Shown: positions 1 through 64,000 of the stretch, in pieces
Position numbering within the stretch: the stretch's first letter is position 1
How the letters are laid out: each line of letters opens with the position of its first letter
Source: Gammaproteobacteria bacterium
Lineage (GTDB): Bacteria > Pseudomonadota > Gammaproteobacteria > CAJXQU01
DNA: 64,000 nt
Direction: 5' to 3'
NCBI GenBank assembly: GCA_965238175.1
Contig: CBDEGZ010000003.1
Span: 1,888,001 to 1,952,000, forward strand
The notes under the pieces: generated by a model
Told to the model about the DNA's origin: nothing
What the model saw: only the letters and a program-made list of their open reading frames with translations
Databases searched by the model: none
Translations under genes and position numbers: made by a program

Positions 1-177
1 TTTTTACAAGTTGCTGGTAGTTTCATTCGTTTAGAAGTGATCAAATTTCAACAAATAATTTCGCCGGATTGTAATCTTAGTATCACGTTGAAATATGACT
101 CGGCAACCATGAAACTAACGTTTAAATATGAATCGGATAAGGGCGTTCATTCCAGCGGCCGCATTTGTTTTGAGTAA
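1..177 (+). CDS. 3' end of a hotdog-fold dehydratase (ApeI-like, possibly fused to an acyl-ACP synthetase); truncated by the window edge
   Basis: Frame 1 reads FLQVAGSFIRLEVIKFQQIISPD...YESDKGVHSSGRICFE* and stops at 175-177, overlapping the next gene. The KF..I.P and SSG motifs are typical of aryl-polyene dehydratases. Confidence 0.6.
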   Translation, partial: FLQVAGSFIRLEVIKFQQIISPDCNLSITLKYDSATMKLTFKYESDKGVHSSGRICFE

Positions 178-925
178 CGATCCTTATTTCAATCCGGCAA
201 TTTTGATCCCGGTCTATAATCATGAGCACGCGATAAGTGTGACATTGGGAGAAGCGCTTCAGCAGGATTGTCCTGTATTATTGGTTGACGATGGTTGTGA
301 TGCTGTTTGTAGGGATGTGTTGGTGGCACTGAGTGAAAAGTATCCTGCTCGCGTTATGTTGTTAAGATTAGAACAAAATGGAGGGAAGGGCGCTGCCGTT
401 AAAGCGGGCATGAAAGCCTTACTAACGAAAGGCCATAGTCATGCTGTTCAAATTGATGCTGATGGTCAGCATGATCTTTCTGATCTTCCAATCTTTCTTG
501 AAATGGGAGAAAAAAATTCTAAATCATTAGTGACCGGTTATCCGAAATTCGATGAATCTATACCTAAAGCTCGATATTATAGCCGCTATTTAACGCATGT
601 TTGGGTTTGGATAAATACACTCTCGTTTAAAATTCGCGATACGATGTGTGGCTTTCGAGTTTATCCCTTGAAGAGTGTAATGGACATGCTGGAACAAGAA
701 CCCTGTGGGGATCGAATGAGTTTTGATACAGAAGTTATTGTACGTTGGTTTTGGCGCGATGGTGAAATTATAAATATACCAACGTTTGTAGGTTATCCTA
801 TTGATGGCGTTTCACACTTCGATGTCTGGCAAGATAATTTTCTTATTACGATGATGCACACGCGACTTTTTTTCGGAATGTTGCGACGATTTCCTAGACT
901 TTTTTGGCGTAGATTCAATGGCTAG
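170..925 (+). CDS. Glycosyltransferase family 2 (aryl polyene cluster)
   Basis: Motifs IPVYNH, VDDG, NGGKGAA, QIDADGQH, DTMCGFRVYP. The TTG at 170 overlaps the upstream stop and is a more likely start than 128. Confidence 0.85.
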   Translation: MSNDPYFNPAILIPVYNHEHAISVTLGEALQQDCPVLLVDDGCDAVCRDVLVALSEKYPARVMLLRLEQNGGKGAAVKAGMKALLTKGHSHAVQIDADGQHDLSDLPIFLEMGEKNSKSLVTGYPKFDESIPKARYYSRYLTHVWVWINTLSFKIRDTMCGFRVYPLKSVMDMLEQEPCGDRMSFDTEVIVRWFWRDGEIINIPTFVGYPIDGVSHFDVWQDNFLITMMHTRLFFGMLRRFPRLFWRRFNG

Positions 926-1874
926 ATTGGATACACATTGGTCAAGAGCAGGTGAGGCCGGAACCTTTCTCGGGATGAAGCTAATGTTGCTAGCTTACCG
1001 AATATTTGGCCGTATTGGGTTTCGTTTCTTTTTGTACCCAGTGATGGTTTATTATTATTTGGTTCGAAAAGAAGCACGTCTAGCATCGAAACAATATCTC
1101 GAAAGAATTCAGCCTTTTCTCCAAAAAGATCAAAAAAGATCACTTTCTTCATTCCAACATTTTATAACCTTTGGTGAATTGTTGTTGGATAAGTTTCTTG
1201 CTTGGATGGGAAAGATACGAAGAGAAGATGTTGTTTTTGAGACTAAAACCTTACTTAATAATATTAATAATGGTGGTTATGAAAGAGGTGGGATTATCAT
1301 TGTCTCCCACTTAGGCAATACGGAAATTTGTAACGCACTTGCGTACCAGTTACCGAATATTCGATTGAGTCTATTGGTTTATACTCAACATGCTGAAAAG
1401 TATAACTCGTTAGTTAAAAAAGATAATAAAAATGCACGTATTGATATTTTGCAGGTAACTGAGGTGTCACCAGTAACCGCGATGCTTTTGTCTGATCGGA
1501 TAAATAATGGTGAGTATATTATTATCAGCGGTGATCGGACCCCTGTTTCTGGAAAAGGTCGAGTTTCTGAAGTTACTTTTCTTGGACACACAGCACCTAT
1601 GCCGCAAGGTGCTTTTTTGATCGCTAGTCTATTGGAGTGTCCCGTTTATCTTTTGTTTTGTTTAAAGCAAAAGAAACAATATCATATTTATGTTGAGTTA
1701 TTTTCAGAGCGATTAAAATTTCTCCGTAAAAAACGACATATAGAAATTAGTAAGGTGGTTCAAGATTATGCAAAAAGGTTGGAATATTTTTGTATAAAAG
1801 CACCATTGCAATGGTTGAACTTTTTCCCTTTTTGGAATGATAATTTAGAAGAAAATTTTGAGGGCCGAAAATGA
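918..1874 (+). CDS. LpxL-like acyltransferase (aryl polyene cluster)
   Basis: SHLGNTE, GDRTP, FLG..APMPQG and PLQWLNFFPFW motifs; coupled to the GT2 gene. Confidence 0.8.
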   Translation: MARLDTHWSRAGEAGTFLGMKLMLLAYRIFGRIGFRFFLYPVMVYYYLVRKEARLASKQYLERIQPFLQKDQKRSLSSFQHFITFGELLLDKFLAWMGKIRREDVVFETKTLLNNINNGGYERGGIIIVSHLGNTEICNALAYQLPNIRLSLLVYTQHAEKYNSLVKKDNKNARIDILQVTEVSPVTAMLLSDRINNGEYIIISGDRTPVSGKGRVSEVTFLGHTAPMPQGAFLIASLLECPVYLLFCLKQKKQYHIYVELFSERLKFLRKKRHIEISKVVQDYAKRLEYFCIKAPLQWLNFFPFWNDNLEENFEGRK

Positions 1875-2278
1875 TAGAAGCTCAAGTTGTGATAAAAGTT
1901 CCTTTCCATGATGTCGATGTAATGCACGTTGTATGGCATGGGCATTATATAAAATATTTGGAAATTTCACGTTGTGCGTTACTCGACAAAATTGATTATA
2001 ACTATCCCCAAATGAAAAAGTCTGGTTATGCATGGCCTGTAATTGATGTTCGTGTTCGTTATGCTCAACCTTTACGTTTCCAACAGAAAGTTCGAGTTAC
2101 AGCAAAAGTAGTGGAGTGGGAAAACCGACTGAAGATAGAGTACTTGATTGAAGATATTGAGAGTGGTCAACGTTTAACGAAAGCTTATACCGTGCAGGTA
2201 GCAGTTGATATGAATAATGAGGAAATGATGTTCGTATCGCCAGATGTTCTCTTGCAAAAACTAGGAATTGAGTCGTGA
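1871..2278 (+). CDS. Acyl-CoA thioesterase (4HBT/YbgC family)
   Basis: FHDVDVMHVVWHGHYIKYLE motif. Confidence 0.85.
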   Translation: MIEAQVVIKVPFHDVDVMHVVWHGHYIKYLEISRCALLDKIDYNYPQMKKSGYAWPVIDVRVRYAQPLRFQQKVRVTAKVVEWENRLKIEYLIEDIESGQRLTKAYTVQVAVDMNNEEMMFVSPDVLLQKLGIES

Positions 2279-2850
2279 TTAAACTGATCACATTTTTTAT
2301 ATACTTATTTATATTTCCGATCAACTCTTTAGCTGAACTCACTTTTGAACAGCTTGAAGAGATTTCAATCACTCCTGAAAATCTAGAAGGCAACTTTAGC
2401 CAAGAGAAATATCTCTCCGTATTAGATACGTCACTCACTTCATCAGGTATCTTTAAATATCAGAGAAGTAAACAAATCCATTGGAAAACACTCAAACCAA
2501 TCCAAAATGAATTGATAATGACGCCTGAAAAAGTAGTCAATAAACAGGGTGATAAGATTCTTATGCAATTGGATATTAATGAGAATCCAACTATTACAAT
2601 TCTTAGCAAAATTTTCTTTTCAGTTCTCACTTCGGATTGGGGAAAGCTATCGGATCACTTTAATCTGACTGGAACCCTGGAAGGTGAAAAATGGGATGCT
2701 GAACTTGTACCATTAGATAAAACGATTGCTCAAGTGGTTAGTCAGATAGAGCTAAAAGGAGATGTTTTACTTCATAAAATTGTTATGTATGAGAGTGAAG
2801 GTAATCGAACCACTATAACCTTTACTGATCTGGATAATTATCAAGAATAA
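2275..2850 (+). CDS. LolA-like outer membrane lipoprotein carrier
   Basis: Signal peptide; FSQEKYL..L...L.SSG.F and W....P pattern; cluster context. Confidence 0.75.
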   Translation: MIKLITFFIYLFIFPINSLAELTFEQLEEISITPENLEGNFSQEKYLSVLDTSLTSSGIFKYQRSKQIHWKTLKPIQNELIMTPEKVVNKQGDKILMQLDINENPTITILSKIFFSVLTSDWGKLSDHFNLTGTLEGEKWDAELVPLDKTIAQVVSQIELKGDVLLHKIVMYESEGNRTTITFTDLDNYQE

Positions 2851-5189
2851 TGGGTGTTCGTTTTTCCCTTTCAAGGTTAATTGCTTTTAGCTGGTTAGTT
2901 TTAGTTATTTTTATTGTCTTACTCGCAGTAAGAAAAGACCCATCATTTGATTCTAGTCTTATATCGCTATTACCGACGTCTGAGCAAAAGCCACTTGTAC
3001 AACATGCAGTTGACAAGATAGGAGAAAAATTTTCTAAACGATTAATTATGCTGGTAGCAGGCCAGGATGAAGAAGATGTTCGTTCGGCTGTAAGCTCTTT
3101 AGCTAAAAGTTTATCTAATACAAACACATCAATAACGGCTGATATTTCTGATGTTATTTGGCAGGTTGATGATGATGTGGTTCGTTTACAAAACGAATTG
3201 TATCTCTATCGATTCTCTGTGCTTGATGCAAATGTAAGGTCACTATTACAGACAAAAGATTATAAACAATTATTTGATAAAGCATTGTTCCGTTTATACA
3301 GCCCTATGCCTATGGGTGGAGGCTCTATTATTGAAGATCCTTTTGGATTTTTTTCTGAGCTTTCTCTAAATCGTTATGGGGGATTAAATGTTGAAGTTCT
3401 AAACACGATGTTGAAAGTTGTCGGCACCGAAGAACCGACGTATATGTTGATCGCAAACCTTTCTGAGGAGCCATATTCTCCAGCAGTACAGGACCGAATA
3501 TTGTCGGTAATCGCCGATCAAAAGAAGTTGTTAAGTGAGTCAAATATCAGTCTAAAAATGTCCGGTATGTTGTTACATGCAGCAGCAGGAGCTCGTCAAG
3601 CTCGTAGCGAAATTTCTACCATAGGAATTGGTTCTTTGTTGGGCATAGTTTTTATCATGTTTTTTATATTCGGACGGATTAAACCGTTACTGTTAATTTT
3701 GCTGGCTGTGATGATTGGTTGTCTGACAGCAGCTTCGGTTACGATGCTGGTTTTTGATAAAGTTCATTTGATAACTTTTGCTTTTGGCGCGGGATTAGTT
3801 GGGGTTTCGATTGATTATTCTTTACATTTTCTATGTGAACGTCAAATTTCATCTTCTGCAAAAATATTAAAAATCATATTGCCTGGATTATTGATGGCCT
3901 TGTTTTCCAGTACTATGGCTTATGCTGCCCAGGCCCTAACACCATTTCCCGGATTACGTCAGATGGCAGTGTTCTCTGCTGTTGGATTGGTATCAGCATG
4001 GATAACAGTTGTGTTGTGGTTTCCATTATTGACTAAACTTGACCGGCAGCATCCAATAATTCTAGCAGATAAACTAAGGTGGTTACGTGATAAATTCCCT
4101 TTAATAAAAGGAAATTATTTTCTTTCTTTTGTATTAGCCTTACTTCTAATTTTTTCAATTAAATCACTATTAGGGAGTAAGAGCTCAGATGATATTCGAT
4201 TATTGCAAACCTCTCCTGCAAGCCTCATATCTCAAGAAGAAAATGTACGAAAAACTTTGGGGATTAGTAGTAGTTCTCAATTTATTTTGATTTCAGGTGG
4301 TTCGATAGAGGAATGCTTGCAAAAAGAAGAAGAAATTATTATTGATCTTGAAGATCTAAAAGCAACGGGTTATATAGAAGGCTATCAAGCATTGTCATCA
4401 ATGCTACCTTCGCTAGCTCGTCAAAAAGAGAATAGTAAATTTGTCGCGAATATGTATCAACAAAAACTGGTGGCATATTTTGAACAGCTGAAGCTTTCGG
4501 AAGAAAAACTATCTGATGCAAGAATAAGTTTTGAACAAAACAAAACAAAGTTTCTTACACTGGAAGTATGGATGGAACAGAAGGGCAGCGAGAGCTGGAA
4601 AGATCTCATTGTCATGCAAACGGAAAAAAAATCTGCAACTGTAATTCGTATTAATAGTGTCTTGAACGATGATGCAAAGCAGAAATTGATCATATTATCC
4701 GAGAATGAACCCGATGTATTTTTTGTTGATCAAGTAAAGAATATTTCTGATCTGATAAGTAGTTATCGTGCACAAGTTGGCCGCTTGGTTTTGTTGGCTT
4801 ATACCTGTGTTTTGCTCGTTTTGTTGCTTCGTTATAAACGTCAAATATGGCGAGTTATGTTGCCCCCTATTTTGGCTTCTATTTTTACTCTAGCAGTAAT
4901 AGTGCAAATAGAAGGAGGTATAAACTTATTTCATCTTATGGCACTTATTCTAGTGTTGGGAATCGGTTTGGATATGGGGATATTTCTATTTGAAAATAAT
5001 GAAAGTTCGCATACATGGTTGGCAGTTTCACTTTCAACTTTAACAAGTTTATTAGCATTTGGATTACTCTCATTAAGTGAAACACCTGTTTTACATCATT
5101 TTGGTTTAACGGTTTTAGTTGGGTTAAGTTTTGTTTGGCTTCTAGCTACTCTTGTACGTAAAAATAATTCTGGAGAGGTTTATTCATGA
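2850..5189 (+). CDS. MMPL/RND-like exporter
   Basis: Two transmembrane bundles with GVSIDYSLH and GIGLDMGIF motifs; 779 aa. Confidence 0.85.
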   Translation: MGVRFSLSRLIAFSWLVLVIFIVLLAVRKDPSFDSSLISLLPTSEQKPLVQHAVDKIGEKFSKRLIMLVAGQDEEDVRSAVSSLAKSLSNTNTSITADISDVIWQVDDDVVRLQNELYLYRFSVLDANVRSLLQTKDYKQLFDKALFRLYSPMPMGGGSIIEDPFGFFSELSLNRYGGLNVEVLNTMLKVVGTEEPTYMLIANLSEEPYSPAVQDRILSVIADQKKLLSESNISLKMSGMLLHAAAGARQARSEISTIGIGSLLGIVFIMFFIFGRIKPLLLILLAVMIGCLTAASVTMLVFDKVHLITFAFGAGLVGVSIDYSLHFLCERQISSSAKILKIILPGLLMALFSSTMAYAAQALTPFPGLRQMAVFSAVGLVSAWITVVLWFPLLTKLDRQHPIILADKLRWLRDKFPLIKGNYFLSFVLALLLIFSIKSLLGSKSSDDIRLLQTSPASLISQEENVRKTLGISSSSQFILISGGSIEECLQKEEEIIIDLEDLKATGYIEGYQALSSMLPSLARQKENSKFVANMYQQKLVAYFEQLKLSEEKLSDARISFEQNKTKFLTLEVWMEQKGSESWKDLIVMQTEKKSATVIRINSVLNDDAKQKLIILSENEPDVFFVDQVKNISDLISSYRAQVGRLVLLAYTCVLLVLLLRYKRQIWRVMLPPILASIFTLAVIVQIEGGINLFHLMALILVLGIGLDMGIFLFENNESSHTWLAVSLSTLTSLLAFGLLSLSETPVLHHFGLTVLVGLSFVWLLATLVRKNNSGEVYS

Positions 5190-6415
5190 CAATCCCTCAA
5201 GGAGAGTTTGATGTCATTGTTATTGGAGCAGGACCTTCTGGTGCGGTAGCATCGGCTTTGTTAAATAAAAAAGGTTATCGAGTTTTAGTTTTAGAAAAAG
5301 AACACTTCCCCCGCTTTTCAATTGGTGAAAGCTTGTTGCCACAATGCATGGTTCATTTAGAAGAAGCAGGTATGTTGAATGCAGTCAAAAAAGCTGCTTT
5401 TCAGTTTAAAAATGGTGCGGCATTTTCTTGCGGGGATGAATATGATTTCTTTGATTTCAGGAAGAAATTTTCCGAAGGTTGGGGAACGACATTCCAGGTT
5501 CAGCGAGATCGTTTTGATAAAATACTTGCAGATGAAGCCGAAAAACAAGGTGTAGAGATTTATTATGGCCACTGTGTAACAGCTTTTGACTATGAATCAG
5601 AAGAAGTGAGGCTTTCTGTAGAAACTGATCAAAATGAGAGGTATGACATCAAGGCAAAATTTGCATTGGATGCTAGTGGTTTTGGACGAGTGCTACCGCG
5701 ACTTTTAGAACTAAATTTGCCATCAAACCTTGAGCATAGAACATCTGTTTTTACGCATGTAAAAGACAATATTACTGATAGTCGATATGACCGTAATAAA
5801 ATTCTTATTACAGTACATTCTAGTCATCAAAATATTTGGTATTGGTTAATTCCTTTTAGTAATGGAAGGGCATCTGTTGGTGTTGTTACGCCACAAAAAT
5901 TTCTTACTAGTATGGATGATTCTGAAAATAAATTAAAAGATCTTATCTCTCAGGGAGGCATGCTAGCTGATGTATTGAAAGATGCTGAGTTTGATACACC
6001 GGTTAGGGATATTGGTGGATACTCCTGCAAAGTGAAACAGTTGCACGGCGATGGATTTGCATTGTTAGGTAATGCTGGCGAGTTTCTTGACCCTGTGTTT
6101 TCATCAGGAGTTACCATCGCATTAAAATCAGCATCACTAGCAGCAAAAGTGGTTGACCAACACTTGACGGGAATGCAGCCGGACTGGGAGCAGGAATTTG
6201 CTAATCCTCTAAAACAAGGAGTGGACGCTTTCCGAGCTTTTGTTGAGGGATGGTATGATGGATCCTTTCAGGATGTTGTGTTTTCAAAGAAAAAGGATAA
6301 AAAAGTTAATCGTATGATTAGTTCTATTCTGGCAGGTTATGCTTGGGATCTTAATAATCCATATGTGAAAAATACAGATCGTTTAAATACTTTAGCTGAG
6401 TTTTGTCGCGAGTGA
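5186..6415 (+). CDS. FAD-dependent oxidoreductase / flavin-dependent halogenase-like protein
   Basis: GAGPSG, FPRFSIGESLLP, WYWLIPF (WxWxIP) and FLDPVFSSGV motifs. Confidence 0.8.
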   Translation: MTIPQGEFDVIVIGAGPSGAVASALLNKKGYRVLVLEKEHFPRFSIGESLLPQCMVHLEEAGMLNAVKKAAFQFKNGAAFSCGDEYDFFDFRKKFSEGWGTTFQVQRDRFDKILADEAEKQGVEIYYGHCVTAFDYESEEVRLSVETDQNERYDIKAKFALDASGFGRVLPRLLELNLPSNLEHRTSVFTHVKDNITDSRYDRNKILITVHSSHQNIWYWLIPFSNGRASVGVVTPQKFLTSMDDSENKLKDLISQGGMLADVLKDAEFDTPVRDIGGYSCKVKQLHGDGFALLGNAGEFLDPVFSSGVTIALKSASLAAKVVDQHLTGMQPDWEQEFANPLKQGVDAFRAFVEGWYDGSFQDVVFSKKKDKKVNRMISSILAGYAWDLNNPYVKNTDRLNTLAEFCRE

Positions 6416-6951
6416 TCAGAATAGCCCTTCTATTGATTATGTTTTACGTTAGTGGCTGTAGTTCATTAATACCACAGTTTTTTGAACCAGAAGAATTCAA
6501 ATTGTTACCTCCGGATCAAGGTCCTGAAGCGGTGCTTTTGAAACAAACTGTTACGATGGAAGCCCTGGGTGAACAACACCAGGTTCTATCCGTTGTTCGA
6601 TTGGAGCAAGAGCAAGTAATAATGGTTGCCCTTTTACCTACAGGACAACAACTATTATCTATTACTTATGATGGTGAAAAACTAACACAAGAAAACTATT
6701 CTCCGTTGGCGATTCCTGGAGAAGAAATACTCGCAATTATGCAGCTTGCATTATGGCCAGAGCCTTCAATTGAAGAGCATTACCCGGAGAGTGAAGGGTG
6801 GTTTTTAGAGTTTTCACCTGGCGAGAGAAAACTAAGAAGTGCCTCAAAAACATTGTTGAAGATTAACTATCAGGATGATGGTTTGATCATTGGAAATTAT
6901 CTACATAATTATAGGATAATTATTCATACGCTGGAGGAAAAAGTACTATGA
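6403..6951 (+). CDS. DUF3261-like lipoprotein
   Basis: Lipobox VSGC; QLALWP motif; positioned before the ketosynthase as in aryl polyene clusters. The start may be the GTG at 6412. Confidence 0.65.
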   Translation: MSRVIRIALLLIMFYVSGCSSLIPQFFEPEEFKLLPPDQGPEAVLLKQTVTMEALGEQHQVLSVVRLEQEQVIMVALLPTGQQLLSITYDGEKLTQENYSPLAIPGEEILAIMQLALWPEPSIEEHYPESEGWFLEFSPGERKLRSASKTLLKINYQDDGLIIGNYLHNYRIIIHTLEEKVL

Positions 6952-8135
6952 CTGCATCGAAATGTTACCTCAATGCGTTGGGTATGCTTTGTGCCATCGG
7001 AGATTCAACTGATGCTGTAAGGGTGAGTCTCTTGTCGCAGAAAACCAACCTAACGGTCACCGATGCATATAGCGCAGGTCAGCCTTTACCTCTTGGGCTT
7101 TATCATGGGGTTTTACCCCAGATCCAGCTAGTAGATAAAATGTGGCATTGTCGAAATAATCAATTTGCTATGGCAGCACTTGAGCAAATTAATGAGCAAG
7201 TGAAAGCTGTGATTATAAAATATGGTGCTGATCGGATTGGTGTTGTGATCGGAACCAGTACATCAGCTATTGTAGAAAGTGAATCTGGGATCAAAAATTT
7301 TATTCAAAATGGAGAGATCCCTCCTGAGTACGACTATAGCTTCCAGGAAATGGGTTTGACAGCACAGTTTGTCGCATCATTGTTGTCTACGAAAGGCCCT
7401 GCTTATGGAATATCGACGGCTTGTTCTTCAGGGGCTAAAGCGTTGGCGACAGCAAGGCGTTTGATTCAGGCGGGAATTTGTGACGCGGTTATTGCCGGTG
7501 GAGTTGATACTTTGTGTCACTTGACTGTACAAGGTTTTTCTTCGTTAGAAGCTGTAAGCGATAGTCAATGTAATCCTTTTAGTCATAATCGAAATGGTAT
7601 TAATATTGGTGAAGGGGCTGCACTTTTTTTAGTCTCCGCTCAAAATGAAGGCGTTGAATTGACTGGTGTTGGTGAAGGATCTGATGCACATCATATTTCT
7701 GCACCTGATCCCACCGGCGCAGGTGCCACCAGATGCATGATTGCCGCTTTAGAAGATGGTGATGTGCAATCAACTGAGGTGGGCTATGTGAATTTGCATG
7801 GTACTGCTACGGTTTTAAATGATCAGATGGAATCAATCGCAATGAATACCGTATTTGGATCAGATACGTTATGTAGTTCTACAAAACCATTTACGGGACA
7901 TACCCTCGGTGCTGCCGGAGCAATTGAGGCAGGTATTTGCTGGCTAACGCTACAAGATAAATCTAAGCCTTTATTACCAGTGCATCTTTGGGATGGTGCT
8001 ATTGATCCAGAATTGTCACCCATAAAGTTAGTCAAATCGGAAGTTCAACTTGAAGCTTCATTGAATTATGCTCTTAGTAATTCATTCGCTTTTGGCGGGA
8101 ATAATATTTCTCTTCTTTTGGGACGAATTGAATGA
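6948..8135 (+). CDS. Beta-ketoacyl-ACP synthase (aryl polyene KS)
   Basis: TACSS, NLHGTAT, GHTLGAAG and NSFAFGG motifs. Confidence 0.9.
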   Translation: MTASKCYLNALGMLCAIGDSTDAVRVSLLSQKTNLTVTDAYSAGQPLPLGLYHGVLPQIQLVDKMWHCRNNQFAMAALEQINEQVKAVIIKYGADRIGVVIGTSTSAIVESESGIKNFIQNGEIPPEYDYSFQEMGLTAQFVASLLSTKGPAYGISTACSSGAKALATARRLIQAGICDAVIAGGVDTLCHLTVQGFSSLEAVSDSQCNPFSHNRNGINIGEGAALFLVSAQNEGVELTGVGEGSDAHHISAPDPTGAGATRCMIAALEDGDVQSTEVGYVNLHGTATVLNDQMESIAMNTVFGSDTLCSSTKPFTGHTLGAAGAIEAGICWLTLQDKSKPLLPVHLWDGAIDPELSPIKLVKSEVQLEASLNYALSNSFAFGGNNISLLLGRIE

Positions 8136-8584
8136 AGCCCGAATATAAAGTAGAAGAGCTTGTTCCTCACTCTGGCAGGATGAGATTGATCGACGAGATT
8201 GTTGATCACGGCGAGGACTGGCTACATGCTGAAGTGCGAATCACAGAGGAATCTATGTTTGTTGAAGCGCAGGGGGTTCCTGCCTGGATTGGTTTGGAGT
8301 ATCTCGCACAAACTGTTGCTGCTTTTGCTGGTTTGCAAGAGCGCATGGAAGGAGAGGAGCCAAAGCTTGGTTTTTTGGTTGGTACACGAAAATATGTTTG
8401 TTCAAAAGGTTATTTTAAAATAGGGCGGGTTTTATCGTTAAAGGTAGAGAAAGAGATGGAGACTGAAGCCGGGCTGAGTGTTTTTAAGTGTGGGTTACAT
8501 GGCCAAGAAGTCGAGGCTTCAGCTATTTTGAATGTCTTTCAGCCTGAGGATGTTAATAAATTCTTAAGGGACTCAATTAAATGA
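8132..8584 (+). CDS. Hotdog-fold 3-hydroxyacyl-ACP dehydratase (ApeP-like)
   Basis: LVPHSGRM, WIGLEYLAQ and GFLVGTR motifs. Confidence 0.85.
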   Translation: MKPEYKVEELVPHSGRMRLIDEIVDHGEDWLHAEVRITEESMFVEAQGVPAWIGLEYLAQTVAAFAGLQERMEGEEPKLGFLVGTRKYVCSKGYFKIGRVLSLKVEKEMETEAGLSVFKCGLHGQEVEASAILNVFQPEDVNKFLRDSIK

Positions 8585-9306
8585 GTAAAACAATTTTGGT
8601 GACGGGATCTAGCCGTGGGATCGGCAAAGGTATTGCATTACGTTTAGCAAAGGATGGGTATGATCTTGTTCTGCATTGTAAGGATAATCGAGATCAGGTA
8701 GATGTTGTCGCAGATCAAATTAAGGGGATGGGACGAGAAGGGCGAGTACTACAGTTTGATATAAGTAACCGTGAGCAATGTAAGGCAAGTCTCGAAGTCG
8801 ATATTGAACAATTTGGAGCATATTATGGCGTGGTCTGTAATGCTGGGATTACTAGAGACAATGCTTTTCCTGCCATGCCTGGTGAAGAATGGGATTTTGT
8901 TCTTCGAACGAATTTAGATGGATTTTATAATGTCTTACACCCAATTATTATGCCGATGATACAGCGTCGAAAAGCATCTCGGATTGTCACCTTATCATCC
9001 GTCTCCGGTGAAATGGGTAATCGAGGGCAAGTTAATTATAGCGCTGCCAAAGCAGGAATTATTGGAGCGACAAAAGCATTAGCAGTTGAACTTGCGAAAC
9101 GAAAAATTACAGTTAATTGTGTCGCACCTGGACTAATTAATACGGAAATGATGGAAAATGTAGCTTTAGATGAAGCATTGAAAATAGTACCGATGCAACG
9201 AGTTGGAAGTGTAGGAGAGGTTGCCGGAACGGTTAGTTTTCTAATGTCGGAGGATGCCGCTTACATCACTCGGCAAGTGATTTCTGTAAATGGTGGGATG
9301 TATTAA
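8581..9306 (+). CDS. fabG: 3-oxoacyl-ACP reductase (FabG-like, aryl polyene cluster)
   Basis: TGSSRGIG, NAGITRD and YSAAK short-chain dehydrogenase motifs. Confidence 0.9.
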   Translation: MSKTILVTGSSRGIGKGIALRLAKDGYDLVLHCKDNRDQVDVVADQIKGMGREGRVLQFDISNREQCKASLEVDIEQFGAYYGVVCNAGITRDNAFPAMPGEEWDFVLRTNLDGFYNVLHPIIMPMIQRRKASRIVTLSSVSGEMGNRGQVNYSAAKAGIIGATKALAVELAKRKITVNCVAPGLINTEMMENVALDEALKIVPMQRVGSVGEVAGTVSFLMSEDAAYITRQVISVNGGMY

Positions 9307-10532
9307 TGAAGCGTGTAGTTGTAACAGGGATGGCTGGTTTTTCACCAATTGGTAATGATTGGGAAACGATATATAAACGATTAAAAGAAATGAGCACAGG
9401 CATTATTTATATGAACGAATGGGATAAATATGAGGGTTTAAACACTCGACTTGGTGCTCCTATTGTTGATTTTGAAATGCCCGCACATTATCGGCGTAAA
9501 GAACTACGTAGTATGGGGCGTATAGCACAGTTTGCAGTACTTAGTGCGGAAGTTGCTTTGGAAGATGCTGGGCTACTGGATAGTGCAGAATTAAAAAGTG
9601 GTGATGTTGGGGTATCTTATGGTTCATCAGCAGGGGATACGTTAGCATTTGCAGATTTTGGCAATATGCTAACTAATCATTCTACGGATGGATTGAATGC
9701 AAATTCATATATTAAAATGATGGCACATACGGCTCCGGTAAATATCGGGATCTATTTTGGTTTGAGAGGTCGGATCGTCACAACTTCAAGCGCATGTACC
9801 TCTGGTAGTCAAGGTATAGGTTATGCATACGAAATGATCAAAAATGAGCAGCAAATTGCGATGATTGCAGGTGGAGCCGAAGGTTTGTGTGCAACCGAAG
9901 CTGCCGTATTCGATACACTTTATGCAACTAGTGTAAGGAATGATGAGCCGCACGTTTCCCCGCGTCCGTTTGATAAAGATCGGGATGGCCTGGTAATAGG
10001 TGAAGGTGGCGGTGCACTGATTCTTGAAGAGATGGAACATGCTCAATCAAGAGGCGCGACAATTTACGCAGAGGTGGTTGGTTTTGGAACTAACTCGGAT
10101 GGTAATCATGTGACACAACCTTCTACAGAGACAATGGAAATAGCAATTCGGTTGGCTTTAGATAATGCTAAGTTGTCAGCAAATGATATCGGTTACATCA
10201 GTGCCCATGGAACGGCTACGGATAAAGGCGATATTGCGGAAAGTCAGGCCACAGCAGCCGTTTTTGGAAATAAAACCCCAGTTAGCACACTTAAAAGTTT
10301 TACTGGTCATACTCTAGGAGCATGTGGAGCGCTCGAAGCTTGGACATCGATAGAGATGATGAATAATAATTGGTTTCATGCAACAGCAAATTTGGAAAAT
10401 ATCGACCCAGACTGTGGTGATCTTGATTATATTACGCATGAAGGAAAATTGATCGAAACAGAGTATGTAATGAGTAATAACTTTGCATTTGGAGGAATAA
10501 ATTCCTCTTTAATCTTTAAGCGATGGTCTTAA
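9306..10532 (+). CDS. Beta-ketoacyl-ACP synthase (FabF/FabB-like)
   Basis: SACTSG, AHGTAT, GHTLGACG and NNFAFGG motifs. Confidence 0.9.
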   Translation: MKRVVVTGMAGFSPIGNDWETIYKRLKEMSTGIIYMNEWDKYEGLNTRLGAPIVDFEMPAHYRRKELRSMGRIAQFAVLSAEVALEDAGLLDSAELKSGDVGVSYGSSAGDTLAFADFGNMLTNHSTDGLNANSYIKMMAHTAPVNIGIYFGLRGRIVTTSSACTSGSQGIGYAYEMIKNEQQIAMIAGGAEGLCATEAAVFDTLYATSVRNDEPHVSPRPFDKDRDGLVIGEGGGALILEEMEHAQSRGATIYAEVVGFGTNSDGNHVTQPSTETMEIAIRLALDNAKLSANDIGYISAHGTATDKGDIAESQATAAVFGNKTPVSTLKSFTGHTLGACGALEAWTSIEMMNNNWFHATANLENIDPDCGDLDYITHEGKLIETEYVMSNNFAFGGINSSLIFKRWS

Positions 10533-10570
10533 AGTAAATTTCACTATCCGATACTAAAAAGGAATACGTA

Positions 10571-11335
10571 ATGAATAACAGTAAATTTTTAACATTATTT
10601 CTCACAGTTATTATGGCTATGCCTTTGGTGGCTTTTTCAGCTGACGATGAGAGGATAGATAGTTATATAGAATTATTGGCAAAATCCGGTATGGAAAAGC
10701 AAAAGCAAAAGATGGTTGAAAGCCTTCAACGTTCTGGCTTATCAGATCCTCGTTTATTTGATCAGATAGAGAATCATCTGTTAGAAAGTATAGAACTTAG
10801 CTCAAGCCAAATAGGCTCAAAAAGAAAATTAATAACGCATATGCTTTTGTCTCTTGGATACAGTGGTAATGAAAAATACCGTCCTACACTGACCCTATAC
10901 ACTAGTAATGATACTGTTAACGGAAGGTTTCGCAGGTATGCGAATAAAGGGTTAAAGTTAATGACGCGTTTCAGGCATTGGCATAAATTAATAGCTACTA
11001 GTGAGATCGGTGTTGAAGGTAAGAGTATTGAAATTGCTACATACATGAAAATGCTAAACACCGATGATGTCTACGTTCAACGTTGGGCTGCAAGGGCTAT
11101 CTTTGAAGATAGTCTAAAAGATCCTGATCTATTAGCTCTTGCGGCAGAAAAATTAGAAGAGGTCTATCTAGAAAATTATCTGGATGGACCTGCTCAAGAT
11201 ACGGCTGCGTGGTTTTGCAAAGCAATTGGCCTCAATGGAGGTTCAGAATATAATGATTTGTTGAGAAGGGTTGCAAAGGATAGCCCGCATAAAAAGTTAA
11301 AAAGGTATGCTTCTAAATATGTGAAGCAGATCTAA
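10571..11335 (+). CDS. Secreted alpha-helical hypothetical protein
   Basis: Shine-Dalgarno AAGGA, N-terminal signal peptide, 254 aa; no motif recognised. Confidence 0.6.
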   Translation: MNNSKFLTLFLTVIMAMPLVAFSADDERIDSYIELLAKSGMEKQKQKMVESLQRSGLSDPRLFDQIENHLLESIELSSSQIGSKRKLITHMLLSLGYSGNEKYRPTLTLYTSNDTVNGRFRRYANKGLKLMTRFRHWHKLIATSEIGVEGKSIEIATYMKMLNTDDVYVQRWAARAIFEDSLKDPDLLALAAEKLEEVYLENYLDGPAQDTAAWFCKAIGLNGGSEYNDLLRRVAKDSPHKKLKRYASKYVKQI

Positions 11336-11349
11336 GAAAAGTATTATGG

Positions 11350-11371
11350 CGTGACTCTCAAGTCACGTTTT
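11350..11371 (+). terminator. Putative intrinsic terminator
   Basis: CGTGACT-ctca-AGTCACG hairpin followed by TTTT just after the stop at 11335. Confidence 0.45.
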
Positions 11372-11388
11372 AGTCTCCATAAAATGGC

Positions 11389-11503
11389 TTGAAACTTGTG
11401 CGCTTTTCAAGGAATAGATACTAATCAGAATCTAGTTTTATCTCATAACTTATGAGATTTCAATGAATAGTCTATTCAACCCTAAAAAGTGCGAGAGTTT
11501 CAA
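11389..11503. repeat. About 115-bp imperfect palindromic (MITE-like) element
   Basis: Outer arms TTGAAACTTGTGCGCTTTT / AAAAGTGCGAGAGTTTCAA, inner GAATAGA/TCTATTC, central ATCTCATAA-c-TTATGAGAT. Confidence 0.55.
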
Positions 11504-11732
11504 AAGCATCATTATGATTCTACTTTTCAGAACGATTTCAAGTTTAAAGGCGATGACTTTGTCTAAATGTAATTCAGTAATAGAACCAAACGATGGGCTA
11601 ATTTTGGTAATGAATCCATACTAACTTTAGAAAGGTACAATTTTTTAAAACGGGATTATTTTTGAATAATAGTAAAAATTTTAAGAATGACATTTGGAGA
11701 AATAAGTTACAGTCATAGTGAATAGGTAATTA

Positions 11733-11760
11733 TTGCGTGGCATTTTTAAAACTGTATAAT
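11733..11760 (+). promoter_or_regulatory. Sigma70 promoter of the tRNA-Ser gene
   Basis: TTGCGT-16 nt-TATAAT, followed by a GC-rich discriminator, 10 nt upstream of the tRNA. Confidence 0.7.
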
Positions 11761-11770
11761 TGCCTCGCTT

Positions 11771-12088
11771 GGAGAGATGGCAGAGCGGTTGAATGCACTG
11801 GTCTTGTTCTAAATATATAATCGAGCCTTTATGTGGAAATGCATAAAGTGTAAGCAGTCAAATTCAGGGAAGCCTTAACAGTTAAGTTGATGGTAATCCT
11901 GAGCCAAGCTAACAAAAGTTAGAAGGTGCAGAGACTTGACGGCTGCTACCTAAATCGCATACGCGACATGGTAAAGAGAAAGTCCAGACCACAAACATAT
12001 TATGTATGGCAGCGAAAGCTGTAGATGGTAAGGAAAACCAGCAAGGGTGAATAGCCCTTCCAGGGTTCGAATCCCTGTCTCTCCGCCA
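11771..12088 (+). tRNA. tRNA-Ser(UGA), split gene: exon 1 11771-11805, exon 2 12033-12088
   Basis: Joined exons (91 nt) give acceptor stem GGAGAGA/TCTCTCC, discriminator G, CCA end, anticodon arm CTGGT-CT-TGA-AA-ACCAG, long variable arm AAGGG/CCCTT and T loop GTTCGAATC. Confidence 0.93.
11806..12032 (+). ncRNA. Group I self-splicing intron (IC3-like), 227 nt, no ORF
   Basis: Follows a U and ends in G. Internal guide GAG (11823-11825) pairs with exon CUU. Core AAATTCAGGGAA...AATCCTGAGCCAAGC...GAAGGTGCAGAGACT; P7 GACTT (11933-11937)/AAGTC (11980-11984); P9 GCAGC-GAAA-GCTGT. Confidence 0.92.
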
Positions 12089-12096
12089 ATATTATC

Positions 12097-12118
12097 AGGC
12101 CCCGATTCGGGGCTTTTT
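12097..12118 (+). terminator. Intrinsic terminator after the tRNA
   Basis: GCCCCG-att-CGGGGC followed by TTTTT. Confidence 0.8.
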
Positions 12119-12175
12119 GGTTTTTGGGCATATAAATTGCCTTTAATTCTGAATGGTTAGGAATAATTGTTAATT

Positions 12176-13261
12176 ATGAAAAGTAAGGTTTTAATTCTAC
12201 CAGGTGATGGAATTGGTCCTGAAATTGTCGACGAGGCTGTTAAAGTTCTCAACGTTTTATCTTCAGATTTTGGACTTGAAGTTGATCTTGAGTATGGGTT
12301 GATTGGTGGAGCAGCAATTGATGAGACTGGAAACCCTTTACCAGAAAGTTCTTTGCAACAAGCTCAAGCAGCAGATGCTGTTCTATTAGGTGCAGTAGGT
12401 GGGCCGAAGTGGGAAGCTCTGGATATTGCAATTAGACCTGAAAAAGGGTTGTTGAAAATTCGATCAGAACTGGAATTGTTTGCAAACTTACGACCAGCTT
12501 TAACCGCACCACAATTGGTCGAAGCATCTGCATTGCGATCAGAAGTGGTTTCCGGTTTAGATATTATGATTGTCAGAGAGTTAACGGGTGGTATATATTT
12601 TGGTCATCCACGCGGAGTCCGCGAGTTGAAAAATGGTGAAAAACAAGGGTTTAATACACTTATTTATAGTGAATCCGAGATTGAAAGAATAGGTCGTGTG
12701 GCATTTGAGGCTGCAATGAAAAGGGATCGTCGAGTCTGTTCTATTGATAAGGCTAATGTATTAGAGTCTACAGAACTATGGCGTGAGGTCATGATCGGAC
12801 TGGCTAAAGAGTATCCAGAGGTTGAGTTGACTCATATGTATGTCGATAATGCGGCAATGCAGTTAGTACGCGCTCCAAAACAATTCGATGTTATGGTGAC
12901 TACAAATATGTTTGGTGACATACTGTCTGATCTGGCATCTATGTTGACAGGCTCGATTGGAATGTTGCCTTCAGCTTCATTAGATAAAAATGCTAAGGGA
13001 ATGTATGAGCCCATTCATGGTTCTGCGCCTGATATTGCCGGACAGAATATTGCTAATCCATTGGCAACCATATTATCCGTTTCTATGATGCTTAGATATT
13101 CACTTGCTGAAGCGGAACAAGCTGACAGGGTAGAAAAAGCAGTAGACAACGTATTGACGGCTAACTATCGAACACCGGACATCTTTTCTGAAGGTATGAA
13201 GAAAGTTGGAACGGCAGAAATGGGAGATGCGGTTGTTACCGTGTTAAAAAGGTTAAGTTAA
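12176..13261 (+). CDS. leuB: 3-isopropylmalate dehydrogenase
   Basis: [34 protein letters not shown] and [12 protein letters not shown] motifs. Confidence 0.97.
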
Positions 13262-13262
13262 A

Positions 13263-14288
13263 ATGAGCGATCGTAAATTCAATGTTGCAATCGTCGGGGC
13301 TACCGGTGCTGTCGGAGAAGTAATGCTGGAAATTCTTGAACAAAGAGATTTTCCGGTTGATAAGTTGTTTCTACTAGCGAGTAATCGCTCAGCCGGATCA
13401 AAATTAATGTTTCGCAGTAAGCAGATTACTGTGCAAAATTTGGAAGAGTTTGATTTTGCTGGTGTTGATATTGGTTTATTTTCTCCAGGTGCATCTGTCT
13501 CTAAAATCTACGCTCCAAGGGCTGTCGAAGCTGGTTGTGTGGTTATAGATAATACATCACAGTTTCGTTACGACGATGATATACCTCTCGTTGTGTCTGA
13601 AGTGAATCCTAATGCAATTGCAGACTATAAAAATCGTGGGATTATTGCGAATCCAAATTGTTCGACTATTCAGATGTTGGTTGCGTTAAAACCGATTTAT
13701 GATGCTGTCGGTATTGAACGATTAAATGTTTGTACTTATCAAGCAGTTTCAGGCACGGGTAAAGACGCAATCGAAGAACTTGCTAAGCAAACGGCTGATT
13801 TGTTGAATGCTAAAGAAGTTAAAACTAATGTTTATCCTAAACAGATTGCATTTAATGTATTGCCACATATAGATGTTTTTTATGAAAATGGTTATACCAA
13901 AGAAGAAATGAAAATGGTTTGGGAAACTAGAAAAATCATGGAGGATGACAGTATTGAGGTTAATCCAACAGCCGTTCGTGTTCCCGTTTTCTATGGTCAT
14001 TCTGAAGCGGTTCATCTTGAAACAAAAGACAAGATCACAACTGAACAAGCAAGAAAGATCTTGTCAAATGCACCAGGTATAACGGTAATGGATGAGCATG
14101 AAGATGGTGGATATCCAACAGCAGTAACCGAAGCTTCAGGAACGGATCCAGTTTTCGTTGGTAGAATACGAGAAGATATATCACATCCTCGAGGACTAAA
14201 TTTGTGGGTTGTGTCTGATAATGTTCGAAAAGGGGCAGCGTTAAATAGTGTTGAGATCGCTGAAATTTTAGTTAAAAAACATCTATAA
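13263..14288 (+). CDS. asd: Aspartate-semialdehyde dehydrogenase
   Basis: GATGAVG, IANPNCSTIQ, VRVPVFYGHS and DNVRKGAALN motifs. Confidence 0.96.
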   Translation: MSDRKFNVAIVGATGAVGEVMLEILEQRDFPVDKLFLLASNRSAGSKLMFRSKQITVQNLEEFDFAGVDIGLFSPGASVSKIYAPRAVEAGCVVIDNTSQFRYDDDIPLVVSEVNPNAIADYKNRGIIANPNCSTIQMLVALKPIYDAVGIERLNVCTYQAVSGTGKDAIEELAKQTADLLNAKEVKTNVYPKQIAFNVLPHIDVFYENGYTKEEMKMVWETRKIMEDDSIEVNPTAVRVPVFYGHSEAVHLETKDKITTEQARKILSNAPGITVMDEHEDGGYPTAVTEASGTDPVFVGRIREDISHPRGLNLWVVSDNVRKGAALNSVEIAEILVKKHL

Positions 14289-14378
14289 CTCTTGTGTTAT
14301 GTTAGTATCTATTTGGGACATAACAAGAGTTTAAGGGAATCTTATGATCAGAATGATCAAGGTTATGGGAGAAAAAAA

Positions 14379-17300
14379 GTGGCAAGAGTATTTTTCAATC
14401 GTTCTGTAAGAAAAGGACAACTTAAATCAACTGTGGATGTTTTACCGGCCATTTTAAGGAAGGGAATCTTAACCACATTTTTATTCTTGCCTATTTTGGC
14501 AAATGCACTTGGTCTTGGAACTTTAACGACAGAGTCTTCTTTAAACGAACCCTTTGAAGGCAGGATACAGCTTTTAAGTACAACTTCAGAAGAGTTACAG
14601 ACAATATCAGTAAACCTGGCAAGTGTAGAGCATTTCAAAAATGCGGGTATAGAAAGACCTTTTCTGCTTTTGGCACTTAAGTTTGAAATTGTAGAAGATC
14701 AGGCTGCTAGCTATCTTCGGATTTCTAGCGAAGAGGCGATAAAAGAGCCATTTCTTAATTTCCTGCTCGAAGTAAATTGGGCGAAAGGAAGATTAATTCG
14801 CGAATATACGGCTTTACTTGATCCCCCCATTTTTAATACAGACACACGCGTTGTTGATACTACAGATACTGCGGTATCGACACCTGTACAGGGTCGGCGA
14901 CAAAATATCAAAATAGAGCAACGCTCTGATAATACGGTTACTAGCCAAGTTGTACCCAGAAATGGATCAGCCAGAACTGCGCCGTCGTCAGATCGTACTT
15001 TAGATGATGAGTCGCTTGTATATCAAGAACAATTTAAGCAACAACAATCTCAAAACGTGTCAAGATCTCAATTTGAGTCATCGCTTATTAGAGGGTCCGA
15101 GTACACGACGAGGAAAGGCGATACATTGTGGGATATAGCACGAAAAGGAAGATCTGATCGTTCTGTTAGTATCCAGCAGATGATGTTGTCCATGCTAAAT
15201 TCAAACCCGGATGCTTTCGTTGACGATAATATTAACCGGTTAAAAACGGGCAAGGTACTCAGGTTGCCTGATCAGGCTGAAATTAACCAAATTAGTAAAA
15301 GTGAAGCGATTGCTCTGGTCAAGCAACATAATTCTCTTTGGGATGATTATAGACAAGGCTTGGCTTCTTCAGCAGCTATTCGTCCTACTGGAGCTGTTAC
15401 GTCAACTGGTACTGTTGTAGAAGATCAGGGAATGGCGGAAGAAGAATCCATTACAGAGCCTGAACTGCGGCTTGTTGGAACCCCAGATGGAAGTGTAGCA
15501 TCTGCCGAAGGTACTTCCGGTATAAGTGACGAAAATTTAAAAATCACACAAACACTTGAAGATGAAATTGCGCTAGCGAATGAACAGTTAAAGAGTGGTG
15601 AGAGTGAAAACTTCGAGTTGAAAGATCGACTTCAAGAGTCTGAAGAAATTGTTGAATTACTAAAACAACAAGTTGAATTGAAGAGTCAGGAACTTGCAGC
15701 AATTCAGAAAAAACTGAGAGAGACTAATCAATCAGAAGCTATGGCAGAAGATGAATCCATGCTTGAAGATGAATCGATGCTTGAAGATGAATCTATGCTT
15801 GAAGATGAATCCATGCTTGAAGATGAATCGATGCTTGAAGATGAATCCATGCTTGAAGATGAATCCATGCTTGAAGATGAACCGATGCTTGAAGATGAAT
15901 CCATGCTTGAAGATGAATCCATGCTCGAAGATGAATCCATGCTCGAAGATGAATCCATGCTCGAAGATGAATCCATGCTCGAAGATGAATCGATGCTCGA
16001 AGATGAATCGATGCTCGAAGATGAATCGATGCTCGAAGATGAATCGATGCTTGAAGATGAATCGATGCTCGAAGATGAATCGATGCTCGAAGATAGCTCT
16101 GAGGAAAGCATTGATGATATTTTAGCCCAGCTTGAAGAAGAAGATGAGTTTGAGGTGAATTCAGAAGAAGGCACTGTCTATTCAGAAAACCAAGCAGAGG
16201 CGGCAGCTGATGAAGATACAACAGAGTATGGAGAATATGACGAGCCAGTAGAAGATCTGACGGGCATGGAAGATGAAACAGAATTTTTTAGAGAAGAAAG
16301 TAACACTGATGACATGAGGGAAGAATCTTCTTCTTTAACGGAAAAACCGGATCAGAAAATGATGATTGAAGATGAAGTTCCTAATTCTTCATCTGGGCTG
16401 TTTGAGAGTTTTATACCGACAAGTGTTTTGGAAATGATACCTGGTGGTGCTATAACTATCCTTGGAATTTTAGTAGCTATTGTGGCGTTTTTGTTGTTTG
16501 GTATATTCAAAATATTTGGTGGTAAATCAAAAGAAAAAGCTGAAATTCTGGATTTTTCAGATCCAGGGTTTATCGGTGAAGAAGATCAGTTTGAAACAGT
16601 AGTGAATAATTTTGAGGAAGTTGATGAGGAAAGTGTTGAAGTCCCTCTAGCAAATGAGAACGAATTTACAGGTGGTACTTCGAGTGAAATTGATGATGTT
16701 GAGTTAGAAGCAGAAATAGATTTTGGTGCTAATGATGATGAATTATTCCTTGAAGGGGATTTTGATCCTAACCTCGAACCCGAATCCGAACTCGAACCCG
16801 AACCCGAAAGGATGGAAGTTGCTCAAAGAGAAGTCGAGCCTGATTTAGAAGGAATTCCAGAACAGGACGACGATGAGATCATGACAGATGGTCTGGTCGA
16901 TCTTAACGACACATTACAACAGATGAAACCTCTCTTGGAGCAAACTGAAGGAGGTGGTTTTGAAGAAGATCCTTTAGAAGAGGTTAATCTATCATTAGCT
17001 TATGAACAATTCGATAAAGCTGAAAAATTGGTAAAAAAAGCAATAGAAGAGCACCCAGAACAAGATGGTTATAAGTTGCGACTGCTTGAAGTTCACTACG
17101 CCGCAAATGACATGAACTCATATGAGGGTGCTGCAAAATCACTCCACAAGGTTACTAGCGGTGAAGGTCATTTATGGGATAGCGCTGTTGCAATGTGGAC
17201 AGAGATGTCACCTGACAGAGAACTGTTTGCTCCCATTGTAGAGCCAGAAAGTCCTGTTGAGGAAGTAGGAGAGTTTAGTACTGCAATGCCACCTGGCGAA

Positions 17301-18686
17301 GAAAATACTGTTCTTGATATTGCATCGGGAACGGATGAGATACGACCGTTAGATCTTGCTTCGGATGAGTTAAATACTGAAGACGAAAAGTTAGGTGATA
17401 TAGCAACTTCTGAAACGATAGATTTTTCTATAGAGGATATTGAAACTGTTAAAGTTGAGGATGATGACTTTCTAAACGTAGCGGAATCAGACGAAATAGG
17501 TGTTGCAGGGGTAGACGAAGAGATTGAGGGTATTAGTGAAATGGAAAGCACTTTAAGGGAGCTAGACATACCTGTTGATCTTGAAAGTAGTGACCCATTA
17601 GAAGGGCTAGATGATGAACTTAATATTGATATGCTAGATATTACAGCCGTAGGTAATGATACGACGGATCTAAGCTTAACTATTGAAGGTGAACCTACAG
17701 GTCTTGATACGAATGATTCTGATGCAGAAGAATTATTTGAACTGACTAATGAACTGAAAATAGAAGATGAAGAGGTTCTTTTCTCAACAGCGACTGACGA
17801 CACAGAATTTAATGCTGATGATGCAAAAATTACTGAGGGTAAAACAGTTCCAGCTTTGAATGCTGATCCTGAATTAAGTCAAGTGCAAGATATTACAACC
17901 TCGGAGGAAACCTTAACAGAAGGTGGGGATGAATTGGAATCTCTGGCAAAATCTTTGGAAGATACAATTTCAGGTTTGGATGCAAATGATTTAGATGAAC
18001 TTTCATTTGAATTCGATCCAGAAGGAACGCTTGAGAGCACATTGGGAACTATATCGGATGAAACAGTTCCAGCTTTGAATGCTGATCCTGAATTAAGTCA
18101 AGTGCAAGATACTACAACCTTGGAAGAAACCTTAGCAGAAGGTGGGGATGAACTGGAATCTTTGGCAAAATCTTTGGAAGACACAATTTCAGGTTTGGAT
18201 TCAAATGATCTAAATGAACTTTCATTTGAATTCGATCCAGAAGGAACGCTTGAGAGCACATTGGGAACTATATCGGATGAAACAGTTCCAGCTTTAAATA
18301 CTGATCCTGAATTAAGCCAAGTGCAAGATACTACAATCTCGGAAGAAGCTTTGACAGAAGGTGAGGATGAATATGAGTCTCTGGCAAAATCTTTGGAAGA
18401 TACAATTTCAGGTTTGAATGCAAATGATTTAGATGAACTTTCATTTGAGTACGATCCAGAAGGAACGATTGAGAGTACGTTAGCAAGCACATTGGGAACT
18501 ACATCAGATTTAGACTTTGATAATGATAATGATGGCGATGAAATTGATACGAAATTAAACCTTGCTAAAGCATATATAGAGCTGGGAGATGCAGGTGGAG
18601 CAAAAGATATACTCCATGAGGTAACACTTGATGGTAATCAAGAACAAATTAAAGATGCGCAAACTTTATTAAACCAGATAGGTTAA
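14379..18686 (+). CDS. fimV: FimV/HubP polar landmark protein with an expanded acidic region
   Basis: ALGLG...SSLNEP N-terminal domain, LysM (GDTLWDIA...NPDAF...NINRL), coiled coil, transmembrane segment, C-terminal TKLNLAKAYIELGD; asd-fimV-truA synteny. The GTG start at 14379 is inferred from the SD GGGAG. Confidence 0.9.
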   Translation: MARVFFNRSVRKGQLKSTVDVLPAILRKGILTTFLFLPILANALGLGTLTTESSLNEPFEGRIQLLSTTSEELQTISVNLASVEHFKNAGIERPFLLLALKFEIVEDQAASYLRISSEEAIKEPFLNFLLEVNWAKGRLIREYTALLDPPIFNTDTRVVDTTDTAVSTPVQGRRQNIKIEQRSDNTVTSQVVPRNGSARTAPSSDRTLDDESLVYQEQFKQQQSQNVSRSQFESSLIRGSEYTTRKGDTLWDIARKGRSDRSVSIQQMMLSMLNSNPDAFVDDNINRLKTGKVLRLPDQAEINQISKSEAIALVKQHNSLWDDYRQGLASSAAIRPTGAVTSTGTVVEDQGMAEEESITEPELRLVGTPDGSVASAEGTSGISDENLKITQTLEDEIALANEQLKSGESENFELKDRLQESEEIVELLKQQVELKSQELAAIQKKLRETNQSEAMAEDESMLEDESMLEDESMLEDESMLEDESMLEDESMLEDESMLEDEPMLEDESMLEDESMLEDESMLEDESMLEDESMLEDESMLEDESMLEDESMLEDESMLEDESMLEDESMLEDSSEESIDDILAQLEEEDEFEVNSEEGTVYSENQAEAAADEDTTEYGEYDEPVEDLTGMEDETEFFREESNTDDMREESSSLTEKPDQKMMIEDEVPNSSSGLFESFIPTSVLEMIPGGAITILGILVAIVAFLLFGIFKIFGGKSKEKAEILDFSDPGFIGEEDQFETVVNNFEEVDEESVEVPLANENEFTGGTSSEIDDVELEAEIDFGANDDELFLEGDFDPNLEPESELEPEPERMEVAQREVEPDLEGIPEQDDDEIMTDGLVDLNDTLQQMKPLLEQTEGGGFEEDPLEEVNLSLAYEQFDKAEKLVKKAIEEHPEQDGYKLRLLEVHYAANDMNSYEGAAKSLHKVTSGEGHLWDSAVAMWTEMSPDRELFAPIVEPESPVEEVGEFSTAMPPGEENTVLDIASGTDEIRPLDLASDELNTEDEKLGDIATSETIDFSIEDIETVKVEDDDFLNVAESDEIGVAGVDEEIEGISEMESTLRELDIPVDLESSDPLEGLDDELNIDMLDITAVGNDTTDLSLTIEGEPTGLDTNDSDAEELFELTNELKIEDEEVLFSTATDDTEFNADDAKITEGKTVPALNADPELSQVQDITTSEETLTEGGDELESLAKSLEDTISGLDANDLDELSFEFDPEGTLESTLGTISDETVPALNADPELSQVQDTTTLEETLAEGGDELESLAKSLEDTISGLDSNDLNELSFEFDPEGTLESTLGTISDETVPALNTDPELSQVQDTTISEEALTEGEDEYESLAKSLEDTISGLNANDLDELSFEYDPEGTIESTLASTLGTTSDLDFDNDNDGDEIDTKLNLAKAYIELGDAGGAKDILHEVTLDGNQEQIKDAQTLLNQIG
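15747..16094 (+). repeat. 18-bp coding tandem repeat, 19 copies plus a partial (EDESML)
   Basis: Units GAAGATGAATC(C/G/T)ATGCT(T/C), with one EDEPML variant. Confidence 0.95.
17842..18500 (+). repeat. 219-bp (73-aa) coding tandem repeat, 3 copies, in fimV
   Basis: AAACAGTTCCAGCTTT recurs at 17842, 18061 and 18280. Confidence 0.9.
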
Positions 18687-18728
18687 TTACTATTCGAAAT
18701 GATAGAACAATAGAACTCTACTAGATCA

Positions 18729-19385
18729 TTGCGTCATTCAGTTACACGGATTATTAGTTTTCTAATACTCGCTATTTTTTTAGCTCAAGGGAACACATGG
18801 ATAGTAATATTTTCAAGTGTTTTGTTGCTAGCCCTCTTCTTAAATACATCTTTTCAAGATTTTTCTAAGATTATCCAGTCAGTTTTTAGAATGAAGTGGT
18901 TCTTTTTATCCATTTTTCTCGTATACCTTTTTATTGATCCAACAAGTGCGGAGTTAACAATCAGATTTTATGAAGGCTTAAAAAGAGTTTTGATCCTTGT
19001 CGTTTTGATGATGTTGGTAAATTGGCTTCTAGCAATAACACCGCGAGAAGAAATTATTTCAGGGTTAATCTATTTATTATCCCCATTGAGATTAACTGGC
19101 TTACCAACAGAAAAAATTGCATTGAGAATAGAACTTATATTCAGGTATATAGATGATTCCTCTACCCTTGTGAGAGACAGAAAACAGCAGATAAATTCGG
19201 AATCTAAAAGTCTGTTTGAAGTAGGTCATTTTGTTTCAAAGACTTTCTACGAAATTATCGAACAAGCTGATAGTAGAACATTAAATAAAGTTGAAATTAA
19301 CCTTGTTTCAAAGATATCTTTGGAACAGTGGGCTCTACCTTTTCTACTCTTTATTGTTTTGTTTTTGATTCAAACTTTTACATGA
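18729..19385 (+). CDS. EcfT/CbiQ-like membrane protein
   Basis: Several transmembrane segments; GL..LL.PLR..G...E.IALR..L..RY pattern. Confidence 0.6.
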   Translation: MRHSVTRIISFLILAIFLAQGNTWIVIFSSVLLLALFLNTSFQDFSKIIQSVFRMKWFFLSIFLVYLFIDPTSAELTIRFYEGLKRVLILVVLMMLVNWLLAITPREEIISGLIYLLSPLRLTGLPTEKIALRIELIFRYIDDSSTLVRDRKQQINSESKSLFEVGHFVSKTFYEIIEQADSRTLNKVEINLVSKISLEQWALPFLLFIVLFLIQTFT

Positions 19386-20152
19386 AATTGGCTTTAGGTA
19401 TTGAATATGATGGTTCCAACTACCATGGTTGGCAAACGCAATCAGATGTTGAAACTGTTCAGGATTGTTTAGAAAAGGCATTGGGGAAAATTGCCGATCA
19501 TACTGTACGAGTTCATTGTGCAGGAAGAACGGACACAAGGGTACACGGCTTAGGTCAAGTGGTACATTTTGAGACATATGCAAATCGTGATATTAGCTCC
19601 TGGTTATTTGGTACTAATGCGAATTTACCAGATGATGTCAGTGTTCAATGGGTAAAAGAAGTTGATGAAGAATTCCACGCTCGTTTTTCTGCGGAACGTA
19701 GAATTTATCAATACTTTATTTTTAATCAGCCAGCACGATCGGCACTTCTGAATAATAAAGTTGTATGGGAACCTAGATCGCTTTCATTAGAGCACATGCA
19801 AAAGGCTGCAGCATTTTTGGTTGGAACACATGACTTTTCTGCTTATCGTTCTCTTACATGCCAGGCTAACACTCCTGTACGTACAATTCACAACCTCACC
19901 GTTAAAAGAAAGGCAGCATTAATTAAGATTGAAATTGATGCTAATGCTTTTTTACATCATATGGTGCGGAATATTTCTGGTGTTCTGATGACGGTTGGAA
20001 TGGGGCGTGCCGATCCTGATTGGGCTAGAGAAGTACTACAAGGACGAGATAGAACCTTAGGTGGGATCACAGCCCCACCTGAAGGTTTGTATCTTTTGAA
20101 AGTAATATATCCAAGTCATTTTAACCTTCCTTCATCAGGTGTAGAAGTTTAG
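19382..20152 (+). CDS. truA: tRNA pseudouridine(38-40) synthase; C-terminus altered by an IS insertion
   Basis: EYDGSNYHGWQ, AGRTD, FHARFSA, FLHHMVRNI and APPEGLYL motifs; ATG at 19382. Confidence 0.95.
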   Translation: MKLALGIEYDGSNYHGWQTQSDVETVQDCLEKALGKIADHTVRVHCAGRTDTRVHGLGQVVHFETYANRDISSWLFGTNANLPDDVSVQWVKEVDEEFHARFSAERRIYQYFIFNQPARSALLNNKVVWEPRSLSLEHMQKAAAFLVGTHDFSAYRSLTCQANTPVRTIHNLTVKRKAALIKIEIDANAFLHHMVRNISGVLMTVGMGRADPDWAREVLQGRDRTLGGITAPPEGLYLLKVIYPSHFNLPSSGVEV

Positions 20153-21365
20153 ACCCAATCTGACACATCACTAAATCAAGCGGAGCGTAGCGACGCTTGA
20201 TTTAGTGAGAGTTACCCGCTTTGATGTAACTGCAACGTAAACATCAAAACACAAAGAGGTAACTCTCATGATTCATACTAATGACAAAGTTATAAAACAT
20301 AAAGTTGGTCTACTCAATCTCGCTGAAGAACTCGGCAATGTCTCAAAAGCCTGCAAGATGATGGGTTTGTCCAGAGATACATTTTATCGCTACAAAGAAG
20401 CGGCTGATGAAGGCGGTGTAGAAGCCTTGTTTGATCGTAATCGGCGTACCCCAAATCTTAAAAACAGAATCGACCCGGCTATTGAAACCGTTGTGCTCGA
20501 GTATGCACTGGAAGAGCCCGCACATGGTCAAACGCGCACCAGTAACGAGCTGCGCAAACGGGGAACATTTGTCTCACCCAGTGGCGTTCGTTGTATCTGG
20601 CTTCGTCATGGTCTTGCTTGCTTTAAAGATCGCCTGAAGGCATTGTCTGATAAGGTAGCTGGTGAAGGCTTGATCCTCACTGAGTCTCAAGTCGCGGCGA
20701 TGGAACGCAAGAAAGACGACGATGAGGCTTGTGGCGAGATAGAGACGGCACACCCTGGTTATCTTGGCTCGCAAGATACTTACTATGTCGGTACTTTCAA
20801 AGGCATTGGTCGGGTTTATCAACAAACGTTTGTTGATACTTACAGCAAGGTCGCTCACGCGAAACTGTACCCGACTAAAACACCGATTACGGCAGCTGAC
20901 ATGCTCAATGACCGCGTCCTCCCATTCTACGAAGAACAACGTTTGCCTATGTTGCGCATTTTGACAGATAGAGGGACGGAGTATTGTGGGCGAGCTGACC
21001 AGCATGATTATCAGCTTTATATGGCGTTGAACAATATCGAACACACCAAAACCAAGGTCAAATCACCTCAGACGAATGGTATTTGTGAGCGATTCCATAA
21101 GACGATCCTCAATGAGTTTTATCAAGTCGCTTTGCGTAAGAAAATTTACCAATCGATTGATGAACTGCAACTCGACCTTGACGAATGGTTGCTCAAATAC
21201 AATACTCAACGAACTCACCAAGGCAAAATGTGCTGCGGGAGGACGCCGATGGAAACACTCATCGACGGACAAGCTATCTGGAAGGAAAAGTTTGTGAATT
21301 AAACTTAACCTGACAGTCGGTTACTGATAATTGGGTAACTGTCAGATCAAATCTGAATTTCTACA
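20140..21365 (+). mobile_element. IS481-family insertion sequence (1226 bp) with a 7-bp target duplication
   Basis: Ends TGTAGAAGTTTAGACCCAATCTGACA and TGTCAGATCAAATCTGAATTTCTACA (imperfect IR, TGT...ACA); CATCAGG duplicated at 20133-20139 and 21366-21372. Confidence 0.92.
20268..21302 (+). CDS. IS481-family DDE transposase
   Basis: N-terminal HTH (GNVSKACKMMG.SRDTFYR); rve core SQDT, LTDRGTEY, PQTNGICERF. Confidence 0.95.
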   Translation: MIHTNDKVIKHKVGLLNLAEELGNVSKACKMMGLSRDTFYRYKEAADEGGVEALFDRNRRTPNLKNRIDPAIETVVLEYALEEPAHGQTRTSNELRKRGTFVSPSGVRCIWLRHGLACFKDRLKALSDKVAGEGLILTESQVAAMERKKDDDEACGEIETAHPGYLGSQDTYYVGTFKGIGRVYQQTFVDTYSKVAHAKLYPTKTPITAADMLNDRVLPFYEEQRLPMLRILTDRGTEYCGRADQHDYQLYMALNNIEHTKTKVKSPQTNGICERFHKTILNEFYQVALRKKIYQSIDELQLDLDEWLLKYNTQRTHQGKMCCGRTPMETLIDGQAIWKEKFVN

Positions 21366-21392
21366 CATCAGGCGTAATTTGTCCGGTTTTTT

Positions 21393-24071
21393 TTAACTAA
21401 TTTCCCGCTTTAACGCTCTACATGTAGCTTTGTATTGTTGTTTCAATTCTGAAAATTTTTGCTCAATTGAGTTTAGATGATTATTTTCACCAAATAATTC
21501 CATCTCTTTACACAAGTTAGCTAGGTCTTCAGCACCAAGGTTAGCACTGCTGGATTTTAAACTGTGTGCAGAACTACGGATTTTTTTAGCATCTTTTTTA
21601 TTAACAGCCTGTTCTATTTCATTAACGATTTTTTCTGAGTTTTTAAAATATAAATCGATTATTTTATTCAGAATTTTAGGTGCGCCTTCACGTTGCAGTG
21701 CTTTAATATTATTGAGCGTATTTTTATTTAAACACGTTGTGATATTTTGTTGATGGTTTGTATTGATTGCAGTTGTTGTTTCTTTTTCGTCTTCTGGCTC
21801 CGGGATGAAAAGATCGAGATTGGGCATTTCTTTAATTTCTGGTTCTGGCTGAGTTAATTCTAAAACATCTGTTTCCGAAATTAACCCACGTTCAGGTATT
21901 GGAGTTGCAGATTGTTTTTTTATTTCTTTAGTAATAGTTTCTTTTACTTGTGTATCTGTTGAATTAGGCGCAAAAGTTAAACTATCTTGTTTTAACCATT
22001 TTCGCATTTTTTCTATAAGTTGATTTTTGCTAAATGGCTTAGCGAGGTAATCATTCATTCCGACCTCAAAACATGCTTTTTGATCACCGTCCATTGCATT
22101 TGCAGTTAATGCGATAATGGGTAAATCTTTTTTATCAACCATAGCCTCTCTAATAAATTTTGTCGTCATGTAACCATCCAATTCTGGCATCTGACAATCC
22201 ATTAGAATTAAGTCAAAAGACGACTGCTCTTCGCTAAGTGCGGTAATTACTTGTTTGCCGTTATTAACGACGACAACATTACATCCACATTCTTGTAGGA
22301 CGAGTTCGACGAGTTCTTGATTAACAGGGTTATCTTCTGCAACCAGGACATTTACATCAAATATCGCCTTTGGTGAGTTGGGGGAGGTTTCGTTCTTTTG
22401 AGTCGAAATCTTTTTTCGATTTGGAATGCTTAATGTAGCAAGCAAGGCGTTGTGCAGATCAGATTGTCTGATTGGCTTCGTTAAATAAGATTTTATTCCG
22501 ATAGACGTCCAGACCATTGTTTCTTCAAGATCACTTATTGAATTCATAAGAACCAAAGGTGTGTTGACAAGGATCTTGTTACTTCTCATGACTTTGGCCA
22601 GATTGGCCCCGCTAATGTCAGGCATATCATGATCTAACAATGCTAAAGAAAAAGGTTTCGCATTTTTTTGTGCAGACTCCAGTAACGCAACGGCATTTTT
22701 TGCGCTGTCTGATATAACGACTTCCATTCCCCATACTTTTAATTGCTCTGCAATATTTTTGGCGTTCGATTTATTGTGATCAAGGATAAGAACTTTGACT
22801 CCAGCTAAAGTTGTATTGTCAGATAATTGTGATTTATCTCTATCACTTTCTTTCTTTTCTAATAAAGCTGTGAACCAAAATGTAGATCCTACTCCCAGAA
22901 TACTATCAACACCAATATCTCCACCCATCAGATTGCAGTAGTGTTTGCATATGGTTAGCCCCAGGCCTGTTCCTTTGGACGCGTGCTTATTTGTTGATTG
23001 AGATTGCGAGAAAGATCCAAAAATTGATTTTTGATCTTGCTCAGGAATTCCAGGACCAGTGTCTGTTACTTCAAACCGCGGCAAGCCATCTTTTTGATCG
23101 AGACTTACGCTAATAATAATTTCACCCTTGTCAGTAAATTTGATCGCATTACCTATTAAGTTGCTCAGGATTTGTATTAATCTTTGCTTATCACATAGGA
23201 ACAGAGCATGGTCATTTACGGGATAAATACAAATCAGATCCAAGCCTTTGCTACTCGCGGGTTCGGAGAAAGTACTTGCTACTTCTTCCATTAGTAAGCG
23301 GAGGTCTTGAAATTCGGTATTTAATTCGAGTTTTCCTGCCTCAATTTTGGACAAGTTTAGGATATTATTGATTAAATCTAGTAAATTCTTACCGGACTGG
23401 TGAATAAGGTTGGTCAAATGTGATTGTTTAGTACTCAGCTTCGTATTTTGTAAGAGCTCAGTCATGCCCAATATACCCGTCATAGGGGTTCTAATATCAT
23501 GACTCATACTTGCCAGAAATTCTGATTTAGCCTCAACTTTGTGTAAGGCTTCATCATGAGCTTTCTTGAGTGTTTCTAGTATCTTCTCTTGTTTGATACT
23601 TAGAGCAAGTAAGTTATTGAGATCTTTTTTTGTTTGTAGCTCGTTTAATACTTCTTCATGAATAACACTTTGAACTCCAATATACCCGGAAATAGTTTCA
23701 GATGGCTCTTTGATCGGATCGATTGTGGTTCTAATCCAGATGAGCTTAGATTTTAGCTCAATAGCTAATGGAGAGGTTATTTGATGGCGGATACTCCAGT
23801 GAGATCCTTGTTTTAGTGCCTGGAGTAATTTTATGGCTATGTTTTTTGAATGAGGGATTTCACTCATGGAGCGGCCAATAACGCACTCTTCCGTCCAACC
23901 ATTCAGTTTCAGAAATTTTTGATTTGCGTATTCTATTCGACCTTTTGGATCAGTAATGAAGACAGCATTACTGCTATATTCGATAGCAGAATATATTTTA
24001 GCAGATTGAGGTGTAAGCGTTTTAAGCGTTTTAAGCGTTTCTGACGTCGATTGTTCGGCGCTATTATCCAT
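21393..24071 (-). CDS. Cytoplasmic hybrid sensor histidine kinase (PAS-HisKA-HATPase-REC-REC-HPt)
   Basis: KSEFLASMSHDIRTP, NAIKFT, GTGLGL, two receiver domains (LDHDMP, LMDCQMP) and HPt AHSLKSSS; no transmembrane segment. Confidence 0.92.
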   Translation of the reverse strand: MDNSAEQSTSETLKTLKTLTPQSAKIYSAIEYSSNAVFITDPKGRIEYANQKFLKLNGWTEECVIGRSMSEIPHSKNIAIKLLQALKQGSHWSIRHQITSPLAIELKSKLIWIRTTIDPIKEPSETISGYIGVQSVIHEEVLNELQTKKDLNNLLALSIKQEKILETLKKAHDEALHKVEAKSEFLASMSHDIRTPMTGILGMTELLQNTKLSTKQSHLTNLIHQSGKNLLDLINNILNLSKIEAGKLELNTEFQDLRLLMEEVASTFSEPASSKGLDLICIYPVNDHALFLCDKQRLIQILSNLIGNAIKFTDKGEIIISVSLDQKDGLPRFEVTDTGPGIPEQDQKSIFGSFSQSQSTNKHASKGTGLGLTICKHYCNLMGGDIGVDSILGVGSTFWFTALLEKKESDRDKSQLSDNTTLAGVKVLILDHNKSNAKNIAEQLKVWGMEVVISDSAKNAVALLESAQKNAKPFSLALLDHDMPDISGANLAKVMRSNKILVNTPLVLMNSISDLEETMVWTSIGIKSYLTKPIRQSDLHNALLATLSIPNRKKISTQKNETSPNSPKAIFDVNVLVAEDNPVNQELVELVLQECGCNVVVVNNGKQVITALSEEQSSFDLILMDCQMPELDGYMTTKFIREAMVDKKDLPIIALTANAMDGDQKACFEVGMNDYLAKPFSKNQLIEKMRKWLKQDSLTFAPNSTDTQVKETITKEIKKQSATPIPERGLISETDVLELTQPEPEIKEMPNLDLFIPEPEDEKETTTAINTNHQQNITTCLNKNTLNNIKALQREGAPKILNKIIDLYFKNSEKIVNEIEQAVNKKDAKKIRSSAHSLKSSSANLGAEDLANLCKEMELFGENNHLNSIEQKFSELKQQYKATCRALKREIS

Positions 24072-24232
24072 AATTTTCTATTAACTAATTAACCGATGGA
24101 ATTTAGTGATAGTTATGTCGGCAGTTTTGATAGAAACTTTAGAGGTGCAACAAGATCTGATCAGATTAGAATGACTGTGTAATCAAGCTCTTGAGTAGGT
24201 TATAGAATAAAGAATTTTATTTTGACATGAGG

Positions 24233-24754
24233 TTATTTTGATCGGTTCAATGCTCGTTTTTTCCAACGGCGTACCAGGTGTAAGCGCCAAAGAAGTCGAA
24301 TTAATAAATTTCCTATAGCTGCGGAAAATACGCCTAGTACAAAACAGCCAGTTAATAGCGGTTTCCAAATATGAACCAAGGTTTCAGAAAGCCAATGGAA
24401 AGATAGCTCGAAGTGCAATACTTCAGCAGGAATATCAAGTATCACAGCACCGACTTTATAGGCAAGGAGAAACATTGGGCCCATTGTGATTGGGTTTGTC
24501 AGAAAAACGGCTGTAACGGTCAGAGGTAGGTTAATATGCGCCAATATTGCGCAAAGTGCAGCCAGAATTACTTGCCCTGGTATAGGAACAAACGCGAGGA
24601 AAAAACCTACGGCAATAGCATTCGCGGCAGAACGGCGATTTAAGTGCCAAAGGTTTGGATCGTGCAACCACTCTCCCAGAATTTTTAAAGACTGATGGTT
24701 ATGAAAATGTTGTCGTTGAGGGACGTAGCGTTTGTATAATTTTCTCGGATCCAT
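24233..24754 (-). CDS. DUF2062-family membrane protein
   Basis: LHDPNLWHLNRRS and NLP....V..TNP.T motifs; divergent from comEC. Confidence 0.8.
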   Translation of the reverse strand: MDPRKLYKRYVPQRQHFHNHQSLKILGEWLHDPNLWHLNRRSAANAIAVGFFLAFVPIPGQVILAALCAILAHINLPLTVTAVFLTNPITMGPMFLLAYKVGAVILDIPAEVLHFELSFHWLSETLVHIWKPLLTGCFVLGVFSAAIGNLLIRLLWRLHLVRRWKKRALNRSK

Positions 24755-24849
24755 GTAGAAAAAGAACTGCTTACTATTAATGCGGTATGTTGCAGTATAC
24801 CGCAGCACAACTAAAATAGCCCGATGAGATTGGATATTGTGCGTTAGTT

Positions 24850-27198
24850 ATGAAAAGGATCATCATTGCAATTTTTGTTGGGGTGCTCACCCTTTATGTA
24901 TCACCAAAAATTCCTAACTTACCGAGTTCACTAGCGCTTCTTTTAGTCATTCTATTTTTGATTTCTGCAATCCTATTTCAACGATTTCAAATATTTTTTT
25001 ACTTTCTTTGTGGATTCTTTTGGGCTTTGTACCGTGCAAATATAGTACTGGAACAAACATTACCTGAAATGCTTGAAGGACAAGATCTAGTTATAGAAGG
25101 AACGATCAGTGATCTACCAAAACGTTCTTTTAGACGACAACAATTCATCTTTGAGGTCAAAACTATTGATCAAATTAAAACGGACATTCAATACAATTAC
25201 AGGTTTAGGTTAAGCTGGTATGAGCCGTATAAACCAGTATTAGCATCAGTTCTAAAAACGGGTCAAAAATGGCGTCTGACGGTTAGAGTAAAACGACCGA
25301 ATGGGTTTATGAATCCAGGTGGTCGTGACTATGAAGCTACACTATTTCAAAAGGGTATTAATGCCACTGGTTATATAAAAAGTGGTGAATATTTAGGTTT
25401 GCAGTCATCTAATTTTAGGCAAAAAATACACCAGTGGCGTAGCTTGATTCATGCTGAGGTGAAGACTTCTTTTCCAAACTTAAATAGTATCATTCCAGCG
25501 TTAGGTCTTGGGATCAGGGATGATCTAAGTCAAACTGATTGGGACATACTAAAAGCAACGGGTACGACTCATCTGGTTGCTATATCAGGCTTACATATTG
25601 GCTTGATATCAGCATTCGGCTTTTTTATAGGTCGGTGGCTATGGTCTCTACCTGTCTATACCTTACATCTGGTTCCGGCTACCAAGCTAGCGGCATTTTT
25701 CGCAATTGTGACGGCTTTTATCTACGCTGGATTAGCTGGTTTTACTATTCCTACGCAACGAGCACTGATCATGATAGTCACATTTATGATCTGTCTATTG
25801 TTAAACTGGCAAGCGTCAAGATTTGACATGCTGGCACTTTCCTTACTCGGCGTATTGGTTCTATCTCCGTCATCGGTATTGTCTGTCGGATTCTGGTTAT
25901 CATTTGCAGCGGTAGGAATTATTTTTTATGTCATGGCCGGAAGAACTATGGCACATGGGTTGTGGCATTCCACACTCAAGATCCACTTTATTATAGCGCT
26001 GGGCTTATCACCTTTATTATTGTTGTTCTTTGGTCAAAATCCTTTATTAGGACCCTTGGCGAATATTATTGCAGTGCCTTTTTTTGGATTATTGATTACT
26101 CCATTAGTTTTATTCGGTATTTTGTTATTGAGTGTAACCAGGCCACTAGGTGAAGGCTTGATTAAACTTGCCGATTATTTAATTGGACAGTTTTGGCCTT
26201 TTTTAGAATGGATAGCTACACTGCCACATAACCTTTTTCACGAGACGATTTCATCAACTCCTATTTTGATCAGCAGCTTGCTTGGAGTTGCTATCTTACT
26301 ACTGCCGAGAGGGTTTCCTGCACGATGGTTAGGTTTGATTTTTATTGCACCTATTTTTTTCAGCGATCAAAATGCACCAGATCAGGGTGAATTTGATCTT
26401 ACCTTATTAGATGTAGGACAGGGTTTATCCTCGGTGATCCAGACCCAAAACCATGTCCTGGTTTATGATACAGGTGCTAAATTTAGTGATAACTTTGATG
26501 CGGGAAAAGCAGTTGTCATTCCCTATTTAAAATCGATCAAAGCTAAAAAGTTGGATAAGGTGATAGTAAGTCATGGAGACAATGATCATATCGGTGGGTT
26601 TCAAAGTATATATAAAGCAATAACAATCGATGAAATATTAACCAGCGTTCCCAACAAATTAGAAGGGAAAAATGTTCAGTTATGTCATTCAGAGCAAAAG
26701 TGGGAATGGGACGGAGTTGAATTTACAATTCTTCATCCGCACAAATCTATATCTTTAACTAAATCTAAACGATTAAAAAGTAATAATAGATCTTGTGTCT
26801 TAAGAGTGGACAACGGATATCAGTCCATTCTAATTCCAGGTGATATAGAAGCGGTTATAGAAACCCGGTTACTTAAGAATAATATAACTGAGAATAATTT
26901 TGGCGTATTGGATGTCGATATTTTAATCGCACCTCATCATGGCAGCAAAACATCTTCGACAAAGGCCTTTATATTAGCCACTTCTCCAGAATATGTTTTG
27001 TTCTCCACTGGATATCGAAATCGTTATAAGCATCCCCATGAAGATGTAATGAAAACCTATCTAGAACAACAGGTTAACATCATAAATACAGCAATGACTG
27101 GAGCAATTCGTTTTCGTATTGGTAAAACCTTGTCGAAACCTGATCGATTCCGGCAAGATCAGGGTCATTTTTGGAATCGTAATCATGTAGAATACTGA
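24850..27198 (+). CDS. comEC: DNA uptake channel ComEC/Rec2
   Basis: HLVAISGLHIG, GFWLSF, DVGQG, SHGDNDHIGG and PHHGS motifs. Confidence 0.95.
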   Translation: MKRIIIAIFVGVLTLYVSPKIPNLPSSLALLLVILFLISAILFQRFQIFFYFLCGFFWALYRANIVLEQTLPEMLEGQDLVIEGTISDLPKRSFRRQQFIFEVKTIDQIKTDIQYNYRFRLSWYEPYKPVLASVLKTGQKWRLTVRVKRPNGFMNPGGRDYEATLFQKGINATGYIKSGEYLGLQSSNFRQKIHQWRSLIHAEVKTSFPNLNSIIPALGLGIRDDLSQTDWDILKATGTTHLVAISGLHIGLISAFGFFIGRWLWSLPVYTLHLVPATKLAAFFAIVTAFIYAGLAGFTIPTQRALIMIVTFMICLLLNWQASRFDMLALSLLGVLVLSPSSVLSVGFWLSFAAVGIIFYVMAGRTMAHGLWHSTLKIHFIIALGLSPLLLLFFGQNPLLGPLANIIAVPFFGLLITPLVLFGILLLSVTRPLGEGLIKLADYLIGQFWPFLEWIATLPHNLFHETISSTPILISSLLGVAILLLPRGFPARWLGLIFIAPIFFSDQNAPDQGEFDLTLLDVGQGLSSVIQTQNHVLVYDTGAKFSDNFDAGKAVVIPYLKSIKAKKLDKVIVSHGDNDHIGGFQSIYKAITIDEILTSVPNKLEGKNVQLCHSEQKWEWDGVEFTILHPHKSISLTKSKRLKSNNRSCVLRVDNGYQSILIPGDIEAVIETRLLKNNITENNFGVLDVDILIAPHHGSKTSSTKAFILATSPEYVLFSTGYRNRYKHPHEDVMKTYLEQQVNIINTAMTGAIRFRIGKTLSKPDRFRQDQGHFWNRNHVEY

Positions 27199-27202
27199 CA
27201 TC

Positions 27203-27328
27203 TATACCCAAGATGCTTGAAAATGCAGGGTTTAGAGTGCGTCTGTTTTTATTCAGAGCAAGGCGCGACGATGCTCTGGATGAAAACAGACGTGCCGTAA
27301 ACCGGTATTTTCAGGTATTTTGGATATA
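27203..27328. repeat. 126-bp ERIC-like palindromic MITE
   Basis: Starts TATACCCAAGATGCTTGAAAATGCAGG and ends GTATTTTCAGGTATTTTGGATATA; inner arms CGTCTGTTTT/AAAACAGACG and CAGAGCA/TGCTCTG. Confidence 0.7.
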
Positions 27329-27359
27329 TTATTCGGCATAAATATTACAGGGGATTAAC

Positions 27360-28124
27360 GTGTTTGATTTTGTAAAAGCAGGCGGCTTTCTAATGTTGCC
27401 CATTTTGATCTGCTCGGTGATCGCATTTGCGATTACCGTTGAACGTTTTCTGGCTCTACAGGTAAAAAAGATCATTCCCGAAAATCTGGTTGCTCAAGTA
27501 TGGCAATGGGCCAAATCAGGCCAGATTGATCCAAGACGAATTCATGGCCTCCGGACAGGATCAGCTTTGGGACGGATCTTGTCGGCGGGACTGACAAATA
27601 TGAAGTCTGATCGTGAAGTGATGAAAGAAAGTATCGAGGAAGTAGGGCGACACGTCGTTCATGATTTAGAAAGGTATTTAAATACTCTGGGTACGATAGC
27701 TGCAATCACGCCATTATTGGGTCTACTTGGAACAGTTTTTGGGATGATCGAAGTTTTTTCGGCCATCACCAGCAAAGGTGTTGGTGATGCAACTGTACTG
27801 GCTGGAGGGATTTCTAAAGCGCTGATTACCACCGCAGCGGGTCTTTCCGTCGCGATCCCTTCATTAATCTTTTACCGCTATTTTAAGGGTAAAGTCGATG
27901 AACTGGTTGTAGCGATGGAACAAGAGGTGCTGAAGTTGATTGAGGTAATGTATGTTGAACGAGAAACGAATAAACAAAGAAAAGTAACTGAAAGAAAAGT
28001 ATCGGGCGGGTCACCACAAACGCCAGAAAAAGTGAAACCAGTAAACACCAGAGTGCAAAAAACCAAGCAAAATGAGAATGGCATTAACTCTGCTCCTGAT
28101 TCGAATGCGAGGCGAGATCGATGA
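27360..28124 (+). CDS. exbB: MotA/TolQ/ExbB proton channel protein
   Basis: TPLLGLLGTVFGMI and ISKALITTAAGL motifs. Confidence 0.88.
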   Translation: MFDFVKAGGFLMLPILICSVIAFAITVERFLALQVKKIIPENLVAQVWQWAKSGQIDPRRIHGLRTGSALGRILSAGLTNMKSDREVMKESIEEVGRHVVHDLERYLNTLGTIAAITPLLGLLGTVFGMIEVFSAITSKGVGDATVLAGGISKALITTAAGLSVAIPSLIFYRYFKGKVDELVVAMEQEVLKLIEVMYVERETNKQRKVTERKVSGGSPQTPEKVKPVNTRVQKTKQNENGINSAPDSNARRDR

Positions 28125-28543
28125 ACCTTCGTCCTCGAAAAGACGATGATGTTGAACTTAACCTTACACCACTTATAGATGTGGTTTTTCTACTTTTGAT
28201 CTTTTTCATGGTTTCTACAACCTTCGTTAAAGAATCAGCAATAAAGTTAGATCTGCCAGAAGCAACGACCGCAGCGGTGCCAGCAGCGAAAGAAACGATC
28301 AAGATTTCTATTGATGCAAAAGGAAATTATTTTCTTAATGAAAAACCACTGATCAATACTCAAGCTGAAACGGTAGAAAAAGCTATCAAACTAGCCGCTG
28401 GTGATAATAAGGAGCCTACAATTGTCATCAATGCGGATAAGCAAGCAACACACCAATCTGTTGTGGCAGTTTTAGATGCTGCGAGACGGCTTAAATTTCT
28501 CCGAATTACTTTTGCAACTGAGCGTAAAAAAGACAGCAAGTGA
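28121..28543 (+). CDS. exbD: ExbD/TolR protein
   Basis: NLTPLIDVVFLLLIFFMV motif. Confidence 0.9.
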   Translation: MNLRPRKDDDVELNLTPLIDVVFLLLIFFMVSTTFVKESAIKLDLPEATTAAVPAAKETIKISIDAKGNYFLNEKPLINTQAETVEKAIKLAAGDNKEPTIVINADKQATHQSVVAVLDAARRLKFLRITFATERKKDSK

Positions 28544-29532
28544 TTTGGAACAAGATTTGGTATGAAAATCATCCTTTAAGCTATTTACTAGCACCAATAG
28601 CTTGGTTTTATCGGTTTATCTCTTATCTGCGAAGGGTGGCATATAGCACTGGTTTATTACACATTAATAAGCTCCCTGTACCTGTTTTTATCATCGGCAA
28701 TATTGCAGTAGGTGGTACTGGGAAAACACCATTGGTTATATGGTTGATCAAATTTCTAAAGAAACAAGGCTATAACCCTGGTGTTATTAGTCGTGGATAT
28801 GGAGGTCAGGCGACTCAGTGGCCTCAGCAAGTTCTAGCAGAGAGTGATCCTGAGCTAAGCGGTGATGAACCGGTTCTTATTGCACGTAATGCCGATTGTC
28901 CCGTTTATGTAGATCCTGACAGGTTTGCGGCAGGTTCGATGTTATTACGTGATCACGATTGTGACATTATCGTCTGTGATGATGGCTTGCAACATTATTC
29001 ACTGCACAGGGATTTTGAGATTTGTGTTGTCGATGGAAAAAGAAGACATGGTAACCAGCGGTGTTTACCTGCTGGTCCATTACGAGAACCACTTTCGCGT
29101 CTTGAATACGTTGATATTACTGTTTGTAATGGTGCCGACATTGATGGCGAATTTCATATGGCTTTTGTACCCGTGGCAATACAACAGATAAAAACGGGCA
29201 AGATAGAGCAAATTGAAAATTTCCGATCAAAAAAAATACATGCTGTTGCGGGGATAGGCAATCCCGAACGTTTTTTTGAGATGCTTCGTAGTCAGGATCT
29301 GGATATCGTTGAACATGCGTTTCCAGATCACCACTTATATACAAAAACTGATCTTGATTTTGATGATATAAAGATTGTGATAATGACAGAAAAAGATGCC
29401 GTGAAATGTTCTAAATTTGCAGAAGATAGACACTGGTTTTTGCATATAGAGGCAAATTTGCCAGAAAACTTTGAACGACGATTACTGAATAAATTAAAAC
29501 AAAACAGTTTTAGGGGTAAATCTTATGGATAA
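28540..29532 (+). CDS. lpxK: Tetraacyldisaccharide 4'-kinase
   Basis: [31 protein letters not shown] and TEKDAVK motifs. Confidence 0.96.
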
Positions 29533-29716
29533 AAAATTACTGGATATACTGGTTTGTCCTGTTACAAAAGGGTCTTTGGTATACAGTAAAAAGGACAAAG
29601 AATTAATTTCGTTATCGGCAAGGCTGGCCTATCCAATCCGTGACGATATACCCGTGATGTTAGAAGATGAAGCGCGAACCTTGACGGATGATGAAGTGGA
29701 ATCATACCGTAAGTAA
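29525..29716 (+). CDS. ycaR: Trm112/YcaR family protein
   Basis: [12 protein letters not shown]...[11 protein letters not shown] motif. Confidence 0.92.
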
Positions 29717-29718
29717 CT

Positions 29719-30477
29719 ATGTCTTATGTGATCATTATTCCTGCGCGCTACAACTCCACCCGATTACCTGGCAAGCCTTTGCTTGATATTAATGGTAAAT
29801 CGTTGATTCAGCACGTATATGAGAAAGCAATAAAAAGTAATGCTCGCGAAGTCATAATTGCTACGGATGACAGTCGAATCGAACAGGCAGCGTCAAGTTT
29901 CGGAGCACAAACCTGTATGACACAAGATGATCATCCTTCAGGCACAGATCGATTAGCAGAAGTAGTAACTACTCTTGGGTTAAAAGATGATGAAATCATT
30001 GTGAATTTGCAAGGTGATGAACCAATGATGCCAGCCAGCCTATTAGAGCAGGTTGCATCTTCTTTACAAAATGCATCGAATGCTTCGATCTCAACCCTTT
30101 GTGAGAAAATCGAATCAGTTGAAGATGTTTTTGATCCGAATATTGTTAAGGTTGTTTTTGATCAGGCTGGGTATGCGCTTTATTTTAGTCGTGCTTCAAT
30201 TCCCTGGGAACGAGGGAACTTTGATCATAAATCGACCGGTATTATCGATTTTGATGTTGAGAATTGTTTTCGGCACATAGGCCTTTATGCATACCGTGCT
30301 GTTTTTCTCAAAAAATATCCTCAGCTAAAGGTTTGTCAAATTGAACAACTAGAGGCGCTGGAACAACTTCGGGCTATGTATTATGGATATCGAATACGCG
30401 TTGAGATTGCAAAAGAAGATGCAGGAATAGGTATTGATACTCAGGAGGATTTAGAAAAAGCAAGAAAGAGTTTGTAA
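29719..30477 (+). CDS. kdsB: CMP-KDO synthetase
   Basis: IPARYNSTRLPGKPL, SGTDR, NLQGDEP and LEQLRA motifs. Confidence 0.96.
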   Translation: MSYVIIIPARYNSTRLPGKPLLDINGKSLIQHVYEKAIKSNAREVIIATDDSRIEQAASSFGAQTCMTQDDHPSGTDRLAEVVTTLGLKDDEIIVNLQGDEPMMPASLLEQVASSLQNASNASISTLCEKIESVEDVFDPNIVKVVFDQAGYALYFSRASIPWERGNFDHKSTGIIDFDVENCFRHIGLYAYRAVFLKKYPQLKVCQIEQLEALEQLRAMYYGYRIRVEIAKEDAGIGIDTQEDLEKARKSL

Positions 30478-30610
30478 AACTTATAATCTTATTTGTTGTT
30501 AACTAGTGAAAATAGTAAGGTAAGACCCATAATTTATGCTTCAATATGGATATAATGTATAGACAAACTGGCATTAATGTACTACTTGTGTAAAAGGAGG
30601 TTCCAGAGAT

Positions 30611-30889
30611 ATGTTAATTAACCCTGCAGATAAAAATGATTTAACCATTCGTTTTAGGCGTGCACCGCAAGGCATTATGGCCAGAGTGTTTGACTGGGTT
30701 GGTGCAATGTCTCTTTCAATCTCCGTTCTATCCCTGATTGTTTTTGGAATTTCGAGTTCATTAGAAACGGAAGGCATGAGTCTTAGAGTATGCTTAACCT
30801 GTTTAAATATCGCGATTATTGCATTTGTTGCTGCTCGATTGGTTGAGCTAGGGGATCGCGTCCTACGAATGTCTGTAGGGGATAGGTAA
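30611..30889 (+). CDS. Small two-TM hypothetical membrane protein
   Basis: Strong SD AAGGAGG; two hydrophobic stretches. Confidence 0.6.
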   Translation: MLINPADKNDLTIRFRRAPQGIMARVFDWVGAMSLSISVLSLIVFGISSSLETEGMSLRVCLTCLNIAIIAFVAARLVELGDRVLRMSVGDR

Positions 30890-30941
30890 TAACATTAGAT
30901 CCAAACAACGTTAACGATAATCTAATAACCGAGGAAAAAAC

Positions 30942-31457
30942 TTGAATCACTTATTAAGGAAAAAACAACAAAAACGGATTTTAACTGTTTGTACAGGCAA
31001 TATTTGTCGTTCACCAAGTGCACAAGCTGTTTTACACCAAATGGTAGAGCAAGCTGGTCTTTCTCAAGTAATTGAGATTGATTCAGCAGGAACACAAGCG
31101 ATTAATTATACGGGTGCCTCGCCCGATCCAGATGCTATTACTACCGCCGCTAGACGTCAGTATAGTTTGGCTGGTTTACAAGCCAGGCAGTTTGATTTGT
31201 CTGATTTCCATGAGTTTGACTACATTTTAGCCATGGATAAAGAGAATTATCAACGGATTTCATATTTAAAACCATTGAACTCAAGAGCAGAACTTCGTTT
31301 GTTTATGAGTTTTATACCCGCCTTGTCAAAAACCGATGTTCCTGATCCATACAGAAGGCGAATGGCCGCTTTCGAAAAAGCACTTGATCTCATTGAACTG
31401 GGTGCTGGAGCGATTGTTGAATCTTTAAAAGAGCCCCAGGGAGTTGGGATTCGGTAA
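30942..31457 (+). CDS. Low-molecular-weight protein tyrosine phosphatase
   Basis: VCTGNICRSP and VPDPY motifs. Confidence 0.92.
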   Translation: MNHLLRKKQQKRILTVCTGNICRSPSAQAVLHQMVEQAGLSQVIEIDSAGTQAINYTGASPDPDAITTAARRQYSLAGLQARQFDLSDFHEFDYILAMDKENYQRISYLKPLNSRAELRLFMSFIPALSKTDVPDPYRRRMAAFEKALDLIELGAGAIVESLKEPQGVGIR

Positions 31458-31462
31458 GTTTT

Positions 31463-31681
31463 TTACCTGGCGCGGTAAGTGATCCGACCTTTACTAAGGT
31501 CATAGGGAGTAAGTTCGACGGTAACTGCATCACCCGTCAAAATTCTAATATAATGCTTACGCATTTTACCTGAAATATGTGCAGTCACAATGTGACCATT
31601 TTCAAGCTCAACTTTAAAGGTTGTGTTTGGAAGTGTGTCAACGACTGTACCTTCCATTTGAATATTTTCTTCTTTAGCCAT
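31463..31681 (-). CDS. infA: Translation initiation factor IF-1
   Basis: [11 protein letters not shown]...[18 protein letters not shown]. Confidence 0.98.
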
Positions 31682-31808
31682 ACTTTTAAATTTTCTTTTC
31701 CTAGTTAACCATAAATATCAGCGGGTAATTCTGCACTAATTCTGAGTTTTACTCAAAGTCTTTATTTATCTTTTATTCATTTCAAATTCAGCTAGCGTGT
31801 ATTTGTTA

Positions 31809-32073
31809 GGGGTGTTCTCAATTAGTTCGTCGTTTCTGTTGAGCCTGAAATAGTGCTAGGCAAGGCACAAGGAGGTGCGGTTTGGTCGTTCCAAATAAAC
31901 GATGCGTAACACCGCCTGGTGCTATTTCAGGCTCAACCCGCAGGGCCGGGCCCATTTTCGCCTCAGCAGCGTTATCTCTCGCTGATGTAGAACAACTACA
32001 CTAGGCTCGTTCTGCCTTGCTGAGACAAAAAATGAGCACCGGCAGAAATGACGAACTAATTGAGAACACCCCC
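31809..32073. mobile_element. About 265-bp non-autonomous MITE with 30-bp terminal inverted repeats, flanked by TA
   Basis: GGGGTGTTCTCAATTAGTTCGTCGTTTCTG versus CAGAAATGACGAACTAATTGAGAACACCCC; internal hairpin GTTGAGCCTGAAATAG/CTATTTCAGGCTCAAC; no ORF. Confidence 0.85.
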
Positions 32074-32775
32074 TAGCGACCATTGACCATTAATAAAATG
32101 TTCTTGTGGTTGATAATCCTTTTTATAACTCATTTTTTGACATGTTTTTATCCAGTAACCCAAATACAGCCATTCCAGATTGTTCTGATGAGCATAGTCG
32201 ATTTCATACAGAATCGCATAGCGCCCCAAACTACGCTGACTCAAATCGGGATTAAAAAAAGTATAAACAGCGGATAATGCATTATCTAGCTTGTCGACAA
32301 CGGCAACAGCTGCAAGTTTATGATCAAGACGAAATTCAAAGAAATTTGTTTCAGACCATTCCGAACTTAAAAATTGCATATAACTTTCAGTCGTCGGATT
32401 GTCCATTCCGCCGCCAGCGTGTCTGCTTGCGAGATAGCGTTTGTATAGATCAAAATGGGTCTGATCAAACTCCGCTGGTTTAATTTCAATTATCAGATCT
32501 TGATTTTGATTCCAGGTTCGTTTTTGATTGCGTGAACGCTTGAAATGTTTGATCGGAATCCGTGTTGCTAAACAAGCACTGCAATGTTGACAGTGGGGTC
32601 GATAGATAAATTCGCCAGAACGGCGAAAACCTTGTTCAGATAACCAGGTTTGTATTGTTTTTGTCTTGGGTAAATCTGGTTCAGCAAAAACCGAGGTGGA
32701 TTTTTGATCAGGCAAGTAACTGCAAGGGCTTTCAGGGCCAGCATATAAATCCATTTTCTTTGGTAATTCAGTCAT
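32056..32775 (-). CDS. bpt: Aspartate/glutamate leucyltransferase (Bpt/ATE-like)
   Basis: CSYLP, GFRRSG..IYRP.C..C, SAVYTFF and YLGYWI..C.KM.YK motifs; downstream of aat. Confidence 0.9.
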   Translation of the reverse strand: MTELPKKMDLYAGPESPCSYLPDQKSTSVFAEPDLPKTKTIQTWLSEQGFRRSGEFIYRPHCQHCSACLATRIPIKHFKRSRNQKRTWNQNQDLIIEIKPAEFDQTHFDLYKRYLASRHAGGGMDNPTTESYMQFLSSEWSETNFFEFRLDHKLAAVAVVDKLDNALSAVYTFFNPDLSQRSLGRYAILYEIDYAHQNNLEWLYLGYWIKTCQKMSYKKDYQPQEHFINGQWSLGGVLN

Positions 32776-33475
32776 AATGTTGCCATGCATCTACCGAAGC
32801 TGCTTTGACACAAATTTGATCAAGCAGCTGAGTGAATTGTTGTCTCGAAATTTGTACGGCTCCCATACTCTGAAGATGCTCACTGTCAACCTGACAATCG
32901 ATCAATCTATAATTCCAGTTTTGCAATAACTCACCCAGTTTAATTAAACAGATCTTTGACGCATTGGAAACACAGCTAAACATCGATTCCCCAAAAAACA
33001 CTTGACCAATTGTGACACCATAAATACCGCCCACCAATTCGTCATCCAGCCAACATTCTACAGAATGAGCAGACTGATTATGATGTAGTTTGATATAGGC
33101 CGCTTGCATTTCTGAGGTTATCCACGTGCCATTTCCATCAGCCCGAGAAGCAGCACATGCGTGTATCACCTGTTCAAAAGCACGATCATATGTAATGTTA
33201 AATTGTTGACGTTTGATTGTTTTTTTTAAACTACGGGAAAGGTGGATCTGATCAGGATATAACACGGTACGAGGATTAGGGGACCACCATAAGATAGGTT
33301 GTTCTATATCATACCAAGGGAAAATGCCATTTCGATAAGCTTCTATTAGCCTTGAGGAACTGAGATCGCCACCCGCAGCAAGAAGGCCGTCAGGATCAGT
33401 TAACGCTTCCTCAACGGGTGGAAACCCATTTTTATATTTATTTGTTCTAATCCAGAGTAGTTTTGTTTCATCCAT
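32768..33475 (-). CDS. aat: Leucyl/phenylalanyl-tRNA-protein transferase
   Basis: GLLAAGGDL, AY..GIFPW, WWSPNPR and FFGESMFS motifs. Confidence 0.95.
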   Translation of the reverse strand: MDETKLLWIRTNKYKNGFPPVEEALTDPDGLLAAGGDLSSSRLIEAYRNGIFPWYDIEQPILWWSPNPRTVLYPDQIHLSRSLKKTIKRQQFNITYDRAFEQVIHACAASRADGNGTWITSEMQAAYIKLHHNQSAHSVECWLDDELVGGIYGVTIGQVFFGESMFSCVSNASKICLIKLGELLQNWNYRLIDCQVDSEHLQSMGAVQISRQQFTQLLDQICVKAASVDAWQHYD

Positions 33476-33502
33476 ATGAAAAAGATCGTAGCATATTGAA
33501 TT

Positions 33503-34489
33503 ATGAAACGACGGCAATTTTTAGACTATGCAGTCAACGCTGCAATATTAATAGGGTCAGGCATTAACACTGTAAAGATAATGGCCAATGAGATAAAAAC
33601 CGGACTGGTACTTGAGGATGATTTTAAACATCATTTGATTGATCCGACTCATCCCGAGTCTCCTGGCAGATACCATGCGATCAAGCAAGTTTTTACTGAG
33701 CAAGATTTAATCTCTCAACTTATACGAATTGAACCTTTACGCGATATTGATCATTTACTGGAACTAAATCATACAAAAGAGCATATCCAATCGATCAAAA
33801 ATACTAGTCTTGATACACACAATAATGTCAGCTTGGCCACCGGCGGTGTGCTTGCGGCGGTTGATCAGGTGTGTTTGGGGAAATTAAAAAATGCTTTCTG
33901 TGCAAGTCGCCCTCCAGGGCATCATGCTCGCAATACAGGTCGAGAAGAAGGGTTCTGTTATTACAATCACGTGGCCATTGCAGCGCGCTATGCACAACAG
34001 AAATACAAATTGAAAAAGGTATTAATCGTAGACTGGGATTACCATCATGGCGATGGTACGGAACAAAGTTTTTATACTGATCCTGATGTACTATTTTTTT
34101 CTACGCATGATTATTTTGCCTATCCAGGTACCGGTGATCCTAATAAAAAGGGTGCTGGAGCCGGGGAGGGGTTGAACATCAACGTACATCTGGAATGTGG
34201 TTCAGGTGACGCTGAATTTATACAAGCTTTTGAACAAAAATTATTACCAGTGGCAGATCAATTTAAGCCAGATTTAATCTTAATCTCGTGCGGGTTTGAC
34301 AGCCGTGAAAATGATCTTCTAGGTTGTTTTAACGTTACTAATGATGGTTATAAACAATTGACAAAAATGGTCACAACAATCGCGGATAAGCATTGTCAGA
34401 GTAAATTAATTTCCGTATTGGAGGGTGGTTATAATCTCCGAGGAATAGCAGAAGCGGCGGCTGCACATGTAAAAGTGCTTATGGCTTAA
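33503..34489 (+). CDS. Histone-deacetylase-family amidohydrolase with a twin-arginine-like leader
   Basis: HPESPGR, RPPGHHA, GFCYYN, DWDYHHGDG, GFD and LEGGY motifs; N-terminal RRQFL. Confidence 0.9.
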   Translation: MKRRQFLDYAVNAAILIGSGINTVKIMANEIKTGLVLEDDFKHHLIDPTHPESPGRYHAIKQVFTEQDLISQLIRIEPLRDIDHLLELNHTKEHIQSIKNTSLDTHNNVSLATGGVLAAVDQVCLGKLKNAFCASRPPGHHARNTGREEGFCYYNHVAIAARYAQQKYKLKKVLIVDWDYHHGDGTEQSFYTDPDVLFFSTHDYFAYPGTGDPNKKGAGAGEGLNINVHLECGSGDAEFIQAFEQKLLPVADQFKPDLILISCGFDSRENDLLGCFNVTNDGYKQLTKMVTTIADKHCQSKLISVLEGGYNLRGIAEAAAAHVKVLMA

Positions 34490-34520
34490 AAAGACTTAAC
34501 TTGTTCCGTAGACATTAAAC

Positions 34521-35948
34521 TCAATTGTAGCTTTGAACCCAGGCAACGAGTTGCTCAAGTATTTTCTGATCTTTTTCTGACATTGTTTGTTGCGCTAATT
34601 CCTCCATACGTATTTGAAATTCATTGACGCTCAGGCTACAGCCATGTTCACCGTCGATAAGACGTTCATGACAAAATGCTTGCCAGTCCCCTTGTTCTTC
34701 TCCGTTTAATGTTTCTGGCCAGTTTCGAGCACGATAGCGGCCATAAAGTGTCTGCAAACGTTGATCAGAAAAGGGTGGTTGCCAGTCTGCTAGTTGTTCT
34801 GGGCTTGATTCCAGGATCTTGTCACAGTAGCGACGATCATTATTATTGATAAATCCCTCATAGAGTGCTGAATCTGCATCACTAGTTCCAAAGTCAGGTT
34901 TCATCAAATACAGTTCACGTAATTTGGCTGACAAGGTTTGATCAGATAATAACTTTTGTCGATTTTTTTCAACTTCTGGCCAGATTATTTCCCAACGTTC
35001 TGCCAACTCAGCAGGCAGGGTTTTTATCGGCGCAAGAGCAGGGGATTTGTTTAAATGAACTCCTTTTAGAGCGACTCGTTGCTGCTCTTCTTTCCGTTCA
35101 CTATTTGGAGTAAATAAATTAACTGAGATATCTTCAGCAGACATTTGTAATAATTGATCAGGAGCATGACGACAGTCATAAACAATAATTTCATTTTTGT
35201 TAATTGGATGTTGTAGCAGTGGAACAACGGGTGAAATACACCCTTGTGTGGCAGGGAACATTCCTGAGATATGCAGCACGATTTCTTGCGTGCGTAGATT
35301 CAATAATTCAGCAACTTTATCTTTGCGTCTTAGCTCATAATAAAAATCAAACAAACGCGGTTTTAATTTTTTGATCAAACGTGCGATCTCAATAGTTGCC
35401 CGAACATCAACCAGGGCATCATGGGCACCTACTTGTTCGATTTCATTCGCCGCAGTCAGATGCTCAAGACGAAAGCTTGGGATCCCGGGTTCACGTTCAG
35501 GCCAATTAATATCTTCAGGACGTAATGCATACGTCATTCTGACAAGATCGAGTATATCCCATCGACTATTACCATTTTGCCACTCGCGCGCATAGGGATC
35601 GATAAAGTTTCGATAAAAACCAAATCGACTCACTTCGTCATCAAAACGAATACTGTTATAGCCGACACCACACGTTCCAGGCACGGAAAATTCGTCGTTG
35701 ATCATTTTAAAGAAGGTCGCTTCGTTAACCCCTTTTGCTGCAGCTTCTTGTGGTGTGATCCCGGTTACTAAAGCGGCATCTGGTGAAGGTAAAAAATCAT
35801 GTGTTGGTTGGTTGTACATCATAATCGGTTCACCGATCACTTCCAATTCTGTATTAGTACGAATGGCGGCGAATTGACTGGCACGATCACGACGAGGATC
35901 GATCCCCCAGGTTTCGTAGTCATGCCATAAGAATGTGGAATTAGACAA
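34521..35948 (-). CDS. sbcB: Exodeoxyribonuclease I
   Basis: HDYETWG, GYNSIRFDDE, AHDALVDV and RYRARN motifs. Confidence 0.95.
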   Translation of the reverse strand: MSNSTFLWHDYETWGIDPRRDRASQFAAIRTNTELEVIGEPIMMYNQPTHDFLPSPDAALVTGITPQEAAAKGVNEATFFKMINDEFSVPGTCGVGYNSIRFDDEVSRFGFYRNFIDPYAREWQNGNSRWDILDLVRMTYALRPEDINWPEREPGIPSFRLEHLTAANEIEQVGAHDALVDVRATIEIARLIKKLKPRLFDFYYELRRKDKVAELLNLRTQEIVLHISGMFPATQGCISPVVPLLQHPINKNEIIVYDCRHAPDQLLQMSAEDISVNLFTPNSERKEEQQRVALKGVHLNKSPALAPIKTLPAELAERWEIIWPEVEKNRQKLLSDQTLSAKLRELYLMKPDFGTSDADSALYEGFINNNDRRYCDKILESSPEQLADWQPPFSDQRLQTLYGRYRARNWPETLNGEEQGDWQAFCHERLIDGEHGCSLSVNEFQIRMEELAQQTMSEKDQKILEQLVAWVQSYN

Positions 35949-36106
35949 GATTATTTCCTATTGATTGGATTATTAAATATTACCGTGGAGCATATCTGAT
36001 ATGCATTTTTTATGGTAGTCACAATTTATCTTCATTTCTCTTTAAGAATTTACTAACTCGGCCGAAAACCTAGATGTGTATTTTTTAAAAATTCAACTGG
36101 TGAATT

Positions 36107-37147
36107 GTGAGATTTAACATCCTTGATTTAATTAGATTTATCGCGGCACTTTGTGTTGTGTTATATCACTATACTGCAGGTGAATTTTATACCTCCTATG
36201 GTTTCCTCACCGAAGTTACCAAGTTTGGTTACTTAGGAGTCCCTTTGTTTTTTATGCTGAGTGGTTTTGTTATCAGCGCTTCTGCACTTAATCGGACGCC
36301 AGCTGAGTTTGCAATCTCAAGACTCACTCGATTGTACCCGACTATTTTTGTTTGCTTGAGTATTACGACTGCAATAGTTCTACTATTTGGAAGTTCTGAG
36401 GATCAGCTTTCCGTTAAACAATTCATAAGTAATCTGACATTGTTGAACACATATGTTGGTGAGGAGTATATCGATGGTGTTTATTGGACCTTACTTGCTG
36501 AACTAAAATTTTACTGCTGTGTGTTTATATTATTAACGTTAGGTTTATTTGAAAAGTTTAAAATTTGGCTTAGTTGTTGGATGATAATGACTGTTATATT
36601 TTTGCTATATGGTCAGCCATTTTTTATGGGTTGGTTTATAAGCCCGGAATACTCTGCCTTTTTTATCGCCGGTGTTACTTTTTATCTTGCAGCGAAGAAT
36701 GGTTATAACAAGTTTTATATAAGTCTTTTAGCTTCATCGTTCATCGTCGGCAGTATTTTAGCGAATCAACAGGCTGAAGGATTTATGGAAAAATATGTCC
36801 CTGGTCAAATAGATCATCTTATTGTATTTGCATTTATTTGTTCTTTTTACATTCTGTTTTATCTGATTTCAAAAGATAGAATCCAGATTGGAAAGAGTCA
36901 GTTTTTATTAACGCTTGGAGGGATGACATATCCACTTTATCTACTCCATGGACGGATAGGAAATATAGCTTATAAGAATATGACAGGTTTTGATCCGCTA
37001 ATACTTCTAATTTTACTGATTGGATTAATGCTATTTTTGTCCTATCAAGTTCATACTCACATGGAAAAAAGAATCGCAAATTCGATCAAGAATTATCTTT
37101 TTGACAAGTTGCAGCTGTACAAGAGCGAAAGAAAGATAGTCAATTGA
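36107..37147 (+). CDS. Acyltransferase family 3 (OafA-like)
   Basis: LD.IRF.AA..VV.YH, GV.LFFMLSGFVI, R.TRLYP and WTL..E..FY motifs. Confidence 0.88.
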   Translation: MRFNILDLIRFIAALCVVLYHYTAGEFYTSYGFLTEVTKFGYLGVPLFFMLSGFVISASALNRTPAEFAISRLTRLYPTIFVCLSITTAIVLLFGSSEDQLSVKQFISNLTLLNTYVGEEYIDGVYWTLLAELKFYCCVFILLTLGLFEKFKIWLSCWMIMTVIFLLYGQPFFMGWFISPEYSAFFIAGVTFYLAAKNGYNKFYISLLASSFIVGSILANQQAEGFMEKYVPGQIDHLIVFAFICSFYILFYLISKDRIQIGKSQFLLTLGGMTYPLYLLHGRIGNIAYKNMTGFDPLILLILLIGLMLFLSYQVHTHMEKRIANSIKNYLFDKLQLYKSERKIVN

Positions 37148-37217
37148 GTAAGGATGAACAAGATCTGATCAAAAATAGTTAATAGATTTAACCAGATCTT
37201 AATTTTTCAAAAAAAAC

Positions 37218-37388
37218 TTAAAGTGCTTCTGCACCGGCTTTAGCCATCTGCCCATCTTGAGATGACAGCACACCACTGATCCCAATAGCACCAACAATTT
37301 CACCATTACTTTTTATAGTGATCCCTCCTTCTATCGGCAACATTCCATCAAGTGATAAATAACCCTGACGACCATAATAGTTCATCAT
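37218..37388 (-). pseudogene. C-terminal remnant of a GlcG/HbpS heme-binding protein
   Basis: Translation ...LPIEGGITIKSNGEIVGAIGISGVLSSQDGQMAKAGAEAL*; only 56 aa, with the N-terminal half missing. Confidence 0.7.
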
Positions 37389-37441
37389 GGTTGAGCTATC
37401 TCACGATTTATTTTTATACTTTGATAAACAATACCTTTAAC

Positions 37442-37984
37442 TTACCAATGTAAGTCATCTGGAATTTGAAAATCTGCGTAGGGATCACTTTCATCCTCAC
37501 CAGCGTCTTTTTTATCATTCAGAAGAATAAATACACGCGGATTCTTTTGAGCAACTTTTTCAGCGACTTCGGATGGAACGACACTATACTGATTTTTGAA
37601 TTTAACGATGGCTAGTCTTCCGTTACTGATTTTATCTCTAACAGAACTTGAAATGTATATGGTTTTAATCTTTTTCTGATCAGTAAAGTTAAATGATTCA
37701 CCCTCTTTCTCATCTGCAAGGCGATGAGTGTTGATCAATTGTTGAATTTGAGCGTTAACGGCTTGTTGATTAGCTTTCTCTTTTTGTTGCAGGTTGAGTT
37801 TTCTATCTTCTTCTTTCTTCTTTAACAAAGCCTTTTGCGCATTTATTTTATTTTGATCTTGAACGGGCTGTTTCGTATTGCGCTGTTGCTTATTATTTTT
37901 AGACTTTTCTTTTTGTAATTTCTGGGCTCGTTGTTTATCAACCAAACCCATTTTGAGCATTTGTTCTTGTAGTGATTTTGCCAT
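37442..37984 (-). CDS. DUF2058 (YaiL-like) protein
   Basis: MAKSLQEQMLKMGLVD start and DPYADFQIPDDLHW end. Confidence 0.88.
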   Translation of the reverse strand: MAKSLQEQMLKMGLVDKQRAQKLQKEKSKNNKQQRNTKQPVQDQNKINAQKALLKKKEEDRKLNLQQKEKANQQAVNAQIQQLINTHRLADEKEGESFNFTDQKKIKTIYISSSVRDKISNGRLAIVKFKNQYSVVPSEVAEKVAQKNPRVFILLNDKKDAGEDESDPYADFQIPDDLHW

Positions 37985-38185
37985 TTTTTTCAGTTCAACT
38001 ATATTTTGTTTAATTTTATAGTATCTGGTCAAAATAGAATACTTATTTTTGATTTCATCAGTATGAAATAATTATTGACTATCCTAACTAACTTATTCAG
38101 AAAATAAATTTTGGAATCAATATGTTACCGTTTAAGAAAATGATATTGTTTGTAGCAGTGGTCTTTCATTTAATATTAATGTCCA

Positions 38186-38299
38186 ATTGACGCAAAACAT
38201 AGTCCTAATCGTAAACCACTACTTGTGGTTACTAACGAAGTAAGTGGCACAACAGCAATTTACAAAATCAAAGTCCGATCAAAACATAAACATCATTAA
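38186..38299 (+). pseudogene. C-terminal remnant of an alkaline-phosphatase-like (choice-of-anchor I type) beta-propeller protein
   Basis: IDAKHSPNRKPLLVVTNEVSGTTAIYKIK...*, with an in-frame stop just upstream at 38177 and no start codon. Confidence 0.55.
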
Positions 38300-38340
38300 T
38301 GGTTTAACGACCTTAAGAACTAATTTGATGCAAGTAAAAT

Positions 38341-38361
38341 CAGGGTAACTCGCTTACCCTG
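38341..38361. terminator. Hairpin / possible terminator
   Basis: CAGGGTAA-ctcgc-TTACCCTG. Confidence 0.4.
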
Positions 38362-38544
38362 GCTTGTATAATATTTTTAATTCACATTAATACCCTTAGT
38401 CTGGAGAGACCTCGTGAAATAATACCTGCTTTACATGAACGCTATTTCTTAACAAACTAAGCTAAAACAAAAACCATATTCATTTCTTAAATAGAAACGG
38501 AAGTTAGCTGGTTTGAAACTTCTGCCTCATAATAAGGATAAAGC

Positions 38545-40407
38545 TTGAGTAAACTTACCAGATCCTTCTATATTGCATTCATTGCTGCCTTGACGGGATG
38601 TCTTCTGCTGACGAGTACTTTAGGTGAGCGTCTGGAAGAAAACCTGGGTGAAATTTTTCTGTATAAGTTACGAGGAACTGTTTCGCCACCACCTGATGTG
38701 GCGATGGTTTATATTGATGGTAATACGGCTACTCAACTGGGTTTATCAGAAGAGTTAAAAAAATGGCCGCGTTCTGTTCATGCTTGTATTTTGAAGAAAC
38801 TTAAAGCCGCTGGTGCAAGTGTTGTTGTCTTTGACATTGCTTTCCTCGAGCCTGAAGTGACAATGACACACCCAGAGGAGATCTGTTCCGAAATACCTGC
38901 AGGAAACCATGCGGATGATGCCTTTGTTGATGCTGTTAAAGACTTTGGTAACGTTATACTTCTGGAAAAGCTGGAACAAGTGAACTATCGGACACCTGAT
39001 CAAACGCTTTCTACCTCTCAATCGATCAAACCGTTTGAAAAGTTAGCTGAAGCAGCCGTAGCCACAGGGCCATTTGTCTTGCCAGATGAAACATTGCGAC
39101 TTGCTACATTTTGGGCTTATCTTTGTGATCAACAATTGCTCAATAGAGTTGGTGGCTGTGCTAATAAAATAGCAACTCTTCCTATGTTAGCCCTACAGCA
39201 CTCTGAGGTTGAAAATAAACCAATAGATCTTCAACTTAATAAAAGTACTGACAGCATGAGGCTGAATTTTTATGGTCCGCCACGAACAATTCCTTGTCGT
39301 TCTTATCAGTCAATACTTGATCCAATGTTGCGAGATGAAGCGTGTGGCGATGTGGACTTTTCGGGGAAAGTGGTTTTTATTGGTATAGCAGAATACGATC
39401 GGCCTGCTCAGACTGATAGTTACTATACGGTTTTTTCAGGAAATGATGGTATTGATCTTGTCGGCGTTGAAGTGATGGCAACGGCATTTGCAAATCTTTT
39501 GACGGAGACCACGCTCAATAAACCCAACACAATTTATAGCCTGCTGATTATTGTTCTTGTGGCTATTATTCTAGGGATTCTTGTCTCTTTCTTTTCGTTA
39601 CTAACGGCTCTCGGTATTGGATCAGTCATTTTTATAACTTATCTGGCAATTGCTTATGTCGCTTTTACAAAATACTATCTGATACTGCCTGTCATGACTC
39701 CAATACTAATCCAGTCAACAGTAGCAATCATAATAGCCAGTTTCATACATTACCGTTATGAGAAAATTCGTCGAGAAGCGTTGCAACAGATCACCGGATA
39801 CTACATTTCAGAAAATGAGACTGATCAATCAACTTATGTATTGCCACCAACGGGACTAGTTTATGGTGTCTGTATGGCAACAGATATGGAGAATTCAACC
39901 GTACTTGTGGAAATGCTTGGGCCATCGAGATTTGCAGAGCTGATGGATTTATACTATTCCGAGTTGGCTTTAATAATAAAAAAACATGACGGCATATTAT
40001 TAGATATCGCCGGGGATGGAACAATGTCCGCCTGGCTCTTTAATAAAGAAGAATTTCCTAACGTTCAGACAAAAGCATGCAATGCTGCTTTAGAAATTAT
40101 CGCTGTGCAGGAACATTTGACAGTTAGTTTGAATAGTCCAATCCAAACACGGATCGGTTTGCATGCAGGGGAATTTACTTTGAATTTTGTCCGCATTGGC
40201 ATGCGTTACTTTTATAAAGGTACTGGCAATACGCTACATATCGCTTCACGAATTGAACAACTGAATAAAAAGTTGAACACAAAAATACTTCTGTCAGAGT
40301 CTATAGAAAAGAGCGTGGATAAAATCGCGCTGCAGCCTCATGGTTTATTTACGATTAAAGGGTTAAGCAAAAAAGTTAAAATATTTGAAATGTCAGAAAC
40401 AAAATAA
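38545..40407 (+). CDS. CHASE2-domain class III nucleotide cyclase (receptor cyclase)
   Basis: N-terminal TM; CHASE2 motifs WPRS.HA, VVVFDIAF, LNFYGP, GKVVFIG, GVEV.AT; three TMs; cyclase core TDMENST, AGDG, RIGLHAG, ASRIE, IKG. Confidence 0.9.
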   Translation: MSKLTRSFYIAFIAALTGCLLLTSTLGERLEENLGEIFLYKLRGTVSPPPDVAMVYIDGNTATQLGLSEELKKWPRSVHACILKKLKAAGASVVVFDIAFLEPEVTMTHPEEICSEIPAGNHADDAFVDAVKDFGNVILLEKLEQVNYRTPDQTLSTSQSIKPFEKLAEAAVATGPFVLPDETLRLATFWAYLCDQQLLNRVGGCANKIATLPMLALQHSEVENKPIDLQLNKSTDSMRLNFYGPPRTIPCRSYQSILDPMLRDEACGDVDFSGKVVFIGIAEYDRPAQTDSYYTVFSGNDGIDLVGVEVMATAFANLLTETTLNKPNTIYSLLIIVLVAIILGILVSFFSLLTALGIGSVIFITYLAIAYVAFTKYYLILPVMTPILIQSTVAIIIASFIHYRYEKIRREALQQITGYYISENETDQSTYVLPPTGLVYGVCMATDMENSTVLVEMLGPSRFAELMDLYYSELALIIKKHDGILLDIAGDGTMSAWLFNKEEFPNVQTKACNAALEIIAVQEHLTVSLNSPIQTRIGLHAGEFTLNFVRIGMRYFYKGTGNTLHIASRIEQLNKKLNTKILLSESIEKSVDKIALQPHGLFTIKGLSKKVKIFEMSETK

Positions 40408-40589
40408 ATGTAAATCTATCTAATACCCTTAGGCAGCTTGCGTGAAAATAGGATACTATTTAAGGTTCCGGAGACACTCGTGAGAAACTGTAAAACAACG
40501 TTTTAATAATACTAACAATAAATACTCATTAGAAAGTGTACCGCTGTTATAAGCAAGTCTAAGGTAACCGGATAAATAAAGGGGATGGC

Positions 40590-43500
40590 ATGAAATGTAA
40601 ATATGGGTGGAGTGTTTCTACAATTCTGCTTGTTTTTTATTCGTGTATTTTCTCGCAAACAGTTGTTGCACAAACTAATTGCCCACGAGATCGAGCTCCC
40701 ATTGCCGAAGTTATATCTGTTCAAGGTATGCTTACACTAAATGGTGAGCAACTTTCAGTAAATGATCTGATCTGCCCAGGTCAAATAGTGCTTAATACCG
40801 AATCAAATAGTCGAGCTGCAATTCGCATTATAGCGACCGGCGTGAAAATCCGGCTTGATCAAAATACTGAACTACGTATGGATGCGTCGATTAGTTCAAC
40901 TTCAAGTAAAAATGCGGCAGACGATAACCAGAAATCATTTGTTGAACTTGTAACAGGTGCTATTAAAGCATTCACTCGCAAGCCTTATAAACTTGATGTA
41001 AGAACGCCTTACGTAACAGCGGGTGTAGAAGGGACAGAATTTATAGTTGAAGCTTTTGATGATGGCAGAGAAATTACCGTACATGTGTTTGAAGGGCATG
41101 TGCGTATGCTCTATGCATATAATGACCAACGTGCCGATCTGGATATTTTGGCTAATGAAGCCGGTTATGCAAGAAAAAATCAACCACCAGAGAAAGTTGA
41201 AAAACTCAAAATAAAGTCACGCGATCAAGTTGACTGGGCACTCTACTATCCAGCATTTTCAGGAATGCCAGCTCTAAATAAGGTAAATCAGCTACTGGCT
41301 GCAGGGCGGGTTGATGCAGCTAAAAAGCATCTCGATGCTTCTAACCTGCAAGATCAGAAATTAATATTGGATACAATAGTCAAAATTTCCAAAGGAAAAA
41401 GTCATCAAATAATCAATCAAGCCTCCTGGGTTAAAAAATTAGAAGCCACGTCTATAACACGACTGCTGCTTTCTTATGCCTACCAGGCAGATTTGCAACT
41501 GAACAAAGCGCTTGAAACACTGGAGAACACTAAAATCAAGGACGCGCTGATCTGGGCAAGAATAGCCGAACTGCGTCTTGCTAAAGGGGAGATAGAAGGA
41601 TCTGTTGATGCCGCACAACAAACTCCCATTAATTTTCAATTAAACAATTGCCTTTCTGAGGCTATCAGCAACCCGCCCAATTATATTGCTAGAACGCTCA
41701 CGGTCAGAGGTTTTACGAAACTTGCGCAAAGAGATGTGGAAAATGCAAAGGTGGAATTTGAATGCGCTATCCTGTTTGCCTCAGAGGATCCACTGCCCAG
41801 ATTTGGGCTTGGTTTAGCAAAGATCCGACAAGGACACACGCAACAAGGACGACATGATATTGAAACGGCGGCCTTACTTGATCCGACCAATGCACTTATT
41901 CGTAGTTATTTAGGCAAGGCATTTTTTGAAGAGAATAGGGGAATGCGTAATACCACATCAACAGATGAATGTGCCCAACAAACAGGGAATGATGCTGATC
42001 TGGCCGATCAACAATTGTGTATCGCTAAACAATTAGATCCCAACGATCCAACGCCGTGGTTCTATCATGCAATAAAAAAACAAACTGAAAATAAACCGGT
42101 GGAAGCCTTAAAAGATCTGCAAAAAGCCATCGACAAAAATCACAATCGAGCCGTTTATCGATCGGGATTTTTATTGGACAGCGATCTGGCTTCGCGCAGC
42201 GCCAGTCAGGGTCGGATCTACCGTGACTTAAAATTTGAACAGCTTGGACTGTTGCAAGGCTGGAAATCTGTTAATACCGATCATGGTGATTATTCGGGCC
42301 ACCGATTACTTGCAGATACCTATTCTGCATTACCGCGCCACGAAACTGCCCGTGTCAATGAACTCTACCAATCGCAATTATTACAGCCGCTAAATGTAAC
42401 GCCAGTGCAGTCGCAGCTAGCCGAAAAAAACCTGTCTATCTTGAATAATTCTGGTCCTTCAGAAGTATCATTTAACGAATTTAATCCTTTATTTACCCAA
42501 AATGGTTTGTCCATGCAGAGTTCCGCTGTGGTCGGTGGCAATAGTACTTGGGGTGAGGATATTACTATCGCTGGTCTGTATGACAACTGGTCAATTAACC
42601 TGGGCCAATTTCATTTTGAAACCGCTGGGTTTCATGACAATAATGGGTTGGAAAAAGATGTGTTAAGTGCAACGCTGCAATACAGCCCAGATCAAAACAC
42701 CTCGTTTTTAGCGGAACTAAGAACGAGCGAAAGGGAACAGGGCGATCTAGCGCTTTTATTTGATAGCAATAATTTTAGATCTAATGCCGCTCTAAAAGAA
42801 CAAATTCATTTACTTAAGACAGGTTTCCATCATCAATTTTCACCTCAATCTGAAATTATTGGTTCATTTATTTATCAAGTTGCAAAGATAAACGTACGGG
42901 ATGAACCTTTTTTTGAACTTGATGCGGATCTTGGCGGATACACTACTGAGTTACAGCATCTATACCAGGGGCAACACGGGCGTTTGACCAGCGGTGTTAG
43001 ATATTCTCATCGTGATCAGAAAGAGTCGGTGCAACTGTCTTTTTCGCTGCCTGTTCCTCCATTCAATGTTCAAAGTGATTTTACTAGAAAACATATCATT
43101 GAGCAGGCCAGTCTATACTTATATTCATATACTGATCTAAGTAAGAACGTAAGTATCACACTCGGTGGCAGCTTTGATTCTCTTAATGGACGCGCTACAA
43201 ACAAGGATTTATTCAATCCAAAGCTCGGATTAATTTGGGAACCCATATCAAGCACAACGTTTCGCGCTGCCGTATTCAAAACCTTGCAAGGGCCAGCCTT
43301 TTCACGCCAAGATCTCCAACCCTCTATAGAACCAACGCAAGTAGCCGGTTTTAATCAGTTCTTTTTTGATGACGTTGAAGGTGATGTTAATTGGCGATAT
43401 GCGATTGCCCTGGATCATGAGTTTTCCCCAAACTTATATTCAGGGTTAGAGCTTTCAAAAAGAACACGCGATAGACCTTTTCTCACATTAGGTGTCTCTG

Positions 43501-43961
43501 AACAACTTGAAACCATTGATTGGAAAGAATATTCTGCACGATTTTATACCTATTGGACTCCAGCTTCTGGTCTGACTTTAACTGCAACCTACCAATTTGA
43601 TAAAAGGGATAATGGAGATAATGGTTTAAATGAAGCTGCTTTGGAAATGCAAATTCATCGACTCCCACTGAAACTTAATTATTTTCATCCGAACGGTATT
43701 AGTAGTGGGATAACCGCAAGCTATGTTTATGAAAAAGGTATCTTTCAAGATGCAAATGCAAACACATTTTCTAGGGGTAAGGATAGCTTTTGGGTGGTAG
43801 ATGCGGCCTTAAGCTATCGACTGCCGAAACGTTATGGAATTATTTCATTGAGTGTCGATAATCTATTCGACCAGAAATTTCAGTTTCAGGATATTGATCC
43901 GGAAAATATAGAGCTAAAACCAGAGAGAATGAGCTTAATTAAATTTACACTTTCTTTCTAA
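40590..43961 (+). CDS. Outer-membrane receptor-like protein: FecR + TPR + TonB-dependent-type beta-barrel (NsrA-like)
   Basis: Signal peptide; FecR motif VRTPYVTAGVEGTEF; TPR segments (LDPTNALIRSYLGKA, LDPNDPTPWFY); C-terminal VDAALSYRLP...VDNLFD and terminal Phe. Confidence 0.85.
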   Translation: MKCKYGWSVSTILLVFYSCIFSQTVVAQTNCPRDRAPIAEVISVQGMLTLNGEQLSVNDLICPGQIVLNTESNSRAAIRIIATGVKIRLDQNTELRMDASISSTSSKNAADDNQKSFVELVTGAIKAFTRKPYKLDVRTPYVTAGVEGTEFIVEAFDDGREITVHVFEGHVRMLYAYNDQRADLDILANEAGYARKNQPPEKVEKLKIKSRDQVDWALYYPAFSGMPALNKVNQLLAAGRVDAAKKHLDASNLQDQKLILDTIVKISKGKSHQIINQASWVKKLEATSITRLLLSYAYQADLQLNKALETLENTKIKDALIWARIAELRLAKGEIEGSVDAAQQTPINFQLNNCLSEAISNPPNYIARTLTVRGFTKLAQRDVENAKVEFECAILFASEDPLPRFGLGLAKIRQGHTQQGRHDIETAALLDPTNALIRSYLGKAFFEENRGMRNTTSTDECAQQTGNDADLADQQLCIAKQLDPNDPTPWFYHAIKKQTENKPVEALKDLQKAIDKNHNRAVYRSGFLLDSDLASRSASQGRIYRDLKFEQLGLLQGWKSVNTDHGDYSGHRLLADTYSALPRHETARVNELYQSQLLQPLNVTPVQSQLAEKNLSILNNSGPSEVSFNEFNPLFTQNGLSMQSSAVVGGNSTWGEDITIAGLYDNWSINLGQFHFETAGFHDNNGLEKDVLSATLQYSPDQNTSFLAELRTSEREQGDLALLFDSNNFRSNAALKEQIHLLKTGFHHQFSPQSEIIGSFIYQVAKINVRDEPFFELDADLGGYTTELQHLYQGQHGRLTSGVRYSHRDQKESVQLSFSLPVPPFNVQSDFTRKHIIEQASLYLYSYTDLSKNVSITLGGSFDSLNGRATNKDLFNPKLGLIWEPISSTTFRAAVFKTLQGPAFSRQDLQPSIEPTQVAGFNQFFFDDVEGDVNWRYAIALDHEFSPNLYSGLELSKRTRDRPFLTLGVSEQLETIDWKEYSARFYTYWTPASGLTLTATYQFDKRDNGDNGLNEAALEMQIHRLPLKLNYFHPNGISSGITASYVYEKGIFQDANANTFSRGKDSFWVVDAALSYRLPKRYGIISLSVDNLFDQKFQFQDIDPENIELKPERMSLIKFTLSF

Positions 43962-44026
43962 ATTTAACGCTGATCGTAGCAAAACCAGTCTTACCCATCA
44001 GTTTTTTTAAACTAAATTGCACACAT

Positions 44027-44042
44027 TGTGTTTTTTCTCACA
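44027..44042 (+). promoter_or_regulatory. CRP/FNR-type box 1
   Basis: TGTGT-TTTTTC-TCACA; -10-like TAGTAT at 44064-44069. Confidence 0.65.
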
Positions 44043-44142
44043 TCTTTATTTTCATCAATCCTTTAGTATTTATTGGTGAGCCAGTTAATCGTTGCTCATC
44101 CCGATAAAAATCAATTTATTAAAATATAAAGGGGATAAACCT

Positions 44143-44388
44143 ATGTTAAATCGTAAACTTTTAGTATCAATCATCAGTTTTTCAGTTTTCTCACTCTGTA
44201 GTGTTATGCAAACTGCGTATGCATCTGCTGCTGATAGTTATAGTATTAATGACAATATAAATGTGGAGTTTGTGGAAAACCTCACGTCATCAGGGAGGCT
44301 GCAAAGTATGCAAGGAGATGTTATTTCTCACGGTAGACATTGCTACTTTATTATCTTCGGAAATGAGCTGTTTGTGTATCACTGTTGA
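44143..44388 (+). CDS. Small secreted protein (81 aa) with a C-terminal C-x13-C
   Basis: SD GGGGA; signal peptide ending AYA; ends HCYFIIFGNELFVYHC. Confidence 0.7.
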   Translation: MLNRKLLVSIISFSVFSLCSVMQTAYASAADSYSINDNINVEFVENLTSSGRLQSMQGDVISHGRHCYFIIFGNELFVYHC

Positions 44389-44517
44389 TCTTTAGAATTT
44401 ACAGTGAGTGTTCGAATGTGCATATATAAATATTAATTAAATAGCTAGTAAGTATGCTTTTTACCAAAGAGTTAAGCTTTATCATTTACTGTGTGGTGTC
44501 AGGCTTACTCAGTTCAT

Positions 44518-44558
44518 AGCAGATAACCAGCATCACTTTTGGTTATCTGCTTGTTTTT
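44518..44558 (+). terminator. Intrinsic terminator
   Basis: 12-bp stem AGCAGATAACCA/TGGTTATCTGCT followed by a T-rich run. Confidence 0.65.
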
Positions 44559-44618
44559 TAAAAATCTTACTGGATAATCATTCACTATTTTTAGTGTAAT
44601 CAAGGAAGGATTTCTGTT

Positions 44619-45332
44619 TTGGATGACTTCAATTTCATTCCTGTTACTGCGGATTTATTATTAGGTATAGATTTGTTCCGAGATCTGCCCGCAGGTGATC
44701 GAAGTCTAATTGCACAGCATTGTGTCGGTAAGGAATATGCTGCACACAAATTAGTTTTAACCCAAAAAGATTTGTCCGGAGATGTTTATTTCGTTATCAG
44801 CGGAAGAGTGCGTGTTACTTATTTCTCTATATCGGGTAAAGAAGTTACTTTTCGTGAACAAAATGCGGGTGAGATGTTTGGTGAATTGTCGGCAATTGAT
44901 GCTAAACCACGTTCCACACAGGTAATAACAGGTTCAGATGCTATTCTTGCCTCAATGAGTTCTACTGATTTTCAGGCGCTGCTACAGGAGAATTCCAAAC
45001 TTGCCTGCAAAGTTATGCAGCATTTAACCAGCCTTGTTAGATTATTGTCAGAACGCATTGTCGAATTCTCAGCACTTGCTGTTAAAAATCGGATCCATGC
45101 GGAGTTATTGTGGATCGCCTTAAAAGGGAAGGTCGTCGATGGTCGTGTGATCATAAAACCGGTACCAACGCATGCAGATATATCAACCCGTATCAGTTCG
45201 CACCGTGAAGCCGTTACTCGTGAATTGAAAAGGCTTGAACAGAAGGGTCTGCTTGAGCGGCATCATGACAAATGGATTATCTTAGATCTTGAACGATTAC
45301 AAACTATGGTTCTGGATGTTTTGGGTGTTTAA
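44619..45332 (+). CDS. Crp/Fnr-family regulator with a cNMP-binding domain
   Basis: GEMFGELSAID..PRST cNMP-binding motif; HTH THADI..RI...REAVTREL. Confidence 0.92.
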   Translation: MDDFNFIPVTADLLLGIDLFRDLPAGDRSLIAQHCVGKEYAAHKLVLTQKDLSGDVYFVISGRVRVTYFSISGKEVTFREQNAGEMFGELSAIDAKPRSTQVITGSDAILASMSSTDFQALLQENSKLACKVMQHLTSLVRLLSERIVEFSALAVKNRIHAELLWIALKGKVVDGRVIIKPVPTHADISTRISSHREAVTRELKRLEQKGLLERHHDKWIILDLERLQTMVLDVLGV

Positions 45333-45425
45333 TTTATAAAGCCCCCAATAAAAATCAGCATTAATTGCTTTAAACAACTGTTTTACTTAATTCTTCTAAT
45401 ATTATTACAACTATTTTCCTCGAAT

Positions 45426-45441
45426 TGTGAGAAAAACCACA
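45426..45441 (+). promoter_or_regulatory. CRP/FNR-type box 2
   Basis: TGTGA-GAAAAA-CCACA; -10-like TTTAAT at 45463-45468; 15/16 identical to the reverse complement of box 1. Confidence 0.65.
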
Positions 45442-45519
45442 GCACAAATTCCTGGATCAGGTTTTAATTAGTCGTGTTAGAAAGAAACGTTATCTATTAA
45501 ACGACATGAGGAAAATCAA

Positions 45520-46629
45520 ATGAGTTTAAAGTCATTAAATAGAACAAAAACCAAACCTATTTTTACTCTACCGCCCTATAAAGTTGAACAAATTATTTCA
45601 TCTACTTCAGAAATAATAGATTGGGGTCTTGAAATGCTTTCGGTACCTGATAGTTGGAGAGATGCTCAAGGTGCAGGCGTTAAAGTTGCTGTTTTAGATA
45701 CAGGTGCGGATTTATACCATCCGGATTTAAGAAGTAGCGTTGTAAAAGCTGAAGATTTTACGAATAGCGCTGTCGGTGCGCAGGATATTGATGGGCATGG
45801 TACTCATGTGGCAGGAACCATAGCAGCTAAAAAGAATCGGCACGGTGTCGTTGGTGTTGCTCCAGAGGCCGAACTTCTTATCGCAAAGGTGTTAGGTGAT
45901 TTTGGATACGGGACAGAAGAGGCCGTTGCAAACGGCATAAACTGGGCGATAGAAAATGATGCAGATATTATTTCTATGAGTTTGGCCAGTAGCCTATATA
46001 GCAAAAAAGTTCATGCTGCAGTCAAAGCAGCATACAAAGTTAACAAGACAATTATATGTACTGCCAGTAACGAAGGTTCAAAACTGGAAACAATGACCTA
46101 TCCGGGAAAATTTGAAGAAACCATTGCCGTAGGTACCATTGATAGTTCTAAAAAGGTTTCCGGTTATTCAAAGCGAGAATCACAGGTAGACATCGTCGCG
46201 CCAGGTGATCAAGTTCTTTCAACCTATCCAACAGGGGGTTATGCTGAACTAAGCGGTTCCTCTATGACAACACCTCTTGTGTCAGGCATTATCGCTTTAA
46301 TGTTTTCTAAATTTCGACGATTTAGTGGGGCGAATCCTCTAGAAGATCGAGAAGAACTTATTCGGCATTTACGAGAAACAGCTACAAACTTAGGTCCGGA
46401 CAGATTTGATCCTGGTTACGGTTATGGATTAATCAACCCTGAAGATTTGCTCTCTGCGCAATCAAGATTCCTTTTGAATTTAATACCTTCAGATGATCTA
46501 ACAAAGTCAGGTAAGAAGAAACTTAGTAAATTTATGAACAGAGGAAAAACAAAGCCATCTGTCAATAATTCTGCACACCTACAAGATGGGTATGGAGAAA
46601 TAAGAGGTGGTGTCAGGATAAAGATATAA
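45520..46629 (+). CDS. Subtilisin-family (S8) serine peptidase without a signal peptide
   Basis: Catalytic triad motifs VAVLDTG, GHGTHVAG and SGSSMTTP; C-terminal GYGYG. Confidence 0.92.
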   Translation: MSLKSLNRTKTKPIFTLPPYKVEQIISSTSEIIDWGLEMLSVPDSWRDAQGAGVKVAVLDTGADLYHPDLRSSVVKAEDFTNSAVGAQDIDGHGTHVAGTIAAKKNRHGVVGVAPEAELLIAKVLGDFGYGTEEAVANGINWAIENDADIISMSLASSLYSKKVHAAVKAAYKVNKTIICTASNEGSKLETMTYPGKFEETIAVGTIDSSKKVSGYSKRESQVDIVAPGDQVLSTYPTGGYAELSGSSMTTPLVSGIIALMFSKFRRFSGANPLEDREELIRHLRETATNLGPDRFDPGYGYGLINPEDLLSAQSRFLLNLIPSDDLTKSGKKKLSKFMNRGKTKPSVNNSAHLQDGYGEIRGGVRIKI

Positions 46630-46804
46630 CCAACCTGCGCTTGATGTATGGGCTCCACGACTACTACCGAGAAGTAGCGTGGAGTGACCAAGCTAAAGAT
46701 CATAAATAAGCGTAATGTGCTATATCTTTAGATCTTGCAAAACGTGTTATTCAAATAAGTAAAGTTAGTCCTGCTTTTTAAGCTCAGGCTCTAATGAAAT
46801 AGAT

Positions 46805-48346
46805 CTACTTGCTCTGAACAGCCCAGTTAAGATCAGATAATGTATTTACAGTTGATCCTCCAGCCTCTAATAGAATAGGGCCGCTCATAAGGTACATATG
46901 ATTTTGGCCAGTCACATTATTTCGCCAGAATATATCCTGTTTCCCATCGCCATTGTAATCACCAATAGCCCGAATATCCCAGGCTAGTGAGGTGAACTCA
47001 ACGTGTTGGCCAGGTGCACCTGCTGTGCTATTTGAAATATTGGGGCCATTCATAAGATACAACCAAACCCGACCATTAGTGCTATGCCTCCATAGAATAT
47101 CGCCTTTACCATCAGCATCAAAATCACCAACGCCTTGTATATTCCAGTTCTCACTGGTGAATGCGACATGCTCACCTGTGCCTGATCCATTAATGATATT
47201 ATTGCCATTCATCGAATAAAGCCACACACGTCGATTGACGTTATTGCGCCAGAGGACATCGTCTCTTCCATCGTTATTGAAATCTGCAATACCGGAAACT
47301 ACCCAATTTTTATCAGGAATGGTATTTACCTGGAGAGTTACATTCAGGTTAGTGCCGTTCAAAAAACTAATCCGGTTCTCACCATCATCGTGATGCCAAA
47401 AAATATCGTTATTTCCGTCGCCGTTAAAATCTCCTGTCCCAGCGATTTTCCATTTGGTGTCGGTAAAAGGAGGGATGGTCAGATCAATTCCTCTTATTAC
47501 GTTTACGCCGTTCATAATAGTTATCTGGTTTGAGCCATTATTGGTGTTTCGCCAGAGAAGGTCAGAGCTGCCATCTTTGTCGAAATCACTGTTTCCAACT
47601 ACTACCCAAGTGGATTCAGCAGAAAACAGGCTTACATCTGCACTTGATGCGACAACACTACTATTCATCAAATAAATCCTGTTATTGTTCGTAATAACAT
47701 TACGCCAGAAAATATCGGACTTTCCATCATTATTAAAATCATTTTTGTCTGCGAGATTGTTTATTCTTGGGGCATTGAGTTCAGGGTAGAGTACTTTAAT
47801 ACCTAGAAGATCATCGTTTTGGATACTTCGGATTTCATCGTTGTAAAATGACTGTAAGATAGAGTTCGTAGTATCTTCGTGATCCAAACCTAGAGTATGG
47901 CCTAGCTCATGTAATGCCACTCTGTAAAAATCTGTGGTTCCATTTGATGATGCTCCATCGAAAACACCCCATTGAACACTGGAATTATTAAAAACAATAT
48001 CTGTTTCTACTATTGAGCCATTTGACGAAAGCAATCCGGTAATGGCCAATGTACCGCGACCCCAATTTGCACCACAATAAGTGTTGGAAAACCCAACACC
48101 GTTTCTATTGTCGTCAGAACATGGGTTTTGATAAGTATTAATTGTTTGTAAATTAAAGCCAGCAGTATTATTCCAATTCGCCATCGCAGACTGGAAAGAA
48201 GAAGAAAACTGGCCGATATCTACATAGAATACGATATTAGTTGTAGCCCATTTAGCCGGTGGGCTAAAGATAAACGAATAAGCAAAAAGCGAGGAGTTAT
48301 ACGTAAGCATCAGTATGGTAATGAAAATGTTTTTTTTGATATTCAT
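46805..48346 (-). CDS. Secreted matrixin (M10-like) zinc metalloprotease with FG-GAP/VCBS repeats
   Basis: Signal peptide; HELGHTLGLDH; repeated DF(N/D).DG..DI.WR motifs. Confidence 0.88.
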   Translation of the reverse strand: MNIKKNIFITILMLTYNSSLFAYSFIFSPPAKWATTNIVFYVDIGQFSSSFQSAMANWNNTAGFNLQTINTYQNPCSDDNRNGVGFSNTYCGANWGRGTLAITGLLSSNGSIVETDIVFNNSSVQWGVFDGASSNGTTDFYRVALHELGHTLGLDHEDTTNSILQSFYNDEIRSIQNDDLLGIKVLYPELNAPRINNLADKNDFNNDGKSDIFWRNVITNNNRIYLMNSSVVASSADVSLFSAESTWVVVGNSDFDKDGSSDLLWRNTNNGSNQITIMNGVNVIRGIDLTIPPFTDTKWKIAGTGDFNGDGNNDIFWHHDDGENRISFLNGTNLNVTLQVNTIPDKNWVVSGIADFNNDGRDDVLWRNNVNRRVWLYSMNGNNIINGSGTGEHVAFTSENWNIQGVGDFDADGKGDILWRHSTNGRVWLYLMNGPNISNSTAGAPGQHVEFTSLAWDIRAIGDYNGDGKQDIFWRNNVTGQNHMYLMSGPILLEAGGSTVNTLSDLNWAVQSK

Positions 48347-48348
48347 CA

Positions 48349-48996
48349 CTACCAACCTATTTCTTTAAGTTTTTGCTTGAACTCGCCTGGTGTCATGCCG
48401 TTTGGAGTAGCGTTATCTGTGGATGTCGGATTTGATGCAAGACTAGCGGCTTTAATAGTTCTAAGTCCAGCGGCGGTACCATCACTTATTAAGTCTTTAT
48501 TCGGTATATTAGATTCAACACTCTCTACTTGCTTGCCTTCCGCTGTATTGACTCGTTCTACCCCCTTTTGATCGGTTTTAATAATATAGTGACCTTGTGT
48601 CCAACCAAACAAGGGATTAATCAAATATTCATTCAGAGACTCTACGAAATAGATCCCCTTTTCACCGGGAGCTGGATATTTCATGTCGGGTATGTGAACC
48701 TTTTTACCATTATATTCGCCACCGACGAATCGTAGCTCTATTGTGTTACCTTGATCAGTACCTTTAACCACGTCATTTATCTGAAAGGTGATGTCTGTAA
48801 CAATCCAGTGGTTGTTAGCATCCATCCCCGTTTCGACGGCGATCACTTCACCTTCAAACACAAACTCTGCTTCGCTTAGAAGTTCGTTAACGTTGAATGA
48901 GCGAACAGTAGTAGCCTTTGAAGTACTAGCAAATAAGAGTGTGCACAGTAAAAAGAATAATTTTAAAAGTTTTGCTGGAGTTGTGATTTTGATCAT
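48349..48996 (-). CDS. Secreted protein upstream of the matrixin (prodomain-like partner)
   Basis: Signal peptide; L...A..VF.G.V, I.T...F.I..V.KG, GG and G..QG.Y pattern. Confidence 0.6.
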   Translation of the reverse strand: MIKITTPAKLLKLFFLLCTLLFASTSKATTVRSFNVNELLSEAEFVFEGEVIAVETGMDANNHWIVTDITFQINDVVKGTDQGNTIELRFVGGEYNGKKVHIPDMKYPAPGEKGIYFVESLNEYLINPLFGWTQGHYIIKTDQKGVERVNTAEGKQVESVESNIPNKDLISDGTAAGLRTIKAASLASNPTSTDNATPNGMTPGEFKQKLKEIGW

Positions 48997-49239
48997 ATCA
49001 ATTATTTCAATGCCCTTTTAATAATGAATCCATGCTTATGACTGCATGAATTATAATACATTTCCAGGGGACACGGGTATAGAATGTTTAAAACCTTGTC
49101 CCATATTAATAATTTAGGACTCGGGTTTCTTATAAAAGTTTTATGTGGTTTTGATAAATACATCATAAATCAGGTGAAATTCAATTTGAGACATAAGGGC
49201 ATGAGCAATTAATTTCATGATTTTAAAAGAGGATGTTTA

Positions 49240-50040
49240 TTGGTGAAAAAAGAGATAAGTATTCTAGGAGGTGGTTGGCTTGGGTTTCCACTTGCGGAAC
49301 ACTTTTTATCACAAGGACACAAGGTGAAAGTATCAACGAGAACAGAGGTTCATCTTGCAGATCTTAAATCCAACAATCTTGAACCTTACTTGATTGATAT
49401 AGCTCGTCTTGATACCCAAGTACAAAAGAATAAGCTTCAGGAATTTTTAAATGCAGAGATTTTAATTATAAATATTACATCAAAAAATCCTGATGATTTT
49501 CGAAGCTTGTTGGATGAAGTTGATCAATCAAAGATTGAAAATATTTTGTTTGTTAGTTCGACCTCCGTCTATGAAAATAATAACAAAGTTATAACTGAGG
49601 ATAGTAGTTTCGAGTCTGATAAAAGCCCTTTATTTGAGATCGAAAACCTAATAAAAAGTAATCAAAAGATCGAGTTCACAATAGTTAGATTTGGTGGCTT
49701 GATTGGTTACAGTCGAAAACCAGGTAATTTTTTTCGCAAAAGGGATCTTGTTGATTTTCCTGAGTCACCAATCAATTTGATCCATAGAGATGATTGTATA
49801 AATATTATCAGTCGAATTGTTGAACAAAATGTTTGGGGAGACGTTTTTAATTGTTGTGCTGACACGCATCCAACGAAAAAAGAATTTTATACCAAAGCAA
49901 CACAAACTATAGGACAAGCTGTCCCAAATTTTGTAATTGCAGAGTTTAACGAATTTAAGATCATTGATAATACAAAGGTGAAGCGAATTTTAAATTATGA
50001 ATTTATATATCCAGACTTAATGGAAATAGATCTTTCATAA
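49240..50040 (+). CDS. NAD(P)-dependent epimerase/SDR-like protein
   Basis: ILGGGWLG, VSSTSVY, RFGGLIG and NLIHRDD motifs. Confidence 0.85.
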   Translation: MVKKEISILGGGWLGFPLAEHFLSQGHKVKVSTRTEVHLADLKSNNLEPYLIDIARLDTQVQKNKLQEFLNAEILIINITSKNPDDFRSLLDEVDQSKIENILFVSSTSVYENNNKVITEDSSFESDKSPLFEIENLIKSNQKIEFTIVRFGGLIGYSRKPGNFFRKRDLVDFPESPINLIHRDDCINIISRIVEQNVWGDVFNCCADTHPTKKEFYTKATQTIGQAVPNFVIAEFNEFKIIDNTKVKRILNYEFIYPDLMEIDLS

Positions 50041-50350
50041 TTAATTTTTAGAAATACGGAACGAACTGCAGTAACAACATTGGGTTTTTCACCGGTACTA
50101 CGTAATGCATTAGTGAGTTAGTTATTTAATGTTGAATGTCCTTACCTGCTAATCCTTGATTACATATATTGTCTAGATACTGTCCAGGAAAATAATGATC
50201 TTCAACTTTCACCTTTCTGTTGTGATTATGTAATGAGCTAGTGATTTTATTTTTTACTTTTAGTATTACAGTGGTGAATTGCGACGACATTTTTTTGTAG
50301 TTAGTTCTGCAAATTCCAAGTATGATTTTTAAGGTGTTATTATAAAGTAG

Positions 50351-51079
50351 TTAAAAATTAATTTGTTTTAATAGCATTAAAATACCTGCAACAAACATCA
50401 TAATCATTGTATAGAAACGAAATCGATCTTTATCAACTTGATACAAATGGTTGCGTGCTAAATAAACACCAATAATTGCACCAGCACCTAATAGAATTCC
50501 ATAAAGTGCAATTTCAAAAGTTAAGACGCCAAAGATCGTGTAGGTAGTCAGTTTTGTTAATTGCATTGCAAGTGAATTGATCGATTTTGTAGCGACCAAT
50601 TGTTCTTTCTCAAGACCGTAGTTAAGCATAAAAGGGTTTAAAACAGGCCCCGTTGCACCGATCAGGCCGGAGAGAAAAGAGATCAAAACGCCTAAGGGAA
50701 AAAATAATAGTTTCTGCATTTTAAAGGTTAGCTTTGATTTTCCAAATTGATATTGAAAAACATAACTGATCAAAAATAGCGCGATAACAATTTGCATCCA
50801 TTTTGGATCAAGGAAACTAAATGACCATGCACCAAGAAATGCACCTATCAAGCTGCCAGGTAAAAGAAATTTGATCACGTTCCAATCCACATGTTCACGA
50901 AACATCCATGCACGTGCTGGATTGCTACAAATGGCCGCGAGTGAAATAATGGGAGCAACGTATTGAGCGCCAAGTAGAATTCCTATTACTGGAATTAGAA
51001 TAGTCGCTGCGCCGCCAGCAGCAATGGTACTTATAAACCAGGCAACTGCTCCGCAGAGAATAAGCAATAGATAAATCAT
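50351..51079 (-). CDS. TauE/SafE family exporter
   Basis: Multi-TM protein; AAGGAA..LIP and SGLIGATGP motifs. Confidence 0.8.
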   Translation of the reverse strand: MIYLLLILCGAVAWFISTIAAGGAATILIPVIGILLGAQYVAPIISLAAICSNPARAWMFREHVDWNVIKFLLPGSLIGAFLGAWSFSFLDPKWMQIVIALFLISYVFQYQFGKSKLTFKMQKLLFFPLGVLISFLSGLIGATGPVLNPFMLNYGLEKEQLVATKSINSLAMQLTKLTTYTIFGVLTFEIALYGILLGAGAIIGVYLARNHLYQVDKDRFRFYTMIMMFVAGILMLLKQINF

Positions 51080-51092
51080 TGTTCAATATTTT

Positions 51093-51938
51093 CTAAATAT
51101 TCAATAATGACCAAACAGGCGTTATTGAACTCGACAAGGCAGGGAATCTTCCTGGTTGGTTGCTGTACTGTTTGTGACCATGGAAATCTGATCCTACAGA
51201 GCCCATTAGATCAAATTGCAAGGCATATCCCAGGCTGGTTTCAATCTCTGCAGGGGTGTAATAACCGCAAACGACTTCCATTGCCTGACCGCCATTTTCT
51301 TTAAAGCTGGTTAATAGACGTCTCATCCATGAGGCTGTTAATTTATAGCGTAAGGGGTGTGCAAGTATTGCGATTCCCCCAGCTTGATTTATAAGATTTA
51401 GAACCTTTTCCATTGAGGGCCACTCGGTTGAAACATAGGCCTTCTTATTGTTGCCGAGATAACGTTTAAAAGCATCTTGCGGATCTTTTGCGTAACCTTG
51501 TTGAACGAGGAATTGTGCAAAGTGAGGTCGAGTTAAAAGACCACCATTAGAAAACTTTTTTGCTCCTTCTAATGCTTCACTTATGCCTGCACCTTCGAGT
51601 TTTTTTGCGATCCGTTCTGCACGTTCCAGGCGTTGTTTCTTTATGCTTTCTAATGCTTCTTTTAATTGACTATTTTTTGGATCAATATTTAAGGCAATGA
51701 TGTGTAGAACTTTTTTATTCCAGGTCGCAGACATCTCGATACCATTGATAAATTTTATACCTTTTTGTTCTGCTATATTACGCGCTTCTTCCAAACCTTC
51801 GGTAGTGTCGTGATCGGTTAGTGACATTACATTTACTTTATTTTCATGAACCAGCTCAACGAGTTTCGTCGGTGACAGTAGGCCATCAGAAGCAGTCGAA
51901 TGCATATGTAGATCAATAATAAAGTTTTCTTCAGTCAT
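51093..51938 (-). CDS. PHP-domain phosphoesterase (YciV/TrpH/RNase AM family)
   Basis: DLHMHSTASDG, LTDHDT, RPHFA, LAHP and GSDFHG motifs. Confidence 0.9.
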   Translation of the reverse strand: MTEENFIIDLHMHSTASDGLLSPTKLVELVHENKVNVMSLTDHDTTEGLEEARNIAEQKGIKFINGIEMSATWNKKVLHIIALNIDPKNSQLKEALESIKKQRLERAERIAKKLEGAGISEALEGAKKFSNGGLLTRPHFAQFLVQQGYAKDPQDAFKRYLGNNKKAYVSTEWPSMEKVLNLINQAGGIAILAHPLRYKLTASWMRRLLTSFKENGGQAMEVVCGYYTPAEIETSLGYALQFDLMGSVGSDFHGHKQYSNQPGRFPALSSSITPVWSLLNI

Positions 51939-51974
51939 ATGTTTATGATAATAATTTCTCTTCTAACTATTTTA

Positions 51975-53861
51975 TCAGTTTTGAATACTTTCAAGCTCTT
52001 CGTTTAATTCTAGCCAGCTTAATTCAAACTCTTCTAAGGATTGATCAATTTTACCTTGTTCGACCAATAACTGGCTTAACTTTTCTTTATTGGTGTCATC
52101 ATAAATATTCGGATCAGAAAGTGCTTGGTGAACCTGATTTTTTTGTGTTTGCACCTTTTCAATATCACGTTCAATATTTTTGATCTTATTTTTCAACGGC
52201 TGTAATTTTTTTCTCTGTTCAGCTTCAAGCCGTTTCTGATCTTTTTTCTCTATAGATTTACTATTGGATTTTTGATCTTTTTTATCATCTTGATCAGAAA
52301 GTTTGAGAGCAGATTTGTAGTTATCCAAATCACCATCGAATTCGATCATTTTACCTGCATTGATCAATAATAATTTATCGGTGGCTGTTCTGAGCAAATG
52401 TCGATCATGCGAAATGATCACCATTGCACCTTCATAACTTTGCAATGCCATAACAAGTGCATGACGCATTTCGATATCAAGATGATTTGTAGGCTCATCA
52501 AGCAATAGTAGAGAAGGGCGTTGATAGACAATGATAGACAAAACCAACCGTGCTTTTTCACCGCCAGAAAGTGGCCCGACCGGTTCCAGTGCTGAGTCAC
52601 CTTGAAAACCAAAACTGCCAAGATGACCGCGAAGATCTTTTTCTGTAGCGTATTTATCCAGACGTTGTAAATGAATAAGTGGTGAAACTGTATCATCCAA
52701 TTGTTCTAGCTGATGTTGTGCAAAGTAACCCAGTTTCAGATCCTTAGCTTCACGACGCACGCCGTGACGACTTTCAAGTTCACCGGCAAGTAATTTTATC
52801 AAGGTTGATTTACCCGCTCCATTGGGGCCGAGTAAACCAATCCGATCACCGGGAGTAAGATTCAGATCAATATCGGAAACGATGATCTTTTCACCATAAC
52901 CGACACTGGCATTTTCTAGTTTTAATAAACTGTCATAAATTTTTTCTGGCGGTTTAAAACTAAAATTAAATTGCGAGTCCACATGCGCAGGTGCAATGGT
53001 TGCCATCCTTTCCAGTGCCTTAATTCTACTTTGTGCTTGTCTGGCTTTGGTGGCTTGAGCACGAAATCGATCAACATAACTTTGAATATGAGCGATATCT
53101 CTTTGCTGTTTTTGAAACGCAAGTGATTGCTGCGCAAGTTGTTCGGCCCGGAGTGTTTCAAAACCCGAATAATTACCGGTGTAGAGTTTTATATGTTGAT
53201 GTTCAATATGCGCGATATGATCTGTTATTCGATCAAGAAAATCACGATCATGCGAGATCATTAACAACGTTCCGGGATAACTACGCAGCCAATCTTCCAG
53301 CCAGAAAACCGCATCAAGATCGAGATGGTTGGTTGGCTCATCGAGTAATAAAAGATCGGAACGACACATTAACGCCTGCGCCAGATTCAAACGCATCCGC
53401 CAGCCACCCGAAAATGACTCGACAGAATGATCATGTTGCGCTGTGGTAAAGCCAAGACCGTGGAGCAAACGTGCGGCACGACTGCTTGCGGTGTATCCAT
53501 CAATGCTAGAGAACTGTTCATGCAGATCCGCAATAAGCGTACCATCGACTTTTTGTTCGGCGATGGATAATTGCTGTTCAATCTGGCGTAATTCATTGTC
53601 GCCATCCAGCGTGTAGTCAATGGCGCTGGTTTTGAGCGCTGGTGTTTCTTGCGCGACGTGTGCAATAACCCATTGTGAAGGAATATTGAATTCACCAACG
53701 TCATTATGTAACTCATCAAGGATCAAGCTAAACAAGCTGGATTTTCCGGTGCCATTACTACCGGTTATGCCGGTTTTCCAGCCGGGATGGATCATAAAAT
53801 TCACATCCTCAAAGAGGATGCGTTTTCCACGACGCAGAGTCAGTTGCTTGAAGTTCAGCAT
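51975..53861 (-). CDS. yheS: ABC-F ATP-binding protein (YheS-like)
   Basis: Two ABC domains (GSNGTGKS, FSGGWRMRL, LLDEPTNHLD; GPNGAGKS, LSGGEKARL), no TM, C-terminal coiled coil. Confidence 0.88.
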   Translation of the reverse strand: MLNFKQLTLRRGKRILFEDVNFMIHPGWKTGITGSNGTGKSSLFSLILDELHNDVGEFNIPSQWVIAHVAQETPALKTSAIDYTLDGDNELRQIEQQLSIAEQKVDGTLIADLHEQFSSIDGYTASSRAARLLHGLGFTTAQHDHSVESFSGGWRMRLNLAQALMCRSDLLLLDEPTNHLDLDAVFWLEDWLRSYPGTLLMISHDRDFLDRITDHIAHIEHQHIKLYTGNYSGFETLRAEQLAQQSLAFQKQQRDIAHIQSYVDRFRAQATKARQAQSRIKALERMATIAPAHVDSQFNFSFKPPEKIYDSLLKLENASVGYGEKIIVSDIDLNLTPGDRIGLLGPNGAGKSTLIKLLAGELESRHGVRREAKDLKLGYFAQHQLEQLDDTVSPLIHLQRLDKYATEKDLRGHLGSFGFQGDSALEPVGPLSGGEKARLVLSIIVYQRPSLLLLDEPTNHLDIEMRHALVMALQSYEGAMVIISHDRHLLRTATDKLLLINAGKMIEFDGDLDNYKSALKLSDQDDKKDQKSNSKSIEKKDQKRLEAEQRKKLQPLKNKIKNIERDIEKVQTQKNQVHQALSDPNIYDDTNKEKLSQLLVEQGKIDQSLEEFELSWLELNEELESIQN

Positions 53862-53972
53862 GATTATGAAGGCGGCAAATAAAGCGACAGAGTATATACC
53901 CAAATTACCTGAAAATGCCGGATTATAATCCTTCTGTTTTGATCCGAAGTGTGGTTGCCCCTTGCTGGATTG

Positions 53973-55151
53973 TTACTCGGTTTCTAGTTGCTCACTGTCG
54001 GGGTTGGCGAAAGTGATCAACTGTGTCACTTCGGCCGATTCTGGCGCCACCGCCATCGGTGCCAGCATACCGGGAAGAATTTCCAGATCGTATAACTCAG
54101 ATAACTTGCCATCAATGCGTAACCAGTCAACACAGGTGCCTGTCGACAACTGAATAACTTGAACACCACACCACGGATCTGAATCAACATCTTTAAGTTT
54201 TTGATCAAGCGGTAAACCTTCAAAGCGTTCATAGCGTGGTTTGGATAAGCCGACAAACGCAAAATCACCACAAAAAGCCAGTCCGCGTACAAAACCGGGG
54301 CAAAAAGCACGCGCTTCAAACTCACCTTCGGTATTGTCATCTTTGCGTTTCACCACACCTAATTCACCGGTGCCGGAGTTTAACAACCACAATTCGCCAT
54401 TATGTATGCGCGGGGAATGCGGCATGGACAGGCCACGGCAGATAATTTGATCATTTTCAATATCGATGACAATGCCGCCGCCGGAACGTCGGTCGCGCCA
54501 GCCATCAATTGTGTCAGAGGCTGAGACTGCGGTGGCGTATCGTGGCTGATCCCCCTCCATCGCCAGGCCATTGAGATGACAGCGATCTTCATTAACCAGG
54601 GCGGAAATAAAAGGTGGTTGCCATAACACTTCAAAACTGTGTTTATCAGACACCGTGGCAAGGCAGTTATAGCTTGTGTTGATAAACACCGCCCGGCCTT
54701 TTTTGTCTATTCCCACATCGTGTGCATCTAGTTGGCCGGTGTTGTGTATCACACGCGGTACATAGCAAGCATCATGATGGTGATTAATCCGTTGCTCGGC
54801 TTCTAATACATTTTGAAAACGCAAAATCTGATACGCACCGGACAAGGTCAAGCCGCCACTCTCATCCAGAAACAAACCCATCGGACGCGCAACTGCGGAC
54901 TGATGGATATGAAGACCACCCTGATTATTATGGCCGACTAAATACAGCAGATTAGATTCGTAAGAGGTAAACGCGAAGGAGGCATTCAGGCTTTTTAAAC
55001 GCGCTAATAATCCAGCTGAAGATGAAAACTTGATCGGCTCAGCCTCTGCTTGTTCAGGTTGTTTTTCCTGGTTAGCCGACTCATTCGATTCTGTTTGATC
55101 ATTCTTCGAATGATCTTTTGCGGTTTGAGTGTCTTCGCGTGTGCTGCTCAT
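53973..55151 (-). CDS. TIGR03032/DUF4915-family beta-propeller protein
   Basis: DACYVPR, TG.LDAHD, NT.YNCLAT, EDRCHLNGLA, GLSMPHSPR and FCPGF.RG motifs. Confidence 0.88.
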   Translation of the reverse strand: MSSTREDTQTAKDHSKNDQTESNESANQEKQPEQAEAEPIKFSSSAGLLARLKSLNASFAFTSYESNLLYLVGHNNQGGLHIHQSAVARPMGLFLDESGGLTLSGAYQILRFQNVLEAEQRINHHHDACYVPRVIHNTGQLDAHDVGIDKKGRAVFINTSYNCLATVSDKHSFEVLWQPPFISALVNEDRCHLNGLAMEGDQPRYATAVSASDTIDGWRDRRSGGGIVIDIENDQIICRGLSMPHSPRIHNGELWLLNSGTGELGVVKRKDDNTEGEFEARAFCPGFVRGLAFCGDFAFVGLSKPRYERFEGLPLDQKLKDVDSDPWCGVQVIQLSTGTCVDWLRIDGKLSELYDLEILPGMLAPMAVAPESAEVTQLITFANPDSEQLETE

Positions 55152-55245
55152 GTGATTTGCCTCTTTATTAATATTGTGGATTTACTGTGCAGCAGACTAG
55201 AGGACGATTTAGACAAGCGCAAGCTTTACATTCACCATAAAAAAT

Positions 55246-55283
55246 AAAAAAAGCCAGCTTAAACAGATATCGCTTAAACTGGC
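55246..55283 (-). terminator. Intrinsic terminator after the PEP-CTERM-type gene
   Basis: Minus strand GCCAGTTTAAGC...GTTTAAGCTGGC followed by T7. Confidence 0.6.
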
Positions 55284-55312
55284 ATATATCATTGATCGTT
55301 AGCGTCTTAAGT

Positions 55313-57790
55313 TTAGGCCGCCGCTTCTTTACGTCGTCGTCGCATCATGGTCAAACTGATCAAGCCCGAACCAAACATCCAAACAGCGGCAGGGACTGGC
55401 ACAGCCGATGTTTGAATATCCGTTAACGTCAGCGCGACAGCTAGATCGCCGGCGCCTAAATTATGATCATAATTGATCATAAAACTCAACAGTGAACCAC
55501 CCGCCGTCAGGCTAAAGCTTGAGTCATCGGTTAATGTCGAAGTGGTGCCGTTGTCATCAAAGCGGAACAGGCCGGATTGCGAGGTATCGTAATCTACCAG
55601 GGTAAAAATTTGATTGACTGCCCAGGCGCTGGGGTCATCAATTTCGAGGTCAAGGAAAACACTATTTGCGCCCGTCAATGCGAAGGTATCGGCATTGAGT
55701 AAACTGGTGTCTGAACCATCGAGGAAAAGTGTCAAATGACCATCGCCAAGCAAGGAAATATTGCCCGCACTGACGGTATCAACAATGGCCAGGTTGGCAC
55801 CGGCATCAATCTCGACTTCAGTTGTACCGGAGATATCACCCACCTGTCGTTGCGTACCGCTGTCAATATTGACCTTGCTGACGTTGGTTAAGCCGTTAGA
55901 GACAAACGTATTACCGTTACCGACATTGACATTGACGATATCATTGACGATACCATTATTAACCTTACCGACAATACCACCTGATATCGTACCGCCAGTA
56001 ATGTTGACCGTATCGACGTTAGTACCGAGCAAAATATTGCCGTTTATTTGGCCTGCCTGTTGGTTGATGGTGTTTTGGCCTGTGGTCACATCGCTGACAT
56101 CAATTGCTACGCCATTACCACCTTGTATTGTACCGTTATTGGTGATGGTTAGACTACTTTCAGAACTGTCAATGTCTACAGCCGCGCTGCTATTTGATGT
56201 GATGGTGCCGTTATTAGTAATCGTGCCGTTGAATGAACTGGTAGGATTACTACCTCTATCTACAGACAAACCATTACGGGTGCCTCCACTCACGGTACCA
56301 CCGGCTGTCACCGTGACATTCAGAGTATTAGCGCCGTTGCTGTTGTTGCGAACCCTAATACCATTTCCACGGCCACTCACATTGGCCGTGGTGATGTTTA
56401 TGTTGCCAGAGGAGTCGGCATAAATCCCGGCAGAGTATGCACCTCTACTGCTTACCGCACCTGCGCTGCTGTCGATGGTCACAGCACCTGCGCTGCTCTC
56501 GGCGCGAATACCATGTCCACCGCTACTCACATTGGCCGTGGTGATGTTGAGGGTGCCAGAGGAGCGGGCATTAATCCCGTCAGAGTACATACTTGTACTG
56601 CTTACCGCACCTGCGCTGCTGTCGATGGTCACAGTACCTGCGCTGCTCTCGGCGCGAATACTATTTCCACCGGCACTCACACCGGCTGTGGTGATGTTGA
56701 GGTTGCCAGAGGAGGAGGCATAAATCCCGTTAGAGTATGTACCTCTACTGCTTACCGCACCTGCGCTGCTGTTAATGGTCACAGCACCACCTGCGCTGCT
56801 GTTGGCGCGAATACCATTTCCACCGGCACTCACACCGGTTGTGGTGATGTTTATGTTGCCAGAGGAGGTGGTGGCATCAATCCCGGCAGAGTTTGTACTG
56901 CTTATCACACCTGCGCTGCTGTTGATGGTCACAGCACCAGCATCGCTATCGGCGCGAATACCATTTCCACCGGCACTCACATTGGCCGTGGTGATGTTGA
57001 GGTTGCCAGAGGAGGTGGTGGCATCAATCCCGGAAGAGTATGCACCTGTACTACTTACCACACCTGCGTTGCTGTCGATGGTCACAGCACCAGCATCGCT
57101 ATCGGCGCGAATACCACTTCCACCGCCACTCACATTGGCCGTGGTGATGTTTATGTTGCCAGAGGAGTCGGCATTAATCCCGTCATAGCGTGTACCGCTC
57201 ACCACACCTGCGCTGCTGTTGATGGTCACAGCACCTGCGCTGCTCTCGGCGCGAATACCATTTCCACCGCCACTCACACCGGCCGTGGTGATGTTTATGT
57301 TGTTAGTAGAGTCGGCATTAATCCCGTCATAGGTTGTACCGACTACCTGGCTAACATTTGTGGTGTTAATGCTCAAATCATTAGTGGTATTACGATTACG
57401 GTTGTTCGCTGCAATACCATTTTCAGCACCTGCAATCAGTGCGACATTGCTGCTGGCGCTGAAGGTAATGCCACTGTTGCTTTCCAGAGCAAACGCATTA
57501 CGACCCGTGGTTCGTGTATCGAGCCCAAAACCGGCGCTGAGCGTGACCGACAAGAGGCTACCAGTGGCAGATAAGTTTTGAGTGGTGTCGCTGACACTAT
57601 TAGCCGCATTTGAACAAACAAAGTTAGGGCTTGGGCCGGTACAGGTGCCCGCGTAGGCTTGTCGTCCGCCATAACCGCCACCCAGCAGTGCAGTGGCTAC
57701 TGCTGAATGCAGTGCCAGTTGTCGCCAGGGTTTTGAGTTTGTTGTTTTAGTTGCGTGTTTTGGTTGCTGTTTTTTTACTGGTGATTTCAT
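55313..57790 (-). CDS. Ser/Gly/Asn-rich repetitive surface protein with a VPLPA/PEP-CTERM-type sorting signal
   Basis: Extended signal peptide ending QAYA; about 50-aa beta-rich repeats; C-terminus AVPVPAAVWMFGSGLISLTMMRRRRK. Confidence 0.88.
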   Translation of the reverse strand: MKSPVKKQQPKHATKTTNSKPWRQLALHSAVATALLGGGYGGRQAYAGTCTGPSPNFVCSNAANSVSDTTQNLSATGSLLSVTLSAGFGLDTRTTGRNAFALESNSGITFSASSNVALIAGAENGIAANNRNRNTTNDLSINTTNVSQVVGTTYDGINADSTNNINITTAGVSGGGNGIRAESSAGAVTINSSAGVVSGTRYDGINADSSGNINITTANVSGGGSGIRADSDAGAVTIDSNAGVVSSTGAYSSGIDATTSSGNLNITTANVSAGGNGIRADSDAGAVTINSSAGVISSTNSAGIDATTSSGNINITTTGVSAGGNGIRANSSAGGAVTINSSAGAVSSRGTYSNGIYASSSGNLNITTAGVSAGGNSIRAESSAGTVTIDSSAGAVSSTSMYSDGINARSSGTLNITTANVSSGGHGIRAESSAGAVTIDSSAGAVSSRGAYSAGIYADSSGNINITTANVSGRGNGIRVRNNSNGANTLNVTVTAGGTVSGGTRNGLSVDRGSNPTSSFNGTITNNGTITSNSSAAVDIDSSESSLTITNNGTIQGGNGVAIDVSDVTTGQNTINQQAGQINGNILLGTNVDTVNITGGTISGGIVGKVNNGIVNDIVNVNVGNGNTFVSNGLTNVSKVNIDSGTQRQVGDISGTTEVEIDAGANLAIVDTVSAGNISLLGDGHLTLFLDGSDTSLLNADTFALTGANSVFLDLEIDDPSAWAVNQIFTLVDYDTSQSGLFRFDDNGTTSTLTDDSSFSLTAGGSLLSFMINYDHNLGAGDLAVALTLTDIQTSAVPVPAAVWMFGSGLISLTMMRRRRKEAAA
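56360..57340 (-). repeat. About 150-bp coding tandem repeat, 6-7 copies
   Basis: Unit ...GNINITTANVSGGGNGIRAESSAGAVTIDSSAGAVSS... recurs near 56360, 56510, 56660, 56813, 56960, 57113 and 57257. Confidence 0.88.
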
Positions 57791-58115
57791 TAGGTCTCCC
57801 GATTCATTTGTTGTTTATCTATTTTATTCTCCCTTCATGTCTAGCAATTCATGTCTAGCAATTCTTATATTTATTCTTCAATATCATAAGGTTAGGTTTG
57901 TTGTGGTAATAGAGGTGGTATAAAAAGGCTGGAATGTGTTGCCTGCGAGCGACAGCAGGACATGTTTTTGGTGGGTTGATGTGAATGACACCAGAAAGGG
58001 GTTGTCGTCTGAATAGTTATTGCCTATACCCGTGCCATCTGGAAATGCAGGTGGCAGCTCGTAGGGCGCCGAATTTGAAATAGCACAAATTCGATTATGC
58101 ATGTACAAATGGACT

Positions 58116-58316
58116 ATTGGACTATGGCAACGCCGATATTGGGAACATTTTATCCGAGATGAAGGTGATTTTCGTGCCCATATGGATTATGTTCATATTA
58201 ATCCAGTCAAACATGGTTTAGTTGAGCAAGTTAAAGATTGGCCATATTCGACTTTCCACCGTGGGGTTAATGAAGATGTTTATTTTGAAAGTTGGACAGG
58301 AGGTTTAAGAAGATAA
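58116..58316 (+). pseudogene. C-terminal remnant of a REP-associated tyrosine transposase (RAYT)
   Basis: LWQRRYWEHFIRDEGDFRAHMDYVHINPVKHGLV...DWPYS; the N-terminal HUH region is missing. Confidence 0.85.
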
Positions 58317-58340
58317 AGTATCTTATCAGGATTAGTTTAT

Positions 58341-58369
58341 ACGGCGCATTGCAAGCGAGTGCGTCCTAC
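58341..58369 (-). repeat. GTAG-family REP
   Basis: Minus strand GTAGGACGCA-CTCGCTTGCAA-TGCGCCGT beside the RAYT remnant; an opposing GTAGGGCG lies at 58061. Confidence 0.6.
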
Positions 58370-58485
58370 GGGCTAAGACGTTTTCTTATCCTCACAGTTA
58401 TTGTCCATAACTGAAAATCAACATTCCATAAGGATGAAAGTTTCAAGTATTCGTTCTAGAATGAAACTCAATATAACGTTCATGG

Positions 58486-58953
58486 GTGATGTTGAAAATG
58501 TCTAAACTGATTTTGTGGCTTGTGGTTATTATCAATAGTATTGGGCTTGGTTATTTGTTCTATTTTAATCAAGCTGGATCTGGCCAACTTCAATCAGATC
58601 AGCACGGAAATGTATCAGAAATTCCTGATTTAGTCGGCACATGGAGTGGTGAGAATGTCACGGTGTCGGATCTAAAAGGTTATAAAATCTGGGGTAATAA
58701 GGTCATCCATATTACTGAACAAAAAGATCGGCGTTTTCGCGGCACGTTTACATATCCAGATGGCACCAAAAACTTTTTCGGTGTGATCTACCCTGACAAT
58801 ATTTCGTTCACCTGGGTTGCTAGCAATAGTCGCGGCTATAACCATGGTCGAATTCTTGATCAAAATAAAATTGCGGCTTGTTACGTGGAAGCGTGGGAAG
58901 AGGCGACTACGGGTTGTGCGACGCTTGAAAGAGAAAAGGTTACAGAGCAATAA
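58486..58953 (+). CDS. Membrane-anchored hypothetical beta-rich protein
   Basis: N-terminal TM; PDLVGTWSG; C-terminal Cys pair. Confidence 0.6.
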   Translation: MMLKMSKLILWLVVIINSIGLGYLFYFNQAGSGQLQSDQHGNVSEIPDLVGTWSGENVTVSDLKGYKIWGNKVIHITEQKDRRFRGTFTYPDGTKNFFGVIYPDNISFTWVASNSRGYNHGRILDQNKIAACYVEAWEEATTGCATLEREKVTEQ

Positions 58954-59299
58954 CGTCGATTTTTTTGATCACACCTTGGTCAGAGAATACGATATTTTCT
59001 AAACCTGATCGTTTAATCACTCCGTTAGTCTCGTTATTCGTCGTGGTCATCACAAAAGTGAAACTGACAGTTTGATCTTCTGGGGTTTGATAATTCTCGA
59101 CTTGCCAGTGAACATCGGGGAATCGACTGAAAAAGTCATTCATCATTTCTGCTACTGCTTTTTTACCGACAAACTCTCCGACACTTATCGAGCTGTAAAG
59201 AATATCATCGGCGAGTAAAGGTAAGATTAACTTGACTTTGTGTGCATTCGATAAAGCCACATAGGCTTTCGCTAGTTCTATCTGTTCTTTTTTATTCAT
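58940..59299 (-). CDS. SnoaL/NTF2-like protein
   Basis: AY....NAH.......LADD..Y, G..AV......FF..FPD pattern. Confidence 0.75.
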   Translation of the reverse strand: MNKKEQIELAKAYVALSNAHKVKLILPLLADDILYSSISVGEFVGKKAVAEMMNDFFSRFPDVHWQVENYQTPEDQTVSFTFVMTTTNNETNGVIKRSGLENIVFSDQGVIKKIDVIAL

Positions 59300-59402
59300 T
59301 TTGCTAGTTTGTGAAGGAAAAAGCCCTTAAGGTGAGGACTATTTACCATATTGCTAGCCACTATTTTGCAGCAATAATTACTGAGAGGGGAATACCGAAA
59401 GC

Positions 59403-59537
59403 TTAGGCTTCAGGTTTATGTCTTCTTTGCCTTTTAGATTCAGATTGTTTTTGTCTTATTGCAATAATAGTCAAAACAGCACTTGTGCTTGCGCCGATAA
59501 TAACTAAGAGAGCTTCTGTATCTAAGATTGCTGGCAT
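59403..59537 (-). CDS. 44-aa single-TM small protein (not in the ORF track)
   Basis: MPAILDTEALLVIIGASTSAVLTIIAIRQKQSESKRQRRHKPEA*; SD GGGGA upstream. Confidence 0.5.
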   Translation of the reverse strand: MPAILDTEALLVIIGASTSAVLTIIAIRQKQSESKRQRRHKPEA

Positions 59538-59864
59538 ATTATTTCCCCGGTATTATTATGTAGGTGTCAAAGACCCGTTGTTTATAAGGATGTCTTCACA
59601 TGTGAAGACGGATGTTTGTCTGTAACCTTTTGATTTCCAAACTGAAAATATTTATAGCACATATTAAACAAAAAGACACATCTAATTTCCATCGTATTTT
59701 TAAATCAATTATCGGATGAAAACAGGTCTTTTCAAATAATTGTGCCGCCTTATATTTTTAGTTCAAAATAGTTCGATATATAACAATAACTTGAAAACTA
59801 TTTGAACCCTGATGTATTAACTTCTATTATCCCGCCACATAAAAATTTAAAAGGAATGTACTCA

Positions 59865-62726
59865 TTGGAGCAGTTGGAATTTATTATTGGACAACGTTGG
59901 ATTAGCAATACTGAATCTGAACTTGGGCTTGGCATGGTGGCTGAAAATAACGGGCGTTTAATCACGATTAGCTTCCCGGCAGCCGGAGAAAGGCGTACTT
60001 ATGCGATAGATAATGCGCCATTAAGTCGCGTTGAGTATTCCGTAGGTGATTTAATTTGTAGCGATGAGAAAATCCAAATGATCGTTTCGGAGCGAGCCAA
60101 TCATGATGGGATTTATATTTATTCCGGACAAGGTGAAGATGGTAACACGATCCAGATAGACGAGTTGGAACTTGATAGTTTTGTCCAATTCAGTAAACCA
60201 CAGGATCGTTTGTTTGCCGGGCAGGTGGATAAAAACAGTAGTTTTCAGTTGCGGGTAGAGACGCTGACATTAATGCGTAAACATCAGCAATCTTCAGCCT
60301 ACGGTTTGTTGGGGCCGAGGGTACAATTATTAGCTCATCAATTTTATATCGCGGATCAAGTCTCGCAGCGACATTCTCCTCGGGTTTTATTGGCAGATGA
60401 AGTTGGCCTTGGAAAAACCATTGAAGCAGGATTGATTCTCCATCATCAGATCGTTACTGGCAGCGCACGTCGTGTTTTGATCGTCGTTCCAGATTCTCTG
60501 GTACATCAATGGTTGGTTGAGATGCTGCGACGATTTAATCTTTATTTCACCATTTTAGATGATGAACGTTGTTTTGCGATTGCTGAATCAGAGGAGGGTA
60601 ACCCTTTCGAGAGTTCGCAACTGGTTTTATGTTGTTTAAGTTTCCTGGTCGATAACCCTGAGCGCCATGCGGAGGCGATGGCAGCGGATTGGGATTTGAT
60701 GATTGTTGATGAAGCACATCATCTACTTTGGAGCGAGCAAAGTGCGAGTCCTGAATATCAATGTATAGAATCCCTGGCTGCTAAAATTGCTAGTCTGTTG
60801 TTGTTAACCGCAACACCAGAGCAGTTAGGTCTGGAAAGTCATTTTGCACGCCTGCGGTTATTGGATCCTGATCGATATTACGATCTAAATAAATTTCGTG
60901 AAGAAGAGTCTGGCTATCAAGAGATCAGTCTTTTAATTGATCTATTGAGTCAGGCAGATCGGGCAGATATTAAAGATAAAATGCAAAATCAATCTGAAGA
61001 TTTGATCAATATCGAGAAATACCTTGATGATGATTTTGTGACAGGATTGTTGGCCGATGATGAACATTTTCAACAGAAAATAGATGTTGCGATTAATGAT
61101 CTGATTGATCGGCATGGAACAGGCCGGGTTTTATTTCGAAATACGCGCGAGGCAGTGAAGGGTTTTCCTAAGAGAAAACTGATTTCTTATCCTTTAGAGA
61201 GTCAAAAAGATCAGACAATACTAGAACCATTGACTATAGAACAAATAATTCATCCGGAATTGATTTTTGGTGAAGTATGGTTGTTCGATGATCCTCGTGT
61301 TGAATGGTTGTCTGCTTGGTTGCAGGAACATCGCGATCAAAAAATATTAGTGATCTGCTCGCTTGCACAAACGGCACAAGAACTCGAGGAATATTTAAGG
61401 ACACGTATTGGGATCCGTTCGGCCGTTTTTCATCAAGGAATGTCGCTCGTAAATCGAGATCGGGCTGCGGCATATTTTGCAGATGGTGAGGATGGTGCGC
61501 AGATTTTAATTTGTTCTGAGATTGGAAGTGAAGGACGCAATTTTCAATTTTCTCATCATCTCGTTATATTTGATCTGCCATTTAATCCAGATCTGCTGGA
61601 ACAGCGAATTGGTCGTTTAGATCGAATTGGTCAAACCGAAACAATCCAGATACATGTGCCTTATTACGAAGGGACTAGCATAGAAGGATTATTAAGGTGG
61701 TATCACGAAGGCTTAAATGCGATTGAGCGTGTTTGTCCTGTCAGCTCGAATATTTTTCAAACTGTTAGAGAGGCGTTAGAAAAAGTATTATTGGAAAATA
61801 ACCTTGATGCCTTAAATGGTTTGATCAAAACAACTCATGAGCAGACAGAATCATTATTAGCAAACTTACAAGGTGGACGAAATAAATTACTTGAGTTGAG
61901 TTCTTGTCACCCACAAGGTGCCGCAGAAGTGGTTGAAAATGTAACTGGTTCAACTAGCAGCCTTGAACTAGAAGGTTATATGGAGAAAATATTTGATCAG
62001 TTTGGTGTTGATCATCAGGTTCATAGCCAGCACGCAGTTGTTTTACATCCTGGTGATCATATGACGTGTCATACTTTTCCTGGTTTGTCTGAAGATGGAA
62101 TGACGGCAACTTACCAACGATCAATGGCAATAAGCCGTGAAGATATGCAGTTTCTTACCTGGGAACATCCGATGGTCAGTGGTGCGATCGATATGATCCT
62201 TGATGGTGATTTTGGAAATACGGCTTTTTGCACATTGAAATTAGCGGGGTTAAAAGCGGGGACACTCCTACTAGAAGCGATCTTTATCGTTCATTGTCCG
62301 GCGCCTAAAAATTTGCAATTGCATCGCTATTTACCAATGACGACGATCAGAATTGTTGTTGACAGTTTAGAGCGAGATTTAAGTGAAGCCTTACCGACAG
62401 AAAGACTTAATCGATTAGCAGAACGCGTGTCATTACAATCAGCCCATGAAGTGATCAAATATGCGCGTCCGCAAATAAATGAACTGATTATTGATGCTGA
62501 AAAACGTTCTGTCAGTCTTCGAGACAAGATTATTGAGGATGCGCTGCAGAAGATGATGGACAATCAAGACATGGAGATTAACCGGCTGCAAGCCTTATCA
62601 AAAGTAAATACAAGCATTCGGGCTGACGAAATTGAGTATATGAAAACTAACCGCGATCAATTAAAACAATATATGCAAAGTGCGAGCTTAAAGCTTGATG
62701 CAATACGAGTAGTCTTAGCTACTTAG
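59865..62726 (+). CDS. rapA: RNA polymerase-associated SWI2/SNF2 ATPase RapA
   Basis: GQRWISNTESELGLG, LADEVGLGKTIEAG, DEAHH, SEGRNFQ and EQRIGRLDRIGQ motifs; exact start uncertain. Confidence 0.95.
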   Translation: MEQLEFIIGQRWISNTESELGLGMVAENNGRLITISFPAAGERRTYAIDNAPLSRVEYSVGDLICSDEKIQMIVSERANHDGIYIYSGQGEDGNTIQIDELELDSFVQFSKPQDRLFAGQVDKNSSFQLRVETLTLMRKHQQSSAYGLLGPRVQLLAHQFYIADQVSQRHSPRVLLADEVGLGKTIEAGLILHHQIVTGSARRVLIVVPDSLVHQWLVEMLRRFNLYFTILDDERCFAIAESEEGNPFESSQLVLCCLSFLVDNPERHAEAMAADWDLMIVDEAHHLLWSEQSASPEYQCIESLAAKIASLLLLTATPEQLGLESHFARLRLLDPDRYYDLNKFREEESGYQEISLLIDLLSQADRADIKDKMQNQSEDLINIEKYLDDDFVTGLLADDEHFQQKIDVAINDLIDRHGTGRVLFRNTREAVKGFPKRKLISYPLESQKDQTILEPLTIEQIIHPELIFGEVWLFDDPRVEWLSAWLQEHRDQKILVICSLAQTAQELEEYLRTRIGIRSAVFHQGMSLVNRDRAAAYFADGEDGAQILICSEIGSEGRNFQFSHHLVIFDLPFNPDLLEQRIGRLDRIGQTETIQIHVPYYEGTSIEGLLRWYHEGLNAIERVCPVSSNIFQTVREALEKVLLENNLDALNGLIKTTHEQTESLLANLQGGRNKLLELSSCHPQGAAEVVENVTGSTSSLELEGYMEKIFDQFGVDHQVHSQHAVVLHPGDHMTCHTFPGLSEDGMTATYQRSMAISREDMQFLTWEHPMVSGAIDMILDGDFGNTAFCTLKLAGLKAGTLLLEAIFIVHCPAPKNLQLHRYLPMTTIRIVVDSLERDLSEALPTERLNRLAERVSLQSAHEVIKYARPQINELIIDAEKRSVSLRDKIIEDALQKMMDNQDMEINRLQALSKVNTSIRADEIEYMKTNRDQLKQYMQSASLKLDAIRVVLAT

Positions 62727-62809
62727 GGGCTATCTGGACTCAGAGAAAAATAAAGTAACAATTTTCTTATTTAAGAAAGTGACTACTTTAGCCGATAAAT
62801 AAGGTTGGT

Positions 62810-63793
62810 ATGACTATTTTAAATCGTCTCAGTTTAATTCCTTTAATTTTGATCTGTGTGATCAATTTATCTGCTTGTAATTCCGGATCAGGTTCTGACA
62901 AGACCTGGACACCAGAAACAGATGGAGTTCTAGCCGCAGGAGTTTCTAACACCGGGCGTTATGTTCTGTTGGGAACGGATGCGGGTAAAGCCAATCTTTG
63001 GGAATTAGGTAAAAAAAAGAAACCTTCATTACTACATTCATGGCAGCATCAGGAGGCCGGTAAGGGTGGTATTATCGCAGTCGCACTTTCTGAAGATGAT
63101 AAATTTGCGTTGACCGCTGAAGATGATTCTTTAGCCTGGTGGGATGTGAAAAGTGGTAAGATCCTCGGTTACTGGAAACTCAAAGGAATAAAGTCAATCG
63201 CACTTTCGAAAGATGGACAATATGCGATGATCGGCTTACGCGATTATGCGCAGTTTTTTTCGTTGAAAAAATCAAAAGCAGTTTTTACATTTGAACATCC
63301 TGATTTTGTAAAAGCCGTTGCGATTTCTGATGATAAGCGATATGCGATAACCGGATCGGATAATGCTGAAGCAAGACTTTGGTCTCTAGAATCTGGAAAA
63401 CTCAAACATACCTGGAAATATAAAACCAAACTTTATTCTGTTGCATTGTCATCCGATGGTAAGCTTGCAATGACAAATGCGGTGTTGGGTGAAACAAAAA
63501 TCTGGAAAACAAAAAGTGGCAAGATATTGCATAAAATACCGCCCAGAAGAGTGACCATTTCTGCGGCCGCTTTTGATTTAAAAGGTAAGAAGTTAGTTGC
63601 AGGAAGAGTGACGCAAGGGATCGATTTGTTAAGTATGAAATCCGGTGATAGTTTACAAAAGTGGCAACCTAAAAAAGCGGATGATTGGCGACCAAGTTCA
63701 GCGAATATTCTGGCGATCAATTTTGTCGATAAAGATAAAAAAATTCTTAGTGTTACATCCAATGGAATCGTACAACGTTGGAAAATAAAATAG
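62810..63793 (+). CDS. WD40-repeat lipoprotein
   Basis: Lipobox LSAC; repeats such as AVAISDDKRYAITGSDNAEARLW. Confidence 0.85.
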   Translation: MTILNRLSLIPLILICVINLSACNSGSGSDKTWTPETDGVLAAGVSNTGRYVLLGTDAGKANLWELGKKKKPSLLHSWQHQEAGKGGIIAVALSEDDKFALTAEDDSLAWWDVKSGKILGYWKLKGIKSIALSKDGQYAMIGLRDYAQFFSLKKSKAVFTFEHPDFVKAVAISDDKRYAITGSDNAEARLWSLESGKLKHTWKYKTKLYSVALSSDGKLAMTNAVLGETKIWKTKSGKILHKIPPRRVTISAAAFDLKGKKLVAGRVTQGIDLLSMKSGDSLQKWQPKKADDWRPSSANILAINFVDKDKKILSVTSNGIVQRWKIK

Positions 63794-63865
63794 ATTCTAT
63801 AAAATCAGATAAAAACTCATTTTTGGTATTCGAAAAAATATAGCGAGAAAATACTTTTTCTTGAT

Positions 63866-64000
63866 TCAATAACGTTTATTTTCTTCCCATTCAAGCGATG
63901 TTTTTACGATCAACTTTAGGTCATCAAATTGCGGTTTCCAATTCAATATTTCTTGAATTCGATCAGCTTTGGCAATGAGCGTTGGAGGATCACCTGCTCG
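63866..64000 (-). CDS. galE: C-terminus of UDP-glucose 4-epimerase (truncated by the window edge)
   Basis: RAGDPPTLIAKADRIQEILNWKPQFDDLKLIVKTSLEWE...*. Confidence 0.8.
   Translation of the reverse strand, partial: RAGDPPTLIAKADRIQEILNWKPQFDDLKLIVKTSLEWEENKRY

Follow-up and report, generated by a model that had tools for sequence, protein, structure and literature searches.

A compact group I intron splits the anticodon of tRNA-Ser(UGA) in a gammaproteobacterium

How does a bacterium read the serine codons UCA and UCG when a standard gene finder does not see a tRNA for them? The question is raised by a gap of 831 bp between open reading frames (11336-12166; about 830 bp according to a first-pass annotation) in the window, i.e. 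the whole 64,000-nucleotide stretch of DNA analysed here. All positions refer to this window and all features described are on its plus strand. Default ARAGORN found no tRNA in the 64-kb window, just as the first-pass annotation had suspected of standard annotators. When introns were allowed, ARAGORN called tRNA-Ser(tga) i(36,227). The leuB-asd-fimV gene order and the tmRNA tag of the genome look gammaproteobacterial; the resemblance of contig C2 to Vibrionaceae DNA is only 72-75%.

Gene layout and fold of the intron

The 5' exon (11771-11805, 35 nt, called by ARAGORN with introns allowed) comprises the acceptor strand (11771-11777), the D arm, the anticodon stem strand (11798-11802) and the loop bases C32, U33 and U34; its last base is U. 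The 3' exon (12033-12088, ARAGORN) begins with G35 and A36, continues with the remaining anticodon arm and a long variable arm and ends with the T arm (12061-12077), the acceptor strand (12078-12084), a discriminator G and CCA (12086-12088). In between, i.e. between anticodon positions 34 and 35 of tRNA-Ser(UGA), 227 nt are inserted (11806-12032), which end in G. The spliced sequence was called by ARAGORN as a 91-nt tRNA-Ser(TGA), a cloverleaf with long variable arm, the loop CUUGAAA and the anticodon UGA. The coordinates and U/G boundaries proposed in the first-pass annotation were thereby confirmed. The junction is ambiguous by one base because G11806 and G12033 are both G; it was chosen by the rule that a U precedes the intron and a G is its last base. 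This terminal base, the omega G (12032), is the same in all 13 aligned Ser introns. A possible -10 box, TATAAT (11755-11760), can be read from the sequence 10 nt 5' of the tRNA start. With a spacer of 16 it follows a weak -35, TTGCGT (11733-11738), which matches the consensus at only 3 of 6 positions, and for this reason a promoter consensus scan did not list the box. On the 3' side of the tRNA a terminator-like hairpin (12097-12125; 8-bp stem with 6 GC pairs) leads into a T run.

The insertion is a compact, ORF-less group I intron. Its match to RF00028 (11796-12007), the one Rfam model for all group I introns, covered the full model (1-253) with 64.5 bits against a gathering score of 50 (E 4.6e-14), as expected from the group I identity assigned earlier. 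This was the sole Rfam match in the 64-kb window and the sole RF00028 match in the 3.35-Mb genome. At 227 nt the intron is too short to contain an endonuclease gene, and the endonuclease ORF that marks a mobile intron with homing endonuclease is absent; here, too, the first reading was correct. From its architecture the intron is putatively of the IC3 kind: it has no P5abc-type extension, and its P5 is a single hairpin, in keeping with IC3 compactness. IC3 introns lack P5(a-d) according to PMC11835236.

The internal guide sequence is UCGAG (11821-11825). Its GAG pairs with exon bases C32-U33-U34 to form P1 (CUU/GAG), which has a U11805.G11823 wobble at the 5' splice site; its UC pairs with G35-A36 of the 3' exon to form P10 (G12033-C11822 and A12034-U11821). 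C11822 pairs also with the intron base G11806. P2 (11827-11848) is a 9-bp hairpin with a GAAA loop, L2 (11836-11839); it is present in the MFE fold, and 7 of its 8 counted pairs are compensatory. The 5' strand of P3 (11854-11859) pairs with the 3' strand at 11941-11946, as seen in the alignment and in the pairing map of the window, with 100% pairing in 13 sequences and one compensatory pair. P4 (11864-11869/11897-11902) and P5 (11872-11873/11893-11894, extended by a hairpin at 11874-11892) were taken from the alignment of 13 Ser pre-tRNAs. One of two pairs is compensatory in P6 (11904-11905/11925-11926) and five of five in P6a (11909-11913/11918-11922). P7 is pseudoknotted with P3; its 5' strand (11931-11937) consists of G11931, the bulged A11932 and GACUU (11933-11937) and pairs with AAGUCC (11980-11985), which is preceded by J8/7 (11974-11979). 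P8 (11947-11950/11970-11973, inner stem 11955-11958/11963-11966) has 5 compensatory pairs among 7 counted. P9 (11988-11991/12026-12029) and the P9b hairpin (12009-12013/12018-12022, GAAA loop 12014-12017) covary, and the P9a hairpin (11995-11998/12002-12005) was read from the sequence. The GAAA loops on P2 and P9 presumably dock as in the Azoarcus intron. P1, P2, P3, P7 and a P9 with GAAA loop had been recognized in the first-pass annotation, and these assignments hold except for one extra A-U pair counted to P3, which is assigned here to P8.

Among the 13 aligned Ser pre-tRNAs 98.6% of the cells were paired and 32 of 75 pairs were compensatory, with such pairs in each of P2, P3, P4, P6/6a, P8, P9 and P9b. 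None of 500 shuffles scored as high, and slid registers reached 41% at most. The window intron keeps 68 of the 71 family columns that are conserved at ≥95%. Two of the three departures are a single compensatory P4 pair, A11866-U11900, at a place where 75 of 76 other introns keep G-C. The MFE z-score of the fold was -2.55. P1, P10 and P7 are invariant in the Ser alignment. At P7, the helix that contains the guanosine-binding site of group I introns, standard pairs were found at 6 of 6 positions in 13 of 13 sequences; because they never vary, covariation is silent on them either way. The UCGAG guide and the U.G splice-site pair are also unchanged in 13 of 13 Ser introns, and support for P1 and P10 comes entirely from the comparison across host tRNAs. 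RNAalifold offered an alternative GUUC/GAGC hairpin in place of P1, and within the Ser set the two registers are indistinguishable. This alternative was set aside in favour of the register with U.G at the splice site, since guide and loop change together from one host tRNA to another.

Decoding of UCA and UCG

The genome has 38 tRNAs, Ser(gga) and Ser(gct) among them. Neither a second Ser(tga) nor any Ser(cga) gene was present among these 38, and no further copy of exon 1 was found in the genome, a 3-contig assembly of 97.7% completeness, the unassembled part of which could hold a second Ser(UGA) gene. This agrees with the earlier conjecture that the gene is the only reader of UCA. In five neighbouring housekeeping genes TCA and TCG account for 75 of 218 Ser codons (34%). 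With this gene as the only one for Ser(UGA) and none for Ser(CGA), decoding of UCA and UCG should depend on splicing.

The fold suggests how splicing would proceed. The precursor tRNA-Ser would be transcribed as a single RNA including the intron. The guide UCGAG would pair with CUU and GA of the anticodon loop, on either side of the splice junction, and so mark the 5' splice site with the U.G wobble. An external guanosine, bound by the folded P3-P9 core together with the GAAA loops of P2 and P9b, would attack after U11805, and the 3' OH released on the 5' exon would in turn attack after the terminal G12032 and generate the 91-nt tRNA. As UCA and UCG have no other reader among the tRNAs here, the cell would depend on this ribozyme. 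The intron is real and the tRNA probably essential; splicing and essentiality in this bacterium are predictions from sequence.

When was the gene interrupted? In six of six sequenced congeners the tRNA is uninterrupted: exon 1 is 100% identical to its 5' half, exon 2 matches the gene of the congeners at 97-98% identity, the exons abut, and the intron was not found. A BLAST search with the intron in the order of the window's host (one genus, 7 genomes here) gave no match outside the window. From this we infer that the intron was gained in this species after the split from the six congeners, a call of gain versus loss that is based on six intronless congeners and no species tree.

Could the tRNA gene be dead, or the locus be spurious? 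Splicing is so far a prediction, a search for sequencing runs with this stretch gave one run, probably of the source sample, and no RNA run, and the intron might be a decaying, non-splicing insertion. Yet neither exon is damaged and both agree with the orthologues, the core keeps its conserved columns, with the P4 change being compensatory, and the gene is the only possible reader of UCA and UCG, i.e. of a third of the Ser codons next door. We consider a dead gene very improbable. An assembly artefact, in which a phage-borne, intron-bearing tRNA-Ser was merged into a genome contig at the tRNA, would fit a genome that appears metagenome-derived at a low depth of ~7x, the foreign-looking GC of contig C1 (55.8%) and a synteny upstream of the tRNA that is unlike that of all congeners. 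However, the sequence of both exons is that of the host genus, with exon 1 100% identical to six of six congeners; a chimera would need a joint on either side of the 35-nt exon 1; the leuB synteny downstream of the tRNA is preserved, and the GC of the intron (40%) is that of the genome. Furthermore, a 61.8-kb Logan contig made by a second assembler, probably from the same sample and reads, covers 11400-12500 without a single difference and shows no alternative joint, and contigs of three runs from the probable source sample reproduce the same DNA. Such an artefact is extremely improbable. With high confidence we favor the reading that the single tRNA-Ser(UGA) gene is split by a self-splicing intron which would be needed for UCA and UCG and was gained after the split from the congeners from a pool of tRNA introns.

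Related introns in bacteria and viral contigs

The first-pass annotation had implied that an intron in tRNA-Ser(UGA) is a rarity. This was overstated. Pattern scans uncovered 14 others in public sequence, all at the site of the window intron. Eleven are in bacterial genomes, either named or MAGs (Bordetella, Achromobacter, Giesbergeria, Allopusillimonas, Burkholderiaceae, Acidobacteriaceae) and three in viral-labelled contigs, one with an HNH endonuclease ORF. The latter, L124 (207 kb), carries its intron-bearing tRNA-Ser(UGA) inside a tRNA array; the ORF of 143 aa with the HNH motif is located in the P1 loop of the intron. Another viral contig with an intron-bearing tRNA-Ser(UGA), L131, has 151 kb. 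A metagenome scan with a window-specific pattern returned the L124 contig only, and no closer relative or donor. Four pattern matches (L153, L154, L156 and L162) were due to chance, being coding DNA without tRNA, and 9 of the 12 stretches of one pattern scan were discarded as they had neither a tRNA nor an intron core. A description of Ser(UGA) introns was not found in the literature, where supplementary lists (tRNAscan-SE 2.0 File S5, PMC11835236 database) could include cases. In five Ser-intron genomes, checked with a 13-mer anticodon-arm motif, no intronless Ser(UGA) gene with the same anticodon arm was found: the motif was absent in three, and the single matches in the other two were not tRNAs. 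This indicated that the other hosts rely on the intron, too. The GC-rich Ser-intron relatives scored 28-35 bits against RF00028 in three of five genomes and had no match in the other two.

Related introns were also found in at least 120 viral contigs, in tRNAs for Leu(UAA), Arg(UCU), Thr(UGU), Ala(UGC) and others; the viral label of IMG/VR contigs was taken at face value, and one of them, L053, looks like a bacterial chromosome. From 120 viral stretches ARAGORN made 89 intron-bearing tRNA calls; 31 stretches gave no such call. Eighteen of the 89 calls (Phe, Val, Thr(ggt), Pro, Arg(ccg), some Lys and Leu) deviated from the U/G boundary rule and were excluded. In 63 of the remaining 71 introns with consistent boundaries, a 5-nt guide matched the anticodon loop; 8 had no 5-nt complement within the first 40 nt. 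The guides were UUGAG for Leu (41 cases), AGGAG (7) and GGGGG (9) for Arg, ACGAG for Thr (2), UCGAG for Ser (2), and in single cases GCGAG for Ala and UGGCA for Asn. This suggests that the family moves to another host tRNA through changes in two guide bases, those which pair with anticodon positions 35-36. The earlier proposal that the intron had moved by reverse splicing from another tRNA with a CUU 5' exon is supported in its general form: tRNAs sharing this exon have exchanged such introns as hosts. Reverse splicing is one candidate route, and DNA-level homing is an equal one given the HNH-bearing relative in L124; the move may also have happened outside this lineage, as Ser(UGA)-adapted introns are already present in viral contigs and other bacteria.

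How does the intron compare with known systems? The tRNA-Leu(UAA) intron of cyanobacteria and plastids is reportedly the IC3 archetype. It is likewise compact, ORF-less and without P5abc, and is presumably directly homologous. Its hosts are cyanobacteria and plastids, whereas the window host is neither. Leu(UAA) introns of phage LR756501 and of a Bradyrhizobium plasmid can be aligned with the window intron and occupy the same 34/35 site, in agreement with the earlier notion that the insertion is at the Leu(UAA) intron site. They differ in one base of the guide (UUGAG versus UCGAG) and in the host tRNA, Leu versus Ser(UGA). The tRNA-Ile(CAU) intron of Azoarcus sp. BH72 has 205 nt, self-splices robustly and lacks peripheral domains (PMC13168695). 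Both introns are small, located in a tRNA anticodon loop and built from the same helix set, and the window intron has GAAA loops on P2 and P9; the Azoarcus intron is, however, in another tRNA and inserted after the anticodon CAU, whereas that of the window lies inside the anticodon. In Giesbergeria sinuosa a tRNA(CAU) intron of the Azoarcus kind (L177, 92 bits) has a P7/P3' sequence unlike that of the window intron. The tRNA-Arg(CCU) intron of Agrobacterium tumefaciens is sporadic and proteobacterial, which has been taken to indicate lateral transfer (Reinhold-Hurek and Shub 1992, as cited in PMC4033280). Both are group I introns in a proteobacterial tRNA, and the isoacceptor differs. Phage group I introns known by 2014 were all in protein-coding genes according to a review (PMC3984707). 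Those of Pseudoalteromonas phage RIO-1 (primase/helicase), pYD6-A and Bacillus phage Bastille (DNA polymerase) are 72-81% identical to the window intron in the P3-P7 core over 76-85 nt. Yet they lie within ORFs, in many cases contain an endonuclease gene and have other P1/P2 and P8/P9 parts.

Origin and significance

In trees the window intron was apart from the GC-rich Ser introns. The nearest sampled relative was an Arg(UCU) intron from a viral contig (L143), placed as sister with support 98/87 in a tree of 77 rows and only 198 columns, with long branches and flagged composition heterogeneity. As this relative is only 77% identical, no donor was identified. The host label Ser changed 4 times on the 77-row tree, and all labels together required 20 changes compared with a minimum of 11. 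Thus, host switching is frequent. The AU test neither supported nor rejected a single clade of all 15 Ser introns (p 0.07; 13-row set, p 0.188). A clade of the window intron with L124 and L131 was not rejected either (p 0.285).

The intron would have come from a pool of related introns in tRNA anticodon loops, mostly on phage-like contigs. By which route is a matter of weighing. An intron already adapted to Ser(UGA) may have been received by DNA-level homing or recombination with the tRNA-Ser(UGA) gene of a phage or another bacterium, a scenario in which we place slightly less than even confidence. L124 and L131 show that such genes exist on large viral contigs, and L124 has an HNH-motif ORF in its intron; moreover, L124 has in common with the window the segment running from P7' into P9, the 14 bases at the intron's 3' end and a rare C at 11929, and the clade of these three introns was not rejected. 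Nevertheless, the unconstrained tree groups the window intron with no Ser intron, and it is without an endonuclease ORF. Its exons are identical to those of the congeners up to the junction, unlike those of L124 and L131, whose anticodon stems show differences already within 5-8 nt of the insertion; any co-conversion tract must therefore have been very short. The lack of exon co-conversion would suit the other route, by which an Arg(UCU)- or Leu(UAA)-type intron was retargeted to Ser(UGA), e.g. by reverse splicing, reverse transcription and recombination, with two P10 guide bases adapting, as the first-pass annotation had envisaged. The sister position of L143 and the frequent host switching argue for such retargeting, as does the fact that the guides differ only at the bases pairing with positions 35-36. 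But the tree suffers from the few columns, long branches and heterogeneous composition mentioned above, an all-Ser clade was not rejected at 0.05, reverse splicing into a tRNA is hypothetical here, and the RF00028 scan of the genome detected no second intron as a resident donor. Retargeting is a possible route which we are inclined to doubt.

What follows for genome analysis and for the intron family? The gene is missed by a default tRNA finder, and the GC-rich relatives are below the Rfam cut-off or unmatched. Because both tools miss them, such genomes seem to be without a UCA/UCG decoder, and this apparent lack can mislead judgements on completeness and on the genetic code. As essential decoding would depend on the predicted ribozyme, the intron could not be lost except by precise deletion. 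The correspondence of guide and loop over Leu, Ser, Thr, Arg, Ala and Asn hosts constitutes a natural retargeting series, which makes the route to new sites, reverse splicing versus homing, testable. Textbooks name Leu(UAA), fMet, Ile(CAU) and Arg(CCU) as the tRNAs in which bacteria have group I introns. Ser(UGA) is new to this list, and phage tRNA genes are a major reservoir. Tentatively, and with slightly less than even confidence, we propose that phage tRNA genes contain a large and apparently undescribed radiation of compact IC3-like group I introns, with the window intron as its chromosomal tip. Its members would move from one anticodon loop to another wherever a U is available at the splice site (Leu UAA, Ser UGA, Thr UGU, Arg UCU, Ala UGC and others), through changes in two to five guide bases. 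One of them may recently have colonised an essential tRNA that a free-living bacterium has as a single copy, and have become indispensable there.

An interrupted tRNA-Ser(UGA) gene

At 11771-12088 the sequence reads as a serine tRNA gene interrupted in its anticodon loop. With default settings ARAGORN reported no tRNA in the entire 64-kb window, as the first-pass annotation had anticipated for standard annotators. With introns allowed it returned tRNA-Ser(tga), interrupted at gene position 36 by an intron of 227 nt. When 11806-12032 was excised in silico, ARAGORN called a clean 91-nt tRNA-Ser(TGA), whose variable arm is long and whose anticodon loop reads CUUGAAA. The Rfam group I model RF00028 matched 11796-12007 over its full length and above its gathering score of 50 (64.5 bits, E 4.6e-14). 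This was the only Rfam match within the window and the only RF00028 match in the 3.35-Mb genome. The initial proposal of a serine tRNA split by a 227-nt group I intron was thus borne out. A G stands at both 11806 and 12033, which leaves the placement of the junction uncertain by one base; the group I rule, by which U precedes the intron and G is its last base, selects 11806-12032, the borders proposed at the outset. A TATAAT box was read upstream of the tRNA (11755-11760) and a terminator-like hairpin was computed downstream (12097-12115). A 61.8-kb Logan contig spans 11400-12500 without differences and without an alternative joint; it probably derives from the same sample and therefore is weak as independent support.

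Among the 38 tRNAs which ARAGORN found in the genome were Ser(gga) and Ser(gct), but neither a second Ser(tga) nor any Ser(cga), and no further copy of exon 1 exists elsewhere in the genome. This whole-genome check upheld the suggestion that the interrupted gene encodes the sole UCA reader. In five neighbouring housekeeping genes TCA and TCG account for 75 of 218 serine codons. Judged by its sequence, the only tRNA-Ser(UGA) gene of this genome carries a group I intron that looks functional.

The GTDB family, order and genus of the window's genome are one and the same set of seven genomes. In all six congeners the counterparts of exon 1 (100% identity) and exon 2 (97-98%) abut as an ordinary tRNA-Ser(UGA), and BLAST detected the intron in none of them. 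We infer that it was acquired within the window's species. Compared with the congeners, the window exons contain no foreign tract adjoining the junction, which would fit reverse splicing as well as it would fit homing with very little co-conversion. The neighbouring genes comprise fabG2, a ketoacyl-ACP synthase and a 254-aa ORF, followed by leuB, asd and fimV/hubP; the tRNA has neither an integrase nor a phage gene beside it. Synteny 3' of the tRNA (terminator, leuB) is retained in the closest congener at 84.6% identity, and the 5' sequence is different in all congeners. The region 10571-11770 holds the 254-aa ORF, for which no NCBIfam family matched, and 435 bp of non-coding DNA preceding the tRNA. 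Both lack a counterpart beside the tRNA in the six congeners, hence synteny breaks exactly at its 5' side. Two further contigs of this assembly stood out. C1 (L182, 11 kb) has 55.8% GC compared with 40% in the main contig, carries a duplicate tRNA-Leu(gag) and is likely foreign; C2 (L181, 8.5 kb) is 72-75% similar to Vibrionaceae sugar-metabolism DNA.

Ribozyme fold and predicted target recognition

Thirteen pre-tRNA-Ser sequences were aligned (A2). Unguided, RNAalifold recovered P2, P3, P4, P5, P6, P8 and a GAAA-capped P9 hairpin. Covariation was counted on a hand-written structure which included the P3/P7 pseudoknot and P1. Here, 98.6% of 975 cells were paired and 32 of 75 pairs had changes on both sides; none of 500 shuffles attained any of five measures, and pairing did not exceed 41% in slid registers. 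Covariation came mostly from P2, P6a, P8 and P9b. P1 and P7 were perfectly paired and invariant. The MFE fold of the window intron reproduced most helices (z-score -2.55). Compared with 76 other family members, it retained 68 of 71 columns conserved at 95% or more, and of its three departures, two together make up a single P4 pair, A11866-U11900, which is G-C in 75 of the 76. This compensatory exchange argues for selection on the ribozyme in the window's lineage. A competing hairpin was also noted. The intron start GUUC (11806-11809) can pair with GAGC (11823-11826), overlapping the guide sequence; RNAalifold favoured this hairpin over P1, with which it would compete, and it is invariant across the 13 Ser introns.

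The guide UCGAG (11821-11825) complements the loop CUU/GA (slash, splice junction), placing a U.G pair at the splice site; in the predicted pairing its GAG forms P1 with bases of the 5' exon, and its UC forms P10 with bases of the 3' exon. Within the Ser set the guide is invariant, and from one host tRNA to another it follows the prediction of the pairing model exactly: UUGAG for Leu CUU/AA (41 introns), AGGAG for Arg CUU/CU (7), GGGGG for Arg CCU/UC (9), ACGAG for Thr CUU/GU (2), UCGAG for Ser (2), GCGAG for Ala (1) and UGGCA for Asn (1). Guide and loop matched in 63 of 71 viral introns among the matches listed, a count which excludes 18 of 89 ARAGORN calls violating the U/G rule; by our estimate a chance 5-nt complement within the first 40 nt occurs in about one intron in seven.

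Ser(UGA) introns in other genomes

A Ser-specific pattern (exon 1 end, P1 and P4 start) was run on one genome per species (185,579 species). Eleven of the 13 stretches matched are genuine intron-bearing tRNA-Ser(UGA) genes, in Achromobacter aloeverae, Bordetella sputigena, Bordetella bronchiseptica M2020-2, Allopusillimonas soli, Giesbergeria sinuosa and G. anulus, two Burkholderiaceae MAGs, two Terracidiphilus MAGs and one Acidobacteriaceae MAG. The other two were chance matches in coding DNA. An intronless Ser(UGA) gene with the same anticodon arm was absent from all five bacterial hosts checked. On viral contigs a P1-independent pattern (P7' plus Ser 3' exon) found three genuine Ser(UGA) introns among 12 stretches, L053, L131 and L124. 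That of L131 is AT-rich and 208 nt long (151-kb contig). That of L124 (6080-6746, 667 nt, 207-kb contig) encloses in its P1 loop a 143-aa HNH-motif ORF (6109-6540). The stop codon of this ORF abuts the guide sequence, and the locus is a tRNA array (Lys, Lys, Phe, Cys). L053 (IMGVR_UViG_3300048865_000014) is probably bacterial chromosome beside a prophage, not phage DNA; its pre-tRNA-Ser is near-identical to the Bordetella and Achromobacter versions and adjoins a tRNA-Leu(taa), as in Allopusillimonas. At least 14 public sequences besides the window share the arrangement. Therefore, the window's intron is not a one-off, and the rarity implied by the first-pass annotation was overstated.

In three of the five genomes G007-G011 (those of L160, L163, L155, L161 and L167) the GC-rich Ser(UGA) introns scored 28-35 bits with RF00028 (cut-off 50), and in the other two RF00028 did not match the Ser(UGA) intron at E <= 0.001. 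Consequently, Rfam-based annotation will miss them. Giesbergeria sinuosa has in addition a tRNA(CAU) gene with a group I intron that scores 92 bits (L177, G007:C10:136949-137226), thus two tRNA genes are interrupted in one genome.

A wider intron family in tRNA genes

A P7...P7' pattern scan of IMG/VR placed this intron family on at least 120 viral contigs (L033-L152). In 89 of the 120 stretches listed, ARAGORN identified an intron-bearing tRNA (58 in the first 80, 31 in the remaining 40), mostly Leu(taa), also Arg(tct), Thr, Ala, Asn, Lys and others; Ser(tga) was represented by L053 and L131. The listed Arg(UCU) introns use two distinct insertion points. Blastn against GenBank phages matched mainly the common core of introns in phage protein genes. 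One match, in the uncultured phage LR756501 (735 kb), proved on alignment to be a tRNA-Leu(UAA) gene whose intron is homologous and likewise placed between positions 34 and 35. In two cultured jumbo phages, Klebsiella phage Muenster (L184, MT708547, about 302,840-303,150) and Escherichia phage Turkey5 (L185, PQ471516), a group I intron lies right after the anticodon of a tRNA(CAU); these split genes are unannotated, adjoin an annotated HNH endonuclease gene and were missed or miscalled by ARAGORN. The plasmid collection contained same-family introns on two alphaproteobacterial replicons, both unannotated: 204 nt in tRNA-Leu(UAA) on a conjugative plasmid of Bradyrhizobium sp. ISRA435 (L189), and 250 nt on a 1.26-Mb replicon of Tritonibacter mobilis F1926 (L188), in a tRNA called Ile(tat) by ARAGORN but looking more like Thr(UGU).

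Did the Ser introns arise once? The intron trees have long branches and unequal base composition, as flagged by the tool. In a 54-row tree 12 GC-rich Ser introns formed a clade (support 100/100), and the window intron fell outside, grouped without resolution among Leu, Thr and Arg introns of phages. In a 77-row tree it was sister to the Arg(UCU) intron of viral contig L143 (support 98/87, 77% identity); the Ser label required four changes and all labels together 20, against a minimum of 11. AU tests rejected neither a single clade of all Ser introns (p 0.188 with 13 rows, p 0.07 with 15 rows) nor a clade of the window with L124 and L131 (p 0.285). On the sequences compared, frequent host switching within the family is well supported.

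Passages in four papers name Leu(UAA), fMet, Ile(CAU) and Arg(CCU) as bacterial tRNA hosts of group I introns (PMC4033280, PMC8450103, PMC5733544, PMC3984707). One also claims 'group I introns' of 22-49 nt in three other cyanobacterial tRNAs (PMC5733544), in our judgement too short for ribozymes. In the searchable full texts, covering few subscription journals and no supplements, neither a group I intron in tRNA-Ser(UGA) nor one in any phage tRNA gene was described. According to a 2014 review, every phage intron seen by then lay in a protein-coding gene, although phages have many tRNA genes (PMC3984707); the intron-bearing tRNAs called in 89 of the 120 viral stretches listed contrast with this statement. 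The window intron belongs to a large, mostly phage-borne family which retargets between anticodon loops.

Follow-up and report, generated by a model that had tools for sequence, protein, structure and literature searches.

Five intact genes lie on the + strand between positions 38545 and 46629 of the window, the whole 64,000-nucleotide stretch of gammaproteobacterial DNA analysed here. In order, they encode a membrane-bound CHASE2 cyclase, a large outer-membrane FecR-TPR-beta-barrel protein, a small putative exported protein, a predicted Crp-type transcription factor and an S8 peptidase (Table 1). A sequence-only reading of the window had described these as co-oriented genes, and both the arrangement and the domains hold up in Pfam searches. 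The same reading placed gene remnants just upstream, which holds in part. The 512-bp spacer before the cyclase gene (38033-38544) contains short frames only. One of these, 38180-38299, has no Pfam match, but by tblastn against plasmids its residues 3-31 align with the C-terminus of choice-of-anchor I proteins (best hit at E 3e-6, with 76% identity across 29 aa). The second, 38092-38190, matched nothing. The remnant is context and lies outside the circuit. Other genes in the window include leuB, asd, FimV/HubP, truA, comEC, lpxK, kdsB, sbcB and RapA, a content and order that we take to fit a gammaproteobacterial chromosome, and a tree of the barrel-protein family places the window member among Pseudomonadota (gammaproteobacterial) rows. 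An IS481 transposase is found at 20268-21302.

Table 1. Features of the locus, numbered from the first letter of the window
Feature	Position	Strand	Basis or remark
Remnant, 3' end of choice-of-anchor I family gene	38186..38272	+	tblastn of frame 38180-38299
CHASE2 class III nucleotidyl cyclase, 620 aa, CyaK-like, inner membrane	38545..40407	+	Pfam, hydrophobic stretches, alignments, BLASTP
FecR-TPR-beta-barrel protein, 1123 aa, NsrA-like, outer membrane, ends in Phe	40590..43961	+	Pfam, NCBIfam, hhalign, BLASTP
CRP-type box 1, TGTGT-N6-TCACA	44027..44042		Centre 108.5 bp before small-gene ATG
-10-like hexamer TAGTAT	44064..44069	+	4/6 match to TATAAT; sets box 1 at -41.5
Small exported protein (putative), 81 aa	44143..44388	+	Hydrophobic N-terminus, L001 homologue, gene position
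Intrinsic-terminator-like hairpin, 13 pairs and T run, closing the small-gene transcription unit	44518..44551	+	Sequence
Crp-type cNMP-dependent transcription factor (predicted), 237 aa, TTG start	44619..45332	+	Pfam, structure-database match
CRP-type box 2, TGTGA-N6-CCACA	45426..45441		Centre 86.5 bp before S8 ATG
-10-like hexamer TTTAAT	45463..45468	+	5/6 match to TATAAT; sets box 2 at -41.5
Intracellular-subtilisin-type S8 peptidase, 369 aa	45520..46629	+	Pfam, solved-structure matches, subfamily alignment

The barrel protein has a FecR domain (residues 68-172, E 3e-15), weak TPR matches at residues about 390-450 and a TonB_dep_Rec_b-barrel match (residues 651-907, E 3.4e-14), with no Plug domain detected by Pfam. 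Its N-terminal hydrophobic stretch (residues 8-26) was located by a heuristic, not by a signal-peptide predictor. Among 8000 scored sequences, 2868 were relatives at E<=1e-5, and these carry domains of many TPR families. Profile alignment to Sinorhizobium meliloti NsrA, which itself shows FecR plus TPR by domain search, gave an hhalign probability of 99.85% (E 8.6e-31, 964 aligned columns, 19% identity), and BLASTP recovered three collinear segments; tblastn against plasmids gave no match at 1e-5. In the cyclase, CHASE2 (E 3.2e-26) is flanked by membrane segments, with hydrophobic stretches at residues 4-22 and three more within 324-396, and is followed by the class III catalytic domain (Guanylate_cyc, E 6.7e-10). 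It aligns to S. meliloti CyaK with 23% identity over 572 aa (BLASTP, E 4e-17). By these alignments, the two proteins are remote, collinear, whole-length homologues of NsrA and CyaK.

This pair is a cassette that occurs in hundreds of genomes from many phyla and is almost unstudied. Related loci were confirmed in 576 of 593 candidate stretches, i.e. at least 576 in reference genomes, and the neighbourhood counts given here rest on the best 80 of the 576. The cyclase is present in 60 of those 80. Upstream sequence of at least 2.5 kb was available for 61 loci, and 51 of these have the cyclase gene immediately upstream of the barrel gene in the same orientation; among the remaining assessable loci it is nearby in four, and one more is an ORF-overlap artefact. 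Within 5 kb on either side, just three families came up in more than 5 loci: the barrel protein, the cyclase and a BLAST cluster (35 loci) consisting mostly of cNMP-binding and GAF proteins. A scan of 42 neighbouring proteins for reader types found a Crp-type regulator adjoining the pair in 19 of 60 loci and cNMP- or GAF-sigma54 activators beside it in 8; the others were cNMP-SulP, cNMP-kinase and cNMP-glutaminase proteins and stand-alone cNMP-binding proteins. A class-II-phosphodiesterase-like gene represents a cluster present in 4 loci. The sequence-only reading had proposed a check on whether cyclase, receptor and Crp co-occur with small secreted or S8 genes. The pair is indeed syntenic and is often joined by Crp, but S8 genes gave weak hits in only 2 of the 80 loci, one of them (L010) with a prodomain of the secreted type, i.e. 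of another type than the window enzyme, and the other (L065) on the opposite strand. The same reading had cast the locus as a non-rhizobial analogue of the NsrA-CyaK module. Homology to both proteins supports this, but the locus is not an isolated analogue, since the pair is present in so many genomes and a similar cluster has been described in Campylobacterota.

In class III cyclases, a Lys together with an Asp, Thr or Ser reads the adenine, and an Asn and an Arg are the transition-state residues. We examined these pocket columns by alignment to solved cyclases and then counted residues over 60 relatives and CyaK. Both metal-binding Asp residues are present in the window cyclase and in 59/60 relatives. 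At the substrate-defining positions the window cyclase has Asp and Lys, where CyaK has Lys and Ser; among the relatives, the first is Asp in 36/60 and Asn in 13/60, and the second is Arg in 45/60. By this column comparison, the window cyclase lacks the canonical Lys plus Asp/Thr/Ser combination, and the pocket of the whole clade is non-canonical, as judged from the aligned residues. The transition-state Arg is retained, while the Asn position, Asn in 58/60 relatives, is His only in the window and in one related locus, L001. Given non-canonical residues at the substrate-defining positions and a replaced transition-state Asn, cAMP cannot be assumed as the product; with Asn to His in these two enzymes and Lys to Asp, both catalysis and product are uncertain.

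The regulator carries cNMP_binding and HTH_Crp_2 domains. Among bacterial proteins of solved structure, Clr matches it best (7pza, E 2.1e-14), and E. coli CAP has an E of about 1e-12. Alignments to both confirm the earlier assignment as a Crp-type regulator: the cNMP motif G-E...R-S and the recognition helix R-E-x-V-x-R are retained as in CAP. The latter is found in 11 of the 19 cassette-adjacent Crp-like proteins, or 15/19 with I/K variants. Orthology to the global CRP was considered and rejected, the score against the NCBIfam CRP equivalog NF008732 being 65.5 bits with a cut-off of 266.

The frame of the small gene is open from a TTG at 44092, with a ribosome-binding site for the ATG at 44143. 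Its product has a signal-peptide-like N-terminus (hydrophobic stretch 4-22) and a C-terminal motif H-x2-H-C-x12-H-C, with no match to any Pfam or NCBIfam family. A homologue occupies the same position in L001 (BLASTP E 1e-5), where the gene is present in two copies and is likewise trailed by a similar hairpin; a search of 1.84 billion representatives gave no further relative. A small Cys-hairpin gene, of a family defined within this analysis, lies directly 3' of the barrel gene on the same strand in 22-24 of 64 loci, and the window gene sits in this slot. The profile of that family found nothing at E<=10 in the window ORF, and its single row in L001 (E 2.5) comes from a frame on the minus strand that is unrelated. 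By hhalign the hairpins fall in register, but with E 0.086 and a probability of 0.7%; the L001 protein matches that of L010 at a BLASTP E of 0.045, which is within the shuffle range, and the fit of the window protein to a loose C-terminal regex concerns a pattern composed after the sequences had been seen. Since the gene occupies the slot of the small third gene, its product is more likely a cassette component or feedback element than the plain output envisaged earlier.

The S8 peptidase (Peptidase_S8, E 9.9e-54) has its best solved matches among intracellular serine proteases (7xr8, 3.5e-58; 7y6m, 6f9m, 2x8j, 2wv7), with alignments starting at residue 15-16, and neither a hydrophobic stretch nor a signal peptide was found. 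The triad Asp60, His93 and Ser248 falls in invariant columns of the subfamily alignment. An N-terminal LPPY aligns with the LIPY/F inhibitory motif, departing at the second position from the pattern [LVI]-[IFLV]-P-[YFH] given for intracellular subtilisins in the available part of PMC6220982. At least 90% of 14 relatives keep each Pro of LPPY, and EPIF-x-LPPYKVE and an additional tail at the C-terminus are conserved within the subfamily. The closest relatives, at no more than 55% identity, come from cyanobacteria, Bacteroidota, Pirellulales and Desulfonema.

Both the small gene and the S8 gene are preceded by a CRP-type box centred 41.5 bp upstream of the implied start site, taken as 7 nt after the -10-like hexamer. 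Position -41.5 is that of the box in class II CRP-dependent promoters. The reverse complement of box 1 is nearly identical to box 2, and the spacer is also common to both. A shared 16-mer has two matches in the window, both in these promoter regions; it was derived from the two boxes themselves, and two matches were reached in 5 of 100 shuffles. Across the seven intergenic regions of the locus, the boxes are the only sites at two or fewer mismatches. L001, with core proteins only 51-55% identical to those of the window, has perfect boxes before both of its small-gene copies, and the -10-like hexamer begins 29.5-30.5 bp past the box centre in all four promoters (window small gene, S8 and both L001 copies). 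The proposal that the two genes are the outputs of the circuit is supported by a box before each of them, but the S8 gene is not syntenic and its product is of the intracellular type.

Taken together, and with a probability that we put at roughly 55%, the locus would be the form taken in one lineage by a widespread sensing cassette that signals from the envelope to the cytoplasm through a cyclic nucleotide, here driving two neighbouring genes. The outer-membrane protein would perceive a surface or envelope cue, as homology to NsrA suggests, and its periplasmic FecR/TPR part would act on the periplasmic CHASE2 domain of the cyclase, as suggested by the near-obligate gene pairing and by S. meliloti genetics. 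The cyclase, which retains the metal-binding Asp pair and the Arg, would make a cyclic nucleotide whose identity we leave open because the pocket is non-canonical. The adjoining Crp-type regulator would bind that nucleotide and activate the two class II-type promoters; the boxes are observed, and we infer that this regulator occupies them. The first promoter would drive a monocistronic gene for the small exported Cys/His-rich protein, which, given the slot of its gene, would most likely feed back on the periplasmic sensor. The second would drive a self-inhibited protease of the intracellular-subtilisin type, which would remodel cytoplasmic proteins. As a hypothesis, this circuit logic is plausible.

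A broader reading, which we hold only tentatively, joins several claims. The cyclase, the NsrA-like receptor and a fast-evolving Cys-hairpin mini-protein without database description would together make up a sensory cassette of three genes, distributed across many phyla and coupled to varied cNMP readers, including Crp proteins, sigma54 activators, kinases and transporters. The cyclase pocket, Asp/Asn ... Glu-x-Arg, corresponds to neither the adenylate nor the guanylate type, and the product may be a different cyclic nucleotide. In the lineage of the window the mini-protein would have come under the pathway's own Crp-type regulator, and an autoregulatory loop would follow.

Another potential explanation for the boxes, unlikely in our estimate yet to be taken seriously, is control by a global, catabolite-type CRP of the organism, in whose regulon they would lie; the local Crp-type gene would then have other targets, leaving no closed circuit. 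Each box is one mismatch from the general CRP consensus TGTGA-N6-TCACA and could therefore be bound by a global CRP encoded elsewhere. Matches to this consensus in the window are at chance level by count (3 observed, 2.83 expected), and the 19 Crp-adjacent loci show no enrichment of boxes (0 vs 0.79 expected at one mismatch or fewer, 11 vs 11.08 at two or fewer). The perfect boxes of L001 occur with no Crp-type or S8 gene in its usable sequence, its downstream part being unusable, and L011, L024 and L061 have perfect boxes near the cassette with no Crp-type gene beside the pair, L024 having one 5.3 kb downstream. On the other side, the local regulator shares with CAP the R-E-x-V-x-R helix, by which CAP recognises TGTGA, the sole recurrent neighbour of the pair is a cNMP reader, and the two boxes have their spacer in common. 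The description of the circuit as self-contained is not supported, given boxes that fit the general consensus and the absence of a phosphodiesterase from the locus.

It is improbable that the cyclase has become a pseudo-enzyme with impaired catalysis, in a locus that is itself a remnant, decaying or rewired, within a debris-bearing region. Such decay could account for the His and Asp substitutions, for the upstream remnant and the transposase, and for the short cyclases of the window and L001 (620 and 632 aa vs a median of about 750 aa), which lack a CHASE2 segment of ~75 residues and a C-terminal extension of ~60 residues. However, none of the five frames is broken, the cyclase retains the Arg and the two metal-binding Asp residues, and the His and the short form are common to two enzymes that are 56% identical, which favours a maintained variant. 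Very improbable are TonB-dependent uptake or FecA/FecR-style surface signalling, suggested by the barrel match and FecR domain but opposed by the missing Plug domain and by the lack of any sigma-factor family among the neighbouring ORFs scanned with Pfam, and a Pycsar-like anti-phage system, since Pycsar pairs a cytosolic cyclase with a cNMP-binding effector bearing a killing domain, while this cyclase is a membrane CHASE2 enzyme, the cNMP reader has an HTH instead, and the weak PADLOC hits (PycC, 33 bits; the cNMP-binding part of PycTIR, 49.5 bits; a subtilase model) are limited to single shared domains.

If the sensing-cassette reading is right, its interest extends beyond this genome. We know of no ligand for CHASE2 and, to our knowledge, NsrA-CyaK-Clr is the only worked-out CHASE2 pathway, tied to the rhizobium-legume symbiosis. 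The receptor-cyclase pair appears instead as a portable module of hundreds of free-living bacteria, often with the reader encoded alongside and, in the window lineage, with two clear candidate target promoters also beside it. The locus would offer a compact, fully specified part set for asking in a heterologous host what signal the barrel perceives, whether FecR and CHASE2 make contact and which nucleotide the cyclase produces. Further leads are the small third gene, which lacks annotation, and the non-canonical pocket of the cyclase.

Several known systems resemble parts of this locus. E. coli CAP/CRP class II promoters have the same box type at -41.5, and the G-E...R-S and R-E-x-x-x-R motifs align, although the window regulator is not a CRP orthologue. 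The intracellular subtilisins of Bacillus and Planococcus are the best solved matches of the S8 enzyme. Like them, so far as the available part of PMC6220982 describes them, it has no signal peptide and a short N-terminal extension with a Pro-Tyr motif; it differs in its LPPY variant, EPIF-x-LPPYKVE and the extra C-terminal tail. The portion of PMC5192318 at hand presents CHASE2 as a sensor domain that is common in bacteria and for which no ligand is known, and describes a CHASE2 histidine kinase with a LysM-FecR protein in the Burkholderia "BiofilmReg" operon and a P. aeruginosa pair. There, too, the gene for a periplasmic FecR-domain protein adjoins that for a CHASE2 sensor, which indicates a general FecR-CHASE2 partnership, but the output is a histidine kinase with a response regulator, and the FecR protein is bound to peptidoglycan through LysM and is not a barrel. 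[quoted passage not shown] We liken it to the window by description, not by sequence: it shares the clustering of a CHASE2 cyclase with a FecR-domain outer-membrane protein, and its phosphodiesterase gene recalls the phosphodiesterase-like gene in 4 loci of our survey; its TPR part is a separate protein, and those passages describe no Crp, small gene or S8.

The closest parallel is the S. meliloti pathway, in which, according to the portions available of PMC7529298, PMC13001267, PMC5498481 and PMC10127613, NsrA acts with CyaK (together with CyaD1/D2) and Clr. Genetics there showed that NsrA is needed for the perception of the external signal by the cyclase (PMC7529298), and the Clr targets SMc02178, SMc02177 and SMb20495 are genes for exported proteins of unknown function (PMC5498481). 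Both systems place an outer-membrane FecR-TPR-barrel gene beside a CHASE2 class III cyclase gene (L081 in our survey), and the S. meliloti genes switched on by a Crp-family cNMP regulator include ones for exported proteins, as we propose for the window. The differences are considerable. Identity is only 19-23%, and the order is nsrA-cyaK in S. meliloti and cyclase-barrel in the window. CyaK has the canonical Lys and Asn, the window cyclase Asp and His. The R-P-K-V-N-R helix of Clr reads GTNNCNNNNGNNAC, whereas the R-E-x-V-x-R helix of the window regulator goes with TGTGA-type boxes. A small third gene is absent from the S. meliloti locus, and in the window, unlike in S. meliloti, the regulator and its presumed targets lie inside the locus.

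A scan of genomes confirmed relatives of the window's barrel protein in at least 576 loci, among 593 candidate stretches, and 2868 relatives were obtained at E ≤ 1e-5 among the 8000 candidates scored. The cassette, i.e., a CHASE2 cyclase gene paired with a gene for a FecR-TPR-beta-barrel (NsrA-like) protein, is thus found in many genomes, and the locus is less singular than the sequence-only reading held when it described a self-contained circuit. The two closest relatives, P0002 and P0003 (72% and 54% identity), are on metagenome contigs. Neighbourhoods were analyzed in the best 80 of the at least 576 loci (L001, the closest relative, to L080), which by their record titles come from Gammaproteobacteria (Methylococcales, Chromatiaceae and others), Desulfobacterales, Nitrospirota, Brocadia, Deferrimicrobia and further taxa.

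When all ORFs of these 80 loci were searched with phmmer, the cyclase was found in 60, Crp-like matches in 27, S8 matches in two and the small protein in none. Among the 61 loci with at least 2.5 kb of upstream sequence, 51 had the cyclase gene directly upstream on the same strand; the remaining 10 comprise four with the cyclase elsewhere nearby, one ORF-overlap artefact and five with none. When all ORFs within 5 kb were clustered, only three families recurred in more than five of the 80 loci. Two are the barrel protein and the cyclase; the third, seen in 35 loci, consists for the most part of cNMP-binding and GAF proteins. Of this third cluster, 42 proteins were scanned with Pfam: Crp-type regulators occur in 19 loci, and sigma54 activators with a cNMP or GAF domain in 8. 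The scan also showed fusions of a cNMP domain to a SulP transporter, to a protein kinase and to a glutaminase, along with several stand-alone cNMP-binding proteins. Three of the proteins are kinases of the eukaryote type, two of them lacking a cNMP domain. A smaller cluster, from 4 loci, is represented by a class-II-phosphodiesterase-like protein. These neighbourhood statistics indicate that the cyclase/barrel pair acts as a portable input module that feeds different cyclic-nucleotide readers from locus to locus. Reports on a Campylobacterota cluster (PMC9239204) and on FecR-CHASE2 pairings in two-component systems (PMC5192318) agree with this view.

Coordinates of the features discussed (aa, length of the product)
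Sequence	Position	Strand	Feature
Window	1871-10532		Gene set resembling a lipid cluster
Window	20268-21302		IS481-family transposase gene
Window	38545-40407	+	CHASE2 cyclase, 620 aa
Window	40590-43961	+	Barrel protein, 1123 aa
Window	44027-44042		Box 1
Window	44143-44388	+	Small protein, 81 aa
Window	44619-45332	+	Crp-type regulator, 237 aa
Window	45426-45441		Box 2
Window	45520-46629	+	Peptidase S8, 369 aa
Window	46805-48996	-	Matrixin (M10) metalloprotease gene and the preceding 215-aa ORF
Window	48982-48997		One-mismatch CRP-like site
L001	13469-13630		MITE-like insertion
L001	14149-14532		Degenerate second promoter and gene copy
L001	~15400-23396		Contig end
L011	9762		Perfect box, between cyclase and barrel genes
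L061	9708 and 9731		Perfect boxes, between cyclase and barrel genes
L024	5772		Perfect box, upstream of the pair
L052	13353-13586		Small third gene
L055	13308-13523		Small third gene
L079	8962-9177		Small third gene

In the window itself, the ORF list and the Pfam and NCBIfam scans confirmed the five co-oriented genes. The cyclase combines CHASE2 with a class III catalytic domain and has one N-terminal and three central hydrophobic stretches. The barrel protein carries a FecR domain behind a signal-like N-terminus, then a weak TPR region, and its barrel resembles that of TonB receptors; it was rejected as a TonB-dependent transporter, since Pfam finds no Plug domain. The small protein has a signal-like N-terminus and matched no family in Pfam or NCBIfam, and the regulator consists of cNMP_binding and HTH_Crp_2 domains. 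The 512-bp spacer upstream of the cyclase gene holds short frames only. One of them encodes the C-terminal end of a choice-of-anchor I family protein, so that the description as gene remnants is right in at least this case. An Rfam scan of 37400-47000 gave no RNA family at E ≤ 1.

For the five-gene locus, an anti-phage reading was dismissed, as PADLOC gives domain-level matches only. The remainder of the window has a gene content that fits an ordinary gammaproteobacterial chromosome. One gene set resembles an aryl-polyene or flexirubin-type lipid cluster (thioesterase, LolA2-like, RND-like transporter, flavin halogenase- or reductase-like, two ketosynthases and FabG2). Flanked by truA and the gene for a hybrid histidine kinase is a transposase gene of the IS481 family, and megablast of this region against the plasmid collection gave no near match. 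Convergent to the S8 gene is the gene for a matrixin with FG-GAP repeats, preceded by a 215-aa ORF without a family, the start codon of which is overlapped by a one-mismatch CRP-like site.

In the relay proposed for this locus, we infer that a cue at the barrel would act through contact of the FecR/TPR region with CHASE2, that the cyclase would make a cyclic nucleotide, and that the Crp-type regulator would then occupy boxes 1 and 2, with the genes of the small protein and the S8 peptidase as targets. The two boxes are near-identical 16-mers, one per promoter region, and their shared pattern, which was derived from these same sites, has only these two matches in the 64-kb window. The general CRP consensus was found at 3 sites in the window against 2.83 expected, so by itself the number proves nothing, and what matters is the position of the sites. 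Of the locus's seven intergenic regions, only those before the small gene and before the S8 gene contain a site, and at both promoters a -10-like hexamer begins 29.5 bp past the box centre, which corresponds to a box at -41.5, the geometry of class II CRP promoters. In L001, whose core proteins are 51-55% identical to those of the window, the small gene and a degenerate second copy of it are each preceded by a perfect box, at the same distance from the hexamer as in the window. A terminator closes the small-gene unit of the window. The site at the start of the 215-aa ORF was considered as a third box and taken as chance, because consensus matches in the window are at expectation.

The main rival explanation is that the boxes are controlled by the global CRP. 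The regulator of the locus scores 65.5 bits against the NCBIfam CRP equivalog, for which the cut-off is 266, and judged by its sequence is a Crp-type regulator but not the CRP orthologue. Aligned with CAP, it keeps the G-E, R-S and R-E-x-V-x-R residues; the last, a helix, is exact in 11 of the 19 cassette-linked Crp-type regulators, or 15 of the 19 with I/K variants. Two results speak against such boxes as a general rule: no local excess of them was seen in the 19 loci with an adjacent Crp gene, and no Crp gene was found in the usable DNA of L001. The best bacterial solved match of the regulator is Clr (7pza; PMC10127613). The boxes were rejected as Clr-type binding sites, as they do not match the Clr motif GTNNCNNNNGNNAC.

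Perfect TGTGA-N6-TCACA boxes also lie between the cyclase and barrel genes in L011 and L061 and upstream of the pair in L024, which hints that in some genomes the sensor genes may themselves be under CRP-type control. In L001, a MITE-like insertion of ~150 bp, with inverted ends and a duplicated ctgtcagatac, separates the CRP-box promoter from the small gene; the degenerate copy is without it. The end of this MAG contig contains CA-type microsatellites and eukaryote-like frames and looks like a chimeric assembly, and the downstream context of the closest relative is therefore unusable.

As for the two putative target genes, the S8 peptidase is not a conserved neighbour of the cassette. Its relatives are at most 55% identical, come from scattered phyla, and have in common an EPIF-x-LPPYKVE start and a C-terminal tail. 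It is predicted to be a cytoplasmic enzyme, probably made in a self-inhibited form, because its best solved matches are intracellular serine proteases aligned across the N-terminal inhibitory motif (LPPY in the window) and no hydrophobic N-terminus was found. The published pattern for this LIPY/F motif is [LVI]-[IFLV]-P-[YFH] (PMC6220982), and LPPY departs from it at the second position.

The small protein has one homologue detectable by sequence searches, at the same position in L001. A word-based search matched only the protein itself, phmmer against the locus ORFs gave 0 matches, and a two-sequence profile matched only the window, L001 and the degenerate L001 copy. A search of 1.84 billion representatives returned the window and L001 proteins and one 605-aa protein, dismissed as spurious since it matched, in seven stretches, only the hydrophobic N-terminal part of the profile (positions 11-40).

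The first same-strand ORFs past the barrel gene were then surveyed wherever the sequence continues for 700 bp or more (64 loci). Most of these loci have a small ORF with a hairpin-like Cys ... Gly ... Cys motif at its end. A profile built from 19 hand-picked C-termini matched 24 ORFs at E < 1e-3, five of them non-seed and all directly downstream on the same strand (22 were left after iteration); elsewhere in the six-frame ORFs of all loci and the window, nothing fell below E = 0.1. With dN/dS of 0.10-0.22 in three pairs, the small third genes are real genes. The family (L002-L080, 22-24 of the 64 loci) is unannotated and has no Pfam match; its members, of ~60-130 aa, show a hairpin-like pattern at the N-terminus and (S/N)P-x-C ... 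G ... C at the C-terminus. The genes keep to one slot and are under purifying selection, and most of the proteins lack a signal peptide (by a hydrophobicity threshold, 4 of the 22 have a signal-like N-terminus, and a fifth is just under). No published description of the small third gene was found in a literature search aimed at other points. The small proteins of the window and L001 are not matched by the family profile; hhalign puts the hairpins in register at a weak E of 0.086, and BLASTP scores for the link are inside the range of shuffles. A loose regular expression, written after the sequences had been seen, matched 56 of 11,721 ORFs, 20 of them in the downstream slot; the window ORF also matched. 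Position, size and motif suggest that the window small protein may be a member of this family.

The cyclase pocket was compared by aligning the window cyclase to solved cyclases and to 60 relatives plus CyaK, the S. meliloti cyclase; the substrate-defining, metal-binding and transition-state roles of the aligned positions are the textbook ones. Both metal-binding Asp and the transition-state Arg are kept in the window cyclase. At the Lys position it has Asp, as do 36 of the 60 relatives, with Asn in another 13; at the second substrate position it has Lys, against Arg in 45 of 60. His in place of the transition-state Asn is confined to the window and L001. In CyaK, all three positions are canonical (Lys, Ser and Asn). 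Because the pocket residues are non-canonical and the Asn is a His, we conclude that the product is not readable from the sequence, and catalysis is putative. Two parts present in the others are missing from the window and L001 cyclases, a segment inside CHASE2 and a C-terminal extension. This extension, of ~60 residues in most cassette cyclases (60 loci, last ~70 columns of alignment A3), has conserved W..A..F and DGPS-x-FY and matched no Pfam family. The same literature search found no description of such a pocket. The small third gene, the variety of the readers and the non-canonical pocket are three leads that bear on more than this locus.

The known system closest to the cassette is the NsrA-CyaK pair of S. 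meliloti, where the annotated nsrA ('FecR domain-containing protein', 1197 aa) abuts cyaK. In tblastn searches against plasmids, the barrel protein gave no match at 1e-5, and the window cyclase matched cyaK on pSymB. NsrA aligned with a profile of 31 barrel-protein relatives over 964 columns (hhalign, probability 99.85%, E 8.6e-31, 19% identity) and by BLASTP with the window protein in three collinear segments, corresponding to FecR, TPR and barrel; CyaK and the window cyclase are 23% identical over 572 residues (BLASTP, E 4e-17). On these alignments, the two core genes are judged genuinely, if distantly, homologous to nsrA and cyaK. A tree built from 62 full-length barrel-protein rows (20 shorter rows excluded) places NsrA on a very long branch, and in it the window protein pairs with L001 (support 100) within Pseudomonadota-labelled rows that are gammaproteobacterial by their record titles. 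The S. meliloti pair has a gene order opposite to that of the window and, unlike many cassettes, its locus has no small third gene.
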